Shown here piece by piece: positions 1-64,000 of a stretch of 64,000 nucleotides of DNA. The position numbers were made by a program, and so were the translations under genes. Positions within the stretch are counted from its first letter, which is position 1; each line of letters begins with the position of its first letter. Where the stretch lies: positions 858,786-922,785 of the forward strand of contig OZ287702.1 in NCBI GenBank assembly GCA_965649825.1, in the 5' to 3' direction. Below the pieces are notes generated by a model. That model worked only from the letters and a program-made list of their open reading frames with translations. It had not been told where the DNA came from and did not search any database. Origin of the DNA: Penicillus capitatus. Its lineage: Eukaryota > Plantae > Chlorophyta.

Positions 1-43
1 GGTGGTTTGTGCTGGTGGTGCATGGCATGCTGGACAAGTGTCT

Positions 44-501
44 CTGCTGGAGGTGGATGTCGAGGTGTCCGGTCTGCTGGAGGTGGATGTCGAGGTGTCC
101 GGTCTGCTGGAGGTGGATGTCGAGGTGTCCGGTCTGCTGGAGGTGGATGTCGAGGTGTCCGGTCTGCTGGAGGTGGATGTCGAGGTGTCCGGTCTGCTGG
201 AGGTGGATGTCGAGGTGTCCGGTCTGCTGGAGGTGGATGTCGAGGTGTCCGGTCTGCTGGAGGTGGATGTCGAGGTGTCCGGTCTGCTGGAGGTGGATGT
301 CGAGGTGTCCGGTCTGCTGGAGGTGGATGTCGAGGTGTCCGGTCTGCTGGAGGTGGATGTCGAGGTGTCCGGTCTGCTGGAGGTGGATGTCGAGGTGTCC
401 GGTCTGCTGGAGGTGGATGTCGAGGTGTCCGGTCTGCTGGAGGTGGATGTTGAGGTGTCCGGTCTGCTGGAGGTGGATGTTGAGGTGTCCGGTCTGCTGG
501 A
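44..501. repeat. 30-bp minisatellite ctgctggaggtggatgtcgaggtgtccggt, 15 full copies plus a partial
   Basis: Directly visible perfect tandem array; the last two copies carry a C>T change (positions 451 and 481). Confidence 0.98.
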
Positions 502-529
502 CTGTTATCTTTGGGATGGAAGGTCTGAG

Positions 530-1400
530 GATGTGCTCCATTCTCTGGCAGGACTTGGGAAGAGTGATGGATATGGTTATCCAACAATGGCCAGGGAGCA
601 TCACAGTATTCATTCTTATGACACGGTAAGTGACATGCTGAATCTCTATGTGGAGCAGAAACTAATGAGGTGCCTTCTCTGCAGGGTGGTGGATGCAACA
701 ACGATTTGGTTTCCTGGAATACCAACATGAAACTGAATTAGCTCTACAAGGCATGCTGAAAACGAAGGAGAAGTTTGCAGAACCAGATGAATGCGATGAA
801 AATCGGCCAGACAGCTGTTATGTGGAACATCAAGGTACAGTGTCCCCCTTATGATCATTGGATGCTTAGATTCGATATCAGACATGAAGGGATTGGATCA
901 TCATGTTCAGGCATTCTGAAGGAATGATTTCCAGAAAGAAATCATCGGCAATCGAACGTCGCAATCCGACATCATAAAGAGAATTCATGAGACAGAGCCG
1001 AAGACACTGAGAGCAATGATCATTCAAGAAACGCGACAAGACTGAAGACATCTCTATCGAAGGACACAATTTGGTTTTCGCGCCGACAGATCCATCTTCA
1101 CAATCCATTCTGCAAAGCTTGTGGACATCTTACATGATGTTCCCAGTACACCAGGGAATCTAAGGTTCCCAAAAAGGTCCTTTCATTTTACACTTCGTGC
1201 TGAGTGGTGCTCTGTTCTGTAGAAAAGTTCATTGTCCGAAAAAAGATAACATGTTGAGAAGAGCATGCAAGAAGACCACAGTTTCCATCATGCGTGAGCT
1301 CGGTCGAATCAGCTGGAAAGTCTACATGAGCTCGGTTGAATCAGCTGGAAAGTCTAAAGGACACTGGAGTATCAGTTTCTGCAGAGTGAATTCGTCTGAC
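530..1400 (-). pseudogene. Retrotransposon integrase relic
   Basis: Degenerate rve-core and GPY/F-like peptides in several minus frames, interrupted by stops. Confidence 0.6.
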
Positions 1401-1866
1401 CAAGGAGCCCTTTGATGCGTACGTCAGTCCATCGCATCCTGCACTCACCAACACAGTTCTCAAGGTAATCTGCAGATGCCTCATGGTCCTTTTTGTACAC
1501 TTCATTTGACAGGCATTTTAAGAAACAGGGTCGAAGGAAGTGGCAGCAGTGGCCTGGACGCAATGACAGAGGCGATTTGGTCAAGATGCTCTGGATCGAG
1601 TCTTTTCTACGAGCCTTTGATCTATCGTCTCGTGAAAAGCGATGAATTCGGCAACAGATTCATCGATCACGACGATGGAAGACACGATTGCTAAATGAGA
1701 GTGGAATCCTGGATCTCGCGATGCTATGGCATTGAGTGTTCTCTGGTGTCTGGACTGGCGTAAAGAAGAAGACTCAGATCACAGACAACGACTTCCAAAG
1801 CCACCCTGGATAGAAGAGAGAGATCAATCCTGTCTCGCCTGGAGTCATGCCCTCGGACAACGATGA

Positions 1867-2292
1867 TCATACAAGCAAACGCCGTTGATCATTCCAAGAG
1901 ACTGGAAACGCCCAGGGAAAACTGGAGTGTATTCTTTGCCAACACTTCACCAGATGATCTGGATCAGATTCGAGGCATAGGGACTCTGAACTCAAGAGTC
2001 TCGCTGAAATGCACAACAACCCTGGATGCAAAACCATCAGAATGAAGGAAGGAGCCTTGTTGATGGATGACCAAGTCAACTAACTGTTTTCCGAATTGGT
2101 CAGTCCGACAGCAACCTGAAAGCAGCATGGGATCAAAAGATCAACCCCCGACCTTCTCGATAATTCCTTGTCTTCATTCCAAGTATGTCTCTCTCTGTCT
2201 CCTATGCACTCGATGAGCCTGCATCTCACAGAATCAATGTGGAGTTGAAGAGGAGGACGCGTGGGGCATGGACACTCGATGAGATCAATCAA
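1867..2292 (-). pseudogene. Reverse transcriptase N-terminal relic
   Basis: Peptides IDLIECPCPTRPPL and HSSFPWAFPV. No YxDD core found; the distance to the integrase is too short for a full RT/RNase H. Confidence 0.5.
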
Positions 2293-4778
2293 GATCTCAA
2301 ACGGATCACTGTCATACCTTTAGTGCTTGCTTCTTCGAGAAGAGGCAATTTTTCCCTCCGAAAAACGAAGAACTCGACAAGAAATGAGATGCATCTAATC
2401 TGGCAGAGGAAGACGTGGTTCAGACGAACATTTGAGGTAATTCCTTCAGCCAGTTTGCCCAGTCAAAGACCACCTGTTGCAGACGAAGCATGGATGTTGG
2501 CTATCACAGTTTCGGAGAAGCATGAGTGGCTGTGTTGCAACAGAATGCTGACGAGCTGGATGACTGAGTAACCTGAACGCGGCTCCTCATTCCGAAGACT
2601 CGACAGAAGCTGCCGATGCATCCTCCGATGACAGAAGAAGACTCCAGGAGGATTAAAAGAGTGACAGCCGCCCTTCCACAGGGCAGAAGAGGACGAATTG
2701 GTGGTGTCTTCCTCGACCATGACTGGGAGAGGCGCCACTCGACAACACGAGCACTGCACTGACATGTCTCATCAGGTAGAGAATGTCACATCTGCTCTTG
2801 TGCTCAAGGATGCAGTGTCTTCAGGATGAGATGAGGAAGGCGTGTCAGAAGGAGATATAGACTCCTGGTAGATGTCTTCCAGAAGAGGCACTCACTTCCT
2901 CTTCACCTTTCTGAGAAAATCGGGAACGGACCAGCTGACAGACTCCAAAGAGAACAACACAGTAAATGCAGCAGCTGGACACCTACAGAGAGAAGAGCCA
3001 CCAGCTGCAGGAGGCGGAAAGCAGAATGACTTCTGGTGAGGCAGTCAGTGCCGACGTTCGAGAAGACCAGAAGCAGTCTTGGATCACATTTCCTTGCACT
3101 GATCCACTCCACCCACCCCGGGCAGCGGCAGCCGCATCAGGGAGGATGGTTGGGCGACAGGGAGAGCAGAGACCGTGACATTGGGCAGCCACGTGATTCG
3201 GTCGATGCCCACAGGTAAGCGTCCTTTGGATCGGCATCCAGGGCCGTCTCTTCTGTCCCTTTTCTCTCTCTTTCTCCCCTGGATGCCCGTCTGCTTCGAT
3301 CTGGGCAACGGAATCGGCCTTTGTATTTCTTCCTGTGTGCCTGTGTATTGTCTTTTGTGTGCCTGGCAGTTGTCATTGCTTTCCTTGTCTGTTTCTCTGC
3401 TCTGTGATTGTGTTTACCTTTCTTGTGCCTGTCGCCGATTCCGTTGTCCCCTATTGCATGTCTTTTTATCTTTTCTTTCTTTGTTGTTTTCTCTTGAACT
3501 GTGTTCTTTAAGTGCCATTGCGATGTTCATCATGTCCTGTTCTTTCTGTTTTCTGTGCCGTTTCCTTGCTTTCCTTGCTTTCTTGATTCACTGTGTGTGC
3601 TGGGTCCCTTTTTGGACCTCTTATTTGCATGTCCTCGCAGCGCGCCAGGTCCATAGGACGATTCCAGGGATATTCGCCAATCACACTGGGAATTCTCACC
3701 CTTCCCAGGGCTGCTTTTCGGGAGAGGTCACTGGTACCTCTGCCAGGTTGCATCGAGCGGCGCCGCTAGCCAAAGGTATGTTCTCATGTCAATCAGATGT
3801 CACATCTAACTCTGCCTTTACAGATGGGGTTAACAATACTCTCCAAGGAGAGAGTTGTAGAGAATGTTCCCCTTTGCAACATTGACTACAGAGGTAATCC
3901 AATCTAGCGATCTCTGCCTGCATTTGGCTGAATCGATGATCTTAGGAGGATGAATGGCATGCAAGAACCAGAAAAGGATCAGCCTAAACATCCGCGAGGG
4001 AGTGTCGCTAATTCAGAGCGTGGCTTGATCTCCCTCTGGTGATGGCTTTCAGATCGGCATCCAGGCCGTCTTTTCTATTTCCTTTTTCGTTTCGCTCTCT
4101 CTCTCCCTGGATGCCAGTTTTCCTCTTCTGGGCCATCGGAGCCTCTGTTTCCTTTCTGACGTGTGACCATCTCCTTGTTTGATGTATTGCTTTCTGTGCT
4201 TTTTCCTTATTTTACAGCATTCCTGCTTTGTCTGTACCCTTGTCTGTTTTAATATTGAGTTTTTATGAATGCCTTTTATTTCTTTCTGTGTCTATCTCTG
4301 TCCTTGTTTATTTTTGCTCCTGTGAGTTTTCATTTTGTGTTTTGTTTTGTCGTTTTCGGTCCCTTTTTGGACACTTAACTGCATGTCCGCGCAGCGCGCC
4401 GGATCTGAAAGCCGCTGGAGATGGTTGGGCCCACTCGCCCCATCAAAACTCTCCCACACTGCCCGAGCGGATCGATCCTATCATGCATGCCAATGGCACA
4501 ATCCTCCGTTGCAGTTCGTCGACCATGTCTCATCAAGTGAACGCTCTCTTCTCTCTCAATCGCTGTTACTAATCTCATGCCACAGGTGAAATGACTCATG
4601 CCTCCAACGAAGATGTCTGAAAGACCTTGATTCGAAGTCTGCACATGAGTGACTGTTTGAACTCTTTCCTGGCTTTCATATTCTTTTACCTCTTTTGATT
4701 TTCTTAGCAAAAAGAGAAAGGCATTCTCTACTGGTGAACAGCCAGTTGCCACTGCTGTGTTTTCCCTAGTCTGTCAGC

Positions 4779-5037
4779 GAGTGATCTCAGGAGTTTTGGT
4801 CTCCTGCCAGTGAGTGAGTGATCTCAGGAGTTTTGGTCTCCTGCCAGTGAGTGAGTGATCTCAGGAGTTTTGGTCTCCTGCCAGTGAGTGAGTGATCTCA
4901 GGAGTTTTGGTCTCCTGCCAGAGAGTGAGTGATCTCAGGAGTTTTGGTCTCCTGCCAGAGAGTGAGTGATCTCAGGAGTTTTGGTCTCCTGCCAGTGAGT
5001 GAGTGATCTCAGGAGTTTTGGTCTCCTGCCAGAGAGT
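4779..5037. repeat. 37-bp minisatellite gagtgatctcaggagttttggtctcctgccag(t/a)gagt x7
   Basis: Seven contiguous units (unit 7 starts at 5001). Each has an internal inverted repeat caggag/ctcctg. No spacers. Confidence 0.97.
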
Positions 5038-5260
5038 GATCTTGGTTTTTTTGAGAACTCGTGGTTCAATGTTCACTGTTCAATGTTTGGCATTTTCCAT
5101 TTCTGAACTTTTACATTCTCAGTCTTCTTTTCTCGCGTTCTCTGACTACGCACGTTATTGGCCCAATTCGGCTATTGACTTTTTTACATGACTAAAGACT
5201 GTTTTAACAGGCTCCCTAGTTATCCGGGTCCGCTAAGAACGCGATGAATGATCACCAAAT

Positions 5261-6017
5261 GTGCCGACAGATACCTACTTCGCCCTCGAATTGCTCACCG
5301 AAGAATGTGCGATTCTCGAATATGCCTCGGTGATGCTGAAGACGCAGATCTATACATTGGTGCCGAACAGAACGACTGTGGAAGCGGAGCTCGATGCTCT
5401 GAGACAGTCCGGCAAGATTCGTCTGTTTCAGCTGCCGACCAACCGAAACGACGTCGCCATTCTCCTCAGCACCGAACACGACGCAGACATCACCTCCATT
5501 GCTCACAGCCGTTCACCTCGCGAATCCCAAATCCTCCTAAAGTCAGCAAGATCGCACCCCCTGTCGACGTGATCGGATCTCTCCTGTGCACAGATTCAAA
5601 GAAGCCATTCTCGACAAGACCCGCGATCCTCTTCTCTCGCAAGAGCATCTGTTCGAGGCAATGGAAGTGACGGGCGATTCGGAGCGGGAGTTGGAAGCCG
5701 TTCGTGTGTTGCATTCTCTGGGATTCATCACAGATGACGTGCGACCTGGCGGCGGCCGTTCGAACAGCATGCATATCTGGTCACCACGCCTCGGCTTCTT
5801 CGTGACGAGTCTGATCGAGGGACGCAAAGAAATGCTGAGAATGTTCCAGCGAAAGAAATATCGCGAGATCAAAGAGTCGCGACTCTTCGAATGCGAACTG
5901 CGAAAATCGAGACTCGGTATCAAATACCATCTGCGTGACCTCATGGGACTCGGACTCCTGGACGAGAAATCCACACAGGCCGGGAAATTTTACACACTTG
6001 TCACTAAGCACGATTAG
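5261..6017 (+). CDS. STK19: STK19-like winged-helix protein, copy 1 (5' end uncertain; intron ~5539-5590)
   Basis: Motifs DTYFALELL, MLKTQIYTLVPNRTTVEAELDALRQSGKIRLFQL and GIKYHLRDLMGLGLL resemble the STK19 family. No in-frame ATG immediately upstream of 5261. Confidence 0.7.
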
Positions 6018-6649
6018 CTTCGTTTGCTTTCGATGATGTCGAGTAGCTCTTTGCGAAAATGGATGATGCTCAAGGGGGTCACACATTTCAGAATCTTCAA
6101 TTGGGACGCACTCCATTGAGTGAGATCTGTGGCGAGGATCTGTGCGAATTTGAGTAGATAGAGGGCACAGTCGGAGCCGTTTGTCTGCTGCGGGACGAGG
6201 GGAGCAACAAACTTCATGGATCCCTCCGTGGACAACACGGCATGCAGCTTCTTTGCTGTATCTCTTGCCGGCTCGTTGTTTACGCCGCCATACGAATCCA
6301 GGTGCACAAACGTACATTCCTGTCGCACCCAGATGAGCAAACTCCAGTGCGTTCCGCCTTCGGCTTGGGTCACATTTGGATTATCATTCACGGCCATAAA
6401 AATGACATCACACTGCTTGAGCTTTAACGGTCGGACGAAGCAGACGTCCACGTCTTCCACAGTCCCATTCTTCAGCAAAAAGGCGGCGGCGCCCGGGAGA
6501 AAACGAAGAGATGCATTCGGCACGACTTCATGTGTGAGGTATTCAAAGTAGAAGGCCACGAGTTGATCATTGAGCCAATATGGCCCCTTCAACAGATCCA
6601 CATCTGTTTGACGAAGCAGAACGTCGTGGAAGGAAATCATCGAATGCAC
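6014..6649 (-). CDS. SENP8: NEDD8-specific protease SENP8/NEDP1/DEN1 (peptidase C48), intronless
   Basis: LLRQTDVDLLKGPYWLNDQLVAFYFEYL, GGTHWSLL (catalytic His), HLDS (Asp), QQTNGSDCALY (Cys). Confidence 0.92.
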   Translation of the reverse strand: MHSMISFHDVLLRQTDVDLLKGPYWLNDQLVAFYFEYLTHEVVPNASLRFLPGAAAFLLKNGTVEDVDVCFVRPLKLKQCDVIFMAVNDNPNVTQAEGGTHWSLLIWVRQECTFVHLDSYGGVNNEPARDTAKKLHAVLSTEGSMKFVAPLVPQQTNGSDCALYLLKFAQILATDLTQWSASQLKILKCVTPLSIIHFRKELLDIIESKRS

Positions 6650-6714
6650 AATGCGTCATTTTATCGATCGTCTTAGGGTCTGCCAAAGTGGTGCTGATAC
6701 GTGGTGTTCGTGTC

Positions 6715-8050
6715 ATGCTTTGTGGTCCGTTACAGAGAGCTGTTTCGGCAGCTTCTCGACGAAGCGAGCCGCGACGGGTGTGGCTCCCCGTTGTCTGTTC
6801 TCAACAAGAGGCGAAAGGAGGCGGAAAACGACGCCCGAGACCTCCGGGAGGATCACACAGACACTTCAGTCGGTGGGCCTTCGGCGGCGCTGTCGGCATT
6901 GGCTCCGTCGGTTGGGCCTTTATACAAGTGCGTTTCTCAACGAGGTCTGCCATCGGATCTCAGTCCTGTGGCTCTCAGTTATCGAGCAATGGCTCTCTGC
7001 CAGGATTTCGAGCATTCTCGTCGTCCTCGACGGGTTTCGATCAAGTCGAGACCGATAAGTCATCGAAGGTCGATGGCTCTTCGAAGCCATCGTCATCAAA
7101 TGGAGCCAAGTGCTTGGCCAGTGTATGAGAGAAGTGGCGCAGGTGTGATCATAGGCGTCCTTCAGATGAGGGCCCCATTACAAAACTCGTCCTGATTTCT
7201 GGGGCATCTTGTATCCCGCACCCGGAAAAGATGGAGAAGGGAGGCGAAGATGCTTACTTTATTTCGGATGATGGACTGTCTGTCGGCGTAGCCGATGGCG
7301 TTGGTGGATGGGTCTGGCTTTACCTGCACTCTCACTCTTCTCACTCTTTTTTTAGGCACTCTCGGGCGTGGATGCTGGAAAGTATGCGCGGCTGTTGATG
7401 AAAACGGCGAAAGAAGCTGCCGAGAAGTCAACAGAAGATGACGAGTCCAAAATACCCAAGTCTGTTTTGACCGAAGCGCATGGCCTGACCAATGTTCCAG
7501 GTACGACCACTGCCTTCCATGACAGCATTTTTGCAGACGGAAGGGATCAGGGTCCTCAACGGCCTGCATTTTGCGTTTGGATTGTGAGGGATCGTGTTTG
7601 CATGCATCGAATCTGGGAGACTCCGGTTTTTTCATTTTGCGGAAAGACACCGTCGTCTTCAAATCTCCCCCTCAGCAATACCAGTTCAATTTTCCATACC
7701 AGATTGGATACGATACCTCCTTGAATAACACTCCAGATCAGGCAGAGGATTTTTGCGTCGATGTACAACCTGGAGATGTGATCGTAACGGGAACCGATGG
7801 ACTGTGGGACAATGTCTTCGTAGAAGAGTGCGCACGGATTGTCGTGAACTGCCGTGATGAGGGACTATGTCCAGAAGAATGCTCACTAAAAGTTGCTCGA
7901 TTTGCACAAGAGCAATCCCTGAGCCTGGAAAGCCGGACACCCTTCTTAAAGGGCGCCAAAGAAAATGGCTATTCTTATTACGGAGGCGGGAAGCCAGATG
8001 ACGTCACTGTTGTGGTGTCTTACGTATCTCAAGGCAATGCCAAACTGTGA
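6715..8050 (+). CDS. PP2C-family phosphatase, PTC7/PPTC7-like, with N-terminal organellar-type leader; spliced
   Basis: [62 protein letters not shown]. Introns ~7312-7355 and ~7502-7550. Confidence 0.9.
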
Positions 8051-8119
8051 GAAACGTTTCAAACATGAAAACATGAGTGCCATTCGCGAGGAATGACATC
8101 ATCATTATTCAACGTCGTG

Positions 8120-8890
8120 ATGCAGCTCCTTGTTCGCACCCTTCATCGTGGCACCGTTCCCGTACAACTCAGTCCAGGCGACGGCCTCGCTGAACTGCAA
8201 TCGACGATTCATGTGAGAGACACCGTGCTTCGGCGAAGTGATGGTGTGGCGTAGAGAGTTTGTGGTATCCCTGCCTGTTGTCAGCGACTGCGTTGTGGTT
8301 TGCGAGACGTTCGTGATGACAGTGACGTAGCGGGGTTGACCCCGGGCACAATGGTGTCCCTTTTGCTGCGACTGGTTGGAGGAAAAGGAGGTTTTGGCTC
8401 GCTTTTGCGTGTCCAAGGACGCGACACCAAAGCAACGACCAATTTCGAAGCATGTCGTGATCTGAGTGGTCGACGATTGCGCCATGTCAACGCGACAAAG
8501 AAAATGGAAGAGTGGAGTCAGAAGGCCAACGATAGGGAACTGGAAAAAATCGCATTGCGACATGTGACGCAACGCGCCCGTGAACAAAGACAAGAAAAAC
8601 GCAAAGCCATCGATCCCGAAGAAGTGACTCAGCTGTTAGAAGACACCGTCCGTGGTGTCAAGAAAGCCGTCCAAGGTGCCTTAGAAACATCGCAAGCCCA
8701 ATCCAATCACCGCCGCCACTCCAAGAAACCACGCTTCATGCTTGATGATGATGAGGAGGAAGATGAGAGTGCGGAAGAGTCCGACGATGTGACTGACAAG
8801 ACAGCAGCGTCTTTGGATATCGATGGATCATCTCATATTCCTACTGATGATACGAAAGCTGTGTTGTGTGATGGGACTGTCAGTATCTAA
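8120..8890 (+). CDS. SDE2: SDE2 ubiquitin-fold replication-stress/splicing factor
   Basis: MQLLVRTL ubiquitin-like start, [15 protein letters not shown] cleavage motif, [19 protein letters not shown]; one intron after ~8207. Confidence 0.92.
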
Positions 8891-9090
8891 ACAATAATAT
8901 TAAATAGAAGGCACGAGTCACTGGGAGTGTTCATTCATCGACATCTTCCCATTATCCAACAATAAGTTTGCCCTTATCTTATGTAGTATGGCGGCGGATA
9001 AATACGGCCTCTGCACTCTCTCTATGCTGCGAAATCTTTGGAGCTCCAAAAAACAAAATAAAACATGTTGATGAATCTCACAACGCATCC

Positions 9091-12000
9091 TCATCTCAAA
9101 ACGCTCCCTAACTCATGGAGCTGAACGTCTCTTTCCATCTCTGACCTGTGCTTTTCTGTATGTTTAGGACAAATAATCAGCTTTTTGGATAAATGAACGC
9201 AGTGATCAGGACGACACCTGAGCCAAGCATTGCCTTCAGTGCGCTAAGGGGAAGGTAGTTACCTGGAATGGTAAGCCGTAGGGCATCGAATACAGGTGAC
9301 GCTATATACGTTGGCTCCTGACATACCACAAGCGTGACAATAATGCAATGGACACCGGAATTTGAGGCAGGACAGATCTCCCGTCACTCTTTCGACCGGC
9401 ATCCAGTTTCCTTGTAGGACATTCGTTTGGGGTAATTTCATGACGCATGGGATATGGTAAAAACGTCCGCAGATTCCCAGGCTGCATTTTACGACGAGTC
9501 CCAGGTGATTGGAACCTTGTTTGCATTGATAGCAACGATGGTTACCAGTGGCACAGTCTTTGCACTTTCCGTTTATGGGCTGAACGCACTTGAAATGAAA
9601 AGAACGACGACAGGGCCCCTCACAAAGCCACAAACTTTCCGACATTTCCCCTAGAAAACCAGCCACATTAAACACCGTCCCTTGTATAGGATGGACAGCG
9701 ATGCGATGAATTTACCTTTGGGTGACAGCTCCGATCTTTTGCCAGGTTTTTCGCAGACAAAACAGATATCCGAAGAGGTTAATTTGTACGTGCGTTTTGA
9801 AGGATACTTGCTCGTTGATGATCCACGTCTGACAGATGACGATGGCTTCTTCGGTCCACAGATAAAAGTGAAGTCCATCGATTCTATTTCTTTGGCCAGT
9901 TGCTGGTGCAAATCGTCCAACATACAGATGAACGCGTTTGTGTCCTGACTTGCTGATTTTGCATTCCATTCTGGCACGGAGTGCATCATCTCTTTCACCG
10001 TGAGATCGATCAAACCGAGGACAAACTTCTTCGGATCGCTGAGCATCCCGTCTGACAGCTCGCCGAAAACCGTACGCGTGACGATCTCCTTCTCCCTGTT
10101 TACGAATGGCTCATAGAAGATGCCATTCCTTCACGTGCTCACTCTTTTTGTTCTGCGGGAGCGTCGTCGTCTTTTTTGGCAGGAAGGATCGCGCCGGATG
10201 GGGCAGAATCGAGTGCTGAAGCCACGATGGTCATCTGCGGCGCGCATTCCTTATCCTCTGTCTTTGATGTGCCCTTCGAAGTGAGGGGTGCTTCGTCCAA
10301 CAAAGAAATCACACATACTGTGTCTGTCGAAGCAAGAGAGGACGTCTTTTCATCCTGCAGCACAGCGTCTGACTATTCTAAGAGTGCCTGTTCTCAGCCA
10401 TACGGATATCTTGGCAGCATCGACAGGCATTGTGGCACTGTGTTCATCTGCAACGTTGGTTTGATGTCCCAATTCTGTCTTCATCCCAGAAGAAAGCTCC
10501 AGCTCCTCTTTGCATAGAGATTGGATCCACGATGGTCCAAGATTCTTGAGATTGTCCCAAACGGTCTGAACAAAATGATCCTCCTTTCTCCCCATGACCG
10601 TCTCCAAAATCTACAGACAGTAAAAGATGTCAGCCGCCAGCTGAGCAATGCCTTGTCCCTAAGGAAGGACCTGATTTGCTGCCACCATGAGAGATTCGTG
10701 CGTCAAGAGCGGTTTGTCTTCTTCTAGACATCGATCTCTTTTGGCTCTATGACTGCCGCCTCCAGGCGTTTCTGGCACATCCTTTCTCTTTCTCTTTGTT
10801 GACGAGACATTCCTTTCTATCTTTTTCAGAAGATTCTCCATCACAGATTTCACTTGACCAGCTTCTTGTTGCTGGAGTTTCTTCTCTTTTTGCATTTGCT
10901 TCTCGAATCCTTCCACTGTTTTGATCAACATGTCCATCACCTAACGTGCCATACGTACAGGAGGATGCGCAGAGGACTGGCCAACCTGTCGAGCAACTCT
11001 CCCTTCGATCTTACGAAGCTTCTTTTCGGTCATCTCTTCTTGATTCAAATTCTTCGTCACGCCCTTCACGAGAGCTTCAAGCACATTTCTCACATCCGCA
11101 TACACCTGCGCTTCCATTTTCATGAACTGTCTTGAGGCATCGCTGGATCCTCTGACATGACATCTCTTAAGTATGCGCCCGTCAAACGAAGGGTGTTTGA
11201 TCCACTTGATCTTTGAACGGTTACGGTATGAATGCCTGGAGACTGTGTTGTCTGCATCGTCAAAATGAAAGTCGTCCAACCACGAGATCGTTTCATCGAG
11301 ATGGTATCTCTTGGCATCCGACAAGGCCTCTGCATTGATTTTGCGCATGATGAGTCCAGCACTTTTCCCAGTCATGTCACAGGGACGCACACAATGTTTA
11401 ATGGCATTTGCCGCATAGCTCTTGTCGTGCATGATGGTGATGCAGCCTCGCGGCATCGGCACATAGAAAGCGCCATTAGTAAAGCCATAGAGCTGCGTTC
11501 CAAACGACAATCTCGAATCGGAGAAGATCCTGAAGCAATGGGCCTCAGAAAATAGACAGATTCCGATAGGAAGTATATGCCTCATAGAGTAGATGGGTTG
11601 ACAGAATCTCTGTGCATCGTCAAAGTGACTTTGGATGCCTTCCGATCCGTCATGGTACATATTGAGTGCCCACGAATTAATAAACCCTTGTGGAACAATA
11701 CCACAATCGACTAACGGATTTTCGACCAGTTCCTACAAGACCTCCTCGAAACCAGACACAACTGAGCCGACGGCAAACAACCTTCATCCAAACGGGATGC
11801 GACGGTACATCGACCCGTACACCGTGTGCCACACTTGCATCTCTTTCGGCCAATTGCTCTTTCGTCCACAAGTAACGCGCCCCGAAGAAGTACTTGGTAC
11901 GTTTCAGGGCTCCATTCTTTCCAATCGTAGGGTGGTAACATTCTGGTGGATACATTCCTTTCTGCGAATTCTCATGCACGTCATCGGCTCGGGCTTCGAT

Positions 12001-15000
12001 TTGACTGAGTTCAGAGTGACTGAAAAGTGCAGAGTACGTCGTCACCCCCACGGGAACGGCACCATCTGGTGGTTCAGATGGAAATCCAGGAACGGTTTTC
12101 CATTCTTTACCGTTCGAGACATTCCTTCGACACATCGCAGAGGCATAAACATCCAGCTGCTGCGTCGAACATTTTCCACCGCCCTCATTTCTCTGCGCGT
12201 CAACACACACTCAGCCGATGCCCAACAGGACACGACTGACATACGAATGTTCCATAGTCTTGTGGTATATAGTCTGGTGGAAAAAAGAAGTCCGTTCTAA
12301 TGAATTCTCTGTCGCCCATGCACATCTGTCAACCAGATTCTCAACGAAAGATGATCGCGACGATGATCCTTACTTTGATTTTGACTTCAATAAGATCGTA
12401 TTTGAAACAGTCACGTGTATTGATTAGATAAAAAGGCCAGGGGACATCGAGTAGATGTGACTTCTGGATGCCGGATATGGCAGCCGATGCTTTCACTGTG
12501 CTGGCTGAGAAGCAATCCGAATCTGCCGGCAGCGGTGGAGCGTCCTCCAGCACCGTACACAACGTATCGCTCTCCATGGCTCCTTCTCCTTCTCCTTCTA
12601 GGGCATCTCTCTTGCAGGTGATCTCAGTAAATGACGAGGTGCCTTGGGAAAGAGAATCATCTTTGGAAGAGCTGCCGCTATCTCTATCGTGTGGCACTGC
12701 CGGCATCGTCTTCTTCCTTCGACTGAATACTCTGTTCTCCAAATCTTCTTTCTTGTCATCCACGACAGCAATGACCTCGTGACAGTAATCGATCAACCTG
12801 GTTGTATTCCATTGCCGAATGTGACCATGAAGCCATTCTTCGACTCCTAACACCACAGAATTCAACGATGTCTGCTGCAGTCTGCACAGACATGTCATTC
12901 CTAAATCCATCAAGGCTATGGCTATGTCTGCACGTACTTATCAAGAGACTTCCACAGATTCTCTTCAACAAACATCTCCAATCTGCAGCTAAGGGTGTGG
13001 ATTTTGATGTTTGCAGGCGTTGCATTGCTGTTGCACGTAGACACTCTTCTTTTCAGTGTTCGCTGCATAAAAGCAGTCGTCGCCTTGTTTGGTCTTTCAA
13101 ACGCTTTTCCATCTCTGATGTTAAAACAAGAAGAATTTAATTTTTCTCCCACTCCTGTGGCTAAGGTAGATTTCTGTAGATGAGATGCGGCAACATCTCC
13201 TTTCCCTGCTGCCGCATCGATGATCTGCGTCGCCGTGTTCTGGACCGAAGCGAACCAGTCAGAGAGAGAACCGGTTGAGATGACTGGTGTCTCCTCTTGT
13301 CCTCCAGGACCATGCCCCGTCATAACAGAAACAGATCGAACAATATGGGATCCACTTCGCACTGCATGGCTGCGTGATGGAGACGATGCGGACATGGTCT
13401 TCTGCAGCGATCTCTTTGTAACTAATGACGATGTATCCTTCTCGACCATACTGTCAAAATCCGTCAATGATTTCTGTCCAGCGATCAGCGGCAGAACGTG
13501 GGCATCTTCGAGAGAACGGGCGGCATTGCGCAGTGCCCAGGTTCCTCCGATGCCTTTGCGCACCACGATGACCACTTGGACATTGCTCTCGGCAAGGCCA
13601 CATCTGCAACAGCAGGGATCGAGTGTCAACGACATTGGTATGCCATGAACAAGAGCACAGACAGTTTTCCTCTCTTCATTTCTGCACAGGCCTTCAGCGT
13701 TCCGGTGTCTTTGTCCAGCCGATAATGACAACAAAGAAAGACATGATCTCCAATCCACTCATCTACGCTCTTCAAACCTACGGCATGGATTCAGAAGAGC
13801 ATACGGTTTGGATGCTGGAAGAAGACCGTTGATGACTTGGCATAGAGCACCAAGGGTGAATTTCGCGATCGTCTGGCGTTCAGCTTGGTTGAGAAGGTAG
13901 CTCTTGATCAAGAAATCATCTCGATCTGGCATGCGCACCAGCAACACCTCATCCGAAATGATGGTCTGAACCATTTGAGCGATCTGTGGAGATTGTATCC
14001 TCTTTGAACTTGGAGGCTGGATCACAATCGGCGGCAGAGCCGTGTACGTATCCGTCACATGCAACTGATGACTTTCGCTTTGTTTCACAAACGAAACGCC
14101 ACTGGTAAAGGACTCCAATTGCACGTGTGCTGCGCTTGAATCTGTCAGAAATGTCTCAAGAGAGGAAACCACATCGAGCAATGTTCCGTGAAGAAGAGTC
14201 AAACGAGCAAGCTCCCAGAAAAGTCTCTGGTGCATGACAGGTTCTTGAGAGATGCATCGATCCAAACGCGCGACCCATAGTCCCATCTCTTGATAGAAAC
14301 GATCCCAATCATTTTTCTCCTTCTGAAAGAAGACACTTGTCAGGAGCGATCGAGCCAAGAGTGAGAGAGGACTAGAGTTGGGTTCTGTGCCCTTGTCCTC
14401 GCAGGCGTCTTGCGTTTCATCACACGCTGCGGGTGCGGATCGGGCGATCGATTCTGCACAATAGATGTGAGTTCTGGGTGCACATGCATCAGTAATTGGA
14501 TGTAAGCATCCAGTGCCTTGTCCTGTCCCTCGCCCAGTTTCTCTCTGAGCCGATCCTTAAAGCTTTCCAACCATAATGTGATCTCCTGTATCACTGTCCA
14601 TGTGTCGGCATTGCTGGAGGAAAGAGATGGTGTAATGGGAGCAAGTTTCGCGAATATGAGGTCCGGATTGGCCACGTCTGACAACACGTTTGCTGTTCGT
14701 TCGGGATCAAGTATGTAGCTACAGGGTAGCTTCCTTTTTGCTAAGAGCTCATCGAGCAGAACGTTCATGAGAGAGCCCGATTGAGACCGCGTTCGACGGG
14801 GCGAAGCTGTTCTCTTTGTCGTCGGGATAACTTCCGCGACGTCGCTTCCTTCTGCCTTCCTTACGGCGCGTCTCTGACCAGCGTCGTAAATTATCGCGCG
14901 CAAACTGCGTAGTCGATGCGGTTCTGTCTTGTCAAGGTCGTCCGTCGTGGTATCGTGCTTCTGGACGCCGCCCGCTGTCCTCGACGCTGCTACAAGGTTC

Positions 15001-15266
15001 TTCAGCATTCCGGTCGTCTGGTCATTCATACCTAAACAGAAATGCAGCAGGTCGAAAATATTGTCGACGTGGGTCGAGGTGGCGTTGACAACGCCGACGT
15101 TCTCGGTAGGTGCACCGTCGCGTGTTTGGCCATGCCGCCGAGCGATCTCCGCATTGTGCCTTAGCGCTCGCCATATTGGCGCTGGAGTGAGAGTAACCGT
15201 GGGCGACGGCGCGACAGCAGATTCCTGTTCGTTCGCAAGATCTTGAAGTCGCATTGGACGACGCAT
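9091..15266 (-). CDS. Large multi-exon protein: possible BAH-like region, ALKBH5-type 2OG-Fe(II) dioxygenase and C-terminal NSD-type PHD fingers
   Basis: ALKBH5 motifs RTKYFFG, SHFDD (HxD) and YAANAIKHCVRPCD..GLIMRK at ~11330-11900. PHD array CFVCEK..LCEGPCRRSFHFKC..CYQC..KCSLGICGRFYHIPC..CPLHYCHAC..CIRCPTAYH..ICPKH at ~9130-9790. In-frame GT-AG junctions were traced by eye from ~12900 to 9091; linkage of 12900-15266 is less certain. Confidence 0.75.
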
Positions 15267-17115
15267 CGGGATAACGAACACCGTAACGCAACGGAAGAAA
15301 AGGACAGGAGTGTTCACCGTTCGTTACTTGAGCAGAAAGACGACAGTTTCTCCGACCCTCATGCAGAGCGGCGTTCTTCGACTCGTTTCGCGGTGCGCAA
15401 CAAACACGTCGTGCGAGAAGGATGGTTCAAATTCAAGTGCTGTAGGTTTTGTCATCTATTGTCGCCATCATTGCGAATCTAAAGAGCCGAGCCGTCGACG
15501 GGCATGAATGGTGGCGGCGGTGTGCATCTCACATTTTAATGCACATCCTGCTGTCAGAAGGGACACATGCACCCTTTAGGTACCAGACCGTCGCGCATTC
15601 TGCCAGAAAACGGCTGCGCGCCATGAACCATTGAGACGTTCATGGGGCGGATTGTACGATTGGCTCACAGTGGCACTGCTTGCCCATCTGTCACGTTCGG
15701 ATACCTGAGACACGCGAAGCGAGCGAGATACGAGGCTCTTTGTATTATGCGATGGCCTTCAACGACGTCACCAAATACGTCCTTCAATTGATTTCCACGT
15801 TGGTTCTGGAAAGACGGAGGGGCGGAGAGCGAGATCTCAAAGCGACGAAAACGTCTTCAGTGAGTGACGGAGAGTGAGAAACGCATATGTCCTTCTGCTG
15901 CGCATAGAGGGGATCAGAGATCTACAAAGCAAAGATCTCACATTCCAGCGTGATGCATAGAATCGAAGGGTTCAATCTACATGCATCGATGCAAAAGCAC
16001 TGTCGGGGAGATCTCTCCGTTTTATCCTTTTCCATCCGAAAACAGACTATATGCATGTTCGTGAGATGGCGTCTTCGTCTTCGTCCTTGTCGTCGTGAGA
16101 ACGCACAGCGATGATGCGTCGATCAGATTTCGCCAGATGTTATCGTCGCCGCAGATGTCGGTCGTCATTTGTATTGCGTACATCCATCCAGTAAATGCTA
16201 TCCAAATGGGTGAGAGATGTCAACGAGGCGTCTGAGATACAGACGAACATCTCTACAGCCTGATCGATCGGTCACGCATTTGACACCTCCACCAGAGAAA
16301 GACTTCTCGCCGATGCAGATGCCTATAAAAGAAGCAATCGATGCGATGTCTCTCTCAGAGTAAAGATCCAGGATGCGGGTATGTACATGGAGCGTCTATT
16401 AAGCGTCGCGGGATCGAGCAGTGATCGACCCGGGCAGAAGCTGACGCGGGATCCAATTGAATGTGCTCAGCCATTCGCGCACTCATAGCAAAGCAGATTG
16501 GTTCATTCATCTTCGACCATCTCGTCATCCAGAACGTGCCTGGACGTCGATCAAAGTCGTTCAACCGTCGACGCAGCATGCAACGCGCCTTTTTGCGGAG
16601 ACCATCTCGTCGCTCACAGATGCATATTCTGCACCTCCGTTTCGCGCTTGGCCCTTTGCAACAGCGTCCAAAACGCAATCTCCGAGGAGAACGGTGTGCC
16701 TAGGCAGCAATGCATTTCACGTCATCCACCGGCATCGTTCAGTACTTGTCCATCAAGAGCCCAGAAACAGAAATGCATCGTCAGGCAGCTATCACTTACC
16801 GCAGGCGTTGCATCGTTCACTGCTGCAGTAACGTCGACTCGGATGCCGTTGTGTTCCATGTCATGCACTCACTGCACGACTCGCCGAGTCGTCGCATAAT
16901 GAAAATGGCGGTTCATTATCGCGCAATCGTATTCGTCCACTGACGCCGACAGCCTTTTGCTGCTCGTTGACCCTTCTGTCTTCTCTCGGATCTTCTTTGC
17001 GCCCACTTTCCCTCAGGTGCATTTCATTGCGTTCTCCGTCTTCACATCACGTCGACGCGTCATTTGGAGTCCGTCTCTGCGGCCTGTGGGCTGTCGACCT
17101 CCGACAGACAATACC

Positions 17116-17612
17116 ATGCAGACGGGCGACGAGATTCCGAATGCCGCTGGACATAACGAGGCTCGTAGTGGTCCTGTCACTCGGCGACAACGAAATCTTG
17201 TCAACGGCACGCCTCCGAGCTTCGAAAAATCGCAGCAACAGCAACGCAGAAATACAGTAAGACCGTCGTATCGATGTATATGCACCTGGGGTGAGAAGTG
17301 CCTGTTAGGGTTCCGTCATCGACGTCTCCAAATTGAAGGTAGCGACGCAACGACGTCTTTGCTGCCGCGAGAGAGATGCTCTCTGTATGCAGACAATGTC
17401 GCTGCGGAAATACGTTCGTCTCTACGATTTGCGTGAAGTCCAACCGTACAGCTCTAAATTCGATCTATGCAGAATTGTGGCGGAACACTTGGATTCCATG
17501 GTTAGCAGACGTTTCTAACACAGATCTCACTCTTTTGGAATGTTAGATTATTGACGAAGATCAAGTGCTCTCGAATTTGATCGAGAGACTCCGCAATGAC
17601 AATCCCTTTTAG
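17116..17612 (+). CDS. Small SAP30-like Sin3-binding domain protein (HDAC complex subunit)
   Basis: Spliced peptide VIDVSKLKTMSLRKYVRLYDL..KFDLCRIVAEHLDSM..DEDQVLSNLIERL matches the SAP30 Sin3-binding pattern; about three introns. Confidence 0.72.
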
Positions 17613-17960
17613 ACCCCATCCATCCGTCTGGTCGTCATCTTTAGTCATCATCCGTTACAAAACAGTGTAGACTGCTTTTTCCGCTTTGAACTGCTTTTCT
17701 GTCTGACGTCGCTGTGTTGCCATCAGTTTGCCTTGCCGTCAGACATTGTTGAGCTATTAAACAACAACATAGTAGAGAAACAGATGGATCCATGTGTAAA
17801 CAAAGCGTCTGCAACGTTGATGTTGTCTCGTCATCATCAATGCCGACAATCGATCTCGAAAGAGAACCACCACGCGATGCGGTCGTGAATCAAGAGCGAG
17901 AAAGTAAGGATGCACTTAGCAATGCTGTCTAAACGAAATAGATACGTCATGCATCGACAC

Positions 17961-20803
17961 TTAAGAAAAAGCACTGTCTCCAAATAGATTGGATGTTGTG
18001 TCCTTATTGGCCACGACAGCAGATGATGAAGAATCTTGAGTTCCGGGGAAAGCTGTTGCAAAACCAGAAAAATCTGCTTCGAAGCTGGCGTTCTGCGTCG
18101 ATTCTGTCTGCTGCGACGGAAAGACGGGATTGTCATCGAAGGCAGCGAAAGAAGAGGACACTGGATCGGGCGGCGGCGCTTCCTTTGGGACAAGAGGCGG
18201 CGGCGCAGGTTCATCAAAACTCACAGCAAAGTCAACGATGGGTGCTTTGGAAGGCGTCGTTGATGTGACAGCAGGCGGACTGGAAATGTCGGTCACAGGA
18301 AAGGCGCCGAAGTCTGCAAAATCCGCCGCCGGAGCTTGCGTGGCCGTCGCTGTGACCTGGAACGGATCTTCTGTAAAACCCATTGCTCCTGGGGCAGGCG
18401 CTCCTGTGTTAGTCAACGGTGTCTTCGTGGTTTCATTCATCTCTGCAACATGCCGTCCGCGTTTAGCATTTTTTGGTTTGATGGGACGGATAGATAGGTC
18501 TTACTTATGTTGTTGACAGCTTCCTGTATGGCTTTTTCGAATTCGGCATCCATGTCGTCTTTAACGTCAGGGAAGGCATCCACCAACACGAATCCATCCT
18601 CTTGCCAGCTGGATACATCGATACCGGCTCCGATCAAATCATCCGACCACGTAACGTCGTTTCCGTACAGGCTCAATCGTGCCTCGACCGGAATCTCCAC
18701 CCCAGCCTTGCATGCATGAGAGTGCAAATTAGAGTAGACACGTGCGGATTCCCGAAGGAGTTTTTGCGTCATTTCCGTATCGTTGGATTCCTTGGTGGAC
18801 TCCACCTGAGAACGTGGAGTCATTAGACCTGCCGTTTGCTGAGACATGTCGCACCTGAGACATAATCTTGTCGATGTCGGCTGAGGCAGAATGCACTTCG
18901 GCCTCTGCAGCCGCACACGCCATTTGCAGATCGCCCTGTCGCCGCTGAAGGAGCTCCTGTTGATGTTTGAAGCTCTCCAGCTGGATGGCAGTACAGATGG
19001 ACTGTTACAGAAGACGATGTTTGTGATGGGCGCCTACTTCGGCGATGAGTTTGTTGCGTCGGGCTTCTGTGGCGGCCACGGAGTCTTGCAGTCCTTGGAT
19101 CTGCATTTCCACCTGGTGTATCATCTCTGGTTGGACACGCTCCTGTGCTGTCAGCTGCTGCTCAGCTTCCGCCAGTTTTGCCTCCGCTTCTGCTTTTCGC
19201 CTCTCTGCCTCTTGCAACATGGTTGCGTGATTTCCGGCTTCGCGTGCCGCCTCTTCTGCCCCGTATCGAATCTGTTCGTATCTTTTTTCGGCTTCCACAG
19301 CAAGATCCTGTTCTCTTTTCAGCTTCTCTTGCACTTCCATGATGGCAACATCCATTCGGCTCTTGAACAACATCAACTCCTGCAGTGCTTTCTCATAGAA
19401 TTCTCTCTTGTTCCTGGCCATTTCTGCACTCTGATCTATTGCATACAGTTGCTGGTCTTTTTTCTGTGCTTCCATCTTTTCCGCCATCAATCGATCCCTG
19501 TTCAACAACAGACGGCTCGTGATGGCAATGCGAGAAATGAGACACTCTGCCTTTGAATAGGATCCAGCGTAGAGACCATGCCTTCATTGGCAACAGGACC
19601 TCTCCAACCCGGATAACCCGCAGGCTCAGGAGCCTGATAGACGGCTCGATTTGGAAGGGATGGAATGCCACCTTGGCCATAGCCTTGTTGCTGGACGCTG
19701 CCATGTCCACTGCTTTGCGCAATGGTCGGAAACACACCAGCTGGCAGCGCTGGCGGAAGCGGAATACCCTAGAAGACCATTTGTGAGATGACTGAGTGAA
19801 AGGCTGACTGTTTATCGTCACTTGTTTCGTTGTCTCAATGAGATAGAGACATTTGACGAACTGATCTCGATTGATGTGTCCAGCGTGGCCGGCCGCCAGT
19901 TGCCATATCTGTTTCAAGGTGTTCCTATCCACACCTCGACTTGAAAACAGTTCAATGCATTGCTGCCCCTATCATCATTCCCACACACACTACTGTTGGC
20001 AGTAACATGATATCCTTCTTACTTGCACCAGACCATCGTAGTCTGTATCGAGAGATTGAAACATCTGTCCGTAACGCGTTGCTTCTTCTATCGGTAGAGG
20101 AGGGTATTTCACATCTGTCCGACCTCCAGTATATTGATACGGCACTTGGCCTCCTCCTGTGACTTGTACGTTCGGAGTGTTGCCCGATAGAGACCCTCCT
20201 GTATACTGCATAGGGGGTGGCTGGCCGTGCCCACCCGTGTACTGCATAGTAGGCGGCTGGCCGTGCCCACCCGTGTACTGCATAGTAGGCGGCTGGCCGT
20301 GCCCACCCGTGTACTGCATAGTAGGCGGCTGGCCATGTCCACCCGTGTACTGCATGGCAGGGGCTGCGGACGGTGTCCACGTTTCGGGCGTCAGTCCAGA
20401 CAATTTAGGCAGCGGAGGCGGTGGTGCTGTACCCATCAGCAGCTGTTGAGCTTGCATTGGCGTGAAAGCTCCTCCGGACAACTAATCCCACCAACAACAC
20501 ATCCCGTCACATCACTCAATCCTTCTGTATGGAGTCACACCTGAGCAAGCGACACAAGACGTATCGCTCCATAGAATTGCTGCTTGTTCATGAAAGCCTG
20601 TGTCCCGGCCGTTTTGCCCCAAATCTGCCACACCAATCAACGCCATTCTGAAGTATGGCATTGCGTGTCACTTCTTTGAGGGTTTCGCGTGGAAGACCCG
20701 AACGTTGAAAGAAAGTTATCGCTTCCGTTCCCTCGATGCGGCCGTCGCGATTAGCGTCGGCGATTGCGAACCACCGTTCCAATGTATCAGCCTCCCCCGC
20801 CAT
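17961..20803 (-). CDS. EH-domain endocytic scaffold (Eps15/Pan1-like): EH domains, coiled coil, low-complexity tail
   Basis: WFAIADANRDGRIEGTEAITFFQRSGLPRETL, MFQSLDTDYDGLV, RNTLKQIWQLA..INRDQFVKCLYLI, long coiled coil and F-rich acidic tail (EDPF, FADF). Confidence 0.85.
20198..20355 (-). repeat. Coding 36-bp tandem repeat (MQYTGGHGQPPT x ~4.4) inside the EH protein
   Basis: Directly visible repeat atgcagtacacgggtgggcacggccagccgcctact on the minus strand. Confidence 0.93.
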
Positions 20804-20967
20804 CGTAAACAGTTACTGTATTGATTCGTAAAGTATTGAGTACAGGATATCCGTCTTCGAGGTAACGTGAACGTCGTCGACGGACAATCGATCACTCGGT
20901 CGCGATTCGATGACGTCAGGAATGGAATCATCATTTTGAAACCGCTGGCGGGAACATCGACGCGACA

Positions 20968-23302
20968 ATGGAGACGATTGTGACGTCCGAAGAAAACGAT
21001 CTGCTGCTGGACTTCCTTACCGAACTCGGTGAACTTCGACACTCCAATATCGATCATCGATTAGCGATGATGTGAAAAAGGGTCGACGAACTCATTGGAA
21101 GAGAAGAGCCTTATTCTCGATCGTTTCTCCTTCGAAGCTGCTAAGCTCTACATCGAGTGCGTTGCAGGGGGTATGTTCGTTCGGGATCGATGTATGGATG
21201 TGCAGACTTGCCAAGGGGGATGCGGCGCTACGCCTAGAGGCTGGGTTTCTATCACTCGTGCACATCATTTACTGTGGCCAACACTTCGCCGATCGCATCT
21301 CACATGTTCACTTCTTTCCTCACGACGACACAGATCGAGAAAGAGTGATGGCAGAGTTTGCGTGAATGGTATGAAATGTTTTATCAAGAACTGAAAGAGG
21401 ATGCCATCGCTGTTAAGCATGTTGCAAGAGATGCCTTTCACTGGTCACACTCTTCTCACACTTTTCGATGATGTGACTGCCAGTCTCTCTAGGGGGACGG
21501 TTTGCCATGATTTGACAGCTGGTCTGTTCGAAAAGGCAAAAGCGATCGTGCTGTTGCATCCTGTCTTGTCAATAGATAAAGAAGCGGCCAGTGAGAAGCA
21601 GATCTTTCAGGTCCGAGCTCTCTTTAGCATCAAGATGACAGCTATGAGATAAATGATGATTTCTCTGTCGGTGCTGTTCAGGCTAAAAGCTTGTCGGATT
21701 TGGTGGATGTCATCGAGGCGCGTCCGATCGTGACGCGATTTGAAACCTCGGAAAACCATATCCGTTATGAACACATGGAGAACTGTCTCTTGCAGACGGC
21801 CTATCAAGCATGGCACCAAGACAAATGCTTGACATTTCAGGGCGACGTGCAAGATCGTCGACTGGTATTGGGCTTCGAATTCAGCGGCAATATGCAAAAC
21901 ATCGCCAATATCTTGAACGGAAACGTCAGTCGTCTTGCCTTCGATCGTGCCAGGGTGTGTGACGATGTTTGTTCAGGAGACATGTCTGAAGGAATATGCA
22001 GAAGACGAATTGGCATTCTTTGTGGCACGGGTGTTTCACGTACCGCGTTTTGTTTCGAGTCATCTGCAGCTGCGTATCGTCTGGGACGGCATTGTTGGAA
22101 GAAGTGGTCCCCAGTTTTCCAAGTGGAATCTTTCGTTGAGAGCGTTGATGATGGATGTATTCAGCTTTGATCATAAACGCCTGCTGGCGCATCTGTCCAA
22201 TCAGGACATCCCGTTGCGTATCTTTACCAGACTGATGCTGGGTATCGCCCTTGATGCATTTTTCGAAGATGAGGAAGCATTGAGCAGAGATCCTTTCTCT
22301 TCCCTCGAAAATGAATCGTTCTTTCATCACTTTTCTGCGAAACTCTGCTCGCAGATGTGTCACATCAAGGACGTACTGCGTTTAATCCTGTTCTGCCCGG
22401 GATTGGGAGCAGAGAAAGCAAGAGATCTTCTGGTCAGCACGAATGTATGGAGCGTCCGCCTCTTAACCGTCGGTCTTCTGATGATGTATCATGATATCTA
22501 GATTCGCCGAGACGATATGCGAAGGAGTGTGATCGAGTTTCCGTGCACAACAGAGTACAGAGATGTGTACCGCAGCAAGGTGGAATCTGCAGGTCTGACA
22601 GATACCATGGAGAACCTCATGGGTCATGCAAATCAGATCGAAGGGCGTTCTGGCACCGCTGCAGTGCATTTCCGCAGAGCTGGAATAACAGAGGAACACA
22701 ACACTGCCATGAGAGACGTCGAAAGGACACTGGCAGAGATTCTCACGCATGACAAAGACAACTTCATGCGTGCACTCCAGCTCGAGGCACTGCATATCGA
22801 AAAGCTCCTGAGCTCAGCCATCCAGCGGCAGCATATCGTGAACAACATCCACACCGTCTTGAAGGACATGCACCATGCTCTCAAGCAGAAGGCTGAACTG
22901 TTGGACAGGTTAGCATTTTTCGTTGCCTCTCATGAAGAGATCGAAGCAGAGAGTCACTATGGACTGATGGTCGCCGTGACGATTCTCTTGAAGAAAATGC
23001 CAGAGGATACGACTCGTGCGCTCGGATCAGAAGACAGTCGGCAGTTACAGGACGACTTTGAATCTATCTTTCGTCATCCACGTCTCTCTCAGGAGCTCAG
23101 CCTCTTGTTGGCGGTGCGAGTGGTCTATATCGCTTACCTTTTCGGCAGTCACATCGCCGGCTATCTCATTTTCGATCGAGATTTCATGCGAAGCATTCTG
23201 GCAATCATGCAGAACAAGTGCTTGAGTGGGATCGATCCGACCGATGCTTTACAGAAACGCATTCTGACATCTATACACGAGCATCTGACAGATCAAGACT
23301 GA
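20968..23302 (+). CDS. Uncharacterised, largely helical multi-exon protein
   Basis: Chain of long plus-strand ORFs (21401, 21691, 21935, 22517-23302) separated by short GT-AG gaps. Putative ATG at 20968 (METIVTSEENDLLLDFLTEL). No family recognised. Confidence 0.6.
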
Positions 23303-23643
23303 GATGATTCCTTCTGTACGGACTGCTGAGTAACAATGTGTGTCAAGGCTTTGAAAGTAAAGGGCTCACTCGAGGCCAACATCGACAGCATTTTGCGATT
23401 GATCCAGATGTTTTCGGTCTTCAAGCCATGCATGAAGGCACTGTATGTGATTCCATGCTCTCTTGTCCCGGCACCGATCCTTTGTATCCAGAGCTTCCGA
23501 AATTCGCGTTTCTTCTCTCGGCGGCTTTCGTACTGAAAGACCAGCGCTCGTTCGACCCGTGGACGGGCAATTCGGATGCAGTTCTTGCCTCGACCCTTGA
23601 ACCCCTTGGCCAGCCTCAGCACCGTTGCCTTATCCAGCGGCAT
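23293..23643 (-). CDS. MRPL20: Mitochondrial ribosomal protein bL20m, intronless
   Basis: DKATVLRLAKGFKGRGKNCIRIARPRVERAL..RREKKREFRKLWIQRI..INRKMLSMLASSEP is the bL20 signature. Confidence 0.93.
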   Translation of the reverse strand: MPLDKATVLRLAKGFKGRGKNCIRIARPRVERALVFQYESRREKKREFRKLWIQRIGAGTREHGITYSAFMHGLKTENIWINRKMLSMLASSEPFTFKALTHIVTQQSVQKESSQS

Positions 23644-23690
23644 CTTGCACAATGATGTGACGTTTACTGTGTGTTCGCTATTTCGTCGAC

Positions 23691-26602
23691 ATGCTGAAAC
23701 CTTCGCGTTTGTATAAGCCAAAGCCGACAACTGACCCGACCTATGACCTCCTTCGCTCTGAGACGGCACCACTCGGTGCCTTCTTCCGCCCGCAGTGTAT
23801 TGCCGTCATCGGTGCGACGGATCGGCCCGGAAGTGTCGGCAAAACGGTCTTATGGAATCTGATACGTCATCCATTCGGCGGAACTGTCTTTCCGATCAAT
23901 CCAAAACGAAAGAGCGTCCTGGGCGTCAGAGCCTATCCGACCGTCAAGGAGACACCGGACCAAGTTGAACTCGCCCTGATTGTGACTCCTGCCGTCACGG
24001 TGCCGAAACTCGTGAAAGAATGCGTCGATGCCGATATACGTGGCGTCATTATTCTCTCTGCCGGGTTCAAAGAGATTGGCGAATCGGGAATTCAGCTGGA
24101 GAAGGAGATTCTGGAGGCGATTCGAAAGAGTGAGACACGTGTGATTGGGCCCAATTGCTTAGGACTCATGAATCCTTTGACGGGACTGAATGCAACATTT
24201 GCTAGCTCCTTGGCCAAACCAGGCAATGTCGGATTCATCAGTCAAAGCGGCGCATTGTGCACAGCTGTATTGGATTGGAGTCTGGAAGAGAATGTCGGCT
24301 TCAGTGCCTTTGTCTCGATCGGTTCCATGCTTGACGTGAACTGGGGAGATTTGATTTATTACTTAGGAGATGACCCACGCACGCACAGCATTGTCATTTA
24401 TATGGAATCGGTGGGGAATGCACGGAGATTTCTCTCTGCGGCACGAGAGGTGGCCATGACCAAGCCGATTATTGTGATCAAGGCTGGGAGAACAACAGAA
24501 GCGGCAAAGGCAGCGGCATCGCATACAGGATCACTTGCCGGCAGCGATGCTGTACTGGATGCTGCTTTCACTCGCTGTGGCGTCATGCGTGTCAACACCA
24601 TTGCTCAGCTATTCAACTTGGCGGAAGTCCTTTCAAAACAGGTGACGCATGGATGACGTGACCTTTGGGATTGGACCGTAGAGAATCGGATGGCTATGTT
24701 TTTAGGGACAGAAGCTACCAGCAGGTCCACGACTGACAATCATCACCAATGCAGGGGGTCCAGGGGTGTTGGCCACTGATGCATTGATGTTGACTGGAGG
24801 AGAATTGGCCACTCTGTCCGATGAGACACAAACGGCCTTAGATGCTATCTTGCCATCCCAATGGAGTCACGGCAATCCCATCGATATCCTGGGAGACGCC
24901 GAACCCGAACGCTATGCCAAGACACTCGAAGTGTGTGCTCAGGACGCGAACAGTGATGGACTGCTGGTGGTATTGACCCCTCAAGCCATGACCGATGCGA
25001 CGAGTACCGCAGAGAAACTGAAGAATGTGACGGAGAGCGTGAAGAAACCTGTTTTGGCAAGTTGGATGGGAGGCCCAGATGTGATGCCAGGCGTCTCCGT
25101 TTTGAACAAAGCAGGCATTCCAACCTACTCCTTCCCCGATGCCGCCTGCGAAGTGTATAATCTGATGTGGAAATACAAGCACAATCTTCAATCCCTCTAC
25201 GAAACGCCGACCCTGTCCAGGAAAGGAAAGCTCACGGATTACATGAACGGGACAGATTCCAGTCAAGGCGAATCTGTTCAGGGAATGATCGACAAAGCCC
25301 TTCGAGAAGGCAGGACGATCTTGACAGAACTGGAATCGAAGAAGCTCCTCTCGGAATACGACATTCCAACTGTCCAATCACTCTTCGCAACCTGTGCAGA
25401 AGAAGCAGTGGCTCAAGCTGAGGCTATGGGATATCCCGTTGTCGTCAAGGTTGTTTCCAAGACGATCACACATAAAACAGATGTCGGCGGTGTTAAGCTC
25501 AATGTGCATTCATCCGAAGATGTGCGCCAGACTTTTGAAGAGATGCAAAAGTCGATCACCGAAAAGGTCCATCCTTTCAAATTTATTGCGTGTCGTGAGG
25601 ATGGGTATTCTGTAGTTTGGCGAGGAGCACTTTGAGGGTGTCTCGATACAGCCGATGGTGTCACTCAGTGATGGATACGAACTCATTATCGGCAGCAGTG
25701 TGGATCCTCAGTTCGGTCCTGTCTTGGTGTTCGGTTCCGGTGGATCGCTGGTCGAAGTTTTCCAGGATCGCAGCATCATGCTGCCTCCGCTGACCACAAC
25801 GTTGGCCAGAAGAATGATGGAGACGACAAAAATCTACAAGGCATTGAAAGGCGTCCGTGGCCGTTCCTCGGCTGATCTGACCGAGCTGGAACACCTCCTT
25901 GTGCGTTTCAGTGAACTGATTGTCGAGAATCCACGCATTAAGGAGTTCGATATCAATCCATTGCTAGTCTTTGAGGCGTCACACAGATTCCCTCTGCTGG
26001 CGCTGGACGCCCGTGCTGTTCTCTTTCCGGCTGATGTGCCCGACAAGGACCTGCCGAAGACGGCCATTCGTCCCTATCCTTCACAGTACATCTCCCACTG
26101 GACGTTATCGGATGGAGAGCACATCGTTATCCGTCCTATCCGTCCAGAAGACGAGAAGAAAATTGCAGAATTCCATCGAACCTTATCGGAGGAGAGCGTC
26201 TACTTCAGATACTTCCATTCCGTCAAGCTGGACACCCGTGTGGCCCACGAACGGCTGACAAGGATCTGTTTTATCGATTACGATCGTGAAATCGCTTTGG
26301 TCATTGAGCACGAAGGAAAGGAGGGTACAGAGATCATTGGTGCCTCTCGCCTCAGCAAGTCACATGAAGGCATCAATCAAGCAGAGTTTGCTATGCTGAT
26401 CACGGACGGCTATCAGCGCAAGGGACTCGGAACGGAGACGCTGAAAAGATTGGTTGATGTTGGCCGCCATGAGAAAATTGAAACGATCGTTGCGCAGATT
26501 CTGCCGGAGAATATGGCAATGCAGCGTGTCTGCGAGAAGGTCGGTTTCGAGATCGAGTTCGATCACGAAAGCGACTATGTCCGAGCTCGACTTCAATTGT
26601 AG
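23691..26602 (+). CDS. Bacterial-type ADP-forming acyl-CoA synthetase (alpha+beta) fused to a C-terminal GNAT acetyltransferase; two introns
   Basis: [89 protein letters not shown]; [21 protein letters not shown]. Introns begin at 24642 and 25567. Confidence 0.93.
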
Positions 26603-27139
26603 CATTGCCCGAAACGATCTATGTGCTTCTCATAATAAAAACATGTACTCACGTGTTTGCATTGTGTAATCTCAACGTCACATCATTTCGTGCAATGCGT
26701 TTCCGAAGTCGTCGGGCGTCGCTGGACAACAATCGCGCCGACGATCTTCTCTGTTGTTCACCGAAGGAAAATGAATTTCGACAGGTGATTTCCTGACTTC
26801 CTATTCTCACACTTGTCACACTTTGACGAAAGGGAGTGGAGATTGATGAAGACAGACTATGCCACATCATTGAGGCCGTAAATGTATGCCAAGCGAGAAG
26901 TATTGCCATCTACACAGTGCTCGATGATTTCTCCAACAGGAACTCGAATTCGCACGGATTGATGAGAGCTTTGTAGAATCCACCGATCGAGCCGTAAGTC
27001 AAATCTCGGAAGATAAAAGCTTCAGTACGAGATCCTAGATGCGCCTTGTGCGACTCCTGCAATGGGGTCTTGAAGTTCGGAAGACGAACGATCATGTAAT
27101 GAGCCTCCCTCAAGACAGAAACGGCTCCGAACTCACAGA

Positions 27140-30100
27140 ATGGCCATCTGGACCCGGAGTTGTTTCTCTTTGTGTTTTTTTTTTCGAATAAAGGAGCAAT
27201 TCAGGAGATGCAGCAACAAAGTCCCACGAATGCACCTGGTATGGAGTTTAGATCGCCGAGATCGGAAGAAAGATCGCACAGCATCGGGGAAGAGCACAGT
27301 TCAGTTGGGAGATCTCAAAATGCGGAAGAGTACAGGGATCGTGCGTTTTCACGCGGCCACCCGTCTTTGTTCTTCTCGACATCTGCCTCACCTGCCAGTT
27401 CTCAGATTCGAGTATTCGCTTCAAGGCAGCCAAGACCATCCACGGGTCCTTTGATTCATAGAACGTGCTGAAGATGCAAGAATGGAGAATCGAAAAGCTT
27501 CTGCAGGAAAAATCGGAACTCGAAAAGGTCCATAGCCAACAGAGCCGCGAAGCTGAAGAGCTCAGAAGAGAGAACATACAAGTGTGCAAAGCAGTGAAGT
27601 CAGAAACGCATATCTGCCTTTGATGCTCGTTCTGATACAGGTTTCGGAAAAGATCCTCGATTTGGATGCACAGGCGGCGAAGATGCGCAGTGCTCTTCGA
27701 GAAAGGCAACAGTTACTGGAACAGACGCAGCACAAACACGCGAGAGATATCGATGAAAGAGTTCGGACCGAGAATCGATTGAAAAACGACATCGAGTCAT
27801 TGAAGCACGAAGTCGATCTCAGAGACAGCAGCATTCGGTAAGCCTTGGCAGTTCCTTGAAGTGCCACCGTCATCATTGGAGATAGAGACCTCGAACAACG
27901 AAAGAAAACCGTTGAAGAGAACAGCTCGGCGTTGAAGCATTGTTTGAGTTACTATGGTTTGCTTCCCACAACGACAGAAGACTCCTGGAATCGAGAGATG
28001 ATCCAACAAGTCAATGCAAAGGACATTGCTCTCAGAGAACTCTCCGAACGTTTTAACGAAGCACAGGAGAAACAGGCAAAGAGAAGATAAGATTCAAGAT
28101 CGCGATGACGTTTCGTGATGATGATAGGTTGCTCTAGTGGAAGCTTATGAGCGATTGGAAGCCGAAATGAAGCTGGAGACAAAAAGAGCTGTCGAGAAAC
28201 ATAAGGGCTGTGTCGAGGAGCTTACCAAAAGGCTCAGAATGATCGAATGTGAATTGGAGACATCTCGGCGTAGTTACGAATCGCTGGAGCATTCGTATGG
28301 GCGACTCGAATCGCAATTGGCAGAATCTACAAGACAGAATGCTATGTATGAGGAAGGAGTGTATGGTCTGTCAGAGGTCGGCAAACATGCCTGTGCACAA
28401 TTTGTGTACAGACATGTCTGTAACTAGGCGGTGGAGAATATTAAGGAATTAAAAGTCCGTTTAATTGAAGCCAAAAAGAAACAGGAAGAGCTCGTATGGA
28501 CTGCAAACCAGCTGTCTGAGCAGCTCGAAGATGCGGATGATGAAAACGCGAAACTCAGAGAGCAAGTATAGTCGGAAGAAGACCCTGGGAATCCATACAT
28601 GTCCGTGTGATACAGTTGGGAATACCCCTACGAGAACACATTTGCACCGAGGAAGGTTCCGGAATGGGGAGAACGTTGACCCGGTCGCAGTTAACAGCTC
28701 TGAATCGTCAGTTGGAAGCCGAAATCGATGATCTCGAGAAGGAAAGGTCATCTCTCAAGACCCAACTGAGACTCAAATGCACAGCCTATGGAAAAGATGC
28801 TGTGGAGGAGTTTTTAAACGAAGCCCAATCGCAGTTGGTGCTCATGTTCATCGAAGAACTGCAGTCGTCGAGTGATGCCTCCTCTGCAAACTCCAAAACG
28901 CAGATCATACAGCATCTATCGAAGAAGGTCGGCAGAACGTGTATCTAGAGTTCTTTGGAAGAATGCTTCGAAGCAGATTGAGATTCTAGAAGGCCAGTTG
29001 CAACAGAGAGCTACCAGTACTTTACACCCACGATTACGAGGAGTTAACGATCAGCGAATCTTCGATCAAACCAAGAAGGCCCTGACTGATTTGAAAGAAA
29101 CTGTTTTGAAAGGAGATGGCACAGAACAAACAGAAAACGGTGGGTACAGTTCGGTCTTGGAACCACGAGCTAGCCTCCTTGTGACTGACCGACAGGAACG
29201 GCAATGATGCCGGAGGGTTCGGAGATCGCTCACAAGGTGGACTGTTTGATGGAACTGGTGACAGACGCAGAAAAGAAAGTGACCGACACCACTCTACGCG
29301 ATGCTTTTGCGACGGATATCGACCATCGCCACTTTCCAGAAGCTTCTTGTGGCTTATCCTTTCAACAGGCATAAAATAACGGATTGCATCTGTCTCAGTG
29401 GAAAAGCTGCTGAAAGAACAAATGCAGTCATTGGCCAGAGAAGTGGCCGAGTTGCAGATTGGACGGGATCAGCTACGGCAAGAGAACGAAAAGCTCAAGG
29501 CAACGAAGCCGTCAACAGATGTGGACTGCCAAACAGGTCTGGTCTTTCGGTGGCTCGGCACAAGTGTCGGCGCCAAGCAACACGTCAACGCCGTCTGTCC
29601 TTGTTTCAGAGATGCAGGATGTCGTGTCTCTGTCTCACATAACGGCCATCTCTGCCCTGAATGAAAAACTGAAAGAAATGCAAAAGATCTGTCGACTGTA
29701 CAGAAACAAACTAAAAGAGATGGAAGAGACGCACATCGTTTCTCAGTCTGCTCTGAAGTCGGAACTCGAACAAACACAAAAACAAAACGAAGAGTCTACA
29801 AAGCAGGCACGAGAAATATTCTTTTCCTTCGTATGAGACCGCGCTCTAGATCTGTGAACTTAAACTCTCCTTGGAAGCGGCGCAGATGCTGAACAGAGAG
29901 CTCGAGAATGGATTGTCAGTCACATCACGGCACGATCCAGAACAGATAAAGGCTAACGGCCAGAAACTCGTTCGCGAGAAAGCCCTTCTCCACGTAACCA
30001 TGACTACCCAAATCGTGCATCTCAAAAGATGTGTATCCTGTTCAGGTGAAATGTCAAAAACTGGAGCAGCGATTGAAAACTGCGACTGAGGCTGAAAGGC

Positions 30101-33100
30101 AGTGGAGTGAATGGCATGCTGAATTGAAACATGTCACTGAGGATGCCACTGTTGCTCTGCGAACGGAGATGTATCTCCTTAAACATGCAAACAGAAAGCT
30201 CAAACTGAAGCTGCTTGATGCGATGCATCAATTGGACCAATCCATGCCAATAAAGGCAGGGTATCACTCAAGTGGCCTTTCCACGATGCATTCCGAAACA
30301 CAGGCTTTCTGCGATCTCTACCATCACCACGAGAAAACGAGAGCCAAGTTGATGGGCGATTTCGCGGAACAGATGTCCGTTCACAGAAGATCCCAATCTG
30401 ATCTCATCGCAGCCAGAAAGAATGCAGCGTTCTGGATGCAACAGTAAAGAATCGCGAGAACTCAAAAAGATATCATGCACTTTGTCTTTCAGATACTACG
30501 GCATCTCAGCAGTTCAACATCATCTTGAGCATGGAACACGTAATAGATTAGAAACACCAAACGAAGATCGATACCAATCCCTTCCAGGGAATCCACTTAC
30601 AGCAGATGTGCTCAACAATAAACTGAAGAGGGAGTTGGAGGTCGAAGAAGGACAAAGAAAGCAGGCAGAAGGGAATGTTAAACAGATGGAGGCGAGATCT
30701 TTTTCGCCGATCATTCGAGAGTTTGAAAATGCATGCAGGAGCATATGGATGTACTGAACGAACAGGTGTTGGCATCAGCAAAGGAGCTCGATCAGACAAG
30801 ACAACTTGTTTGGGAACTGGAGGAACAGATATCTCAGGCGCGTAACTGTTCTCATGTTAGGACAGTGGCTGCACTTCACGAGGCAGAAATCGAGATTGAG
30901 CGGCTGTCCCTTGATGTAATGTGACAGAGCATGTGTTCCAACCCAATGTTTGATCCTGTAGAATGAACATTTTTGGAAAGGAACGAGGGATGGAAGCATT
31001 CAGGAATGTTCTGGAGCTGGAGCCATCATTTGCAGAACACCATCTGTTGTTCCGTTGTATGAAGAAGACGATCAACATTGTTGTCAGACGTTGCAGAACG
31101 ACAATGAGACGAAGAGGTTGCAGGAAAGAGTCCTGGTTCTTCAGAAAGCTTACAGAACTGTATATCGACAGAATACAGCCTTGCAACATCAGCTTGTATG
31201 GACAGAGAAATTGAGATCAGACCTGGAGGATCGCCTGTTTCAATTTCCCAAGTTCGCTGAAAAGAGCATCTCGATGGACAGCGATGAGAATCGATGCCGG
31301 TCGATTGAAGAAGCCTTTACGAGACAGAGATTGAAGACACTGCTAGACGAAAATGCACATCTCCATCAGTACATGCACAAACTCGCAGTGTCATTAGACT
31401 CCCAGCAAACATCTCTCTCACGAGAAGACAAATCGGAGTCTAACGCGTGGTCGGTGTCGAAGCAAGAGAAGGCAACTGCGGATCGAAAGCTCAAAAGTGC
31501 TGAAGAAGAGGTGCGGCCAATTGAGTCGCTCTTTTGTCGAAAAGGACTATACGGCATGTTTTGTAGATTTCTTACTTGCGATGCAAGGTGCAGAGGCTGG
31601 AGGAATCTCTAAAGAAGCTAGAGAATACTGCAATCTCTGCTCAAGAAGATTGCAGACAAGAGATAAAGAAATCGGGGGACCTCTGTGGAAGCCTGGAGGC
31701 TCAACTACTAGAACAGCGACGGTTGACGGACAAACAAATGAACTTCTGTCTCTATCATGCCTTCTTGAATACACTTGGTTTACGCAATAGCCATAAAAGC
31801 GATCCTGAAAAGGAAAACGACTGCAGACTTCTTCTGAATCAGGTGATGACAAGTGGATGACCTCTCTGAAGGAGCGAATTGATAAGAGATCGTTCAAACG
31901 TTGTAGATAGATCTTGTCAAAGACATCAAAATAGAGATGGAAGACCTTAAGTACAAGCATCGAGAGACAGAGATGGCACTCAAGAAAGAAATGGATAGAA
32001 ATGGTGGATTGGAAGAAGAAATCGTTTGCCTTCGGAGAAGAATGGCCGAAGAAGAATCGCGACAACGCAAAGAAGCCTCAATCGAGGTCTGTTTTCTCCA
32101 AGTCCCCAACACAAAACATAATCATCGACCATCATCAGGAGACTTCTGTCGTCGAGCGTCTGCTGCAAGACTTGAAGGCGCAGCTGCGTCTGAAAGATGC
32201 CAAGATTGCTGAACTGACGCAGATAGAGTGTGACACAAAGATTGGAGATGTGGTGAGAATGCCGAGTTCGACGCTAGAAGGATAGAGAATCCAATGTTCG
32301 AAGTCTCTCTGGTGCTCAGGAAGTCGAGCAGAGGGGCGACGGGGCCCGTGTGCTCCTCAGTCAAGAAAGGGAGCTGTCTTGGTACGAAGAACAGCTTAAG
32401 GAAGCTGAAGAGAAGCTGAAGGCATTCCAATCGACATACGAATCCGAATTGCTTGCCAAAGAGAAACAGATGAAAGAATTGCTCCACGAAAAAGAGAACA
32501 AAGAAAACCCTGCCAAACATGATAGATCAAGAAACAAATGGCAAAGACAACTGAAGGAGAAAGATATGACGATAAAACAACTCAATGAAGCACTCGAGCT
32601 TCTCAAACAACAACGTCTGTCGGACAGCAAAGACAAAACAACGGACAAGTTTCTGATAAATGATTTTCGAAGGACTGACGCTTCATCGAATACAGGCGCC
32701 GTTCATCGATGGACTCGATTCCACAGAGATCCGCGTCAAATGCAGAAGATCTTCGCTCTTGGAAAGCTCAAAGACTGAAAGAAATCCGTCTACTCCAGAA
32801 CAGGATCAGAGAGGCAGACGATCAGTTGAAAGAGCAAGATGAACAGATAAAGGACACGAAGAGCAATCTACAGAAAGAACGCGAGATCAGTACACGTCTA
32901 CGGATCCAGATAAAACAACTGAGGCAGAAGACTGGGATGGACAGCAGCACAACACAGGCACTTAACTGACAGCAGTGATCGTTGAGATACGGTGCGAAGA
33001 AGAAATGATTGTAGGACAGGCGGGAGCATGTCGAAGAAGCCCAAGAGCGTATGAATGCATTGATTGCTGAGAATGAGCTCCTGAGGAGACAAACAGGGAG

Positions 33101-34486
33101 AGGCAGCGGCACCCAGCCGCTGGATTTCAATCAATGGAAAGAGCAAAAGAGACTGCAACAGAAGATCCAAAGCCTAAGGTCCTGTCTCGAGTTCGCAGTG
33201 TATGTCCAGTAAGTATGCGACCTCTGTTCCTAACAGGGAGATATTGAACAAAAAGAACGAGGAATGCACACAGGCAAAGACAGTAGAGGCAACACTGCGG
33301 AAGAAAGCAGAATCCCTTGAGGGTCAAGTGGCACGTCTGCAAAAGTCCCTTGCGTCTCAAAGCCATGCCTATTCCCAGACCAAAGCTCGACTAAAGACAG
33401 CTGCGGATCCAAAGCAGGTCCATCCGTTCTTTCTCCCTACTTGGTCGCAGTGGAAGAAAGCAGGTCTCGGAATTATTGTTGCAAGTGGTGCAGTTAGAAA
33501 CTGAACGAGATGACCTCAGGGTCGAAAACCAGAAACGCGAAAGACGACCAGTTCCTCGATCTCCAGAGGGGGAAGATCTGATAACAGATGCAGACGATTG
33601 GGAGTTACAATACTGGAAGAAGGCAAGAGAGATAGAAAAGTCGTGCTACTATAGAGGCGACCATCGTATGCTGCATAGGAAGAAGAGGCATTCGAATATC
33701 GTCTCCGACAAGAGCAAGCCGAAGCACGACTCCGTCGCCTGCAGCAATCACTCCGAGACTTCTTTGGCGATACGGCCGAGAAGATAATCAGGTTGGATGT
33801 CGACGTCGACCAGAGCAGGTCTGAAAAGAAAGCATCTGGTGGCACAAATCGAGAACGGGAACTGCTTGAGACGATCGACACGCTGACAAGGGCATTGAAA
33901 AGAGCACAGTCCAGGGTTTCCCTTACAAAATACAACCAAGTATCAGAAGTGTCGGCCATCTCAAAATCCTCACGATAGGTATTGCAGCTACTCGGACAGA
34001 GGAAGGAGCTTCGGGACCGTTTAGAACAGCTGACCAGCCGAGAAGGCACGAAATCAAGTGTCAAGAAACGGAAAGAGCTGGAAGCGATGAATGACGAGAA
34101 TGCGGCACTCAAAGAAGAACTGCAGAAACAAAGAGACTGTGCGCTTCTCCAGCAAGAGACATTAAGGAAACAGATCTCAGAACAAGTCCATCTCGCCCGT
34201 CCATGACATCACTCTTTCTTTCTCTTCCCAGGGGCAACAAATCGCTCGTCTCGAAGCAGCTCGGCCATGTCAAACGACAGGAGACCTTTCAGTATCAACC
34301 AGAGAAGACGATGCCGTCCATTCAGAAAGGCTGAAGCTGAAGGGCCGCATCCAGCAACTCGAAAAGGATAATGCATCCCTGAAAGCTGAGCTCGATGGTC
34401 TCAGTCCGGATTTCTTTGACGAAATCGAAGATATGAAGGATGATTACTGTCAGTTGTTGCAACACGTCCGGCAACAAGAGTCATAA
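27140..34486 (+). CDS. CEP290: Centrosomal/transition-zone protein CEP290 (long multi-exon coiled coil)
   Basis: YEEGVYGLSEAVE.IKELK..LEDADDENAKLRE and C-terminal LKAELDGLSPDFFDEIEDMKDDY match the CEP290 motifs (YESGVYGL; FFEEIEDLK). Start approximate. Confidence 0.85.
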
Positions 34487-34533
34487 TCATGACGGAACGT
34501 CACTCTTTTGACAGATTGGCGATGTATTACATC

Positions 34534-35092
34534 TCACTCCTTTGTTTCTTCTTTGGGGTATACAAATCGGATTTTGTCCTTCCTCGCCTTATACTTCCTG
34601 TACCTTTCTTGTTCTCTGCGTATCTTTCTCTCTCGGCATCCGGGTTTCCGTAACTCGGGTGGTGTCCCTTCGTTTCCGGCCGCATGCCAATCTCGATAGG
34701 ACAGACAACAGCTCAACACCTGATGTGGCATCAACCCACGACCACAGTAACTGCACCGCCGTAATCAAAGTGAAAGAATGAAGATGGGTCTCACTTGCAG
34801 ACCGCGATCCGAGGAGCAGGCACGAGCCACTTGGTCAACCATCTCAGTTTTCTCTTGTGTAACGAAACCTGTAAAGAGTGAGAACCCCAATGACGAACAC
34901 GGATCATGATGATCATCTTGCCCGTTTCTTTGGAGCTGCGAACAATAGATATGTCTCCTTCCACGAAGGAACGATTGGATCGTTTTGGCCGCCGCCGAGA
35001 AGAGCAGGTCGCAACGCCATTCGCGGAAAGAGCGCATTGTCAAACGTTCTTCCTACCCAAAGCGTTAACGTCTCGCCAAAACGACGCAGCAT
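34534..35092 (-). CDS. MRPL32: Mitochondrial ribosomal protein bL32m with N-terminal leader; first intron GC-AG
   Basis: Spliced product LFAAPKKR|VSLHKRKLRWLTKWL..AVCN|YCGRGLMPHQVLSCC gives the bL32 basic motif plus zinc ribbon. Introns 34869-34921 and ~34753-34794. Confidence 0.8.
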
Positions 35093-35106
35093 ATGGAGCG
35101 TCGTAC

Positions 35107-35475
35107 TCAACCGCCAATCTTAGGCACTCGCACATAACCTCTCTCGCTTTGAGGCACCTGTCCCATCATTTCTTCCACGTGAGGGTAAGATTCCACCCTA
35201 TCCTCTCTCAAGGTCAATTCGCTTTGAGTGGCTCTGAGCTGAGGGGGAACGTCTGACAGATCCACTGCTTGCAATTGGTCGAACCATGCAATGATCTCGT
35301 GCACTTTGGGCTTCCATGCCTGAGCTTCCTCTTCGGACATACCAATGCGCGCCATCTCGGCGAGTTTCCTCAGATCCGGCGGCGGAAGTTTTCCAGCATC
35401 GGGTCGAGTGGAGGCCAAACGCGCTGTTCCACGTAGGCGATGTCCGACGCCATGTCTAAGAGATAAGCGCAGCAT
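35107..35475 (-). CDS. gatC: Glu-tRNA(Gln) amidotransferase subunit C, organellar
   Basis: Arg-rich leader, then PDLRKLAEMARI..IIAWFDQLQAVDLSDVPP..LREDRVE..YVRVPKI. Confidence 0.9.
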   Translation of the reverse strand: MLRLSLRHGVGHRLRGTARLASTRPDAGKLPPPDLRKLAEMARIGMSEEEAQAWKPKVHEIIAWFDQLQAVDLSDVPPQLRATQSELTLREDRVESYPHVEEMMGQVPQSERGYVRVPKIGG

Positions 35476-35961
35476 AATGCGTTGAATTTACGAGTTAAAT
35501 GCGAGACATCTGCTTAAACAAGAAAACCTTTGTTCCCTCTACTGCCTGTCGTTGCTGCTTTCTTCAGATTCAATCCCTTAACGTTTGTAGATTGATTCAC
35601 AGAAAAATCGAAATTCGCACTAGTGTTTTTGGTAACTGTCAGAAAAAGGACTGCTGCATCAGGAGACTTCATGATGGTTAAAGACCAGAGATGAGGAGAG
35701 ACAGAGCCTCATTGGCGCATCAAAAACGAGCATGTCAGAGTCTCGGTTTCAACGAGAAGATTTCTCTATGTTTTGCTTTGGATGCTTCAGAGGGACAAAC
35801 AAAAGTATTGTTCTTAACAAACTACATGAGTTGTCCCTATATCGTATCCATTTGGTCTTTGATGAGTGCGTACATCTCTCCAATAAATGCAAGACTCAAC
35901 GCAAAACATAGATGCTCTTGACACACACTGCTGCTGTGGCAACTGTCGATGATGCTTCCGT

Positions 35962-38900
35962 TTATAGAGCGTCCCCACTCTCAGGGAAACTCTGTTGAGA
36001 TGTTGTAATGGGTCGACTGAATCCTGTCTTCCCTCGTCCACGTCGAAAGCCGCTCCGTCCGTGGCGACTCGGAACCATCGGCTGCACCATTGCTTTGCTC
36101 AAATGCTGAGATGCGACACCTGCAGTATCGGAGATCGTTTGTTGATGATCTTCTGCAAAATGGAGCTTGCTTGGAACAACAGGTGCGACGGCTGCGAGGC
36201 GATTCGCAGTGGTGGGATTCATGAGACTTGCAGGTTCCTCCACTGGTAATCCTTCTGTCATCCCCTCACCTGAACAACTTCTATTGTGCGCGTATGCATC
36301 GAGAATGGATCGACGCACCAGGGGCCGTTTTCATGACAACAGGTATCATTCCCTGGGGAAGTGCCATAGATCTTTCAAGAACGGAAGGGGTATCGACAAC
36401 CGTATTCGTAAGCTGTTGTATGGCAAATCCTTGTGGCAATGGACCCACAATTAAAATGCGATTTGAACCCGGGTCATACTGAACAGATCCAGGATTCAGA
36501 GGGACGGCTTTATTCGTCAGTGGATCGAAGATCAGAAACTTTGGCCGCTCTGGCTGAACAACCACGGCATTCTGCTGCTGTTGCTGCTGAGTCTCCATTG
36601 CCGGAAGCGAAATAGGCGGCACTGCTGCTCCTGGCACAGTCATCTGATGCGGAGGCAATGTTGATGGGACAGTATTCGAAGTCGTCGAAGGCATCGGCTG
36701 TGTTCTTTGAACACCTAACATCGCTGCGAGATTGCTAATAGACTCCAGTGTCAATCCGCTAGGCAACGACTGCATCGGTACCTCCACGTGTTCTCTCTTA
36801 GCTGGCACGACTGGCTTCAGTCCTGCTCGAATACGTGGATCGGAAACCGTTGCTTCTGGCATCGGCGGCGGAGGAAGGTCCGACACAGACGCTTCCAATA
36901 TCTTTGGTGGTGCCCAGTCCTTCTTGTGCACGACCACTAAGAGAAACTCATTGATATCGATGTCGTTAGGAATCCGTTCAACATCTTCCATCAATGACTG
37001 GGCCGCACTGAGCAATCTCCTCGTCAGTCCACACTTGGCAATCAAATATCCTTCTACGCCTTCGCCTAGAGCCATCGCTCCTGTCCTTTCCCGACTCAAA
37101 TAGTAGTGCACGTTCTGTCCATGACAGACACCCAGCATCGTTTCTCGGATAAAGAGCGTGTGGGAAATGGTATACCTCTTGCGTTGCTGCAATATCTTCA
37201 TCTGTGGCGTCGATGGGCGGTCTCAAAATTGCAATGGTCACGGAGCGGCTCTTCGACGTTCTGAGCTTCTCTAGAAAATCTTCAACCTTCTTGACTTGCA
37301 TTCGTCCCTGCACGACGATCTACACAAACAGCAGTGCCATACACGCGTTAGTCTCCCTCTCTGTCTTGAGAAGGGATGAGTGATGGGTGTGTACTTGAGC
37401 AGAGAGAAGGACTGTTTTCAAATTGCATTTCCCGGCAATGGAGATGCACTGAGCCTTGAACGGCGTCTGCTCTGCAAATCCAATTTCTCCCTGCCACACA
37501 GATTCTCCAACGACCAAGCTCCCATCGTCTTTCATAAGCAACGGCGTCAAATCGGGTGGACTCTGTCTCATGGGCACAGGACCGAATACGGAGTTATTGC
37601 GTTCTTCAGCCGCTTTGGGCGAATAAAGCAGAGGGGCTGCTGGAACAGGAGGTGGCGTTTCGACGACCTCCATTGCCCATTCTGGAATCTCTTCCAAATC
37701 GACGACCGTCTCTTCTGCCACTGGCGCATCTACAGACGACAACATGGTCGCGTCGAGCCAGTCTAGCGAGGACGATGACGGCGACGGCGACGATAAAGAA
37801 TGGTGTCGTTCGATGCACGTACGAACGAAAGATGTACGTACGAACGCACCAACGAACGAACAAACACACACGACGGTCGTGACGTGCGTACGTACGGCAT
37901 ACGGCACTCACCTACTGCTGTCGTTACCGGTTTGATCGCAAGAAGCGTCGGCACATCTGGCAGCTCTTCTGAATCCACTGCCTCTTTCAGCGACTCGACA
38001 TGTGCCGTTTGCATGTGACGTAGTGCCGGCTCAGACGATTCTTGTTCCTCAATGTCTGGAAGCTACACACGCAAACAACACTTCATCATGATTCGTGGCC
38101 GATAGGACCGCAGGGGAGAAGTTTACAGAGACAGGATGACGGAATTACAGTCTTCGCCACGAAACGCGTGATGCTGTTCGTTCTCACACGAATGCTATCC
38201 AAGTCGTCAGCCAATACCTGAGGAGGCGACAGATCATGCGTCACCGTCGCGGCGGCTGGCAATGCCATGTCCGTGTCGCGCTCTCCGATGCGCTCTTCGC
38301 GTTTGGCCTCCAACTGTTTCAGAGCGGCGGCGGTGGAGAACTGCGCTGCGGCATCTTCGTCAAGGACAGTCGCTTGAAGAAGCTCCTCTTTTTTCTTCTG
38401 GCGCCACGCGACCAGCTCCTGAGAAGCGAGTTCCTTCGGAGACATCGAAACCAGTTGGTCAGGAGAGATCTCGCCATGCACAACGCGGCGACGCAGTTCT
38501 GGATTGCGAGCGTCTTTCAAATTAAAATACAACGTCCTCAACTTGTTCTTGTACTCATGATTCTCGCCACCTGAACGAACGAACATGGTATGAACGCTCA
38601 GCGTCTCAGGTATTACCACAGAGTTTCATGATTTCGATTTCGATGGCTCTCGCTAAGGCATCGATCGGTTCGACAGTCGCTTTCTCTGCTGTCACATCAT
38701 CCAGATTGGCTGAGGACGACGACTGCTGCTTCTCCTCAGCTTCCTCTAACTTGTTAGCATTCTCTGATTTGGCATCCTTCTTCTCTTCATCCCCGCAAAG
38801 AGCGAGAACAGATTTGAGTTGTTCAATGGTCTTCTCTCGCAGCTTTGTCATAATATCCAATCTCAGAACAGGCGGCGGGGCATCTATACACATCTCTCGT

Positions 38901-40108
38901 TTTCCAGCACCGGAATGCACGGGTCGCACATTCTTTAGATCCTGTCGATGATTGGCGCAACAGACTGCTCGATCGTTTGAGCTTCTTCGAAGGATTTCCA
39001 TTCAGTCCACCAAATCCGACGTTGCCTGCATCTGTTTGTGCATCACATAGGGGTGACATGTCTCGCATTAACGTACCAGGATGTGATTGGGAACGTGTCA
39101 CAAGTCCAGCCCCATGTACATTTAATGTCTCATAACCGTAGATCCCACTCTGGCTCTGTAGTCCTGGCACGAGAAGCTGCGAAGCATCTGTGGAGATGCA
39201 CACAACCTTCATCGCCAAGCACAGTCTCGATCCAGAACAGCACTTTGGTGAACGGGATGAGTGTGTGCTCGATGATGGTGAGGCATGTCACTGAGTGGGT
39301 CATTCGACGGACTGCTCCCTTCGCGGCCAGAACTGCCCCCATCCAAATCGCTGGCCTAATCACACATTCCATTGAGGAATAGATAACACGACATGACAAA
39401 ATTCTCCCAGGTTAAAAGAGAACGTTGTGTACAACAGCATCACAATCTGCCACGCAACGCAGGTTTCCGCAACAGACTCACTTCAGATTCAGACGGTTCT
39501 GCAGCGACATGGATGAGATTGTCCGCCATCAGTTCATCTTCTTTCAACGGAATCGCCACCGAACGCATTTCCACTAGAACCAACAGTGCAGGGTATCAGA
39601 AATGAGAAGAGTGACAAAATGGTTGTCTACAAAATGCAATCTGTCTTTCCTCCACAAGCTCATTCAAATCAACCTCCTCCTCCTCTGCTGTATCCGTGTA
39701 AAACAGCTTGGCTGTATGTGTCTCCACAGAGGGCTATAGAAGAGAGGACGTCAATTGACGCCTGGATGTGACGTATCGACCTTTTGGATGACAGCCTCGT
39801 ACCAAAGATTGTCTTCTGGCCATAGAACATAGACCTGAAGCGAACGAACATACTCTCCCTTCCACCCTTCCGAAGAAAGCTTGTCTACCGTTAGATCTTG
39901 AAGCGTTCGCGTCAAGTCTTCTTTGTTCAGGTAGCGCAGGACGCGTTGCTGTTCGATGCGTTCTGGCGAATCTGGTAAGGTATACCCTGTTACGAACGCA
40001 CCAACACTCGCTGTCACTCCTCTGCTCCGTCCTAGCGGATGTGTGACCTTCTTCGATGGCAAACTTCTTCGGCACCGTAACGTGACGCTTGGGTCTTCCG
40101 GATGCCAT
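35962..40108 (-). CDS. Tudor-like + TFIIS central domain + SPOC protein (PHF3/DIDO-like transcription regulator)
   Basis: VLWPEDNLWYEAVI..AKLFYTDTAEEEEVDL (Tudor-like); YKNKLRTLYFNLKDARNPELRRRVVHGEISPDQLVSMSPKELAS (TFIIS_M); VWQGEI..GRMQVKKVEDFLEKL (SPOC). Exons joined in frame by eye. Confidence 0.78.
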
Positions 40109-40152
40109 CGTTCGCGGCAACACACGTTTCGCGACAGCCGACGCACGGGGAT

Positions 40153-41134
40153 TTACAAATTGTTGAAAAGACGCGGCGATATCAGTCCCATCGCCAACAA
40201 TCCGGCGAAAACCAGATACAGCGCGGCAAAGCGTTGGAGATAGAGATTGTAGCGTACCGATGGCTTCGTTGCAAAGACGTCGCCGATGCAGGAGATGGCA
40301 AACGGCAAGGTCAATAACGGGAGCAGGAAAGCGAGTAGATGTCCCTCTTTCGCCCACCAGAGACCCGCGACATACACAAGACCGATAGACCATACCAGTT
40401 CCCATCGTCCCTTCTCATAGCCCACGAGATTCGAGATCGTGTGCTTTCCTGCAAGGCGGTCGCTGTCGATGTCGCGGAGATTGTTGATAACCAGCAAATT
40501 GGTCGACATCCATCCGAGCTGACAGCCGGCTACCAAACGAGGGGCCTCGAGTAACGGTCCACCTGCGTGCCATACATCAGAAGGTTACGTCTGCACTCGA
40601 TCTGCCTTGAATGATGAACGAGGCCAAGACGAAATAGACGACGCCGAAGAAGATAAAGACGGCGATGTCGCCCAGAGCGTAGTAACCATAGGGAAAGGGC
40701 CATCCAGTGTAGAGGTATCCTGCCACGGCGCAAGCGATTTCGAGTTTCAGAACAATGGGACCGCGAAGGCGGATGGCTGGAAAGGTAAAGAGAAATGCGG
40801 CAGGAAAGCAGAGGACGCCAACGACGTAACACCAAAGCGCAGCACGTCGGGAGAAAATCCGTTTGGGACCCAGACGCTTCCATCCATCAACGCCTCGTGT
40901 GAAATCGAGGGCATCGTTGACCAAATTGCAGCCGATTTGCAAGAGAAACGGCGAAGGACCACAGCAGAAGAATGGAAAAAACGCCAAGGGTCGACCCTGA
41001 TTCAGAGCAAGAGCAAGAACAACGACGCTCGGTGCGAGCGACGCCACGAGGGTCTTCCAGCGCACGATGTGCAAGAAAGAACGTACGACCTCGTAGCATC
41101 GTTGGCGCTGGATGCGGTGAACGAACGAAACCAT
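40153..41134 (-). CDS. menA: DHNA prenyltransferase, bacterial MenA-type (UbiA family); one intron
   Basis: RWKTLVASLAP, QIGCNLVNDALDFTRGVDGWKRLGPKR, GYLYTGWPFPYGYYALGDI, INNLRDIDSDRLAGKHT. Confidence 0.85.
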
Positions 41135-41386
41135 CTCAGATTTCCAATCCTCAGCGCATAGGAGGCACAGACCGAAGCGACAGAGAAGGGAATGAAAACA
41201 AGGCGGTGTGGATTCGTTCCTTCGGCACCTCGTTAAGACAAGACGGTCGTCATTCGTGGCGTTTGAGATAGCTCTCCTCTGCCATTCCTTGCCTGGTGCT
41301 TTGAATGTTCTCTCGTTGAAGGAAGAATGTTCGCGTGAAGGCGGCGTCTGTCTTGCATTCGTGTCGCATCGGTGTGTTTGCTACGA

Positions 41387-42709
41387 TCAAAGCGATTGCA
41401 GATAGGTGTCGAAGTCCCGGGACAGTCGATGATGCAGGTGATAGGCGTCCATCATTTCTCGAAAACGTCTTCCGCCGTCCTGCGGGATTCTTATCCGCGC
41501 ATCGTCCATAGGAAACATTCTAATGACCATCGTTTCACGAATGCGTCAGCAACGGCGATCGTTGTTTACCTGAGAGGAGGCAGTTTCAGATCGGCAGCGA
41601 GGGTTACCAGATCTCGACTGAGCAGCGCATTGTCCTTCGATTCTGCGGCAGACAGCGCATCACGTATAGTTTTCACCTCGACCTATCTGTCAAAGGATGC
41701 GTAAGAAAGCGAAGCTGTGGATGATGCCGTGCCTCGGAGATGTGATCAAATATGTTCTCTATTCGGCCGTATTTCGAAACAAGCTGCATTGCGCGTTTGG
41801 GGCCGATGTTGTGCACCCCTGGGATATTGTCTGCGTTGTCTCCCTGAAGTGCGAGCACTTCGATCCAAAGACTTGGATCCAGTCCATACTCTGCCGCAAA
41901 CGTTTCGTCGGTGTAATAGTCGAAGTGGCCGTTCGTCATCGGCCCACGGATCATGACCACGTTCTCTCGCAGAAGCTGAAAGAAATCCTACCGAAAACAT
42001 CTGGCGGCCGACAAATGACTGATGGATGCTCACTTTGTCTCTGGAGAGGATATAGATCCGGGTGGTGTCGCTGGCAAAACGGTTCGAGAGAGTGGCAATA
42101 ACATCGTCTGCCTCGATGCCGTGGACACACATCCATTGTATCTCCAGCAGATTCAGTGCCTTCTGGATGATCGGAACCGACTCGACGATTTCTCTCGGTG
42201 TCTCCTCTCTGTGCCCCTTGTATCCAGCATACATCATTTTGCGAAAATCCGCGCCTCCAGCGTCGAAGGTCACGATACAGTGCGTCGGCGGCGGACGTGT
42301 GCTTAGCAAAGCAAAGAGATATCGCATGAATCCGAACAGGACGGTCACATCGACACCCGACTGTGAGATCTGCCTCTCTTTGTAGGCGTAATGAACGCGG
42401 CTAACAGGGTCCATAGCATCGATCAGAAACACCCTGTCAAGCAGGACATTGTTTCGAGGAAAGAAACGTCGCGTCACACCTGTTGGTGCAGGATTTGATG
42501 AATGTGATATCTTTATCCAATGCTGCTTGAAGTCGATCTGTCAGGGACGTGTAGGTACCAGAAGCGTATCCCCGCGTCGACGCCATGTACCGGCGGCTGG
42601 ATGCAACTGATCGCCGAGATCCTTGTAGGGTCGTGTCTATTCCAGCGACTTTGCGAGAAGACGAAAAGATGACTCCAAGACTGCTACGGCATTTGGCATG
42701 CCAGTTCAT
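41387..42709 (-). CDS. Organellar 5'-3' exonuclease (Pol I N-terminal/T5 flap-nuclease fold)
   Basis: VFLIDA, VTFDAGGADFRKMMYAGYKGHR, GIEADDVIATL, SRDKDF, LQGDNADNIPGVHNIGPKRA (H3TH), LLSRDLVTL; Arg/Ser-rich leader. Confidence 0.88.
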
Positions 42710-43085
42710 GTTCGGATCCTTCAGCTTCGTTAAGCATTCGTACAAATGCCGCGAATACACATATCCGTTACTCCATTGTCAGGCGAAGGCATTATGCAAC
42801 GTTTTGCCTAGGAGGCTGCGTTTCGTGTCCCTGACACCGGACGTTATAGAAACATGGACGGCAACGCTCGGCGGCTAAAACCCTACAACGACACATACGT
42901 TCGACTCTCCACTGCTCGTTCGCTGTTGGAAGCAGCAACACGTATACGAAACACCGCCGCTAAGTTCCCTAGGCGTTGACGATTTCTGTTGGCTATTGAC
43001 TGGTCCGATGTCGCCGGAGTGTCCATCCAGCTTTGCTTTATTTGTCCGATCAGCATCTGATGACATTACAGCAGTAGAGCGATTT

Positions 43086-45093
<2,008 letters not shown>

Positions 45094-45323
45094 CTCACGA
45101 AACAAATGTACATGTCCAAACCTAGCCGTGCCATTAAGGACTCGATTTAAGTCAAGGATTCCACATGACGACCGACGGCGACGAGAATCGGAAGGAAGAT
45201 GCTTTGACCGCCGAGAGAACCTGGAGACAGGTTTATCAGAGATGCCATCGACTGAGTCATATCTATAAAGTCAGCCTCGGAAACGTATAGAAGAAGTCGA
45301 CCGTTAATGGCGGTGTGCTACAG

Positions 45324-47273
45324 ATGCCTGCCGAAGTGAACAGTGCGGCGGACGAGATGGACAGAGTGGTGGGTTTTCTGATGCGTGTATCGTCTGTTCA
45401 TGCGTACATCTCTTCTGCTCCATCGCAGTCGATTCCGCATTCATCGACTCTACAGGGACATGTCAGCGCTGTTCGATGACTTGCTCGTGTGGATGGCGTC
45501 GGACGAGGAATCATCCAAACTGTTCGGATACCGAGTGGACCGATTTCTGCAAGAAAATCAAGATCGTTTAAGACGTGCTGTTAGGGAGTGTTCGCTGCCA
45601 AAGATTGCTAAGCATGATGCGACAGGCAGCAGATCTTCGTAGTCATACATGCCCACCGTTCGCCTCTTTTAGAGTTCGACGGGGAGAACAAAACACCGTT
45701 CGCTATTTTCATGGAACTGCAGAATCGACAATGGCTACTGGATGGTCGCCTTGCAAGGCTCAACAGAGAGAAAAGGTGTATACATTGTGACGCTGGGTAG
45801 GCAAAAGAAGTGGTCGACAGATCGTTGGAGGGGATTGAGCAAAGGATCCTGATCGAAGAGCGGTCGCGTCAGAGATTGAATGCGGCAGCAATGAGAATCC
45901 AGGAAAGGATTGCCGCATTCTCACATGCTCCCGCGCTCGAGACAATTGCAGTGAAGCAACAAGATGCTCTCATCAATGGCACGGACCTGGAGTGCGATGT
46001 ACCTGCACATACTTGCTCCCAGAGTACAGGACGATGATGATTCTGCAGATAGAGAAAGCGAAAGAAGAGCTACAGTATTGGAAAGAAATGTTTCAGCTGT
46101 GTCAAAGAGAGATGGATGTCATCTCGGCGTCCGTTTCACTCAACAAAAGCGATATCGAAGCAGAACTCGACATTATCGCCCATCTCGAGGAACAGGCGCG
46201 CTCATGCCTTATCTTGTGCTTCCTGGATTTTACCCCTTCTTGTTCAGATCCAGTCATCTGAATGGACCAAGTTAATGGCGCTACGATCGGCGCCATACAA
46301 CGATAACTTACACTTGCATGTTGATGATTGCCTATCGCCTTCGTCTGCGGCTGCAGTGCTATGTATGACTCTAGGAAGACCGTCGGTTGCTCGATCAACA
46401 GAATCCAAAAGAGATGTTGCTGAGATTGCTGGATGCAGCAATTGCCGACCTACCTTCGTCAACAGGCACTCCATCGTCGGCCGAAGCTCCGCCAGATGAA
46501 GAAGATAGGAGACTGGACATGAGACAGTCTAGCATCTCCAGGTTTCCCTCCTGTCTGCCTATCCTTAGATGATTGGACGTGCATTCGGTCGTAAGTGCTT
46601 ATCATGCAGCCAAGAGCGAGATGTCGAATATCGAATCCGAATGCGTCACCCTGAAGAAAACGACGGAGGAATTGAAGAAGGGGTTGGGCGATGAAGATGA
46701 AGATCTGCCTTGCGTCGAACAACTCGATTCCATCGCAGATGTGGAGGCAGCCGTCCGATCAGCAAAAGAAAAACTGCACAGAAGAAAGAACGCGTTGGCT
46801 CCGCTTGTTCAAGAACTCAAGGCCAAACGACAGGAGCTGCGTTCCTTGCAAGAAGATCACGAGAAAGAGTCAGAAGCCATCTCACCATCGACCATTCTGA
46901 CGCTCGAAGGCAAAGCAGATGCTCTGCGGAAGAGCACGGCTACTCGTCAGGAGGAGATTTGCAGACTAGAAGACCGAGAGTCTATGTATCGCGATCTCAT
47001 CAAGGGCATCGACGCCGCAAAGTAACGCACGTCTCTTGGCTTCTCTGAAAAGCAAAAGGACGGAGTAGAATGGTACGGAGCATCGAAGAGTTGAAAGCCG
47101 AAGTCGAACGGCATGAGCGAGAGGCCCAGGCATCGAAGGACGTCGATCTGGATCAACAGGAAAAATGGTGGAAACATATTGGAGAGCTTCTCGCCATCTC
47201 CATCGAAGCAGCGACACCTTGTCAGATAGAAGGCACAACGCATGAAGATACCACCGTCTTGACACTGAACTGA
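45324..47273 (+). CDS. Divergent IFT81-like coiled-coil protein
   Basis: RRKNALAPLVQELKAKRQELRSLQEDHEKE resembles the IFT81 segment KKSALAPVIKELRQLRQ; multi-exon. N-terminal similarity is weak. Confidence 0.5.
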
Positions 47274-47363
47274 AAATCGCATCGTGGCTTCTGATAGCTT
47301 CGGTACAGAGGGAAGATGGTTTTGATACCGGCAAAGGGTCCTTCGTTTTACACCTATGATTGT

Positions 47364-48804
47364 TCAAGGGAACATCGGCTGCTGCATGAGTCCACAGGTT
47401 TCCTCTTCGCCCATCAGGATATTCATATTCTGCAAGGCCTGTCCTGAGGCACCCTTGACAAGATTGTCAATAACGGAAAGGATGATGGCTCTTCCGGGCA
47501 CACGGTCATCGAAGACGCCAATCAAATTGAAGTTGGATCCGCGAACGTGCCTTGTCTGTGGAGAAACGCCCTTGGGCAGAGTCTTCACAAATGTCTCGTT
47601 CGCATAGAAGTTCTCGATGGCTGAACGCAACGCATCAGGTGTGACGCCCGCTGCTGTCTGGACATAGATCGTTGAGAGCATTCCACGCGACATGGGTATC
47701 AGGTGCGGTGTAAAACTCGCCTTCACATCGACACCTGCCACGAACCCACACACACAGAATGCATGAGCTGTCACATCAGCCAGCACACGGACCTGCTGCT
47801 AGACTCAGCTCCTGTTCGATCTCTGGAGCATGGCGATGATTTGAAACGCCGTATGCGTGCAGTCCTTCTGTCACTTCACCGAAAAGCTTTGATTCGTTGG
47901 GGGCACGGCCAGCTCCGCTCACACCTTAAGGACAGCCACTCCGGCGATGTCTATGGCTGGCAGATGTGTTTGCCTGATTTCGAATCGATCACGATCGAAG
48001 TGGTTTCAATCAGATTGGCTCGGAGGAGAGGGATGAGAGGTAGGAGACAAGATGATGGATAGCATCCAGGATTGGCAATCAGTCGTGCGTTCTTAATCTG
48101 ATTTCGATTCACCTCCGTTAAACCGTAGACTGCCTCCTGCTGTAATTCCAGCGCTGCGTGGTCGCCTCCATACCTAACATCGCAGCCATGAACAGGCGCA
48201 CTTAGCTGTACAACGGTTCACCATTCTTTGTAGAGCGCTGGATCGCGGAGACGGAAATCTGCAGAGAGGTCGACCACTTTGGTATGAGTAGGAAGCTCGG
48301 CCACGACCTTCTGAGTCGTGCCGTGGGGTAAACAACAGAAAACGGCGTCGATATCATCGAAGGATGTATCTTCGATTTTGATCAGGTCTGGAAGATCCGA
48401 CATCGTGACGAAATGCGGAAAGACGTCCGAAAAAGCCTGCGATGAGAAATCGGATACAGCAGGGAGAAACCAAACAGCGATCCAACTTTTCCTGCGTGAC
48501 GATCTGCTGTCATCGCCGTGATTTTGAGCCTCGGATGCAGTGCCAACAGACGTGTCACTTCGGCACCTGTGTATCCGGATGCCCCGAGAACAGCCACGCG
48601 CGCCGTTTGGGGTTTAGCCGTTTCGTGTTCAACTGTGTCGACTTCCTACATCGACGCTCGGAAGGAAGGAAGGCAGACAGAAGCTGGTCCTGCCGAGGTG
48701 CTCGTGGAGGCACGTGCGCTTTTCACTCGACGCCGACGCGCCTTAGCCATTCGTCGCCGTGGCGTCCATATCGACGGAGAAACGACGAAGGATACGGCGG
48801 ACAT
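47364..48804 (-). CDS. argC: N-acetyl-gamma-glutamyl-phosphate reductase, with organellar leader
   Basis: [51 protein letters not shown]|[38 protein letters not shown]. Confidence 0.95.
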
Positions 48805-48913
48805 GATGAAATCGATAGCGACCGTCGAGGCGTTGCGGTTATGCGACGTGTCCGTGCTCGATCAATGCCATCGTCTATCGATCACTCTTAACTAATGGCT
48901 GGCCGGTCACACA

Positions 48914-51900
48914 TCAGATGCCAACGTTTCCTTTCTGTTTGGGATCGATCGATGAATGCCGCGGCTCGTTTTGCGATTCGGACATGATTCTGTTGTAGAT
49001 CGATCTTCGACCGCAAGACTTGGATGGCTCACGTCGATGTTGCCTAGACCATTGCGTAAAGGCATTTTTAAAAGCGCTGTGAGAAACGAAAGGCGCACTC
49101 AGGGGCAACGGACGCTTTGTTCGAGATGTTTGGCGATGTGCCGAGACGCTTGAGTGTTGGATTCAGCAAGGACTCGCCGTATCCTGCCGCGACATAGCCC
49201 TCCACCATCTTCAGAAACTCTCTCCCCAGTTCCGGCATTTCGTCGAGAATGGTATCGAGATCGGCGCGGGAAAGGGAATAGAGTTCACAGTAATCTTCAG
49301 CAACGACTGTCGCTGTTCGGTACTCCCCTGAACCACGGTGCACAGAGATCATCATCACATACTGAGAGAGAAAGACGTCTTACCCAGCAAACAGCTGTAC
49401 TCGCCAAAGTACTCGCCTTTCTTCAGCTTGCCGATCTTCTTGTAGCTGTCCGATGTGCCAAAGAGACTGACACAACGCCACGCGTTTTCCAGATCCATTG
49501 TGTTCGGATGGCCCTGATCCGTGTTGGTCGGATGCATTCCGCCGCCAATTTCGCTCGCTTTCATGGACTGAACCTTTTTTTCTGCGTAGACGGCGGGTTC
49601 CGCCTCGGTGCTGCTTTCGTAGTAGATCCGCACTTCGAGATGGCCATGTGCCACAAAGTACATCACATCTCCTGGATCACCCTGTCGAATGACCACCTCT
49701 CCCTACAGAACGATGCTTCGACGAGCAACACGGAGCGAGGCGTACAGGTCCATAGTATTCCAATCTGAGCAACGGCACAATGCGCACAATGAACTGCGGA
49801 TCTTTGCCTTTAAAGAAGGGCACGCCGCCCAAGATATCTCGATAGAGATAAAGAATCAATTCCGTTCGCAAAGGCAACGAGAGCTCTGTATGCAATGGAG
49901 CCTCGAATCGGCGGCGGCGGTATGGAACGAACCATTGATGATGGAGGTTTCGTCGACGACGATCTGCCGAGAGAGAATATGATGAAAGAATATTCGAACA
50001 CGATCGGCAAGATGCGTCGGGACTTTGCGCTTCTTTAAGAAATCTTCCATGGCCTGCACGGAATGCATCCCTGACAGAAAACGCCTTGATTCTGTCAACC
50101 ATAGTTCTTTTGGTGATACGCGTGTTGGCATTGTTGAGTGAGGACATCATGGATGACATAGAGCCCATGAAATAGGCAAAGACGGTGACACCAATAACCA
50201 TTCCTGAACCGAGGAAAGCTTCGAAGAAAGGGATCATGTGTGAGAGGGTGTGACCGATCATGGACATGATCTTCTCGTTCGAATTGCCAGGAATAACGTC
50301 TCCGTATCCCACCGTTGTCAGCGTCGACATCGACCAGTACAGCGCCGTGACGTACTTGTCGAAATTCGGCGCCAGTTGCAAGCCGCTGATACCGACCCAC
50401 GTATCCTGCAGGTCAACGTCGTTCAAGAGCAGCAAATGAAGATGTGAGGACGGGGAGTGACTTACTGGATCAAATCCTTCGAGATAGGAAGAGTAGTAGA
50501 AGAAACAGGCGCAGAGATGCGTCACTAGGATCGCCGCCGACATGAAGGTCACCAGTCTTAGAACGCCTTTGTTGAACATCGTCTCCAGATGTCTCAACTG
50601 CGTAGGGATTTTGACAATTCGCAGCATCTTTACGATCTTGAACAGCCGCACGATCTTCACAATCTTGACGACTCGCGTCGCCTATGCATAGATACACGAT
50701 CCCTCATCTCCATCATCACTGCGTCTGATTGCCTTGAAGAGTTTAAAGAATCCGAGTGACTTGTTGGTGACGATCTCGTCAAAGGGAATGATGGAGATCA
50801 CGTCGATGATCAGCCATGACTTGGCATAGTTCCGAGCGATCTCCTGTCGATCGATCACGGGACGATTGTTATCGTCTACGAACAGACATAGCGTCACGAT
50901 CCAAGCATGAGCAAACCATGCTCTATCCGTCCTTACCCACATAGGCCGTGCGAAAATTGAGTAAGATATCGAGACCAAAGGAAAGATTGATGAGCAGCTC
51001 GAATACCCCCAACGTCGACGTGGCTGAGAATTCGATACCGAAGCAAATAATGTACGGAGAGACGATGCAGATGTAAGCAAAGAGCAGCAGCATATAGAGA
51101 TCCCAGCGCGTGCGAAAAGTACTCGATGGATAGATGATGTCCCACAGGATCACCTGCTCACAACGAAAGAACCTCTCAGTGCGTTTGAGCAGAGACGACG
51201 GAAGACGCACGCGGCATGGGCGACAGAAAGGAGCCCAGACAGATTCTTCCGTCGATCTTTCCGATTCCGTCTCGCTGCAGGACGACGAATCTGTGGACCC
51301 ACTGCACACAGACAGGTCTCGTCGATCGCGACGTCTTTGCAGCTGGACGTACTGTCGAGCCTTTATCGATCCACTCGAACGTCTCGATGGCATGTCCATT
51401 CTGGACTGCACCACGACGGATGACAGACCCGACTCGTCATCGCTCTCCTCTGAAACGACGCGCGTTGATTTAGAGGTCACGATGTCGAGAGGCGGCGCGA
51501 TATACGGTCGAGGATGGGTTTGGCCATGATGCTGGGCGGCGGTACAAGGCGATCTTCGATTCCTTCGGCTATCGGTCTCGGAGTCGTCGTCGTCGTGCGA
51601 TTCTTGCGATGATGTTTTGCCCGAGGTGGTTCCGATTCGTGTTTCCACGACTCGATCGCCGGATCTTCCTCAGGCAACAATGAACACAGACAGAATGCCT
51701 TCCACCACTGCGTCGATCCGTTTTCCTCATCGACCTGCGTGTCCTCCGTCTCCAACGGCTGCGTCACTTTAAAGTCGTAGCAGGTGAGTTTGATCAGATC
51801 CGAAGCCGCCGCGTCTTTGTTGCGCGTTTCGTTTTCTGCCGACTTAAAAGTATACCGCGTCTTTTCCATATCGCCATATCGCTGCTTCAGTTTTGTATAC

Positions 51901-52271
51901 AGTGAAGTGCATTCCGCTTTGCGCTGCAAGGCCAAAACCTCCGTTCCCTATTGTCCGTCGACGCTGTCCACAAGTGAAGATTCGAATGGAGGGTATCGAC
52001 ACCTCCGCGATGGGCGCATTGGACGCGAGGCGGCGCATGATTTCATCGTGGTTATCGACGATCAGCGTCTTTAGGCTGCGAAGATCGTCATCGAGCTTTT
52101 GGCGCAGTTCGCCGACGGTGTTTTCCAATCTGTAGGCGACAGCGATCGAGTATAAGCAGCAAATCTGTCGGTCTCTTGCTGTTGGATGCGAGGATCGACG
52201 TCAGATGTCGTGATCTCTATCGGTGCCTCGTCGTCGGCCATGGCGTTGACGTCCCCAGAGAATGACGTCAT
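48914..52271 (-). CDS. Cyclic-nucleotide-binding-domain K+ channel (6TM, GYGD filter)
   Basis: [43 protein letters not shown], Arg/Lys-rich S4, [56 protein letters not shown]. Start codon uncertain (52271 or 52241). Confidence 0.9.
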
Positions 52272-52274
52272 TCT
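52259..52274. promoter_or_regulatory. Perfect 16-bp palindrome agaatgacgtcattct (CRE-type TGACGTCA core) at the K-channel/GUF1 head-to-head junction
   Basis: The palindrome is seen directly; a regulatory role is inference. Confidence 0.4.
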
Positions 52275-54457
52275 GCCTCGCAATGACGATCTGCGCAACG
52301 CATCGAAGGTATGCGCTCCTGTCGTCTGTTTTGCGTTTCGCACAGACGTCGCTGCGATCATTGGCGAGTGACGCTTCGAAGGAAGCTTCGACAAAACTGC
52401 GGGAAACGAAAGAGCATCTCCGCGACGCATGTTTTGCCCCGGATCACATTCGCAATTTCTCCATCATCGCTCACGTGGACCACGGAAAATCGACACTGGC
52501 GGATCGACTGATGGAGATGACGGGTGCGATACGACTGAGACAAAAGGAGCAGTACCTCGATAAACTTCAGGTCGAACGGGAGAGGGGCATCACCGTCAAG
52601 GTCTGTGCATCCCTTGGTATCCATCTCAAGTGATGCCCATGGGTTTTCAGGCTCAGAGTGTATCTTTGGTCTACCAATACCAAGGCACAGACTATCTACT
52701 GAACTTGATCGATACGCCTGGGCATGTGGACTTCAGCTACGAAGTCAGTCGATCCATAGCGGCCTGTCAAGGAGCCATTTTGCTCGTGGATGCGACTCAA
52801 GGCATTCAAGCCCAGACGGTCGCGAATTTTCATTTGGCCTTTGATCAAGGACTGGATATCGTTCCCGTGATCAATAAGATCGATATGGAGGCAGCGAACC
52901 CCAAAGAAGTAGCCAATCAACTGCACGATGCTTTTGCCATTATGCGAGATGAAGTGCTTCTGATTTCGGCCAAGACGGGTCAGGGTGTCCAACGGGTCCT
53001 GGACAAGGTCGTTGAGTGAGACATCTCTCATCGAGGAAGCATTAGGGATCATGCTGACAGGGGAATTGCTCCTCCGAGTGGAGACATTCATGGAAAGCTG
53101 CGCATTCTGCTGTTCGATGCCTATCATGATGAGTACAGAGGTGTCATCTGTTTAGTCGAGGTCATCGACGGCACCCTTCAGAAGGGCATGCGTGTGACAT
53201 CTATCGCATCGGGCGAATCGCACGATGTCTTAGAAGTAGAAACTGTTGAAGGTAGGTGATGGTGAGAGCTTTTGGGCATAGGTTGGTATGTTGTCTCCTG
53301 AGCCCATACCCAGAGAACAGCTGTTAACAGGACAGGTGGGATATGTCATCGCTTCCGGTATGAAATCGACACGGTCTGCTCAAATCGGAGATACGCTTCA
53401 TCTCCACGACACACCGGTAGATCCGCTTCCTGGCTTCGCTGCGACGAAGTGCAACGTCTTCTCCGGTGTCTACCCAACGGACTCAGACGACTTTGAACTG
53501 CTGCAATCTGTTTGTCTTTCCTTTGTCTCTGCGGCAAAGGATCTCTTTGCGTGCAGGCGGTGGACCGTCTGAAGCTGAATGATGCAAGTGTGACGATGCG
53601 AAAAGAAAGCAGTGTGGCATTGGGATACGGTTTTCGATGTGGATTCCTGGGAATGCTGCATCTCGATGTGTTCTGTGATCGACTGTCACAGGAATACGGC
53701 GTCGATGTGATCGTCACAACTCCTACCGTTCCGTATAGAATCACACTGCCGAATGGAGAAGAACGGACGTTGCAGAATCCCTGCGATTTTCCATTAAATC
53801 AGAAAGTGAAGCGCGTGCAAGAGCCAACCGTCCGCGTCACCATCGTGGCCCCCGAGGAATACACAGGCGACGTTATGGAACTCTGTACGTCGAGGAGAGG
53901 GACAATGCATGATCACACACATCTGAGCGGAAACCGTGTCCTCTTTCGTTACACCATGGGATTCGCTGAACTGGCCGAAGATTTCTTCAGCGATCTAAAA
54001 TCGCTGACCAAAGGATACGCCAGTCTCGACTACCAGGAGGCCGAGTACAGAGATGCCGATCTGCAACGACTGGACATCATGGTGAATGGAAAACCGGTCG
54101 AGGCCTTTGCGCGAATCATCCACAAGTACCTCGCGATGCTGATCTGTCGAGAAGCTATTTTGATGTGACAGGGATCGAGTGGCCAGAGTTGGAAGACGCC
54201 TCTGTCAGAAACTGAAGAGCCTATTGGACAGGCAACAATTCGAAATTGCGATTCAAGCCTCGTCAAATGGCCGCATCATCTGCCGGGAGACGCTTTCGGC
54301 CCTGAGAAAGAATGTCTTGGCCAAATGCTACGGCGGAGATATCACCCGAAAGAAAAAGCTCCTCGAAAAGCAGAAAGAAGGCAAAAAGCGCATGAAATCG
54401 ATCGGCGTCGTACATCTGCCTCAAGGCGCGTTCCATGAAATCATAAAGCTGCGGTAA
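52262..54457 (+). CDS. GUF1: Translation factor GUF1/LepA (EF4), mitochondrial type
   Basis: [94 protein letters not shown]. Confidence 0.96.
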
Positions 54458-54604
54458 CGTCGGATGGTCGGTTGGCGATACATCTACGCGGAAGAGGCTC
54501 ATGCCTATTCGCCGTACATTCGTGAAGGCCCTTTTTCGGCGCGATTGGCCGTTTTTGTGTAAGCAGCTTGTGTTCCTTTCGGGTATTCTTTTTGCCGTGG
54601 ACGG

Positions 54605-55421
54605 ATGGAGTCTCTCGCGAAGTGCAGCGTCCAAGGTTCCCGTCCAGAATTCTGCCTCCAGCCCAGAACAGTGCATTCGAAAGAGGCACGACTGCGCATG
54701 AAAGATGTGCGTTCGTTCTTTGTGCGTCTCTCTACCCAAGAGAGCAAACAAAGCGCATCGGGTGCGAAATCCCTCGCGCCGCCTTTGCGTCTGAAACAGA
54801 CAGCGACCAAGGCGCCATCGTCTGAATTGTCCATTTCGACGCAGCTTCGAAACCAGCGCATGACTGAGCGACGTCTGCAGTTGGGCCGCTCTGTCGATGC
54901 ACTTCGCGAGTATTTTCCCCACTTGTTGGTCACACCATGGCCACAGGAATTGCTTTCGGACGAGGTCGTCCTCAAAGAAACGATCTCACCGCACTTCAGT
55001 CTGAAGCCATTCAACGCATACGGAAAACGAAACTACAACAGACACATGTGGTTTGTGCGCCTCTACGCCTCGCTCTTTTGCAGAGAGACCAAAGTAAGAC
55101 GCATCATCATTGTGATTGGAACTGGTCCCTATCTGATGTGCTGTGTTGGGCGGCTGTCAGGTGCAGGTAATGCGGTTTTGGCAGCCGAGCAGAGAGATCG
55201 TCATCATTCGATGGAGCATGAAATTTCGCCCACGCGTCTTTCACAGCATCTACGGCACGACTTTGCAGATGGATGGCGTTTCGGAGATCAAACTGGATCG
55301 CCAAGGACGTATCTATCAGCATCAGGTGGATGTGACCGACCGACACAAAGTCAAGTTTGATTTGGAGTTCCAGCGTTTCGCTCAGAACGTCCTCTGCGAA
55401 GCAACAGTTGCCGTGGGATGA
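54605..55421 (+). CDS. DUF2358/SnoaL-like (NTF2-fold) protein, full copy; one intron
   Basis: LREYFPHLL..GKRNY..VRLYASLF|VQVMRFWQP..IRWSMKFRPR..MDGVSEIKLDRQGRIYQHQVD fits the DUF2358 pattern. Confidence 0.68.
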
Positions 55422-55570
55422 TGACAGTGCTCAACGGACCAACAATCTATTGTCCGTTGAGGCATGATCGCCTTTGAACGGACGGCAGTGTGTATCTGCT
55501 GATGTGACGGATTGTATCTGTACATGTACCACACACCTTCGATTCACCAGAGCACGAAATCTTGGACAAG

Positions 55571-55815
55571 ATGTCAAATGCCGTTCGCATCACTTGTGCC
55601 CGAGTGCAGACGCGATCGCGTCACGTAGCTATCTCGCTAGAAGGTCCTCCTGCCCGAAAGCAACGCCTTCTTGAAGGACGGTCGATCGCGGTAGGTGTAC
55701 GCACCTTCGTTCGGCGTTTCGATCGAGATCTGGTCGAGAGCATCTGCGCGAGGAAGAAGATCGACACGAGTGCGGATATCGAACGCTGACGAATGTTTCT
55801 ACTCGTGTTGTTGTG
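55571..55815 (+). pseudogene. QNG1 (queuosine salvage) 5' fragment, interrupted in intron 2
   Basis: Nearly identical to 59113-59350; stops abruptly at the inserted inverted block. Confidence 0.85.
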
Positions 55816-56145
55816 CTTGATCGAAACCCGTCGAGGACGACGAGAATGCTCGAAATCCTGGCAGAGAGCCATTGCTCGATAACTGAGAGCCACAGGACTG
55901 AGATCCGATGGCAGACCTCTTGAGAAACGCACTTTTATAAAGGCCCAACCGACGGAGCCAATGCCGACAGCGCCGCCGAAGGCCCACCGACTGAAGTGTC
56001 TGTGTGATCCTCCTGGAGGTCTCGGGCGTCGTTTTCCGCCTCCTTTCGCCTCTTGTTGAGAACAGACAACGGGGAGCCACACCCGTCGCGGCTCGCTTCG
56101 TCGAGAAGCTGCCGAAACAGCTCTCTGTAACGGACCACAAAGCAT
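55816..56145 (-). pseudogene. Truncated, frameshifted 5' fragment of the PP2C gene
   Basis: Copy of 6715-7045 with a 1-bp deletion (caacgagg > caagagg, near 55920); no catalytic domain. Confidence 0.88.
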
Positions 56146-56210
56146 GACACGAACACCACGTATCAGCACCACTTTGGCAGACCCTAAGACGATCGATAAA
56201 ATGACGCATT

Positions 56211-56846
56211 GTGCATTCGATGATTTCCTTCCACGACGTTCTGCTTCGTCAAACAGATGTGGATCTGTTAAAGGGGCCATATTGGCTCAATGATCAACTC
56301 GTGGCCTTCTACTTTGAATACCTCACACATGAAGTCGTGCCGAATGCATCTCTTCGTTTTCTCCCGGGCGCCGCCGCCTTTCTGCTGAAGAATGGGACCG
56401 TGGAAGACGTGGACGTCTGCTTCGTCCGACCGTTAAAGCTCAAGCAGTGTGATGTCATTTTTATGGCCGTGAATGATAATCCAAATGTGACCCAAGCCGA
56501 AGGCGGAACGCACTGGAGTTTGCTCATCTGGGTGCGACAGGAATGTACGTTTGTGCACCTGGATTCGTATGGCGGCGTAAACAACGAGCCGGCAAGAGAT
56601 ACAGCAAAGAAGCTGCATGCCGTGTTGTCCACGGAGGGATCCATGAAGTTTGTTGCTCCCCTCGTCCCGCAGCAGACAAACGGCTCCGACTGTGCCCTCT
56701 ATCTACTCAAATTCGCACAGATCCTCGCCACAGATCTCACTCAGTGGAGTGCGTCCCGATTGAAGATTCTGAAATGTGTGACCCCCTTGAGCATCATCCA
56801 TTTTCGCAGAGAGCTACTCGACATCATCGAAAGCAAACGAAGCTAA
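56211..56846 (+). CDS. SENP8: SENP8/NEDP1 protease, second intact copy
   Basis: 211-aa ORF identical to copy 1 except SQLK>SRLK and FRKE>FRRE. Confidence 0.9.
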   Translation: MHSMISFHDVLLRQTDVDLLKGPYWLNDQLVAFYFEYLTHEVVPNASLRFLPGAAAFLLKNGTVEDVDVCFVRPLKLKQCDVIFMAVNDNPNVTQAEGGTHWSLLIWVRQECTFVHLDSYGGVNNEPARDTAKKLHAVLSTEGSMKFVAPLVPQQTNGSDCALYLLKFAQILATDLTQWSASRLKILKCVTPLSIIHFRRELLDIIESKRS

Positions 56847-57670
56847 TCGTGCTTAGTGACAAGTGTGTAAAATTTCCCGGCCTGTGTGGATTTCTCGTCC
56901 AGGAGTCCGAGTCCCATGAGGTCACGCAGATGGTATTTGATACCGAGTCTCGATTTTCGCAGTTCGCATTCGAAGAGTCGCGACTCTTTGATCTCGCGAT
57001 ATTTCTTTCGCTGGAACATTCTCAGCATTTCTTTGCGTCCCTCGATCAGACTCGTCACGAAGAAGCCGAGGCGTGGTGACCAGATATGCATGCTGTTCGA
57101 ACGGCCGCCGCCAGGTCGCACGTCATCTGTGATGAATCCCAGAGAATGCAACACACGAACGGCTTCCAACTCCCTCTCCGAATCGCCCGTCACTTCCATT
57201 GCCTCAAACAGCTGCTCTTGCGAGAGAAGAGGATCGCGGGTCTTGTCGAGAATGGCTTCTTTGAATCTATGCCCAGGAGAGATCCGATCACGTCGACAGG
57301 GGGTGCGATCTTGCTGACTTTAGGAGGATTTGGGATTCGCGAGGTGAACGGCTGTGAGCAATGGAGGTGATGTCTGCGTCGTGTTCGGTGCTGAGGAGAA
57401 TGGCGACGTCATTTCGGTTGGTCGGCAGCTGAAACAGACGAATCTTGCCGGACTGTCTCAGAGCATCGAGCTCCGCTTCCACAGTCGTTCTGTTCGGCAC
57501 CAATGTATAGATCTGCGTCTTCAGCATCACCGAGGCATATTCGAGAATCGCACATTCTTCGGTGAGCAATTCGAGGGCGAAGTAGGTATCTGTCGGCACA
57601 TTTGGGGGAATCCATCGATGTCCGGCGCCGCATCCGACGACGGTAATTTCATTTTGTCGGTTAGTTTCAT
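56843..57670 (-). CDS. STK19: STK19-like, copy 2; carries an upstream MKLTDKMKLPSSDAAPDIDGF segment one base out of frame
   Basis: Same exons as copy 1. ATGs at 57670 and 57652 would be in frame with one extra base in the G5 run at 57604-57608. Confidence 0.6.
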
Positions 57671-57678
57671 GTTACAGT

Positions 57679-58325
57679 GCACCTTCGTTCGGCGTTTCGA
57701 TCGAGATCAGGTCGAGAGCATCTGCGCGAGGAAGAAGATCGACACGAGTGCGGATATCGACCTTCGATGACTTATCGGTCTCGTGTTGTTGTGCTGCGCG
57801 ATTAGGTATACATTATATAGGAGACGAGTCAACGACGGCGCAGTATCTTCTCGTCTTTGACGCCATCAATTTTTGCTTCTGGCCCGGTGCGCATTCGGCC
57901 CGTCCGATCGAAGGGTGTCTGTCGAGAAACATCTCTCTTTACAGATTCGGAATTGGAGTACTGCCACCTGTCAACGGGATTACAGGTGAAAACGCCATAG
58001 GGATGCATTCTGTGCACACGGTCTCTCTCATCAGAAAACGCTCTCGGCCGATTCCGATGGCTTCAACGCAGAGACACTGAAGAGAGTGAAAGGTCATCTC
58101 TATCGAACAGAGGACACACTATAGGCTTTGCTGTTTCAGGATTAGATGTGCGAAGATGGTTGAATTGGCCTCGTGCTTTGCCTCTGGAGGACGAAAGAGC
58201 CAGGCTCCTGCGCGAAGTCTCCTGATCAGTGTCACGCATGTACAGACAGCCAACGGATTTCTTTTCAGGTGGGGCAAGGGTTGGACGCCTTTGAAGGACG
58301 TACCGAAAAACTCATCTGCGCCGCC
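57679..58325 (+). pseudogene. QNG1 internal fragment (exon 2 to the start of the last exon), more diverged
   Basis: DESTTAQYLLVFDAINFCFWP and related exons. Many substitutions relative to 59240-59894; ends at the gcgccgcc junction. Confidence 0.85.
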
Positions 58326-58963
58326 TTTGCGTCTGAAACAGACAGCGACCAAGGCACCATCGTCTGAATTGTCCATTTCGACGAAGCTTCGAAACCAGCG
58401 CATGACTGAGCGACGTCTGCAGTTGGGCCGCTCTGTCGATGCACTTCGCGAGTATTTTCCCCACTTGTTGGTCACACCATGGCCACAGGAATTGCTTTCG
58501 GACGAGGTCGTCCTCAAAGAAACGATCTCACCGCACTTCGGTCTGAAGCCATTCAACGCATACGGAAAACGAAACTACAACAGACGCATGTGGTTTGTGC
58601 GCCTCTACGCCTCGCTCTTTTGCAGAGAGACCAAAGTAAGACGCATCATCATTGTGATTGGAACTGGTCCCTATCTGATGTGCTGTGTTGGGCGGCTGTC
58701 AGGTGCAGGTAATGCGGTTTTGGCAGCCGAGCAGAGAGATCGTCATCATTCGATGGAGCATGAAATTTCGCCCACGCGTCTTTCACAGCATCTACGGCAC
58801 GACTTTGCAGATGGATGGCGTTTCGGAGATCAAACTGGATCGCCAAGGACGTATCTATCAGCATCAGGTGGATGTGACCGACCGACACAAAGTCAAGTTT
58901 GATTTGGAGTTCCAGCGTTTCGCTCAGAACGTCCTCTGCGAAGCAACAGTTGCCGTGGGATGA
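58318..58963 (+). pseudogene. 5'-truncated duplicate of the DUF2358 gene
   Basis: Near-identical to 54776-55421; lacks its own start. Confidence 0.82.
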
Positions 58964-59112
58964 TGACAGTGCACAACGGACCAACAATCTATTGTCCGTT
59001 GAGGCATGATCGCCTTTGAACGGACGGCAGTGTGTATCTGCTGATGTGACGGATTCTATCTGTACATGTACCACACACCTTCGATTCACCAGAGCACGAA
59101 ATCTTGGACAAG

Positions 59113-60419
59113 ATGTCAAATGCCGTTCGCATCACTTGTGCCCGAGTGCAGACGCGATCGCGTCACGTAGCTATCTCGCTAGAAGGTCCTCCTGCCCGAA
59201 AGCAACGCCTTCTTGAAGGACGGTCGATCGCGGTAGGTGTACGCACCTTCGTTCGGCGTTTCGATCGAGATCTGGTCGAGAGCATCTGCGCGAGGAAGAG
59301 GATCGACACGAGTGCAGATATCGAACGCTAACGAATGTTTCTACTCGTGTTGTGTTGTGCGATTAGGTATACATTATATGGGAGACGAGTCAACGACGGC
59401 GCAGTATCTTCTCGTCCTCGACGCCATCAATTTTTGCTTCTGGCCCGGTCGGTGCGCACTCTGCCCGTCCGATCGAAGGGTGTCTGTCGAGAAGAATCTC
59501 TCTTTGCAGATTCGGGATTAGAATACCATCACCTGTCAACTGGATTACAAGTGAAAACGCCATAGGGATGCATTCTGTGCACATGGTCTCTCTCATTAGA
59601 AAACCCTTTCGGCCGATTCCGGTGCCTTCAACGCAGAGAGACTGAAGAGAGTGAAAGGTCATCTCTATCGAACAGAGGACACACTATAGGCTTTGCTGTT
59701 TCAGGATTAGATGTGCGAAGATGGTTGAATTGGCCTCGTGCTTTGCCTCTGGAGGACGAAAGAGCCAGGCTCCTGCGCGAAGTCCCCTCCCTGATCAGTG
59801 TCACGCATGTAGAGACAGCCACCGGATTTCTATTTAGGTGGGGCAGGGGTTGGACGCCTTTGAAGGACGTGCTGAAAAACTTATCCGCGCCGCCAACAGA
59901 TCAGCGATGCAGCTTGTGTCGCTCGTGACTTGTCATTTCCCCGGATTCCGAGATCACGCGGTCTATCACGGGGAGCAGGTTTTTCTGCACAAACGTGCCC
60001 AGATCTTCGTGGGCGATGTTTGGGGGAGCTTTGGAGGAAAGGGTCTCGGTCAGTTTCATGACATTGACCAGTTGACAATGTTCCCAGACTACGCCGTTCC
60101 TCGTTACCTACAGCATCTCGATATTTTGCATTACTCGAATGAATTACAGCAACAGGTCGCGCAATCAGACGACGCATCACAAGACATCAATGTGTTGCAG
60201 ATCACAGAAGGTCAAGAAGTGGAAGCTGGGACTGCTAAAGAAATTGAGATTCGCGCCGCCACTGTCATGGCAGTCGAACAAATAAGAGAAGCATTTCGCG
60301 AAGTTTATGGAGATACGTTAACGCCTTCGGCTGTACAGCTCGATTGGTGGTTGTGGGAGACTGCTGCAGAGCAGGAAATCAATCTTCCGCATCACTGTAC
60401 ATGGACGATGTTCTACTAA
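59113..60419 (+). CDS. QNG1: Queuosine 5'-phosphate N-glycosylase/hydrolase (Q salvage; DUF2419/C9orf64), intact copy
   Basis: AQYLLVLDAINFCFWP, LPLEDERARLLREVG, HFPGFRDHAVY..LHKRAQIFVGDVW, LTMFPDY, EIEIRAAT, LDWWLW, HHCTWTMFY-stop. Exons join in frame. Confidence 0.92.
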
Positions 60420-61023
60420 CTGCACTTTCGCACCGAACAGACGTTTGTACATATAGAATACTGAGGAGACATGAGCGTGATCTTCAACGGTAGCTGAGGC
60501 AATTCAGGCAAAACGTGTTTGCTGTCAAAGGGATGGGATTGGAAACAACTATGAAAAGACAAAACAAGCTGCCCCGATAGCTACCACATCTGTGTAAATC
60601 TCGACCATATCTTCAAAAACACAAGTCAAGTAAGAATCAAAAGAACAACAGACACGGTGTCGTGAACAGCTCAGTGCACCAACTGACGTTCATTCACAGA
60701 AAGATAATGAACCCACTAGATTCAAAACGCACACTGTCATCATCTTCAACGTGAGCCGATCTGTAAACGTCGAGGGAGAACACATCAAGTATATATAGAG
60801 AGTCCATTGAATCCATAAGTCTGTTCGAACACCAATTCGATCCGTTGAGAAATTTGGTGTCCTTTTATTGACGCTACGTTGCCAACTGACAGACAGGAGC
60901 CATCATACGTCTCAACACAGCAAGAGTTCCTAGTTGTCAGAGACAGACACGTGGGATCAGCGCGCCAGTTTGCGGTCTAGTCAGGAAGGAAGTCAGTTGA
61001 GTGACTAGTCTACAATGGCCCCC

Positions 61024-63705
61024 TCAATTTTCGTTCTTTTCGAACGAAGATGCCTTCATGAACAGCCCACAATCCTTCGGGCACGAGAAATAAGAAATCC
61101 CACCGACCGTGCCGTCAGATGACCCCGACGGCGCGTCCAACTCCAGACCAACCCAATCCCCCGTACCGAACGCCACTGGGCCATAATACCTTACGATGGC
61201 ATGTTTTGGATTTGAAGAGCCGACAATCACACGATCTCCCGTGCACAGATTTAACTGTGTCGGTGAAGAATCCGGTGTTTCATTTCCCTACAGTCGACGC
61301 AGCAGATAGATGGAGTCCAAGACGATGCATGCATCATGCCTCACCTGTGATAAACACTGCCTAGCAGTCTGATTGAGGACATGCCCAAGCTCGTGCCACC
61401 GACCCCGTACATAGAGCTTTGAGCACAGGGCCAAAACCTGTTCCAATGAATCAAGACGTTTCTGTCCATCGACGCCCAGCGAACCAGAAACGTAAGAGCT
61501 GAGCCTTGGGTCCAACTGCGACGGACTCTCTCCCCAGAACGATTGTGTCGCCTGCGGATCTGGATGACTGGATAGACTGTGAGGAGACTCTTGGGTGTTT
61601 TCGCGTCGGGGAGAGGCAATGCAGTACACATCTGCAGTAGGAACTGGCAAAGACTGCCACAAAAGCGACTCACCTTCTTCACAGCTTCCTTCCGGAATAG
61701 CTTCCAGTGCATCGCATCTCTTGCCATCGATAAAGGCGGACATGTGAGATGGATGGCACCAATGGTTTGATGGAAAATACGAATCGGCAGCTTCGACATC
61801 TTTATCCAGTTGCTTAACGTCTACGCGATCGACTTTGTAAGGCACATCCTCGTGTGGGTTCGCCTCTGAACTGCGGCACTGATCTCTTTCTTCCTTTATT
61901 CTAGCATTCTTTTCTGCATCCTGATGTGATGGCGGTCGCTCTGAACAACAGGCATCTACATCCACGGGATCCTTTGCCACGTCAATGGAACTGCTCGATC
62001 GTTCTGGATCTGATTCACTGCGGTCGTCTGCAGCAATAGAAGATCCCTCGGGATCAATCACTTCCTCTTTCGCATAGACAGGTGTGTGTGTCGTCCTATC
62101 GCCTACCAATTTGTCTTGGACTTTGATCTTGTCCACCGAACCTACAACTGGTGAGACCACTACTCCCTCGTCATCAAACTTCTCTTCACTATCCTTCTCC
62201 ATTTCGTCATCTGGAGTCGTAAGTGGAAGAACGATTCCCTCTTCATCGTCGTCGTCATCGTCTTCTTTTGCGCTGGGCTTTGAGGTAAGGATGTTTGGTT
62301 GATCGGACACGCTTTCTTCGGTGACTGTTTTCTGAGAAGATGGGCTCTCGGATTCGTGTCGTGGAGGTTCTTCATCTTCATCGTGTTCATCGCTCTCCTG
62401 ACCACTCATTTCATCGCTTTTCAGAGGCTCCTGCACACGATGCTCTTCTTCGTTCTGGTTATCTGATTCCTTATGTGTATCCGAATCTCGGAAACTCCGC
62501 TCTGAATGACTTAAACCAAATTGCGGTTTCCAGTACTCAGGTATCTCATCCATCAAATCTGTATAGCACTGTACATACACACACAGAAGGCATCGTTGAT
62601 GATGAGGTATGGTTTGTGGTGGTGGTGGTACGAAATGTTTGTTGATCTGTTTGGCTCTTTTGCATGCCTTCAGCACAGCATCCCGCATACATGGAGCATT
62701 GATTAAATCCGAGACAGTGGGCCGTTTGCTGGCAGACTTTCTCAACATACTGCAAGGCACATACTCGACATGCGGGTCCTTGACCGATCAGCTTTACCTT
62801 TTAATTATTGTTCGCCATTCTGCCGAGTATTGCGACGGCAATGGTGCCAGACTAGCTTTTCGGATCTTGTGAATTAAACCATGCATGTTGAACGCATTGA
62901 AAGCAGGTTTTAAGGCTGTCAATTCATACATGACGCAACCCAAGCTCCAAATGTCTGTGCCAAATCCATATCGTTGTTTCGAGAGCAGTTCGGGCGACAT
63001 GTAATGGGGTGTCCCCACAACAGAGTAGTCAGGATCTGCTGATTTGCCATCACGGATGGTCGCCAGACCAAAATCGCCGATCTGAATGTCGTAGTCCCGG
63101 GTCAAGAATAGATTGCTGCTCTTGATGTCTCGGTGAAGTACTCCCGCATGGTGAATATACTCCATCCCGAGCAAAGCCTGAGCTAACCACATCTTCAAAC
63201 GATCTTCAGAGAAGTGGCCCTAGCGTCCACGCACGGGCATCGTTTCAAAGACTAGGGTTTTTGGCACTGTACTTTGTGCGAATGCAGCAAGCTTCCCAAA
63301 TCACCATTGCGACAATAGCCATATACGATATTTATCGTATGCCCTCTATCCACCCATCCCTCAACAAAGGGCACGACAAATGGATGATCCAGTGAAGAAA
63401 CCTATCTCAACAATAACGACGGTAGGACCCCTCGTGATGCTAGAATGAACGCACGAGCTGCAATTCTTGAAACGAAGATCTTCTTTGCCATTCAGACAAT
63501 CGCGCCAGTCTTATTCGCTTCAGTACATATCTGTGTCACACGATGTTTTGAGAACCGTTTGATGGCTGTGTGTTCACTTCTTCTTGGTTTCCTTGTTGAT
63601 GACGACATTAGCTGCACCAAAAGAGCCTTTACCAATCTGCTCAGCTATCAAGTATTTGTCCGCGCGAGACGAGGAAGAAGAGGAGGGCATTGTTTGACTC
63701 GACAT
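61024..63705 (-). CDS. Plant-type NIMA-related kinase (NEK) with acidic linker, NEK C-terminal motif and C-terminal CAP-Gly domain
   Basis: YLIAEQIGKGSFG..YVLKRIRLAR, LHRDIKSSNLFL, IGDFGLA, VVGTPHYMSPELL, DIWSLGC; LDSLEQVLALCSKL..HELGHVL; GDRVIVG..VRYYGPVAFGTGDWVGLELDAPSGSSDGTVGGISYFSC. Confidence 0.9.
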
Positions 63706-64000
63706 AGAAAACAGCGGAGCCAGACAGTACGGTTCCAAAAAGAATTGAACGGAGAGGCTTTCTCAGGGACTGAGCAAAAAAAGTCGATGACACCCAATTT
63801 TTTACGTCGACTTTGTCTTCACGCATACAGAGATAGAGCGAAGCCTGTGGATGTAAAAATAGTCCGCGTCGATGTTGACGGTTTAATTTTTGCCTGCTCG
63901 GTTAACCCTGCCTTGATACATGGCAGATAATGCAGCATTAGGGGGCACGATCGACGGTTAGCGAACAGTCGGAGCACTTATCACGCTCCATGCACCATGG

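Follow-up and report, generated by a model that had tools for sequence, protein, structure and literature searches.

An AlkB-PHD fusion gene in a green alga and its probable place in the long "unicellular ALKBH5" subfamily

Within the window, the 64,000-nucleotide stretch of Penicillus capitatus DNA that was analyzed, one coding region of 15 exons and 14 introns occupies positions 9091..15029 of the minus strand, on which all features described here lie, and encodes a protein of 1,737 aa between an ATG at 15029 and a TGA stop at 9093-9091. Exons 1 to 15 run from 15029-14373, 14322-13827, 13777-13663, 13603-12938, 12881-12374, 12325-12245, 12192-11782, 11732-11581, 11529-10986, 10940-10671, 10610-10404, 10354-10143, 10095-9716 and 9650-9263 to 9217-9094, and their borders coincide with the ends of homologous segments in tblastn searches with relatives P0001-P0007. 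With the 14 introns (45-65 nt) removed, the spliced translation contains no internal stops. Apart from a single GC-AG intron the junctions are GT-AG: intron 1 (14323..14372, 50 nt), intron 2 (13778..13826, 49 nt), intron 3 (13604..13662, 59 nt), intron 4 (12882..12937, 56 nt), intron 5 (12326..12373, 48 nt), intron 6 (12193..12244, 52 nt), intron 7 (11733..11781, 49 nt), intron 9 (10941..10985, 45 nt), intron 10 (10611..10670, 60 nt), intron 11 (10355..10403, 49 nt), intron 12 (10096..10142, 47 nt), intron 13 (9651..9715, 65 nt) and intron 14 (9218..9262, 45 nt). The GC-AG intron (11530..11580, 51 nt) lies within the AlkB core and is in frame and stop-free, such that its retention would add 17 aa inside the DSBH; no homologue has an insert at this site, where all read PIYS[ML]R[LI]FSDS.

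This model revises the gene given in the preliminary description, in which five of six junctions were placed correctly to within 5 nt and the sixth, at about 11711-11756, belongs at 11733-11781. Four introns inside the same interval had been missed (12326-12373, 12193-12244, 11530-11580 and 9218-9262), and the gene limit near 12400 is not the start, as coding continues through four more introns to the ATG at 15029. The resulting protein is almost twice the earlier extent and gains three further conserved modules. The N-terminal length from ATG 15029 agrees with that of relative P0002 and the Caulerpa relative P0003; the start codon is nevertheless uncertain, with further in-frame ATGs at 15254 and 15266 and an upstream in-frame stop at 15326-15324.

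By sequence comparison, the AlkB and PHD parts are a single fused gene in this green alga, as first proposed, because relatives hold the same fusion on uninterrupted ORFs. A 3.7-kb JGI contig (L001) spans model aa 520-1696 in this way, and the second example is an ORF of 4,839 nt in a Logan contig. No fewer than 11 predicted proteins, drawn from several classes of green algae, likewise have the fusion, and it is also present in P0084. A first 1,075-aa model was covered to 95-98% by collinear homologues at 45-48% identity, a match far beyond chance. Among named relatives Caulerpa lentillifera is the closest, with further ones from Chlorella, Apatococcus, Myrmecia, Coccomyxa and Botryococcus, hence a green-algal origin for the gene. 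In place of the PHD cassette, some relatives bear ARID, CXXC+PHD, zf-CW or SAM domains.

The AlkB/ALKBH5-type Fe(II)/2OG dioxygenase core spans 11304..12069 (aa 883-1104), with introns 7 and GC-AG inside it, and is the only AlkB domain detected by HMM. Its assignment to ALKBH5 is confirmed by a sequence match to PDB ALKBH5 (E=1e-27) and by Foldseek, in which the best 20 matches are all ALKBH5 (TM 0.80-0.83, rmsd about 2.1 A, E about 1e-18); Pfam 2OG-FeII_Oxy_2, one of two profiles suggested for checking the architecture, found no match in the whole protein, while the other, PHD_NSD, did. The HxD of the Fe(II) triad (11619..11627) consists of H1014 (11627-11625) and D1016 (11621-11619), which align with human H204 and D206 and are invariant in 69/69 cores. 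The distal histidine H1074 (=H266) is followed by C1075 (=C267) at 11391..11396. Within the 2OG-binding segment (11343..11363), which extends from S1085 to R1091, the second 2OG arginine R1091 (=R283) is kept, as are the N193, Y195 and K132 equivalents, and the H, D, H, N, Y, K and R283 equivalents are invariant across the 69 cores. The earlier account of the catalytic residues, which named HxD, the distal His and the 2OG Arg, thus stands, the retained arginine being the second; the first, R277, is replaced by S1085. Across the 69 clade cores this position is S in 62 and N in 2, the Asn occurring in Tetrahymena and Ichthyophthirius, and position 276, here K1084, is K or R in every core aligned. 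Without R277, 2OG may be bound less tightly, for which K1084 may compensate.

At T1040 (11496..11498) the core aligns with human C230, one of the two cysteines of the flip3 disulfide in the animal enzyme; a C230S change is tied to dsDNA 6mA activity (PMC12974511). In the protist clade this position is T in 37, S in 23 and G in 5 cores. The description of the domain as resembling animal ALKBH5 is imprecise: with Paramecium, Tetrahymena and Ichthyophthirius proteins the core shares 50-51% identity (about 240 bits), versus 35% with human and zebrafish ALKBH5 (about 110 bits), and it has neither the C230-C267 disulfide nor R277.

The C-terminal cassette contains exactly three fingers rather than the three to four PHD/C5HCH-type fingers anticipated, although its NSD-type character was correctly recognized. 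PHD finger 1 (9553..9764, aa 1551-1599, C4HC3) is split by intron 13, PHD finger 2 (9343..9534, aa 1606-1669) matches Pfam PHD_NSD (PF22908, E=4e-13), and the variant PHD finger 3 (9160..9339, aa 1671-1715), split by intron 14, matches PHDvar_NSD (PF23004, E=3e-16), both above curated cut-offs. Zinc ligands are complete in all three, and the fingers match residues 674-820 of NSD2 as well as NSD3 (E=1e-10 and 8e-12). A PHD5-C5HCH identity was considered for the cassette and rejected, as the fingers are collinear with PHD1-PHD2-variant PHD3 of NSD2/NSD3.

Upstream of the core lie three modules common to ciliates and Balamuthia. Ndom (13462..14214, aa 256-470), an alpha/beta domain interrupted by introns 2 and 3, was found by iterated HMM in 61/70 relatives, ciliates and Balamuthia included. 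This region of ~200 aa gave no match in a Pfam search and nothing in Foldseek against the PDB (best E=0.9); its AF2 model has a pLDDT of 77, with a core above 90. Just 317 representatives were retrieved at E<=0.001 among 1.84 billion proteins, nearly always upstream of an AlkB core. Pre-A (12716..13011, aa 621-700), which has the motif 'HTLSCRLEMFVEE..LW' and contains intron 4, occurs in 64/70 relatives by HMM and is predicted to form a long helix (AF2 helices at construct residues 20-86, pLDDT about 65-79). Pre-B (12248..12448, aa 790-840; 'PWPFYLINTRDCF..REFIRTDFFF'), with intron 5 inside and intron 6 at its end, is likewise found in 64/70 relatives and is predicted to be a beta-hairpin directly before the AlkB core (strands 192-200 and 203-212, pLDDT about 90), where construct residues R184 and D185 are invariant. 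Between core and cassette, a charged helical middle region (10671..11123), containing intron 9, is conserved with P0001-P0003 and includes an NLS-like stretch, KKIERNVSSTKRKRK (aa 1249-1263), called by motif scan; the same type of scan found no AT-hook in the fusion protein. A chromatin context is common to the NSD-type PHD cassette, the NLS-like motif and the relatives bearing ARID, CXXC, zf-CW or SAM domains.

We propose, with a probability of roughly 0.6, that this chlorophyte gene belongs to the long "unicellular ALKBH5" subfamily, typified by Tetrahymena thermophila DMT3/TtALKBH5, and that it likely encodes a chromatin-targeted DNA 6mA eraser. DMT3 removes DNA 6mA at TSSs according to genetic evidence in vivo (Niu et al., PNAS 2026, PMC12974511): knockout, rescue and over-expression shift 6mA at TSSs, S1775C impairs the effect and catalytic inactivation copies the knockout, while activity has so far not been reconstituted in vitro. 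The core would oxidize the N6-methyl group of adenine to a hydroxymethyl intermediate that decays to adenine and formaldehyde, and it would prefer 6mA in double-stranded nuclear DNA over m6A in single-stranded RNA. This preference is suggested by the grouping with DMT3, by the absence of the C230-C267 disulfide, which restricts animal ALKBH5 to single strands, and by the absence of R277 as in DMT3. The PHD cassette may tether the enzyme to histone H3 tails in a particular state, which would confine erasure to defined chromatin, most plausibly around TSSs, since DMT3 acts there and green-algal 6mA is patterned there; Ndom might conceivably help engage DNA or the nucleosome. The chromatin-tethered adenine demethylase originally envisaged for either nascent RNA or DNA is thus a reasonable idea, with DNA 6mA the better supported substrate and RNA m6A its rival.

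A chromatin-tethered RNA m6A eraser, whose PHD cassette would sit on active chromatin while the core demethylated nascent transcripts co-transcriptionally, is a possible but unlikely alternative to the DNA 6mA eraser. Solved ALKBH5 structures, which this fold matches, and ALKBH5 assays all concern ssRNA m6A, the ALKBH5-specific K132 equivalent is retained, and m6A occurs in Chlamydomonas mRNA (PMC10787120). Moreover, substitution of C230 is not diagnostic of DNA 6mA activity, because Arabidopsis ALKBH9B has Ser at this position and is a known ssRNA m6A demethylase (PMC12974511). Nevertheless, DMT3, the closest functionally studied relative, alters DNA 6mA, and its flip3 mutants showed no change in RNA m6A (PMC12974511); the core is also much nearer the ciliate proteins than the animal RNA demethylases, and fusions among relatives include the DNA-binding ARID and CXXC domains.

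That the protein is instead a chromatin-recruited repair enzyme for DNA or RNA alkylation damage of the 1mA/3mC type is improbable. AlkB-family ancestry and the presence of dsDNA-bound ALKBH2 and AlkB among weaker structural neighbours (E about 1e-7) would fit such a role, but ALKBH5 matches better than NMAD-1, ALKBH6, ALKBH2 and AlkB by at least about nine orders of magnitude. ALKBH5-clade enzymes are not known to repair 1mA/3mC damage. The DMT3 phenotype, moreover, is one of 6mA (PMC12974511). We similarly give little credence to a catalytically weakened scaffold acting as reader or adaptor, for which the Ser at R277 and the unmatched Pfam profile could be cited: R277 loss is clade-wide and includes DMT3, in which inactivating catalysis reproduces the knockout (PMC12974511), and the remaining ligands are all invariant, with K or R always at position 276. 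Finally, a gene-model artefact linking adjacent AlkB and PHD genes by chance open frames is scarcely credible, since despite poor conservation between about 10500 and 9950 the frame stays open over 14 short introns with canonical ends and the fusion recurs in the two uninterrupted ORFs, the predicted green-algal proteins and P0084.

The system is not undescribed, as had been supposed, because AlkBH5-PHD fusions in 6mA-bearing lineages were already reported (Iyer, Zhang, Aravind, BioEssays 2015/2016, PMC4738411), and a Tetrahymena member has since been shown genetically to remove DNA 6mA (PMC12974511); the present gene is an added member of a known family. The passages of Iyer et al. concerned describe fusions of AlkBH5-clade proteins with PHD fingers and AT-hooks, and predict DNA demethylation, so that architecture class, predicted function and DNA-6mA lineages are shared; an NSD PHD1-3-type cassette and N-terminal modules are unspecified in those passages, and in contrast to the AT-hook fusions the protein here has no AT-hook. 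For green-algal members of the subfamily, literature searches found no biochemical or genetic data. DMT3 is likewise of great length and has lost both the first 2OG Arg and the flip3 disulfide cysteine (PMC12974511). The two proteins share an ALKBH5-clade core, a non-Cys C230 equivalent and a retained C267, but differ in that the C230 equivalent is Thr here and Ser there, the R277 equivalent Ser here and Asn there, and a single AlkB core is detected by HMM here instead of two AlkB-like domains. Ciliate orthologues also share Ndom, pre-A and pre-B upstream of the core, whereas those of the analyzed set are without the PHD cassette. Whereas this protein has 1,737 aa and extra modules, animal ALKBH5 stands alone and measures about 390 aa. 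The human and zebrafish structures (PDB 4NRO, 7WL0, 4NPL) have the same fold, HxD...H triad and N193, Y195, K132 and R283 equivalents, but at 35% identity R277, C227 and C230 are lost here, and with the two cysteines the flip3 disulfide. The C. elegans NMAD-1/ALKBH4 clade, also AlkB-family and a proposed DNA 6mA eraser, is distinct and a far weaker structural match (E about 1e-9, TM about 0.55). As for the cassette, it reproduces the collinear three-finger cluster of NSD2/NSD3 (PDB 7CRO, 7CRP, 29HG) with all zinc ligands conserved, yet about 14 extra aa separate finger 2 from finger 3 in this protein, P0001, P0002 and Caulerpa, SET, AWS and PWWP domains are absent, and the cassette lies at the C terminus, whereas in NSD proteins it precedes a SET domain.

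Translation of the three minus frames of the window revealed a region resembling ALKBH5 and a tail rich in Cys and His, with short introns between them. The resulting minus-strand gene begins with an ATG at 15029 and stops with a TGA at 9093-9091; its 15 exons, separated by 14 introns (45-65 nt each), encode a spliced product of 1,737 aa without internal stops. The preliminary description had confined the gene to 9091-12400 with six in-frame junctions. Five of the six were recovered to within 5 nt and the sixth was relocated to 11733-11781, not about 11711-11756; the proposed extent was too short, with four further introns inside that interval and the gene reaching 2.6 kb past its boundary. 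GT-AG ends are found in 13 of the 14 introns. The remaining one, an in-frame 51-nt segment at 11530-11580, was taken as a GC-AG intron, and its retention ruled out, because a matching insert is present in none of the homologues. Two other splicing choices were discarded: 12193-12373 as one 181-nt intron, inside which homologues reveal an 81-nt exon (REFIRTDFFF...), and a 27-nt intron at 13778-13804, which breaks the frame, the true donor lying at 13826. The least certain point of the model is its start codon. Further in-frame ATGs occur at 15254 and 15266, and tblastn searches of the window with the nearest relatives showed conserved coding up to ~14,920; we prefer the ATG at 15029 because the N-terminus it predicts agrees in length with those of the Caulerpa and P0002 homologues.

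Judged from sequence alone, the AlkB and PHD parts belong to one gene, and the fusion suggested in the preliminary description is borne out by relatives that carry both parts, also on uninterrupted open reading frames. Three homologues from protein searches (P0001, P0002 and P0003, the last from Caulerpa) share 45-48% identity over 95-98% of our initial 1,075-aa model, with AlkB and PHD parts both present. The 3,672-nt JGI contig L001, which carries P0001, has a single open frame spanning model residues 520-1696 in which the introns of the window gene are absent, and P0002 is encoded by an uninterrupted 4,839-nt ORF on a Logan contig; both contigs look like spliced transcripts of relatives. 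The AlkB-PHD fusion is common to at least 11 proteins from the first protein search, its carriers being Caulerpa lentillifera, Chlorella vulgaris, Apatococcus, Myrmecia, Coccomyxa, Botryococcus and environmental sources, and is also found in P0084, a relative from the exhaustive search. The nearest named relative is that of the ulvophyte C. lentillifera, at ~45% identity. A diatom or other stramenopile origin, suggested at first by the very small introns and a GC content of about 50%, was rejected, since the close relatives are all chlorophytes. At positions 3548-3562 of L001 the frame is broken by ~10 nt, exactly at the position of the window gene's last intron (after ...AYHSR), which could reflect an error of assembly or splicing that is alternative or incomplete; the frame after the break still encodes CRPNDCVILSKKLIICPKH.

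The C-terminal tail contains three zinc fingers (aa 1551-1715) with complete zinc ligands, which score 49.8 bits against PHD_NSD (Pfam gathering cut-off 23.9) and 59.6 bits against PHDvar_NSD (cut-off 27) and are collinear with NSD2 674-820 and the equivalent region of NSD3 (E=1e-10 and 8e-12). Judged by these matches, the cassette is of the PHD1-PHD2-variant PHD3 type, which in NSD proteins precedes the SET domain. The earlier wording of C5HCH-type fingers did not hold: PHD1-3, and not the PHD5-C5HCH module, is the part of NSD that matches, and the C-terminal NSD fingers gave insignificant sub-alignments only. A ~14-aa insertion, NWMPVxxVxGDxSC, lengthens the PHD2-PHD3 linker (window 9343-9534 to 9160-9339) of the window protein and of its P0001, P0002 and Caulerpa homologues; NSD2, NSD3 and the trebouxiophyte proteins lack it.

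HMM comparison located a single AlkB core at aa 883-1104. In phmmer searches the PDB matches to the protein were ALKBH5 chains only (E=1e-27), with no plant structures among them. An AlphaFold model of aa 618-1110 reached a pLDDT of ~90 in the core, and the top 20 Foldseek matches of the modeled core were all ALKBH5 (TM 0.80-0.83, rmsd ~2.1 Å, E ~1e-18), followed at E 1e-9 or weaker by NMAD-1 (next best, 1e-9), ALKBH6, ALKBH2 and AlkB. The Fe(II) triad HxD...H corresponds to H1014, D1016 and H1074 and is invariant in all 69 aligned cores, as are the equivalents of ALKBH5 residues N193, Y195, K132 and R283. The ALKBH5 clade binds 2OG through an NxY...Rx5R motif (N193, Y195, R277, R283), of which the window protein has the Asn, the Tyr and R283, with Ser in place of R277 and Lys at the preceding position; Asn occupies the R277 position in the aligned Tetrahymena malaccensis and Ichthyophthirius proteins. 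The preliminary claim that HxD, the distal His and the 2OG Arg are kept thus stands for the iron ligands and for only the second of the two arginines. Single-strand selectivity in animal ALKBH5 is conferred by a C230-C267 disulfide at flip3. This disulfide is absent from the window protein, where the C230 equivalent is Thr (T1040), the C227 equivalent is Ser and C267 is present (C1075); across the clade the C230 position is Thr in 37, Ser in 23 and Gly in five, the ciliate proteins having Ser. The three NSD-like fingers and an ALKBH5-fold Fe(II)/2OG active site, apparently intact but for the replaced R277, are parts of one polypeptide. Of the two Pfam profiles named in the preliminary description, PHD_NSD is present above its cut-off and 2OG-FeII_Oxy_2 has no match to the window protein.

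In core comparisons covering ciliate, chlorophyte and animal sequences, the word-indexed protein search having yielded none from plants, the window core was 50-51% identical to the Paramecium, T. malaccensis and Ichthyophthirius proteins (~240 bits) and 35% identical to human and zebrafish ALKBH5 (~110 bits). A neighbor-joining tree of the cores, built without support values, places the window core, P0001 and the two Caulerpa sequences together inside a clade of chlorophytes that itself falls in the protist group, the ciliates forming a separate clade and the animals a long branch. The window protein is therefore nearer the protist DMT3 group than animal ALKBH5, which it had been said to resemble, and belongs to the subfamily typified by Tetrahymena DMT3.

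Three modules precede the AlkB core: Ndom (aa 256-470), a domain of ~200 aa that 61 of 70 relatives carry, and, in 64 of 70 each, the helical pre-A (aa 621-700) and the β-hairpin pre-B (aa 790-840) with the motif PWPFYLIxTRDxF. All three are common to chlorophytes, ciliates and Balamuthia. Pfam gave no match for the N-terminal 1,118 aa, nor for the AlkB core alone, and holds no family for Ndom. The AF2 model of Ndom is an alpha/beta structure (pLDDT 77, core above 90) for which Foldseek found no structural neighbors in the PDB, the best match having E=0.9. Ndom as a second dioxygenase domain was rejected, its matches to FIH being too weak (E about 1) and an AlkB-like structural match being absent. 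An Ndom profile search of 1.84 billion representatives returned only 317 proteins at E<=0.001, and among those with enough downstream sequence the order Ndom, pre-A, pre-B, AlkB is constant. Ndom is thus a small conserved domain family without Pfam or PDB counterpart, and part of a four-module core conserved from ciliates to chlorophytes and Amoebozoa, to which several green-algal lineages add a recognizable NSD-type histone-reader cassette.

A motif scan of the window protein found an NLS-like KRKRK stretch in a charged linker and no AT-hook. Precomputed Pfam annotations of other family members include, in place of the NSD-type cassette, ARID (P0006, P0048, P0050), SAM (P0054, P0060), zf-CW (P0065) and CXXC together with PHD (P0066), so that the chromatin- or DNA-binding partner of the DMT3-type core varies from lineage to lineage, a pattern that would be expected of a chromatin enzyme. 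In P0013, a Coccomyxa gene model, the core is combined with starch synthase domains, probably through a merged gene prediction.

Tetrahymena DMT3/TtALKBH5 is an in-vivo demethylase of DNA 6mA that is TSS-enriched (Niu et al., PNAS 2026, PMC12974511), and AlkBH5-clade PHD fusions were proposed to demethylate DNA by Iyer, Zhang and Aravind (PMC4738411). The earlier idea of a chromatin-tethered adenine demethylase is accordingly sound, its designation as an undescribed system is not, and no new category is opened here because the fusion, like the function predicted for it, has been published before (PMC4738411, PMC12974511). Our literature searches turned up no experimental work on any green-algal AlkBH5-PHD member or on its PHD cassette. 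We favor, with a probability of roughly 0.6, a chromatin-targeted eraser of DNA 6mA whose histone context is set by the PHD cassette: the core would oxidatively remove the N6-methyl group of adenine in double-stranded nuclear DNA, and the cassette would confine that activity to chromatin of one particular histone state, probably close to transcription start sites. To its chief competitor, an enzyme tethered to chromatin that erases m6A from nascent RNA, we give limited credence. Reverting the DMT3 Ser at the C230 position impairs activity (PMC12974511), which speaks for the DNA eraser; DMT3 activity has yet to be reproduced in vitro, and Arabidopsis ALKBH9B, a known RNA demethylase, likewise carries Ser at that position (PMC12974511), so that this residue is suggestive, not diagnostic, of the substrate. 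Alkylation repair (ALKBH2 and AlkB match the modeled fold, behind ALKBH5), a non-catalytic scaffold (one 2OG arginine is replaced and the iron triad is invariant) and a gene-model artefact (relatives carry both parts in one frame) are each unlikely. Within the favored DNA 6mA eraser, a more specific arrangement for core chlorophytes, in which PHD1-3 reads an H3 state (for example at promoters) and Ndom engages linker DNA or the nucleosome, together steering a DMT3-type eraser, is offered only tentatively.

ALKBH5 and AMT1 co-occur in Chlamydomonas, and the C. reinhardtii orthologue, as reported, has no PHD cassette (PMC12974511); among the long ORFs scanned in the 64-kb window there was no MT-A70/AMT1-type methyltransferase. 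A convergent plus-strand gene with an acidic C-terminus, read by eye at about 8500-8900, ends ~200 nt downstream of the demethylase stop, and a 221-aa ATG ORF at 11635-12300 (+) lies on the strand opposite the AlkB exons, where its frame is most probably open by chance. Near-identical Ulp1/Peptidase_C48 ORFs at 6017-6649 (-) and 56211-56843 (+) (Pfam, 53.3 and 53.1 bits) may stem from a dispersed repeat or encode a protease carried by a transposon. Two ORFs matching the same positions of the Pfam MMU163 profile (PF17119), at 54605-55357 (+) and 58156-58899 (+), lie close to the second of these, which suggests a locally duplicated unit. Three consecutive plus-strand ORFs at 23691-26599, with CoA_binding_2 and Succ_CoA_lig, ATP-grasp_5, and ATP-grasp_5 and GNAT domains, look like one intron-split fusion of ADP-forming acyl-CoA synthetase and acetyltransferase with Pat-like architecture. 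The window further encodes a 5'-3' exonuclease N-domain (41749-42477, -), an ion-transport channel (49680-50660, -) and an EF-G C-terminal domain (53512-54165, +).

In green algae and ciliates, DNA 6mA close to promoters is a genuine mark, and an eraser in such lineages was identified only in 2026, in ciliates only. The locus supplies a clean full-length gene model of a green-algal DMT3-type orthologue and makes histone-mark targeting of algal 6mA erasure a directly testable question. If the tentative arrangement of PHD1-3 and Ndom is correct, it would be the first case in which a histone mark is coupled directly to DNA 6mA erasure, a histone-steered eraser would explain the TSS-centered 6mA pattern of green algae, and Ndom would be a new nucleic-acid- or nucleosome-binding fold.

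With the NSD histone methyltransferases the window protein has only the finger cassette in common, Pfam finding no SET, AWS or PWWP domain in its 1,737 aa. Most DMT3-type members are described as having two separate AlkB-like domains (PMC12974511), whereas the window protein has one; the relatives P0067 and P0069 likewise have one AlkB core each, merely split by insertions. It has several other features in common with the DMT3-type subclade. Unicellular ALKBH5 homologues are unusually long, well beyond the animal or plant ALKBH5 proteins (PMC12974511), as is the window protein at 1,737 aa, its relatives measuring 600-2,400 aa; C230 is replaced and C267 kept in both, with Thr at the former position in the window protein and Ser in DMT3 and the other ciliate proteins; and the first 2OG Arg is substituted, by Ser in the window protein and by Asn in DMT3 (PMC12974511).

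Follow-up and report, generated by a model that had tools for sequence, protein, structure and literature searches.

Which route brought a bacterial-type fusion of an acyl-CoA synthetase and an acetyltransferase into an algal nucleus, and could the encoded protein still serve both functions? These questions are raised by a gene at positions 23691..26602 on the forward strand of the window, the 64,000-nucleotide stretch of DNA that we analysed. An initial annotation had placed the alpha and beta domains of an NDP-forming acyl-CoA synthetase (ACD) and a C-terminal GNAT domain in this one gene and had predicted two spliceosomal introns, and our three-exon model and Pfam searches bear out this architecture. 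The frame running from the ATG at 23691 to the TAG stop codon at 26600-26602 is broken twice, and removal of two GT..AG introns yields a continuous protein of 932 aa. Exon 1 (23691..24641; aa 1-317) encodes the CoA-binding Rossmann subdomain and the flavodoxin-like subdomain with the swinging-loop histidine (CoA_binding_2, Succ_CoA_lig). Exon 2 (24706..25566; aa 318-604), which aligns with the Bryopsis sequence without gaps, covers the CoA-ligase subdomain, a linker and the first half of the ATP-grasp domain (Ligase_CoA_2, ATP-grasp_5), and exon 3 (25616..26602; aa 605-932) adds the second half of the ATP-grasp domain, a linker and the GNAT domain (ATP-grasp_5, Acetyltransf_3, Acetyltransf_1). 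All of these Pfam domains score over their curated cut-offs. The open reading frame of exon 3 was also recovered with 96% identity in an ENA metagenome and with 73% identity in a Caulerpa cluster.

Both introns lie in phase 0. Intron 1 (24642..24705, 64 nt) corresponds in position and phase to intron 2 of Bryopsis, and intron 2 (25567..25615, 49 nt) to Bryopsis intron 5 as well as to an intron in a Caulerpa-like contig (L004) and in a sister lineage (L003). An alternative acceptor for intron 1 is found 6 nt downstream, at 24711; the resulting model of 930 aa was dropped in favour of 24705, where the AG follows a T-run and is kept in the sister lineage, and which closes a 2-aa gap relative to Bryopsis. 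Rfam searches returned no matches in the window. At the 5′ end, the ATG is preceded by an in-frame stop at a distance of 11 codons, and the start of the neighbouring bL20m gene is only 47 bp away on the opposite strand; an N-terminal extension within exon 1 is therefore ruled out. The protein lacks a presequence, as the initial annotation had noted in finding no obvious targeting peptide, and is thus predicted to be cytosolic. The Bryopsis gene model, currently annotated only as a hypothetical protein, has a 54-aa N-terminal extension rich in Ser, Thr, Ala and Arg, and given this extension the localisation may differ among lineages.

The surroundings of the gene indicate a eukaryotic nuclear setting. 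The gene is arranged head-to-head with bL20m (23293..23643, reverse strand; Pfam Ribosomal_L20), which encodes a mitochondrial-type ribosomal protein, and the same layout is found in the sister lineage. The 47-bp spacer between the two divergent start codons (23644..23690) is 89% identical to that of the sister lineage, compared to 65-76% for the introns, and probably represents a shared bidirectional promoter or 5′ UTR region. The best PDB matches of bL20m are 6xyw, 9evs, 7pkt and 8a22, entries which we take to be bL20m of plant and green-algal mitoribosomes; together with the orthologues in Bryopsis and Caulerpa, they agree with the earlier proposal that the host is an alga. Further neighbours include SDE2, an Ulp1 protease and Q-salvage genes.

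Bacterial contamination or an assembly chimera would explain both the bacterial domain architecture of the protein and its 62-68% identity to cyanobacterial proteins. The two spliceosomal introns, however, would break the open reading frame in a bacterium, and the orthologues of Bryopsis and Caulerpa share introns with the window gene. Moreover, the locus was recovered in three independent assemblies; a second lineage shows collinear eukaryotic flanks over >20 kb, and the identity to a 6.9-Mb contig in another assembly is 99.3%. The assemblies covered include ENA ERZ25074695 (contig ctg340592) and, for the sister lineage, ERZ26696514. The codon usage is host-like, with an RSCU correlation of r = 0.77 to the neighbouring genes but only 0.27-0.42 to the cyanobacterial homologues. 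Introns, collinear flanks, codon usage and intron-sharing orthologues together refute contamination, to which we assign a negligible probability and which had been judged unlikely from the outset.

The description of the gene as “domesticated” is likewise well founded, since introns and ameliorated codon usage are accompanied by a dN/dS ratio of about 0.05. Relative to the sister lineage, the ratio is 0.049 at a dS of 0.42, and exon 1 shows 99.4% amino-acid identity. The positions of the introns are conserved while their sequences have diverged, with 76% identity for intron 1 compared to 91% for the coding sequence. Among the modules, the ACD alpha part is the most constrained (dN/dS 0.018), followed by the GNAT (0.073) and ATP-grasp (0.079) domains. 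The gene is under strong purifying selection.

Orthologues of the gene were identified in Bryopsis sp. KO-2023 and in Caulerpa lentillifera, where g1202.t1 belongs to the cluster with 73% identity. Among the matches listed, which comprise sequences of at least about 61% identity and in which green-algal taxon sampling is restricted by the ranking of clusters in the searches, Bryopsis and Caulerpa are, besides the window lineage, the only named eukaryotes. Several features point to a single origin of these algal copies. Both introns of the window gene match two of the seven Bryopsis introns in position and phase, and the eukaryotic sequences have indels in common. Short insertions specific to the clade set it apart from the bacterial family; they are located at the N-terminus, behind the site of the first intron, within the linker between the modules and close to the C-terminus. 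In three neighbour-joining trees, the eukaryote clade received bootstrap values of 100/100, 200/200 and 195/200. Within this clade, the window sequence groups with Caulerpa and not outside Bryopsis plus Caulerpa; an assignment to Ostreobium, which would agree in GC content (52.4% against 50.2%) and ecology, was not made on account of this grouping. Linkage of the ACD gene to a gene for PP2C is seen in the window as well as in the Caulerpa-like contig.

The closest relatives outside the algae are bacterial. The best matches are all cyanobacterial, with 62-68% identity at 97-100% coverage (120 members among the matches listed), and Chloroflexi follow with about 60%, in line with the cyanobacterial or Chloroflexi-type character that the initial annotation had ascribed to the N-terminus. 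The cyanobacterial homologues, named “bifunctional acetate--CoA ligase family protein/GNAT” by NCBI, are colinear over their full length. The eukaryotic sequences fall as a clade inside the crown filamentous cyanobacteria rather than at their base, and the sister of this clade is a group of Leptolyngbya, Trichocoleus, Halomicronema and Pseudanabaena FACHB-2040 with 81-90% support, in trees that were built by neighbour-joining on p-distance corrections, not by maximum likelihood, and in which the eukaryotic branches are long.

Of the two routes that had been suggested for the acquisition of the gene, horizontal and endosymbiotic, these results favour the former. Descent from the plastid endosymbiont, followed by vertical inheritance in green algae and loss from most lineages, would also place the closest relatives among cyanobacteria, and, as eukaryotic matches are listed only down to about 61% identity, a wider distribution could exist. 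A plastid-derived gene would be expected at the base of the cyanobacteria, however, and not inside the crown filamentous group, and its restriction, among the named eukaryotes listed, to Bryopsis and Caulerpa besides the window lineage speaks against this route as well. An acetyl-CoA synthetase of the ADP-forming kind (ACS) is not known from land plants or Chlamydomonas, which also counts against an endosymbiotic origin. In the same direction, a 2026 paper reports that ADP-forming ACS is absent in the chlamydomonadalean alga Leontynka. We therefore consider endosymbiotic gene transfer improbable. Because the eukaryote clade lies inside crown cyanobacteria and was found only in siphonous green algae, the sequence comparisons favour a single old horizontal transfer into Bryopsidales, before the split of Bryopsis and Caulerpa.

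The donor family is large. The fusion with both histidines retained occurs in at least nine bacterial phyla with ~60% identity over 900 residues, and its members include Leptolyngbya, Trichocoleus, Halomicronema and Okeania as well as Planctomycetota, Chloroflexota, Acidobacteriota, Verrucomicrobiota, Nitrospirota and Thioalkalivibrio. In the literature, we found no experimental study of a His-retaining ACD-GNAT fusion or of the algal gene, and a 2025 review on acetylation in cyanobacteria names cGNAT2 as the sole confirmed acetyltransferase in these bacteria. The window gene is a new eukaryotic member of this known, uncharacterised bacterial family.

At the protein level, both modules appear to be intact. 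All five ACD subdomains are present on one chain in the order 1-2-5-4-3 and are followed by the GNAT domain; the region of residues 32-725 can be aligned with residues 7-687 of the archaeal enzyme Nmar_0206 (8wzu). The presence of both catalytic histidines, already recognized in the initial annotation, is supported by alignment to solved ACD phosphohistidines. His278 (codon 24522..24524), the alpha or swinging-loop phosphohistidine in the motif ASHTGS, is matched in the alignments by His254 of 4xyl_A and by H256 of 8wzu, and His573 (codon 25471..25473), the beta or ATP-grasp phosphohistidine in THKTDVGG, aligns to H535 of 8wzu, H68 of 4xyl_B and H531 of PatZ. For Nmar_0206, the published study describes a phospho-relay from H535 to H256. 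In ACDs, the ATP-grasp histidine takes the gamma-phosphate of ATP. In the GNAT domain (26123..26551), Glu861 within AEFA (26384-26386) aligns to the catalytic glutamate of the PatZ AEF motif, numbered E809 in the PatZ paper, and the acetyl-CoA P-loop QRKGLG (aa 871-876; 26414-26431) aligns to that of PatZ (consensus Q/R-x-x-G-x-G/A). Both histidines, the DINPLL motif, the GNAT glutamate and Q-x-x-G-x-G are invariant in 121 of 121 close homologues, and the histidines also in all 80 sequences spanning nine named bacterial phyla. Retention of both histidines is thus not peculiar to the alga and extends through the whole bacterial family.

The closest full-length solved structure is that of PatZ (YfiQ) from Escherichia coli, to which the window protein aligns end-to-end (9it0_A residues 6-875; E = 1e-147). 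PatZ and Pat from Salmonella enterica (9it0, 9isq) likewise consist of an ACD-like region of ~700 aa and a C-terminal GNAT domain, and PatZ shares with the window protein the catalytic glutamate, the P-loop and the ATP-grasp histidine. This similarity suggests another reading, in which the algal protein acts purely as a regulator in the manner of Pat: catalysis would be confined to the GNAT domain, and the ACD module would sense acetyl-CoA, CoA or nucleotides and carry no acetyl-CoA/acetate flux. Indeed, Pat and PatZ are the only relatives of this architecture that have been characterised, and their ACD-like part is a regulatory sensor of acetyl-CoA: the N-terminal domain of PatZ and SePat binds acetyl-CoA and activates the GNAT domain allosterically, and its ATP binding has been described as “not functionally relevant”. 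The ACD-like domain of PatZ is seen as catalytically inactive, however, and the literature ascribes this to the loss of the swinging-loop histidine, which is exactly where the two proteins differ. As had been stated for enterobacterial Pat, the alpha-loop of PatZ (9it0) lacks the histidine and shows a gap and LLNTTAG instead, though its beta-histidine is kept, whereas the window protein preserves the entire SHTG loop; where PatZ has H676, the window protein carries the Asn of DINPLL that is typical of ACDs. The absence of the catalytic histidine from the ACD-like domain, a trait of Pat and PatZ, is therefore not found in the algal protein. Moreover, the SHTG loop, the beta-histidine and DINPLL are invariant across algae and bacterial phyla, and the particularly low dN/dS of the ACD alpha part is hard to square with ligand sensing alone. 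A purely regulatory role is a possibility that we take seriously, although we think it unlikely.

The substrate of the ACD module can be narrowed down less precisely. The best PDB match of the alpha-subunit is 2csu_A (“hypothetical protein”), closely followed by 4xyl_A, an acetyl-CoA synthetase (NDP-forming). With TIGR02717, the model for the acetate--CoA ligase alpha-subunit, the window protein scores 551.9 bits and narrowly misses the cut-off of 567.15. The top-scoring NCBIfam model is that for 4-hydroxybutyrate-CoA ligase, and the protein stays far under the cut-offs of this model and of those for 3-hydroxypropionate and Archaeoglobus acetate ligases. Assignment as a DddX-type DMSP lyase (7cm9) was rejected, as the match reached only 246 bits and is much weaker than those to ACDs and PatZ. 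An active ACD could act on an acid other than acetate or run chiefly towards the CoA ester; it might, for instance, use ATP to convert a free acid to acetyl-CoA or a different acyl-CoA as a direct supply for the GNAT domain to which it is fused. In that case, it would not take part in ATP-yielding acetate fermentation. The reversibility of the ACD reaction, the solved relatives acting on 4-hydroxybutyrate, 3-hydroxypropionate and DMSP, the narrowly missed TIGR02717 cut-off and the occurrence of the family in cyanobacteria and in aerobes such as Acidobacteriaceae are all compatible with this. On the other hand, NCBI assigns the bacterial orthologues to the acetate--CoA ligase family, and an acetyl-CoA synthetase is close behind the best alpha match. 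On balance, we regard a different substrate or direction as rather doubtful.

Overall, the locus probably represents a functional nuclear gene of Bryopsidales that was acquired in one horizontal event from a filamentous, Leptolyngbya-like cyanobacterium and encodes a putative fusion of an ACD and a Pat-type GNAT. The common ancestor of Caulerpa, Bryopsis and the window lineage would have taken up the gene once, with introns and host codon usage coming later. The ACD module would reversibly convert acyl-CoA, most likely acetyl-CoA, with ADP and Pi to the acid, CoA and ATP, via an acyl-phosphate, with His278 of the swinging loop relaying the phosphoryl group to His573 of the ATP-grasp domain. 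The C-terminal GNAT domain would use acetyl-CoA to acetylate protein lysine and, by analogy with Pat, its target could be an AMP-forming acyl-CoA synthetase. In such an arrangement, one acetyl-CoA pool would control both the excretion of acetate with ATP gain and the shut-off of acetate re-activation. That acetate/ATP metabolism under anoxia is coupled to protein acetylation, as suggested in the initial annotation, is plausible as a prediction from the protein sequence. We propose only tentatively, and consider doubtful in its entirety, a more specific scenario in which siphonous algae captured the gene from associated Leptolyngbya- or Halomicronema-like cyanobacteria for acetate fermentation during nightly anoxia. 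Here, the bifunctional enzyme would gain substrate-level ATP from acetyl-CoA while its GNAT domain switches off AMP-forming acetyl-CoA synthetase and so prevents a futile acetate cycle, thereby replacing the PTA-ACK pathway. The PTA-ACK pathway has been reported as absent in the bryopsidalean alga Ostreobium.

The gene provides a clear and datable example of gene transfer from a cyanobacterium to an alga and is now a conserved nuclear gene in siphonous green algae. Furthermore, it draws attention to a large and highly conserved family of bacterial proteins in which all catalytic residues of both modules are retained, contrary to the textbook view of a dead synthetase-like domain in Pat-type acetyltransferases. 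Should both activities be coupled, the acetyl-CoA/acetate/ATP node would be tied directly to protein acetylation, and algae in anoxic nights could have an alternative to PTA-ACK for ATP-yielding acetate formation.

Among eukaryotes, the ADP-forming acetyl-CoA synthetases of anaerobic protists such as Giardia and Entamoeba also belong to the ACD family. These enzymes were acquired later than the last eukaryotic common ancestor and serve ATP-yielding acetate formation; they are not known to carry a GNAT fusion. The solved single-chain and two-subunit ACDs Nmar_0206 (8wzu), Ca. Korarchaeum ACD1 (4xyl) and Pyrococcus PH0766/PH1789 (2csu, 1wr2) show the same 1-2-5-4-3 order, and both of their histidines align exactly with those of the window protein, but they lack the GNAT domain and use acetate, 4-hydroxybutyrate and 3-hydroxypropionate as substrates. 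The closest counterpart is the bacterial acetate--CoA ligase/GNAT family, whose members have the same length, a colinear domain order, identical catalytic residues and 59-68% whole-protein identity, and from which the algal gene differs by its nuclear location, its spliceosomal introns and the codon usage of its host.

Three long open reading frames in differing frames at window positions 23691-26602 on the forward strand are joined into one protein once two phase 0 GT..AG introns are removed, intron 1 at 24642-24705 (64 nt) and intron 2 at 25567-25615 (49 nt). The product fuses an NDP-forming acyl-CoA synthetase (ACD) to a C-terminal GNAT acetyltransferase and comprises 932 aa with the intron 1 acceptor at 24705. 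We chose this acceptor because its AG directly follows a T-run, is kept in a sister lineage (assembly ENA ERZ26696514) and yields a gap-free alignment with the Bryopsis protein (KQ/GQKLPAGP in the window versus KQ/DQRLPAGP). A 930-aa model using an acceptor at 24711 was dropped in its favour. CoA_binding_2, Succ_CoA_lig, Ligase_CoA_2, ATP-grasp_5 and GNAT (Acetyltransf_3/_1) domains of Pfam all scored above their curated cut-offs. The top solved structures were Escherichia coli PatZ (9it0/9isq; residues 28-925 aligned, E = 1e-147) and the single-chain ADP-forming 4-hydroxybutyrate-CoA ligase Nmar_0206 (8wzu; E = 5e-136).

The ACD-GNAT gene is a eukaryotic nuclear gene, and bacterial contamination of the locus is excluded. 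Its introns would interrupt a bacterial reading frame, and its neighbours include an SDE2 splicing-regulator gene, a Ulp1-type protease, an ion channel, a queuosine-salvage gene and GUF1. Moreover, its codon usage (RSCU) correlates with that of neighbouring genes at r = 0.77, against 0.27-0.42 for cyanobacterial homologues. The window matches a 6.93-Mb contig of another assembly at 99.3% identity across 6.9 kb and is collinear with sister-lineage contigs over more than 20 kb at 84-87% nucleotide identity, where the same two introns and the same arrangement with the adjoining ribosomal protein gene bL20m recur. Between window and sister lineage, the ACD-GNAT coding sequence is 91% and the introns 65-76% identical, and dN/dS is 0.049 at dS = 0.42 (alpha part 0.018, ATP-grasp 0.079, GNAT 0.073). 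In the sister lineage, the ACD-GNAT and GUF1 regions each occur in two near-identical copies (contig L003 and a 4.08-Mb contig; proteins P0241/P0362 and P0121/P0366) with similar coverage (162x and 180x), which could represent haplotypes or a duplicated genome segment.

The 120 best database matches share 62-68% identity at near full coverage, and the sole named one that is not cyanobacterial is a hypothetical protein of Bryopsis sp. KO-2023 (GMH40709.1); since the search ranks 90% clusters by representative, other green-algal orthologues below about 61% identity would go unlisted. Introns 2 and 5 of the seven in the Bryopsis gene match both window introns in position and phase. Exon 3 alone as query retrieved a 96% and a 73% relative. 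The 90%-identity cluster of the latter includes Caulerpa lentillifera g1202.t1 from EukProt, and its contig (L004) carries intron 2 at the same site. The 835-aa Caulerpa entry (P0363) starts at the position that corresponds to window residue ~97, probably owing to N-terminal truncation by gene prediction. On the Caulerpa-like contig, a PP2C phosphatase gene (1572-2552, reverse strand) adjoins ACD-GNAT tail to tail, and its orthologue lies at window 7186-8050 on the forward strand (76-86% amino-acid identity), so that the two genes form a loose conserved linkage across bryopsidalean lineages. The Caulerpa protein is closer to that of the window than the Bryopsis protein is (73% versus 61-68% identity), and the algal proteins have several small insertions in common relative to cyanobacteria. 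A siphonous green alga is indicated as source by the gene tree, the shared introns, the linked PP2C gene and the affinities of bL20m alike. Ostreobium, a candidate by its GC content and habitat, is not favoured by the topology of the gene tree.

When one genome per prokaryotic species was scanned, the same fusion appeared at 59-65% identity in Cyanobacteria, Planctomycetota, Chloroflexota, Acidobacteriota, Verrucomicrobiota, Nitrospirota, Rhodothermales, Thioalkalivibrio and one Saccharimonadales bin. With the scanned bacterial sequences as outgroups, the algal clade (neighbour-joining bootstraps of 100/100, 200/200 and 195/200) falls inside the cyanobacteria, and a Leptolyngbya/Trichocoleus/Halomicronema/Pseudanabaena FACHB-2040 group is its sister (81-90% support), in distance trees in which the algal branches are long. 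Because of this nesting, we favour a single horizontal transfer, with a filamentous cyanobacterium as donor and an ancestor of Bryopsis and Caulerpa as recipient, early in Bryopsidales, over the main evolutionary alternative, inheritance from the plastid ancestor, which is less likely. Sequences of the gammaproteobacterium Thioalkalivibrio (L023, L026 and L031) also nest in cyanobacteria, near Nodosilinea/Oscillatoria, in the neighbour-joining tree, and therefore the fusion gene has probably moved among bacteria as well.

The bL20m gene and its spacer (23293-23690) lie head to head with ACD-GNAT, with 47 bp between the start codons. The best solved relatives of this mitochondrial-type ribosomal protein are 6xyw, 9evs, 7pkt and 8a22, which, from their entry codes, we take to be mitoribosomal proteins of plants and green algae. 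At 89% identity to the sister lineage, the spacer is better conserved than the introns, which suggests that the two genes share a bidirectional promoter or have overlapping 5′ UTRs. Expression of the transferred gene may stem from its insertion next to a housekeeping gene; the head-to-head arrangement was not seen at the Bryopsis locus. An in-frame stop 11 codons upstream of the start, conserved in the sister lineage, together with the nearby bL20m start leaves no space for a presequence, so the protein is predicted to be cytosolic. In Bryopsis, the gene model (BSKO_08613, L001 10001-10160) starts 54 residues before the window and cyanobacterial proteins, with a transit-peptide-like extension enriched in Ser, Thr, Ala and Arg; initiation at an internal Met (position 48) would give a start like that of the window protein. 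Localisation may differ in Bryopsis, or the annotated start may lie too far upstream.

Elsewhere in the window, a 1.79-kb inverted duplication carrying a Ulp1/C48 protease gene (5255-7045 and 55816-57605, 99.2% identity), a 1.04-kb direct duplication (54776-55811 and 58318-59353, 99.1%) and a 0.65-kb pair (57679-58325 and 59243-59894, 91%) together point to a recent duplication of segments close to the right end. Minisatellites occupy 43-501 (30-bp unit, 15.3 copies, 99% matches, open in several frames), 4779-5039 (37-bp unit, 7.1 copies) and 20204-20366 (36-bp unit, 4.6 copies). Downstream of ACD-GNAT, positions 28000-34000 show a strong strand bias of A over T, with an AT skew of 0.19-0.31, and a reduced GC content (45-48%), overlapping forward-strand reading frames that resemble a long coiled-coil protein. 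A reverse-strand reading frame at 40577-41134 has an N-D-x-x-D-x-x-x-G-x-D motif like that of MenA/UBIAD1-type prenyltransferases and gave no Pfam match.

The initial annotation had read the gene as an ACD-GNAT fusion retaining both catalytic histidines, and alignment to 4xyl, Nmar_0206 and PatZ bears this out. His278 (ASHTGS) corresponds to His254 of the Ca. Korarchaeum ACD1 alpha subunit (4xyl_A) and to Nmar_0206 H256, and His573 (THKTDVGG) to Nmar_0206 H535, 4xyl_B H68 and PatZ H531. In the GNAT domain, Glu861 aligns with the PatZ catalytic Glu, numbered E809 in the PatZ paper, and QRKGLG forms the acetyl-CoA P-loop. These residues do not vary in 121 close homologues, and 80 sequences from nine named bacterial phyla likewise all have both histidines; retention of the pair is therefore a property of the whole family and not peculiar to the alga.

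In the accepted mechanism (Nmar_0206 paper), the ATP gamma-phosphate passes to H535 and then to H256, whose swinging loop ferries it to the CoA site, some 30 Å away. Having every feature of an active enzyme, the ACD module would be expected to catalyse acyl-CoA + ADP + Pi <-> acid + CoA + ATP with His573 and His278 as relay. The acid is most likely acetate, given the family naming (the NCBI label of the cyanobacterial matches is ‘bifunctional acetate--CoA ligase family protein/GNAT family N-acetyltransferase’) and a near-threshold TIGR02717 score (551.9, below the cut-off of 567.15), and the alternatives are that the module acts on another substrate or that flux runs the opposite way. By analogy, the Pat-like GNAT would acetylate AMP-forming acetyl-CoA synthetase, the best-known Pat target. 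One acetyl-CoA pool would then drive both acetate and ATP formation and the acetylation-mediated shut-off of acetate re-activation, a dual control that would prevent a futile cycle. The main functional rival is that the synthetase module serves regulation alone, as it does in PatZ; the lack of variation in the catalytic loop and the very low dN/dS measured for this module speak against it. According to the Ostreobium genome paper, the habitat of that bryopsidalean is anoxic nightly and the PTA/ACK route from acetyl-CoA to acetate is missing; an ACD, if present there, would fill a gap of this kind.

The ACD-GNAT gene adds a eukaryotic member to a bacterial family that is known but uncharacterised. 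Metabolic gene transfers into algae are common, and the surprise is therefore moderate. In our literature search, no paper reported an ACD-GNAT fusion of the His-retaining kind from either bacteria or algae, and the phrase ‘horizontal gene transfer’ is absent from the full text of the Bryopsis genome preprint. In PatZ, the histidine loop is replaced by a four-residue gap and LLNTTAG, whereas the window protein has ASHTGS with His278, and a review attributes the inactivity of the type I and II Pat synthetase domain to the loss of this histidine. A large His-retaining family conflicts with the accepted view of Pat-type enzymes as carrying a dead synthetase domain, and this conflict is simple to test.
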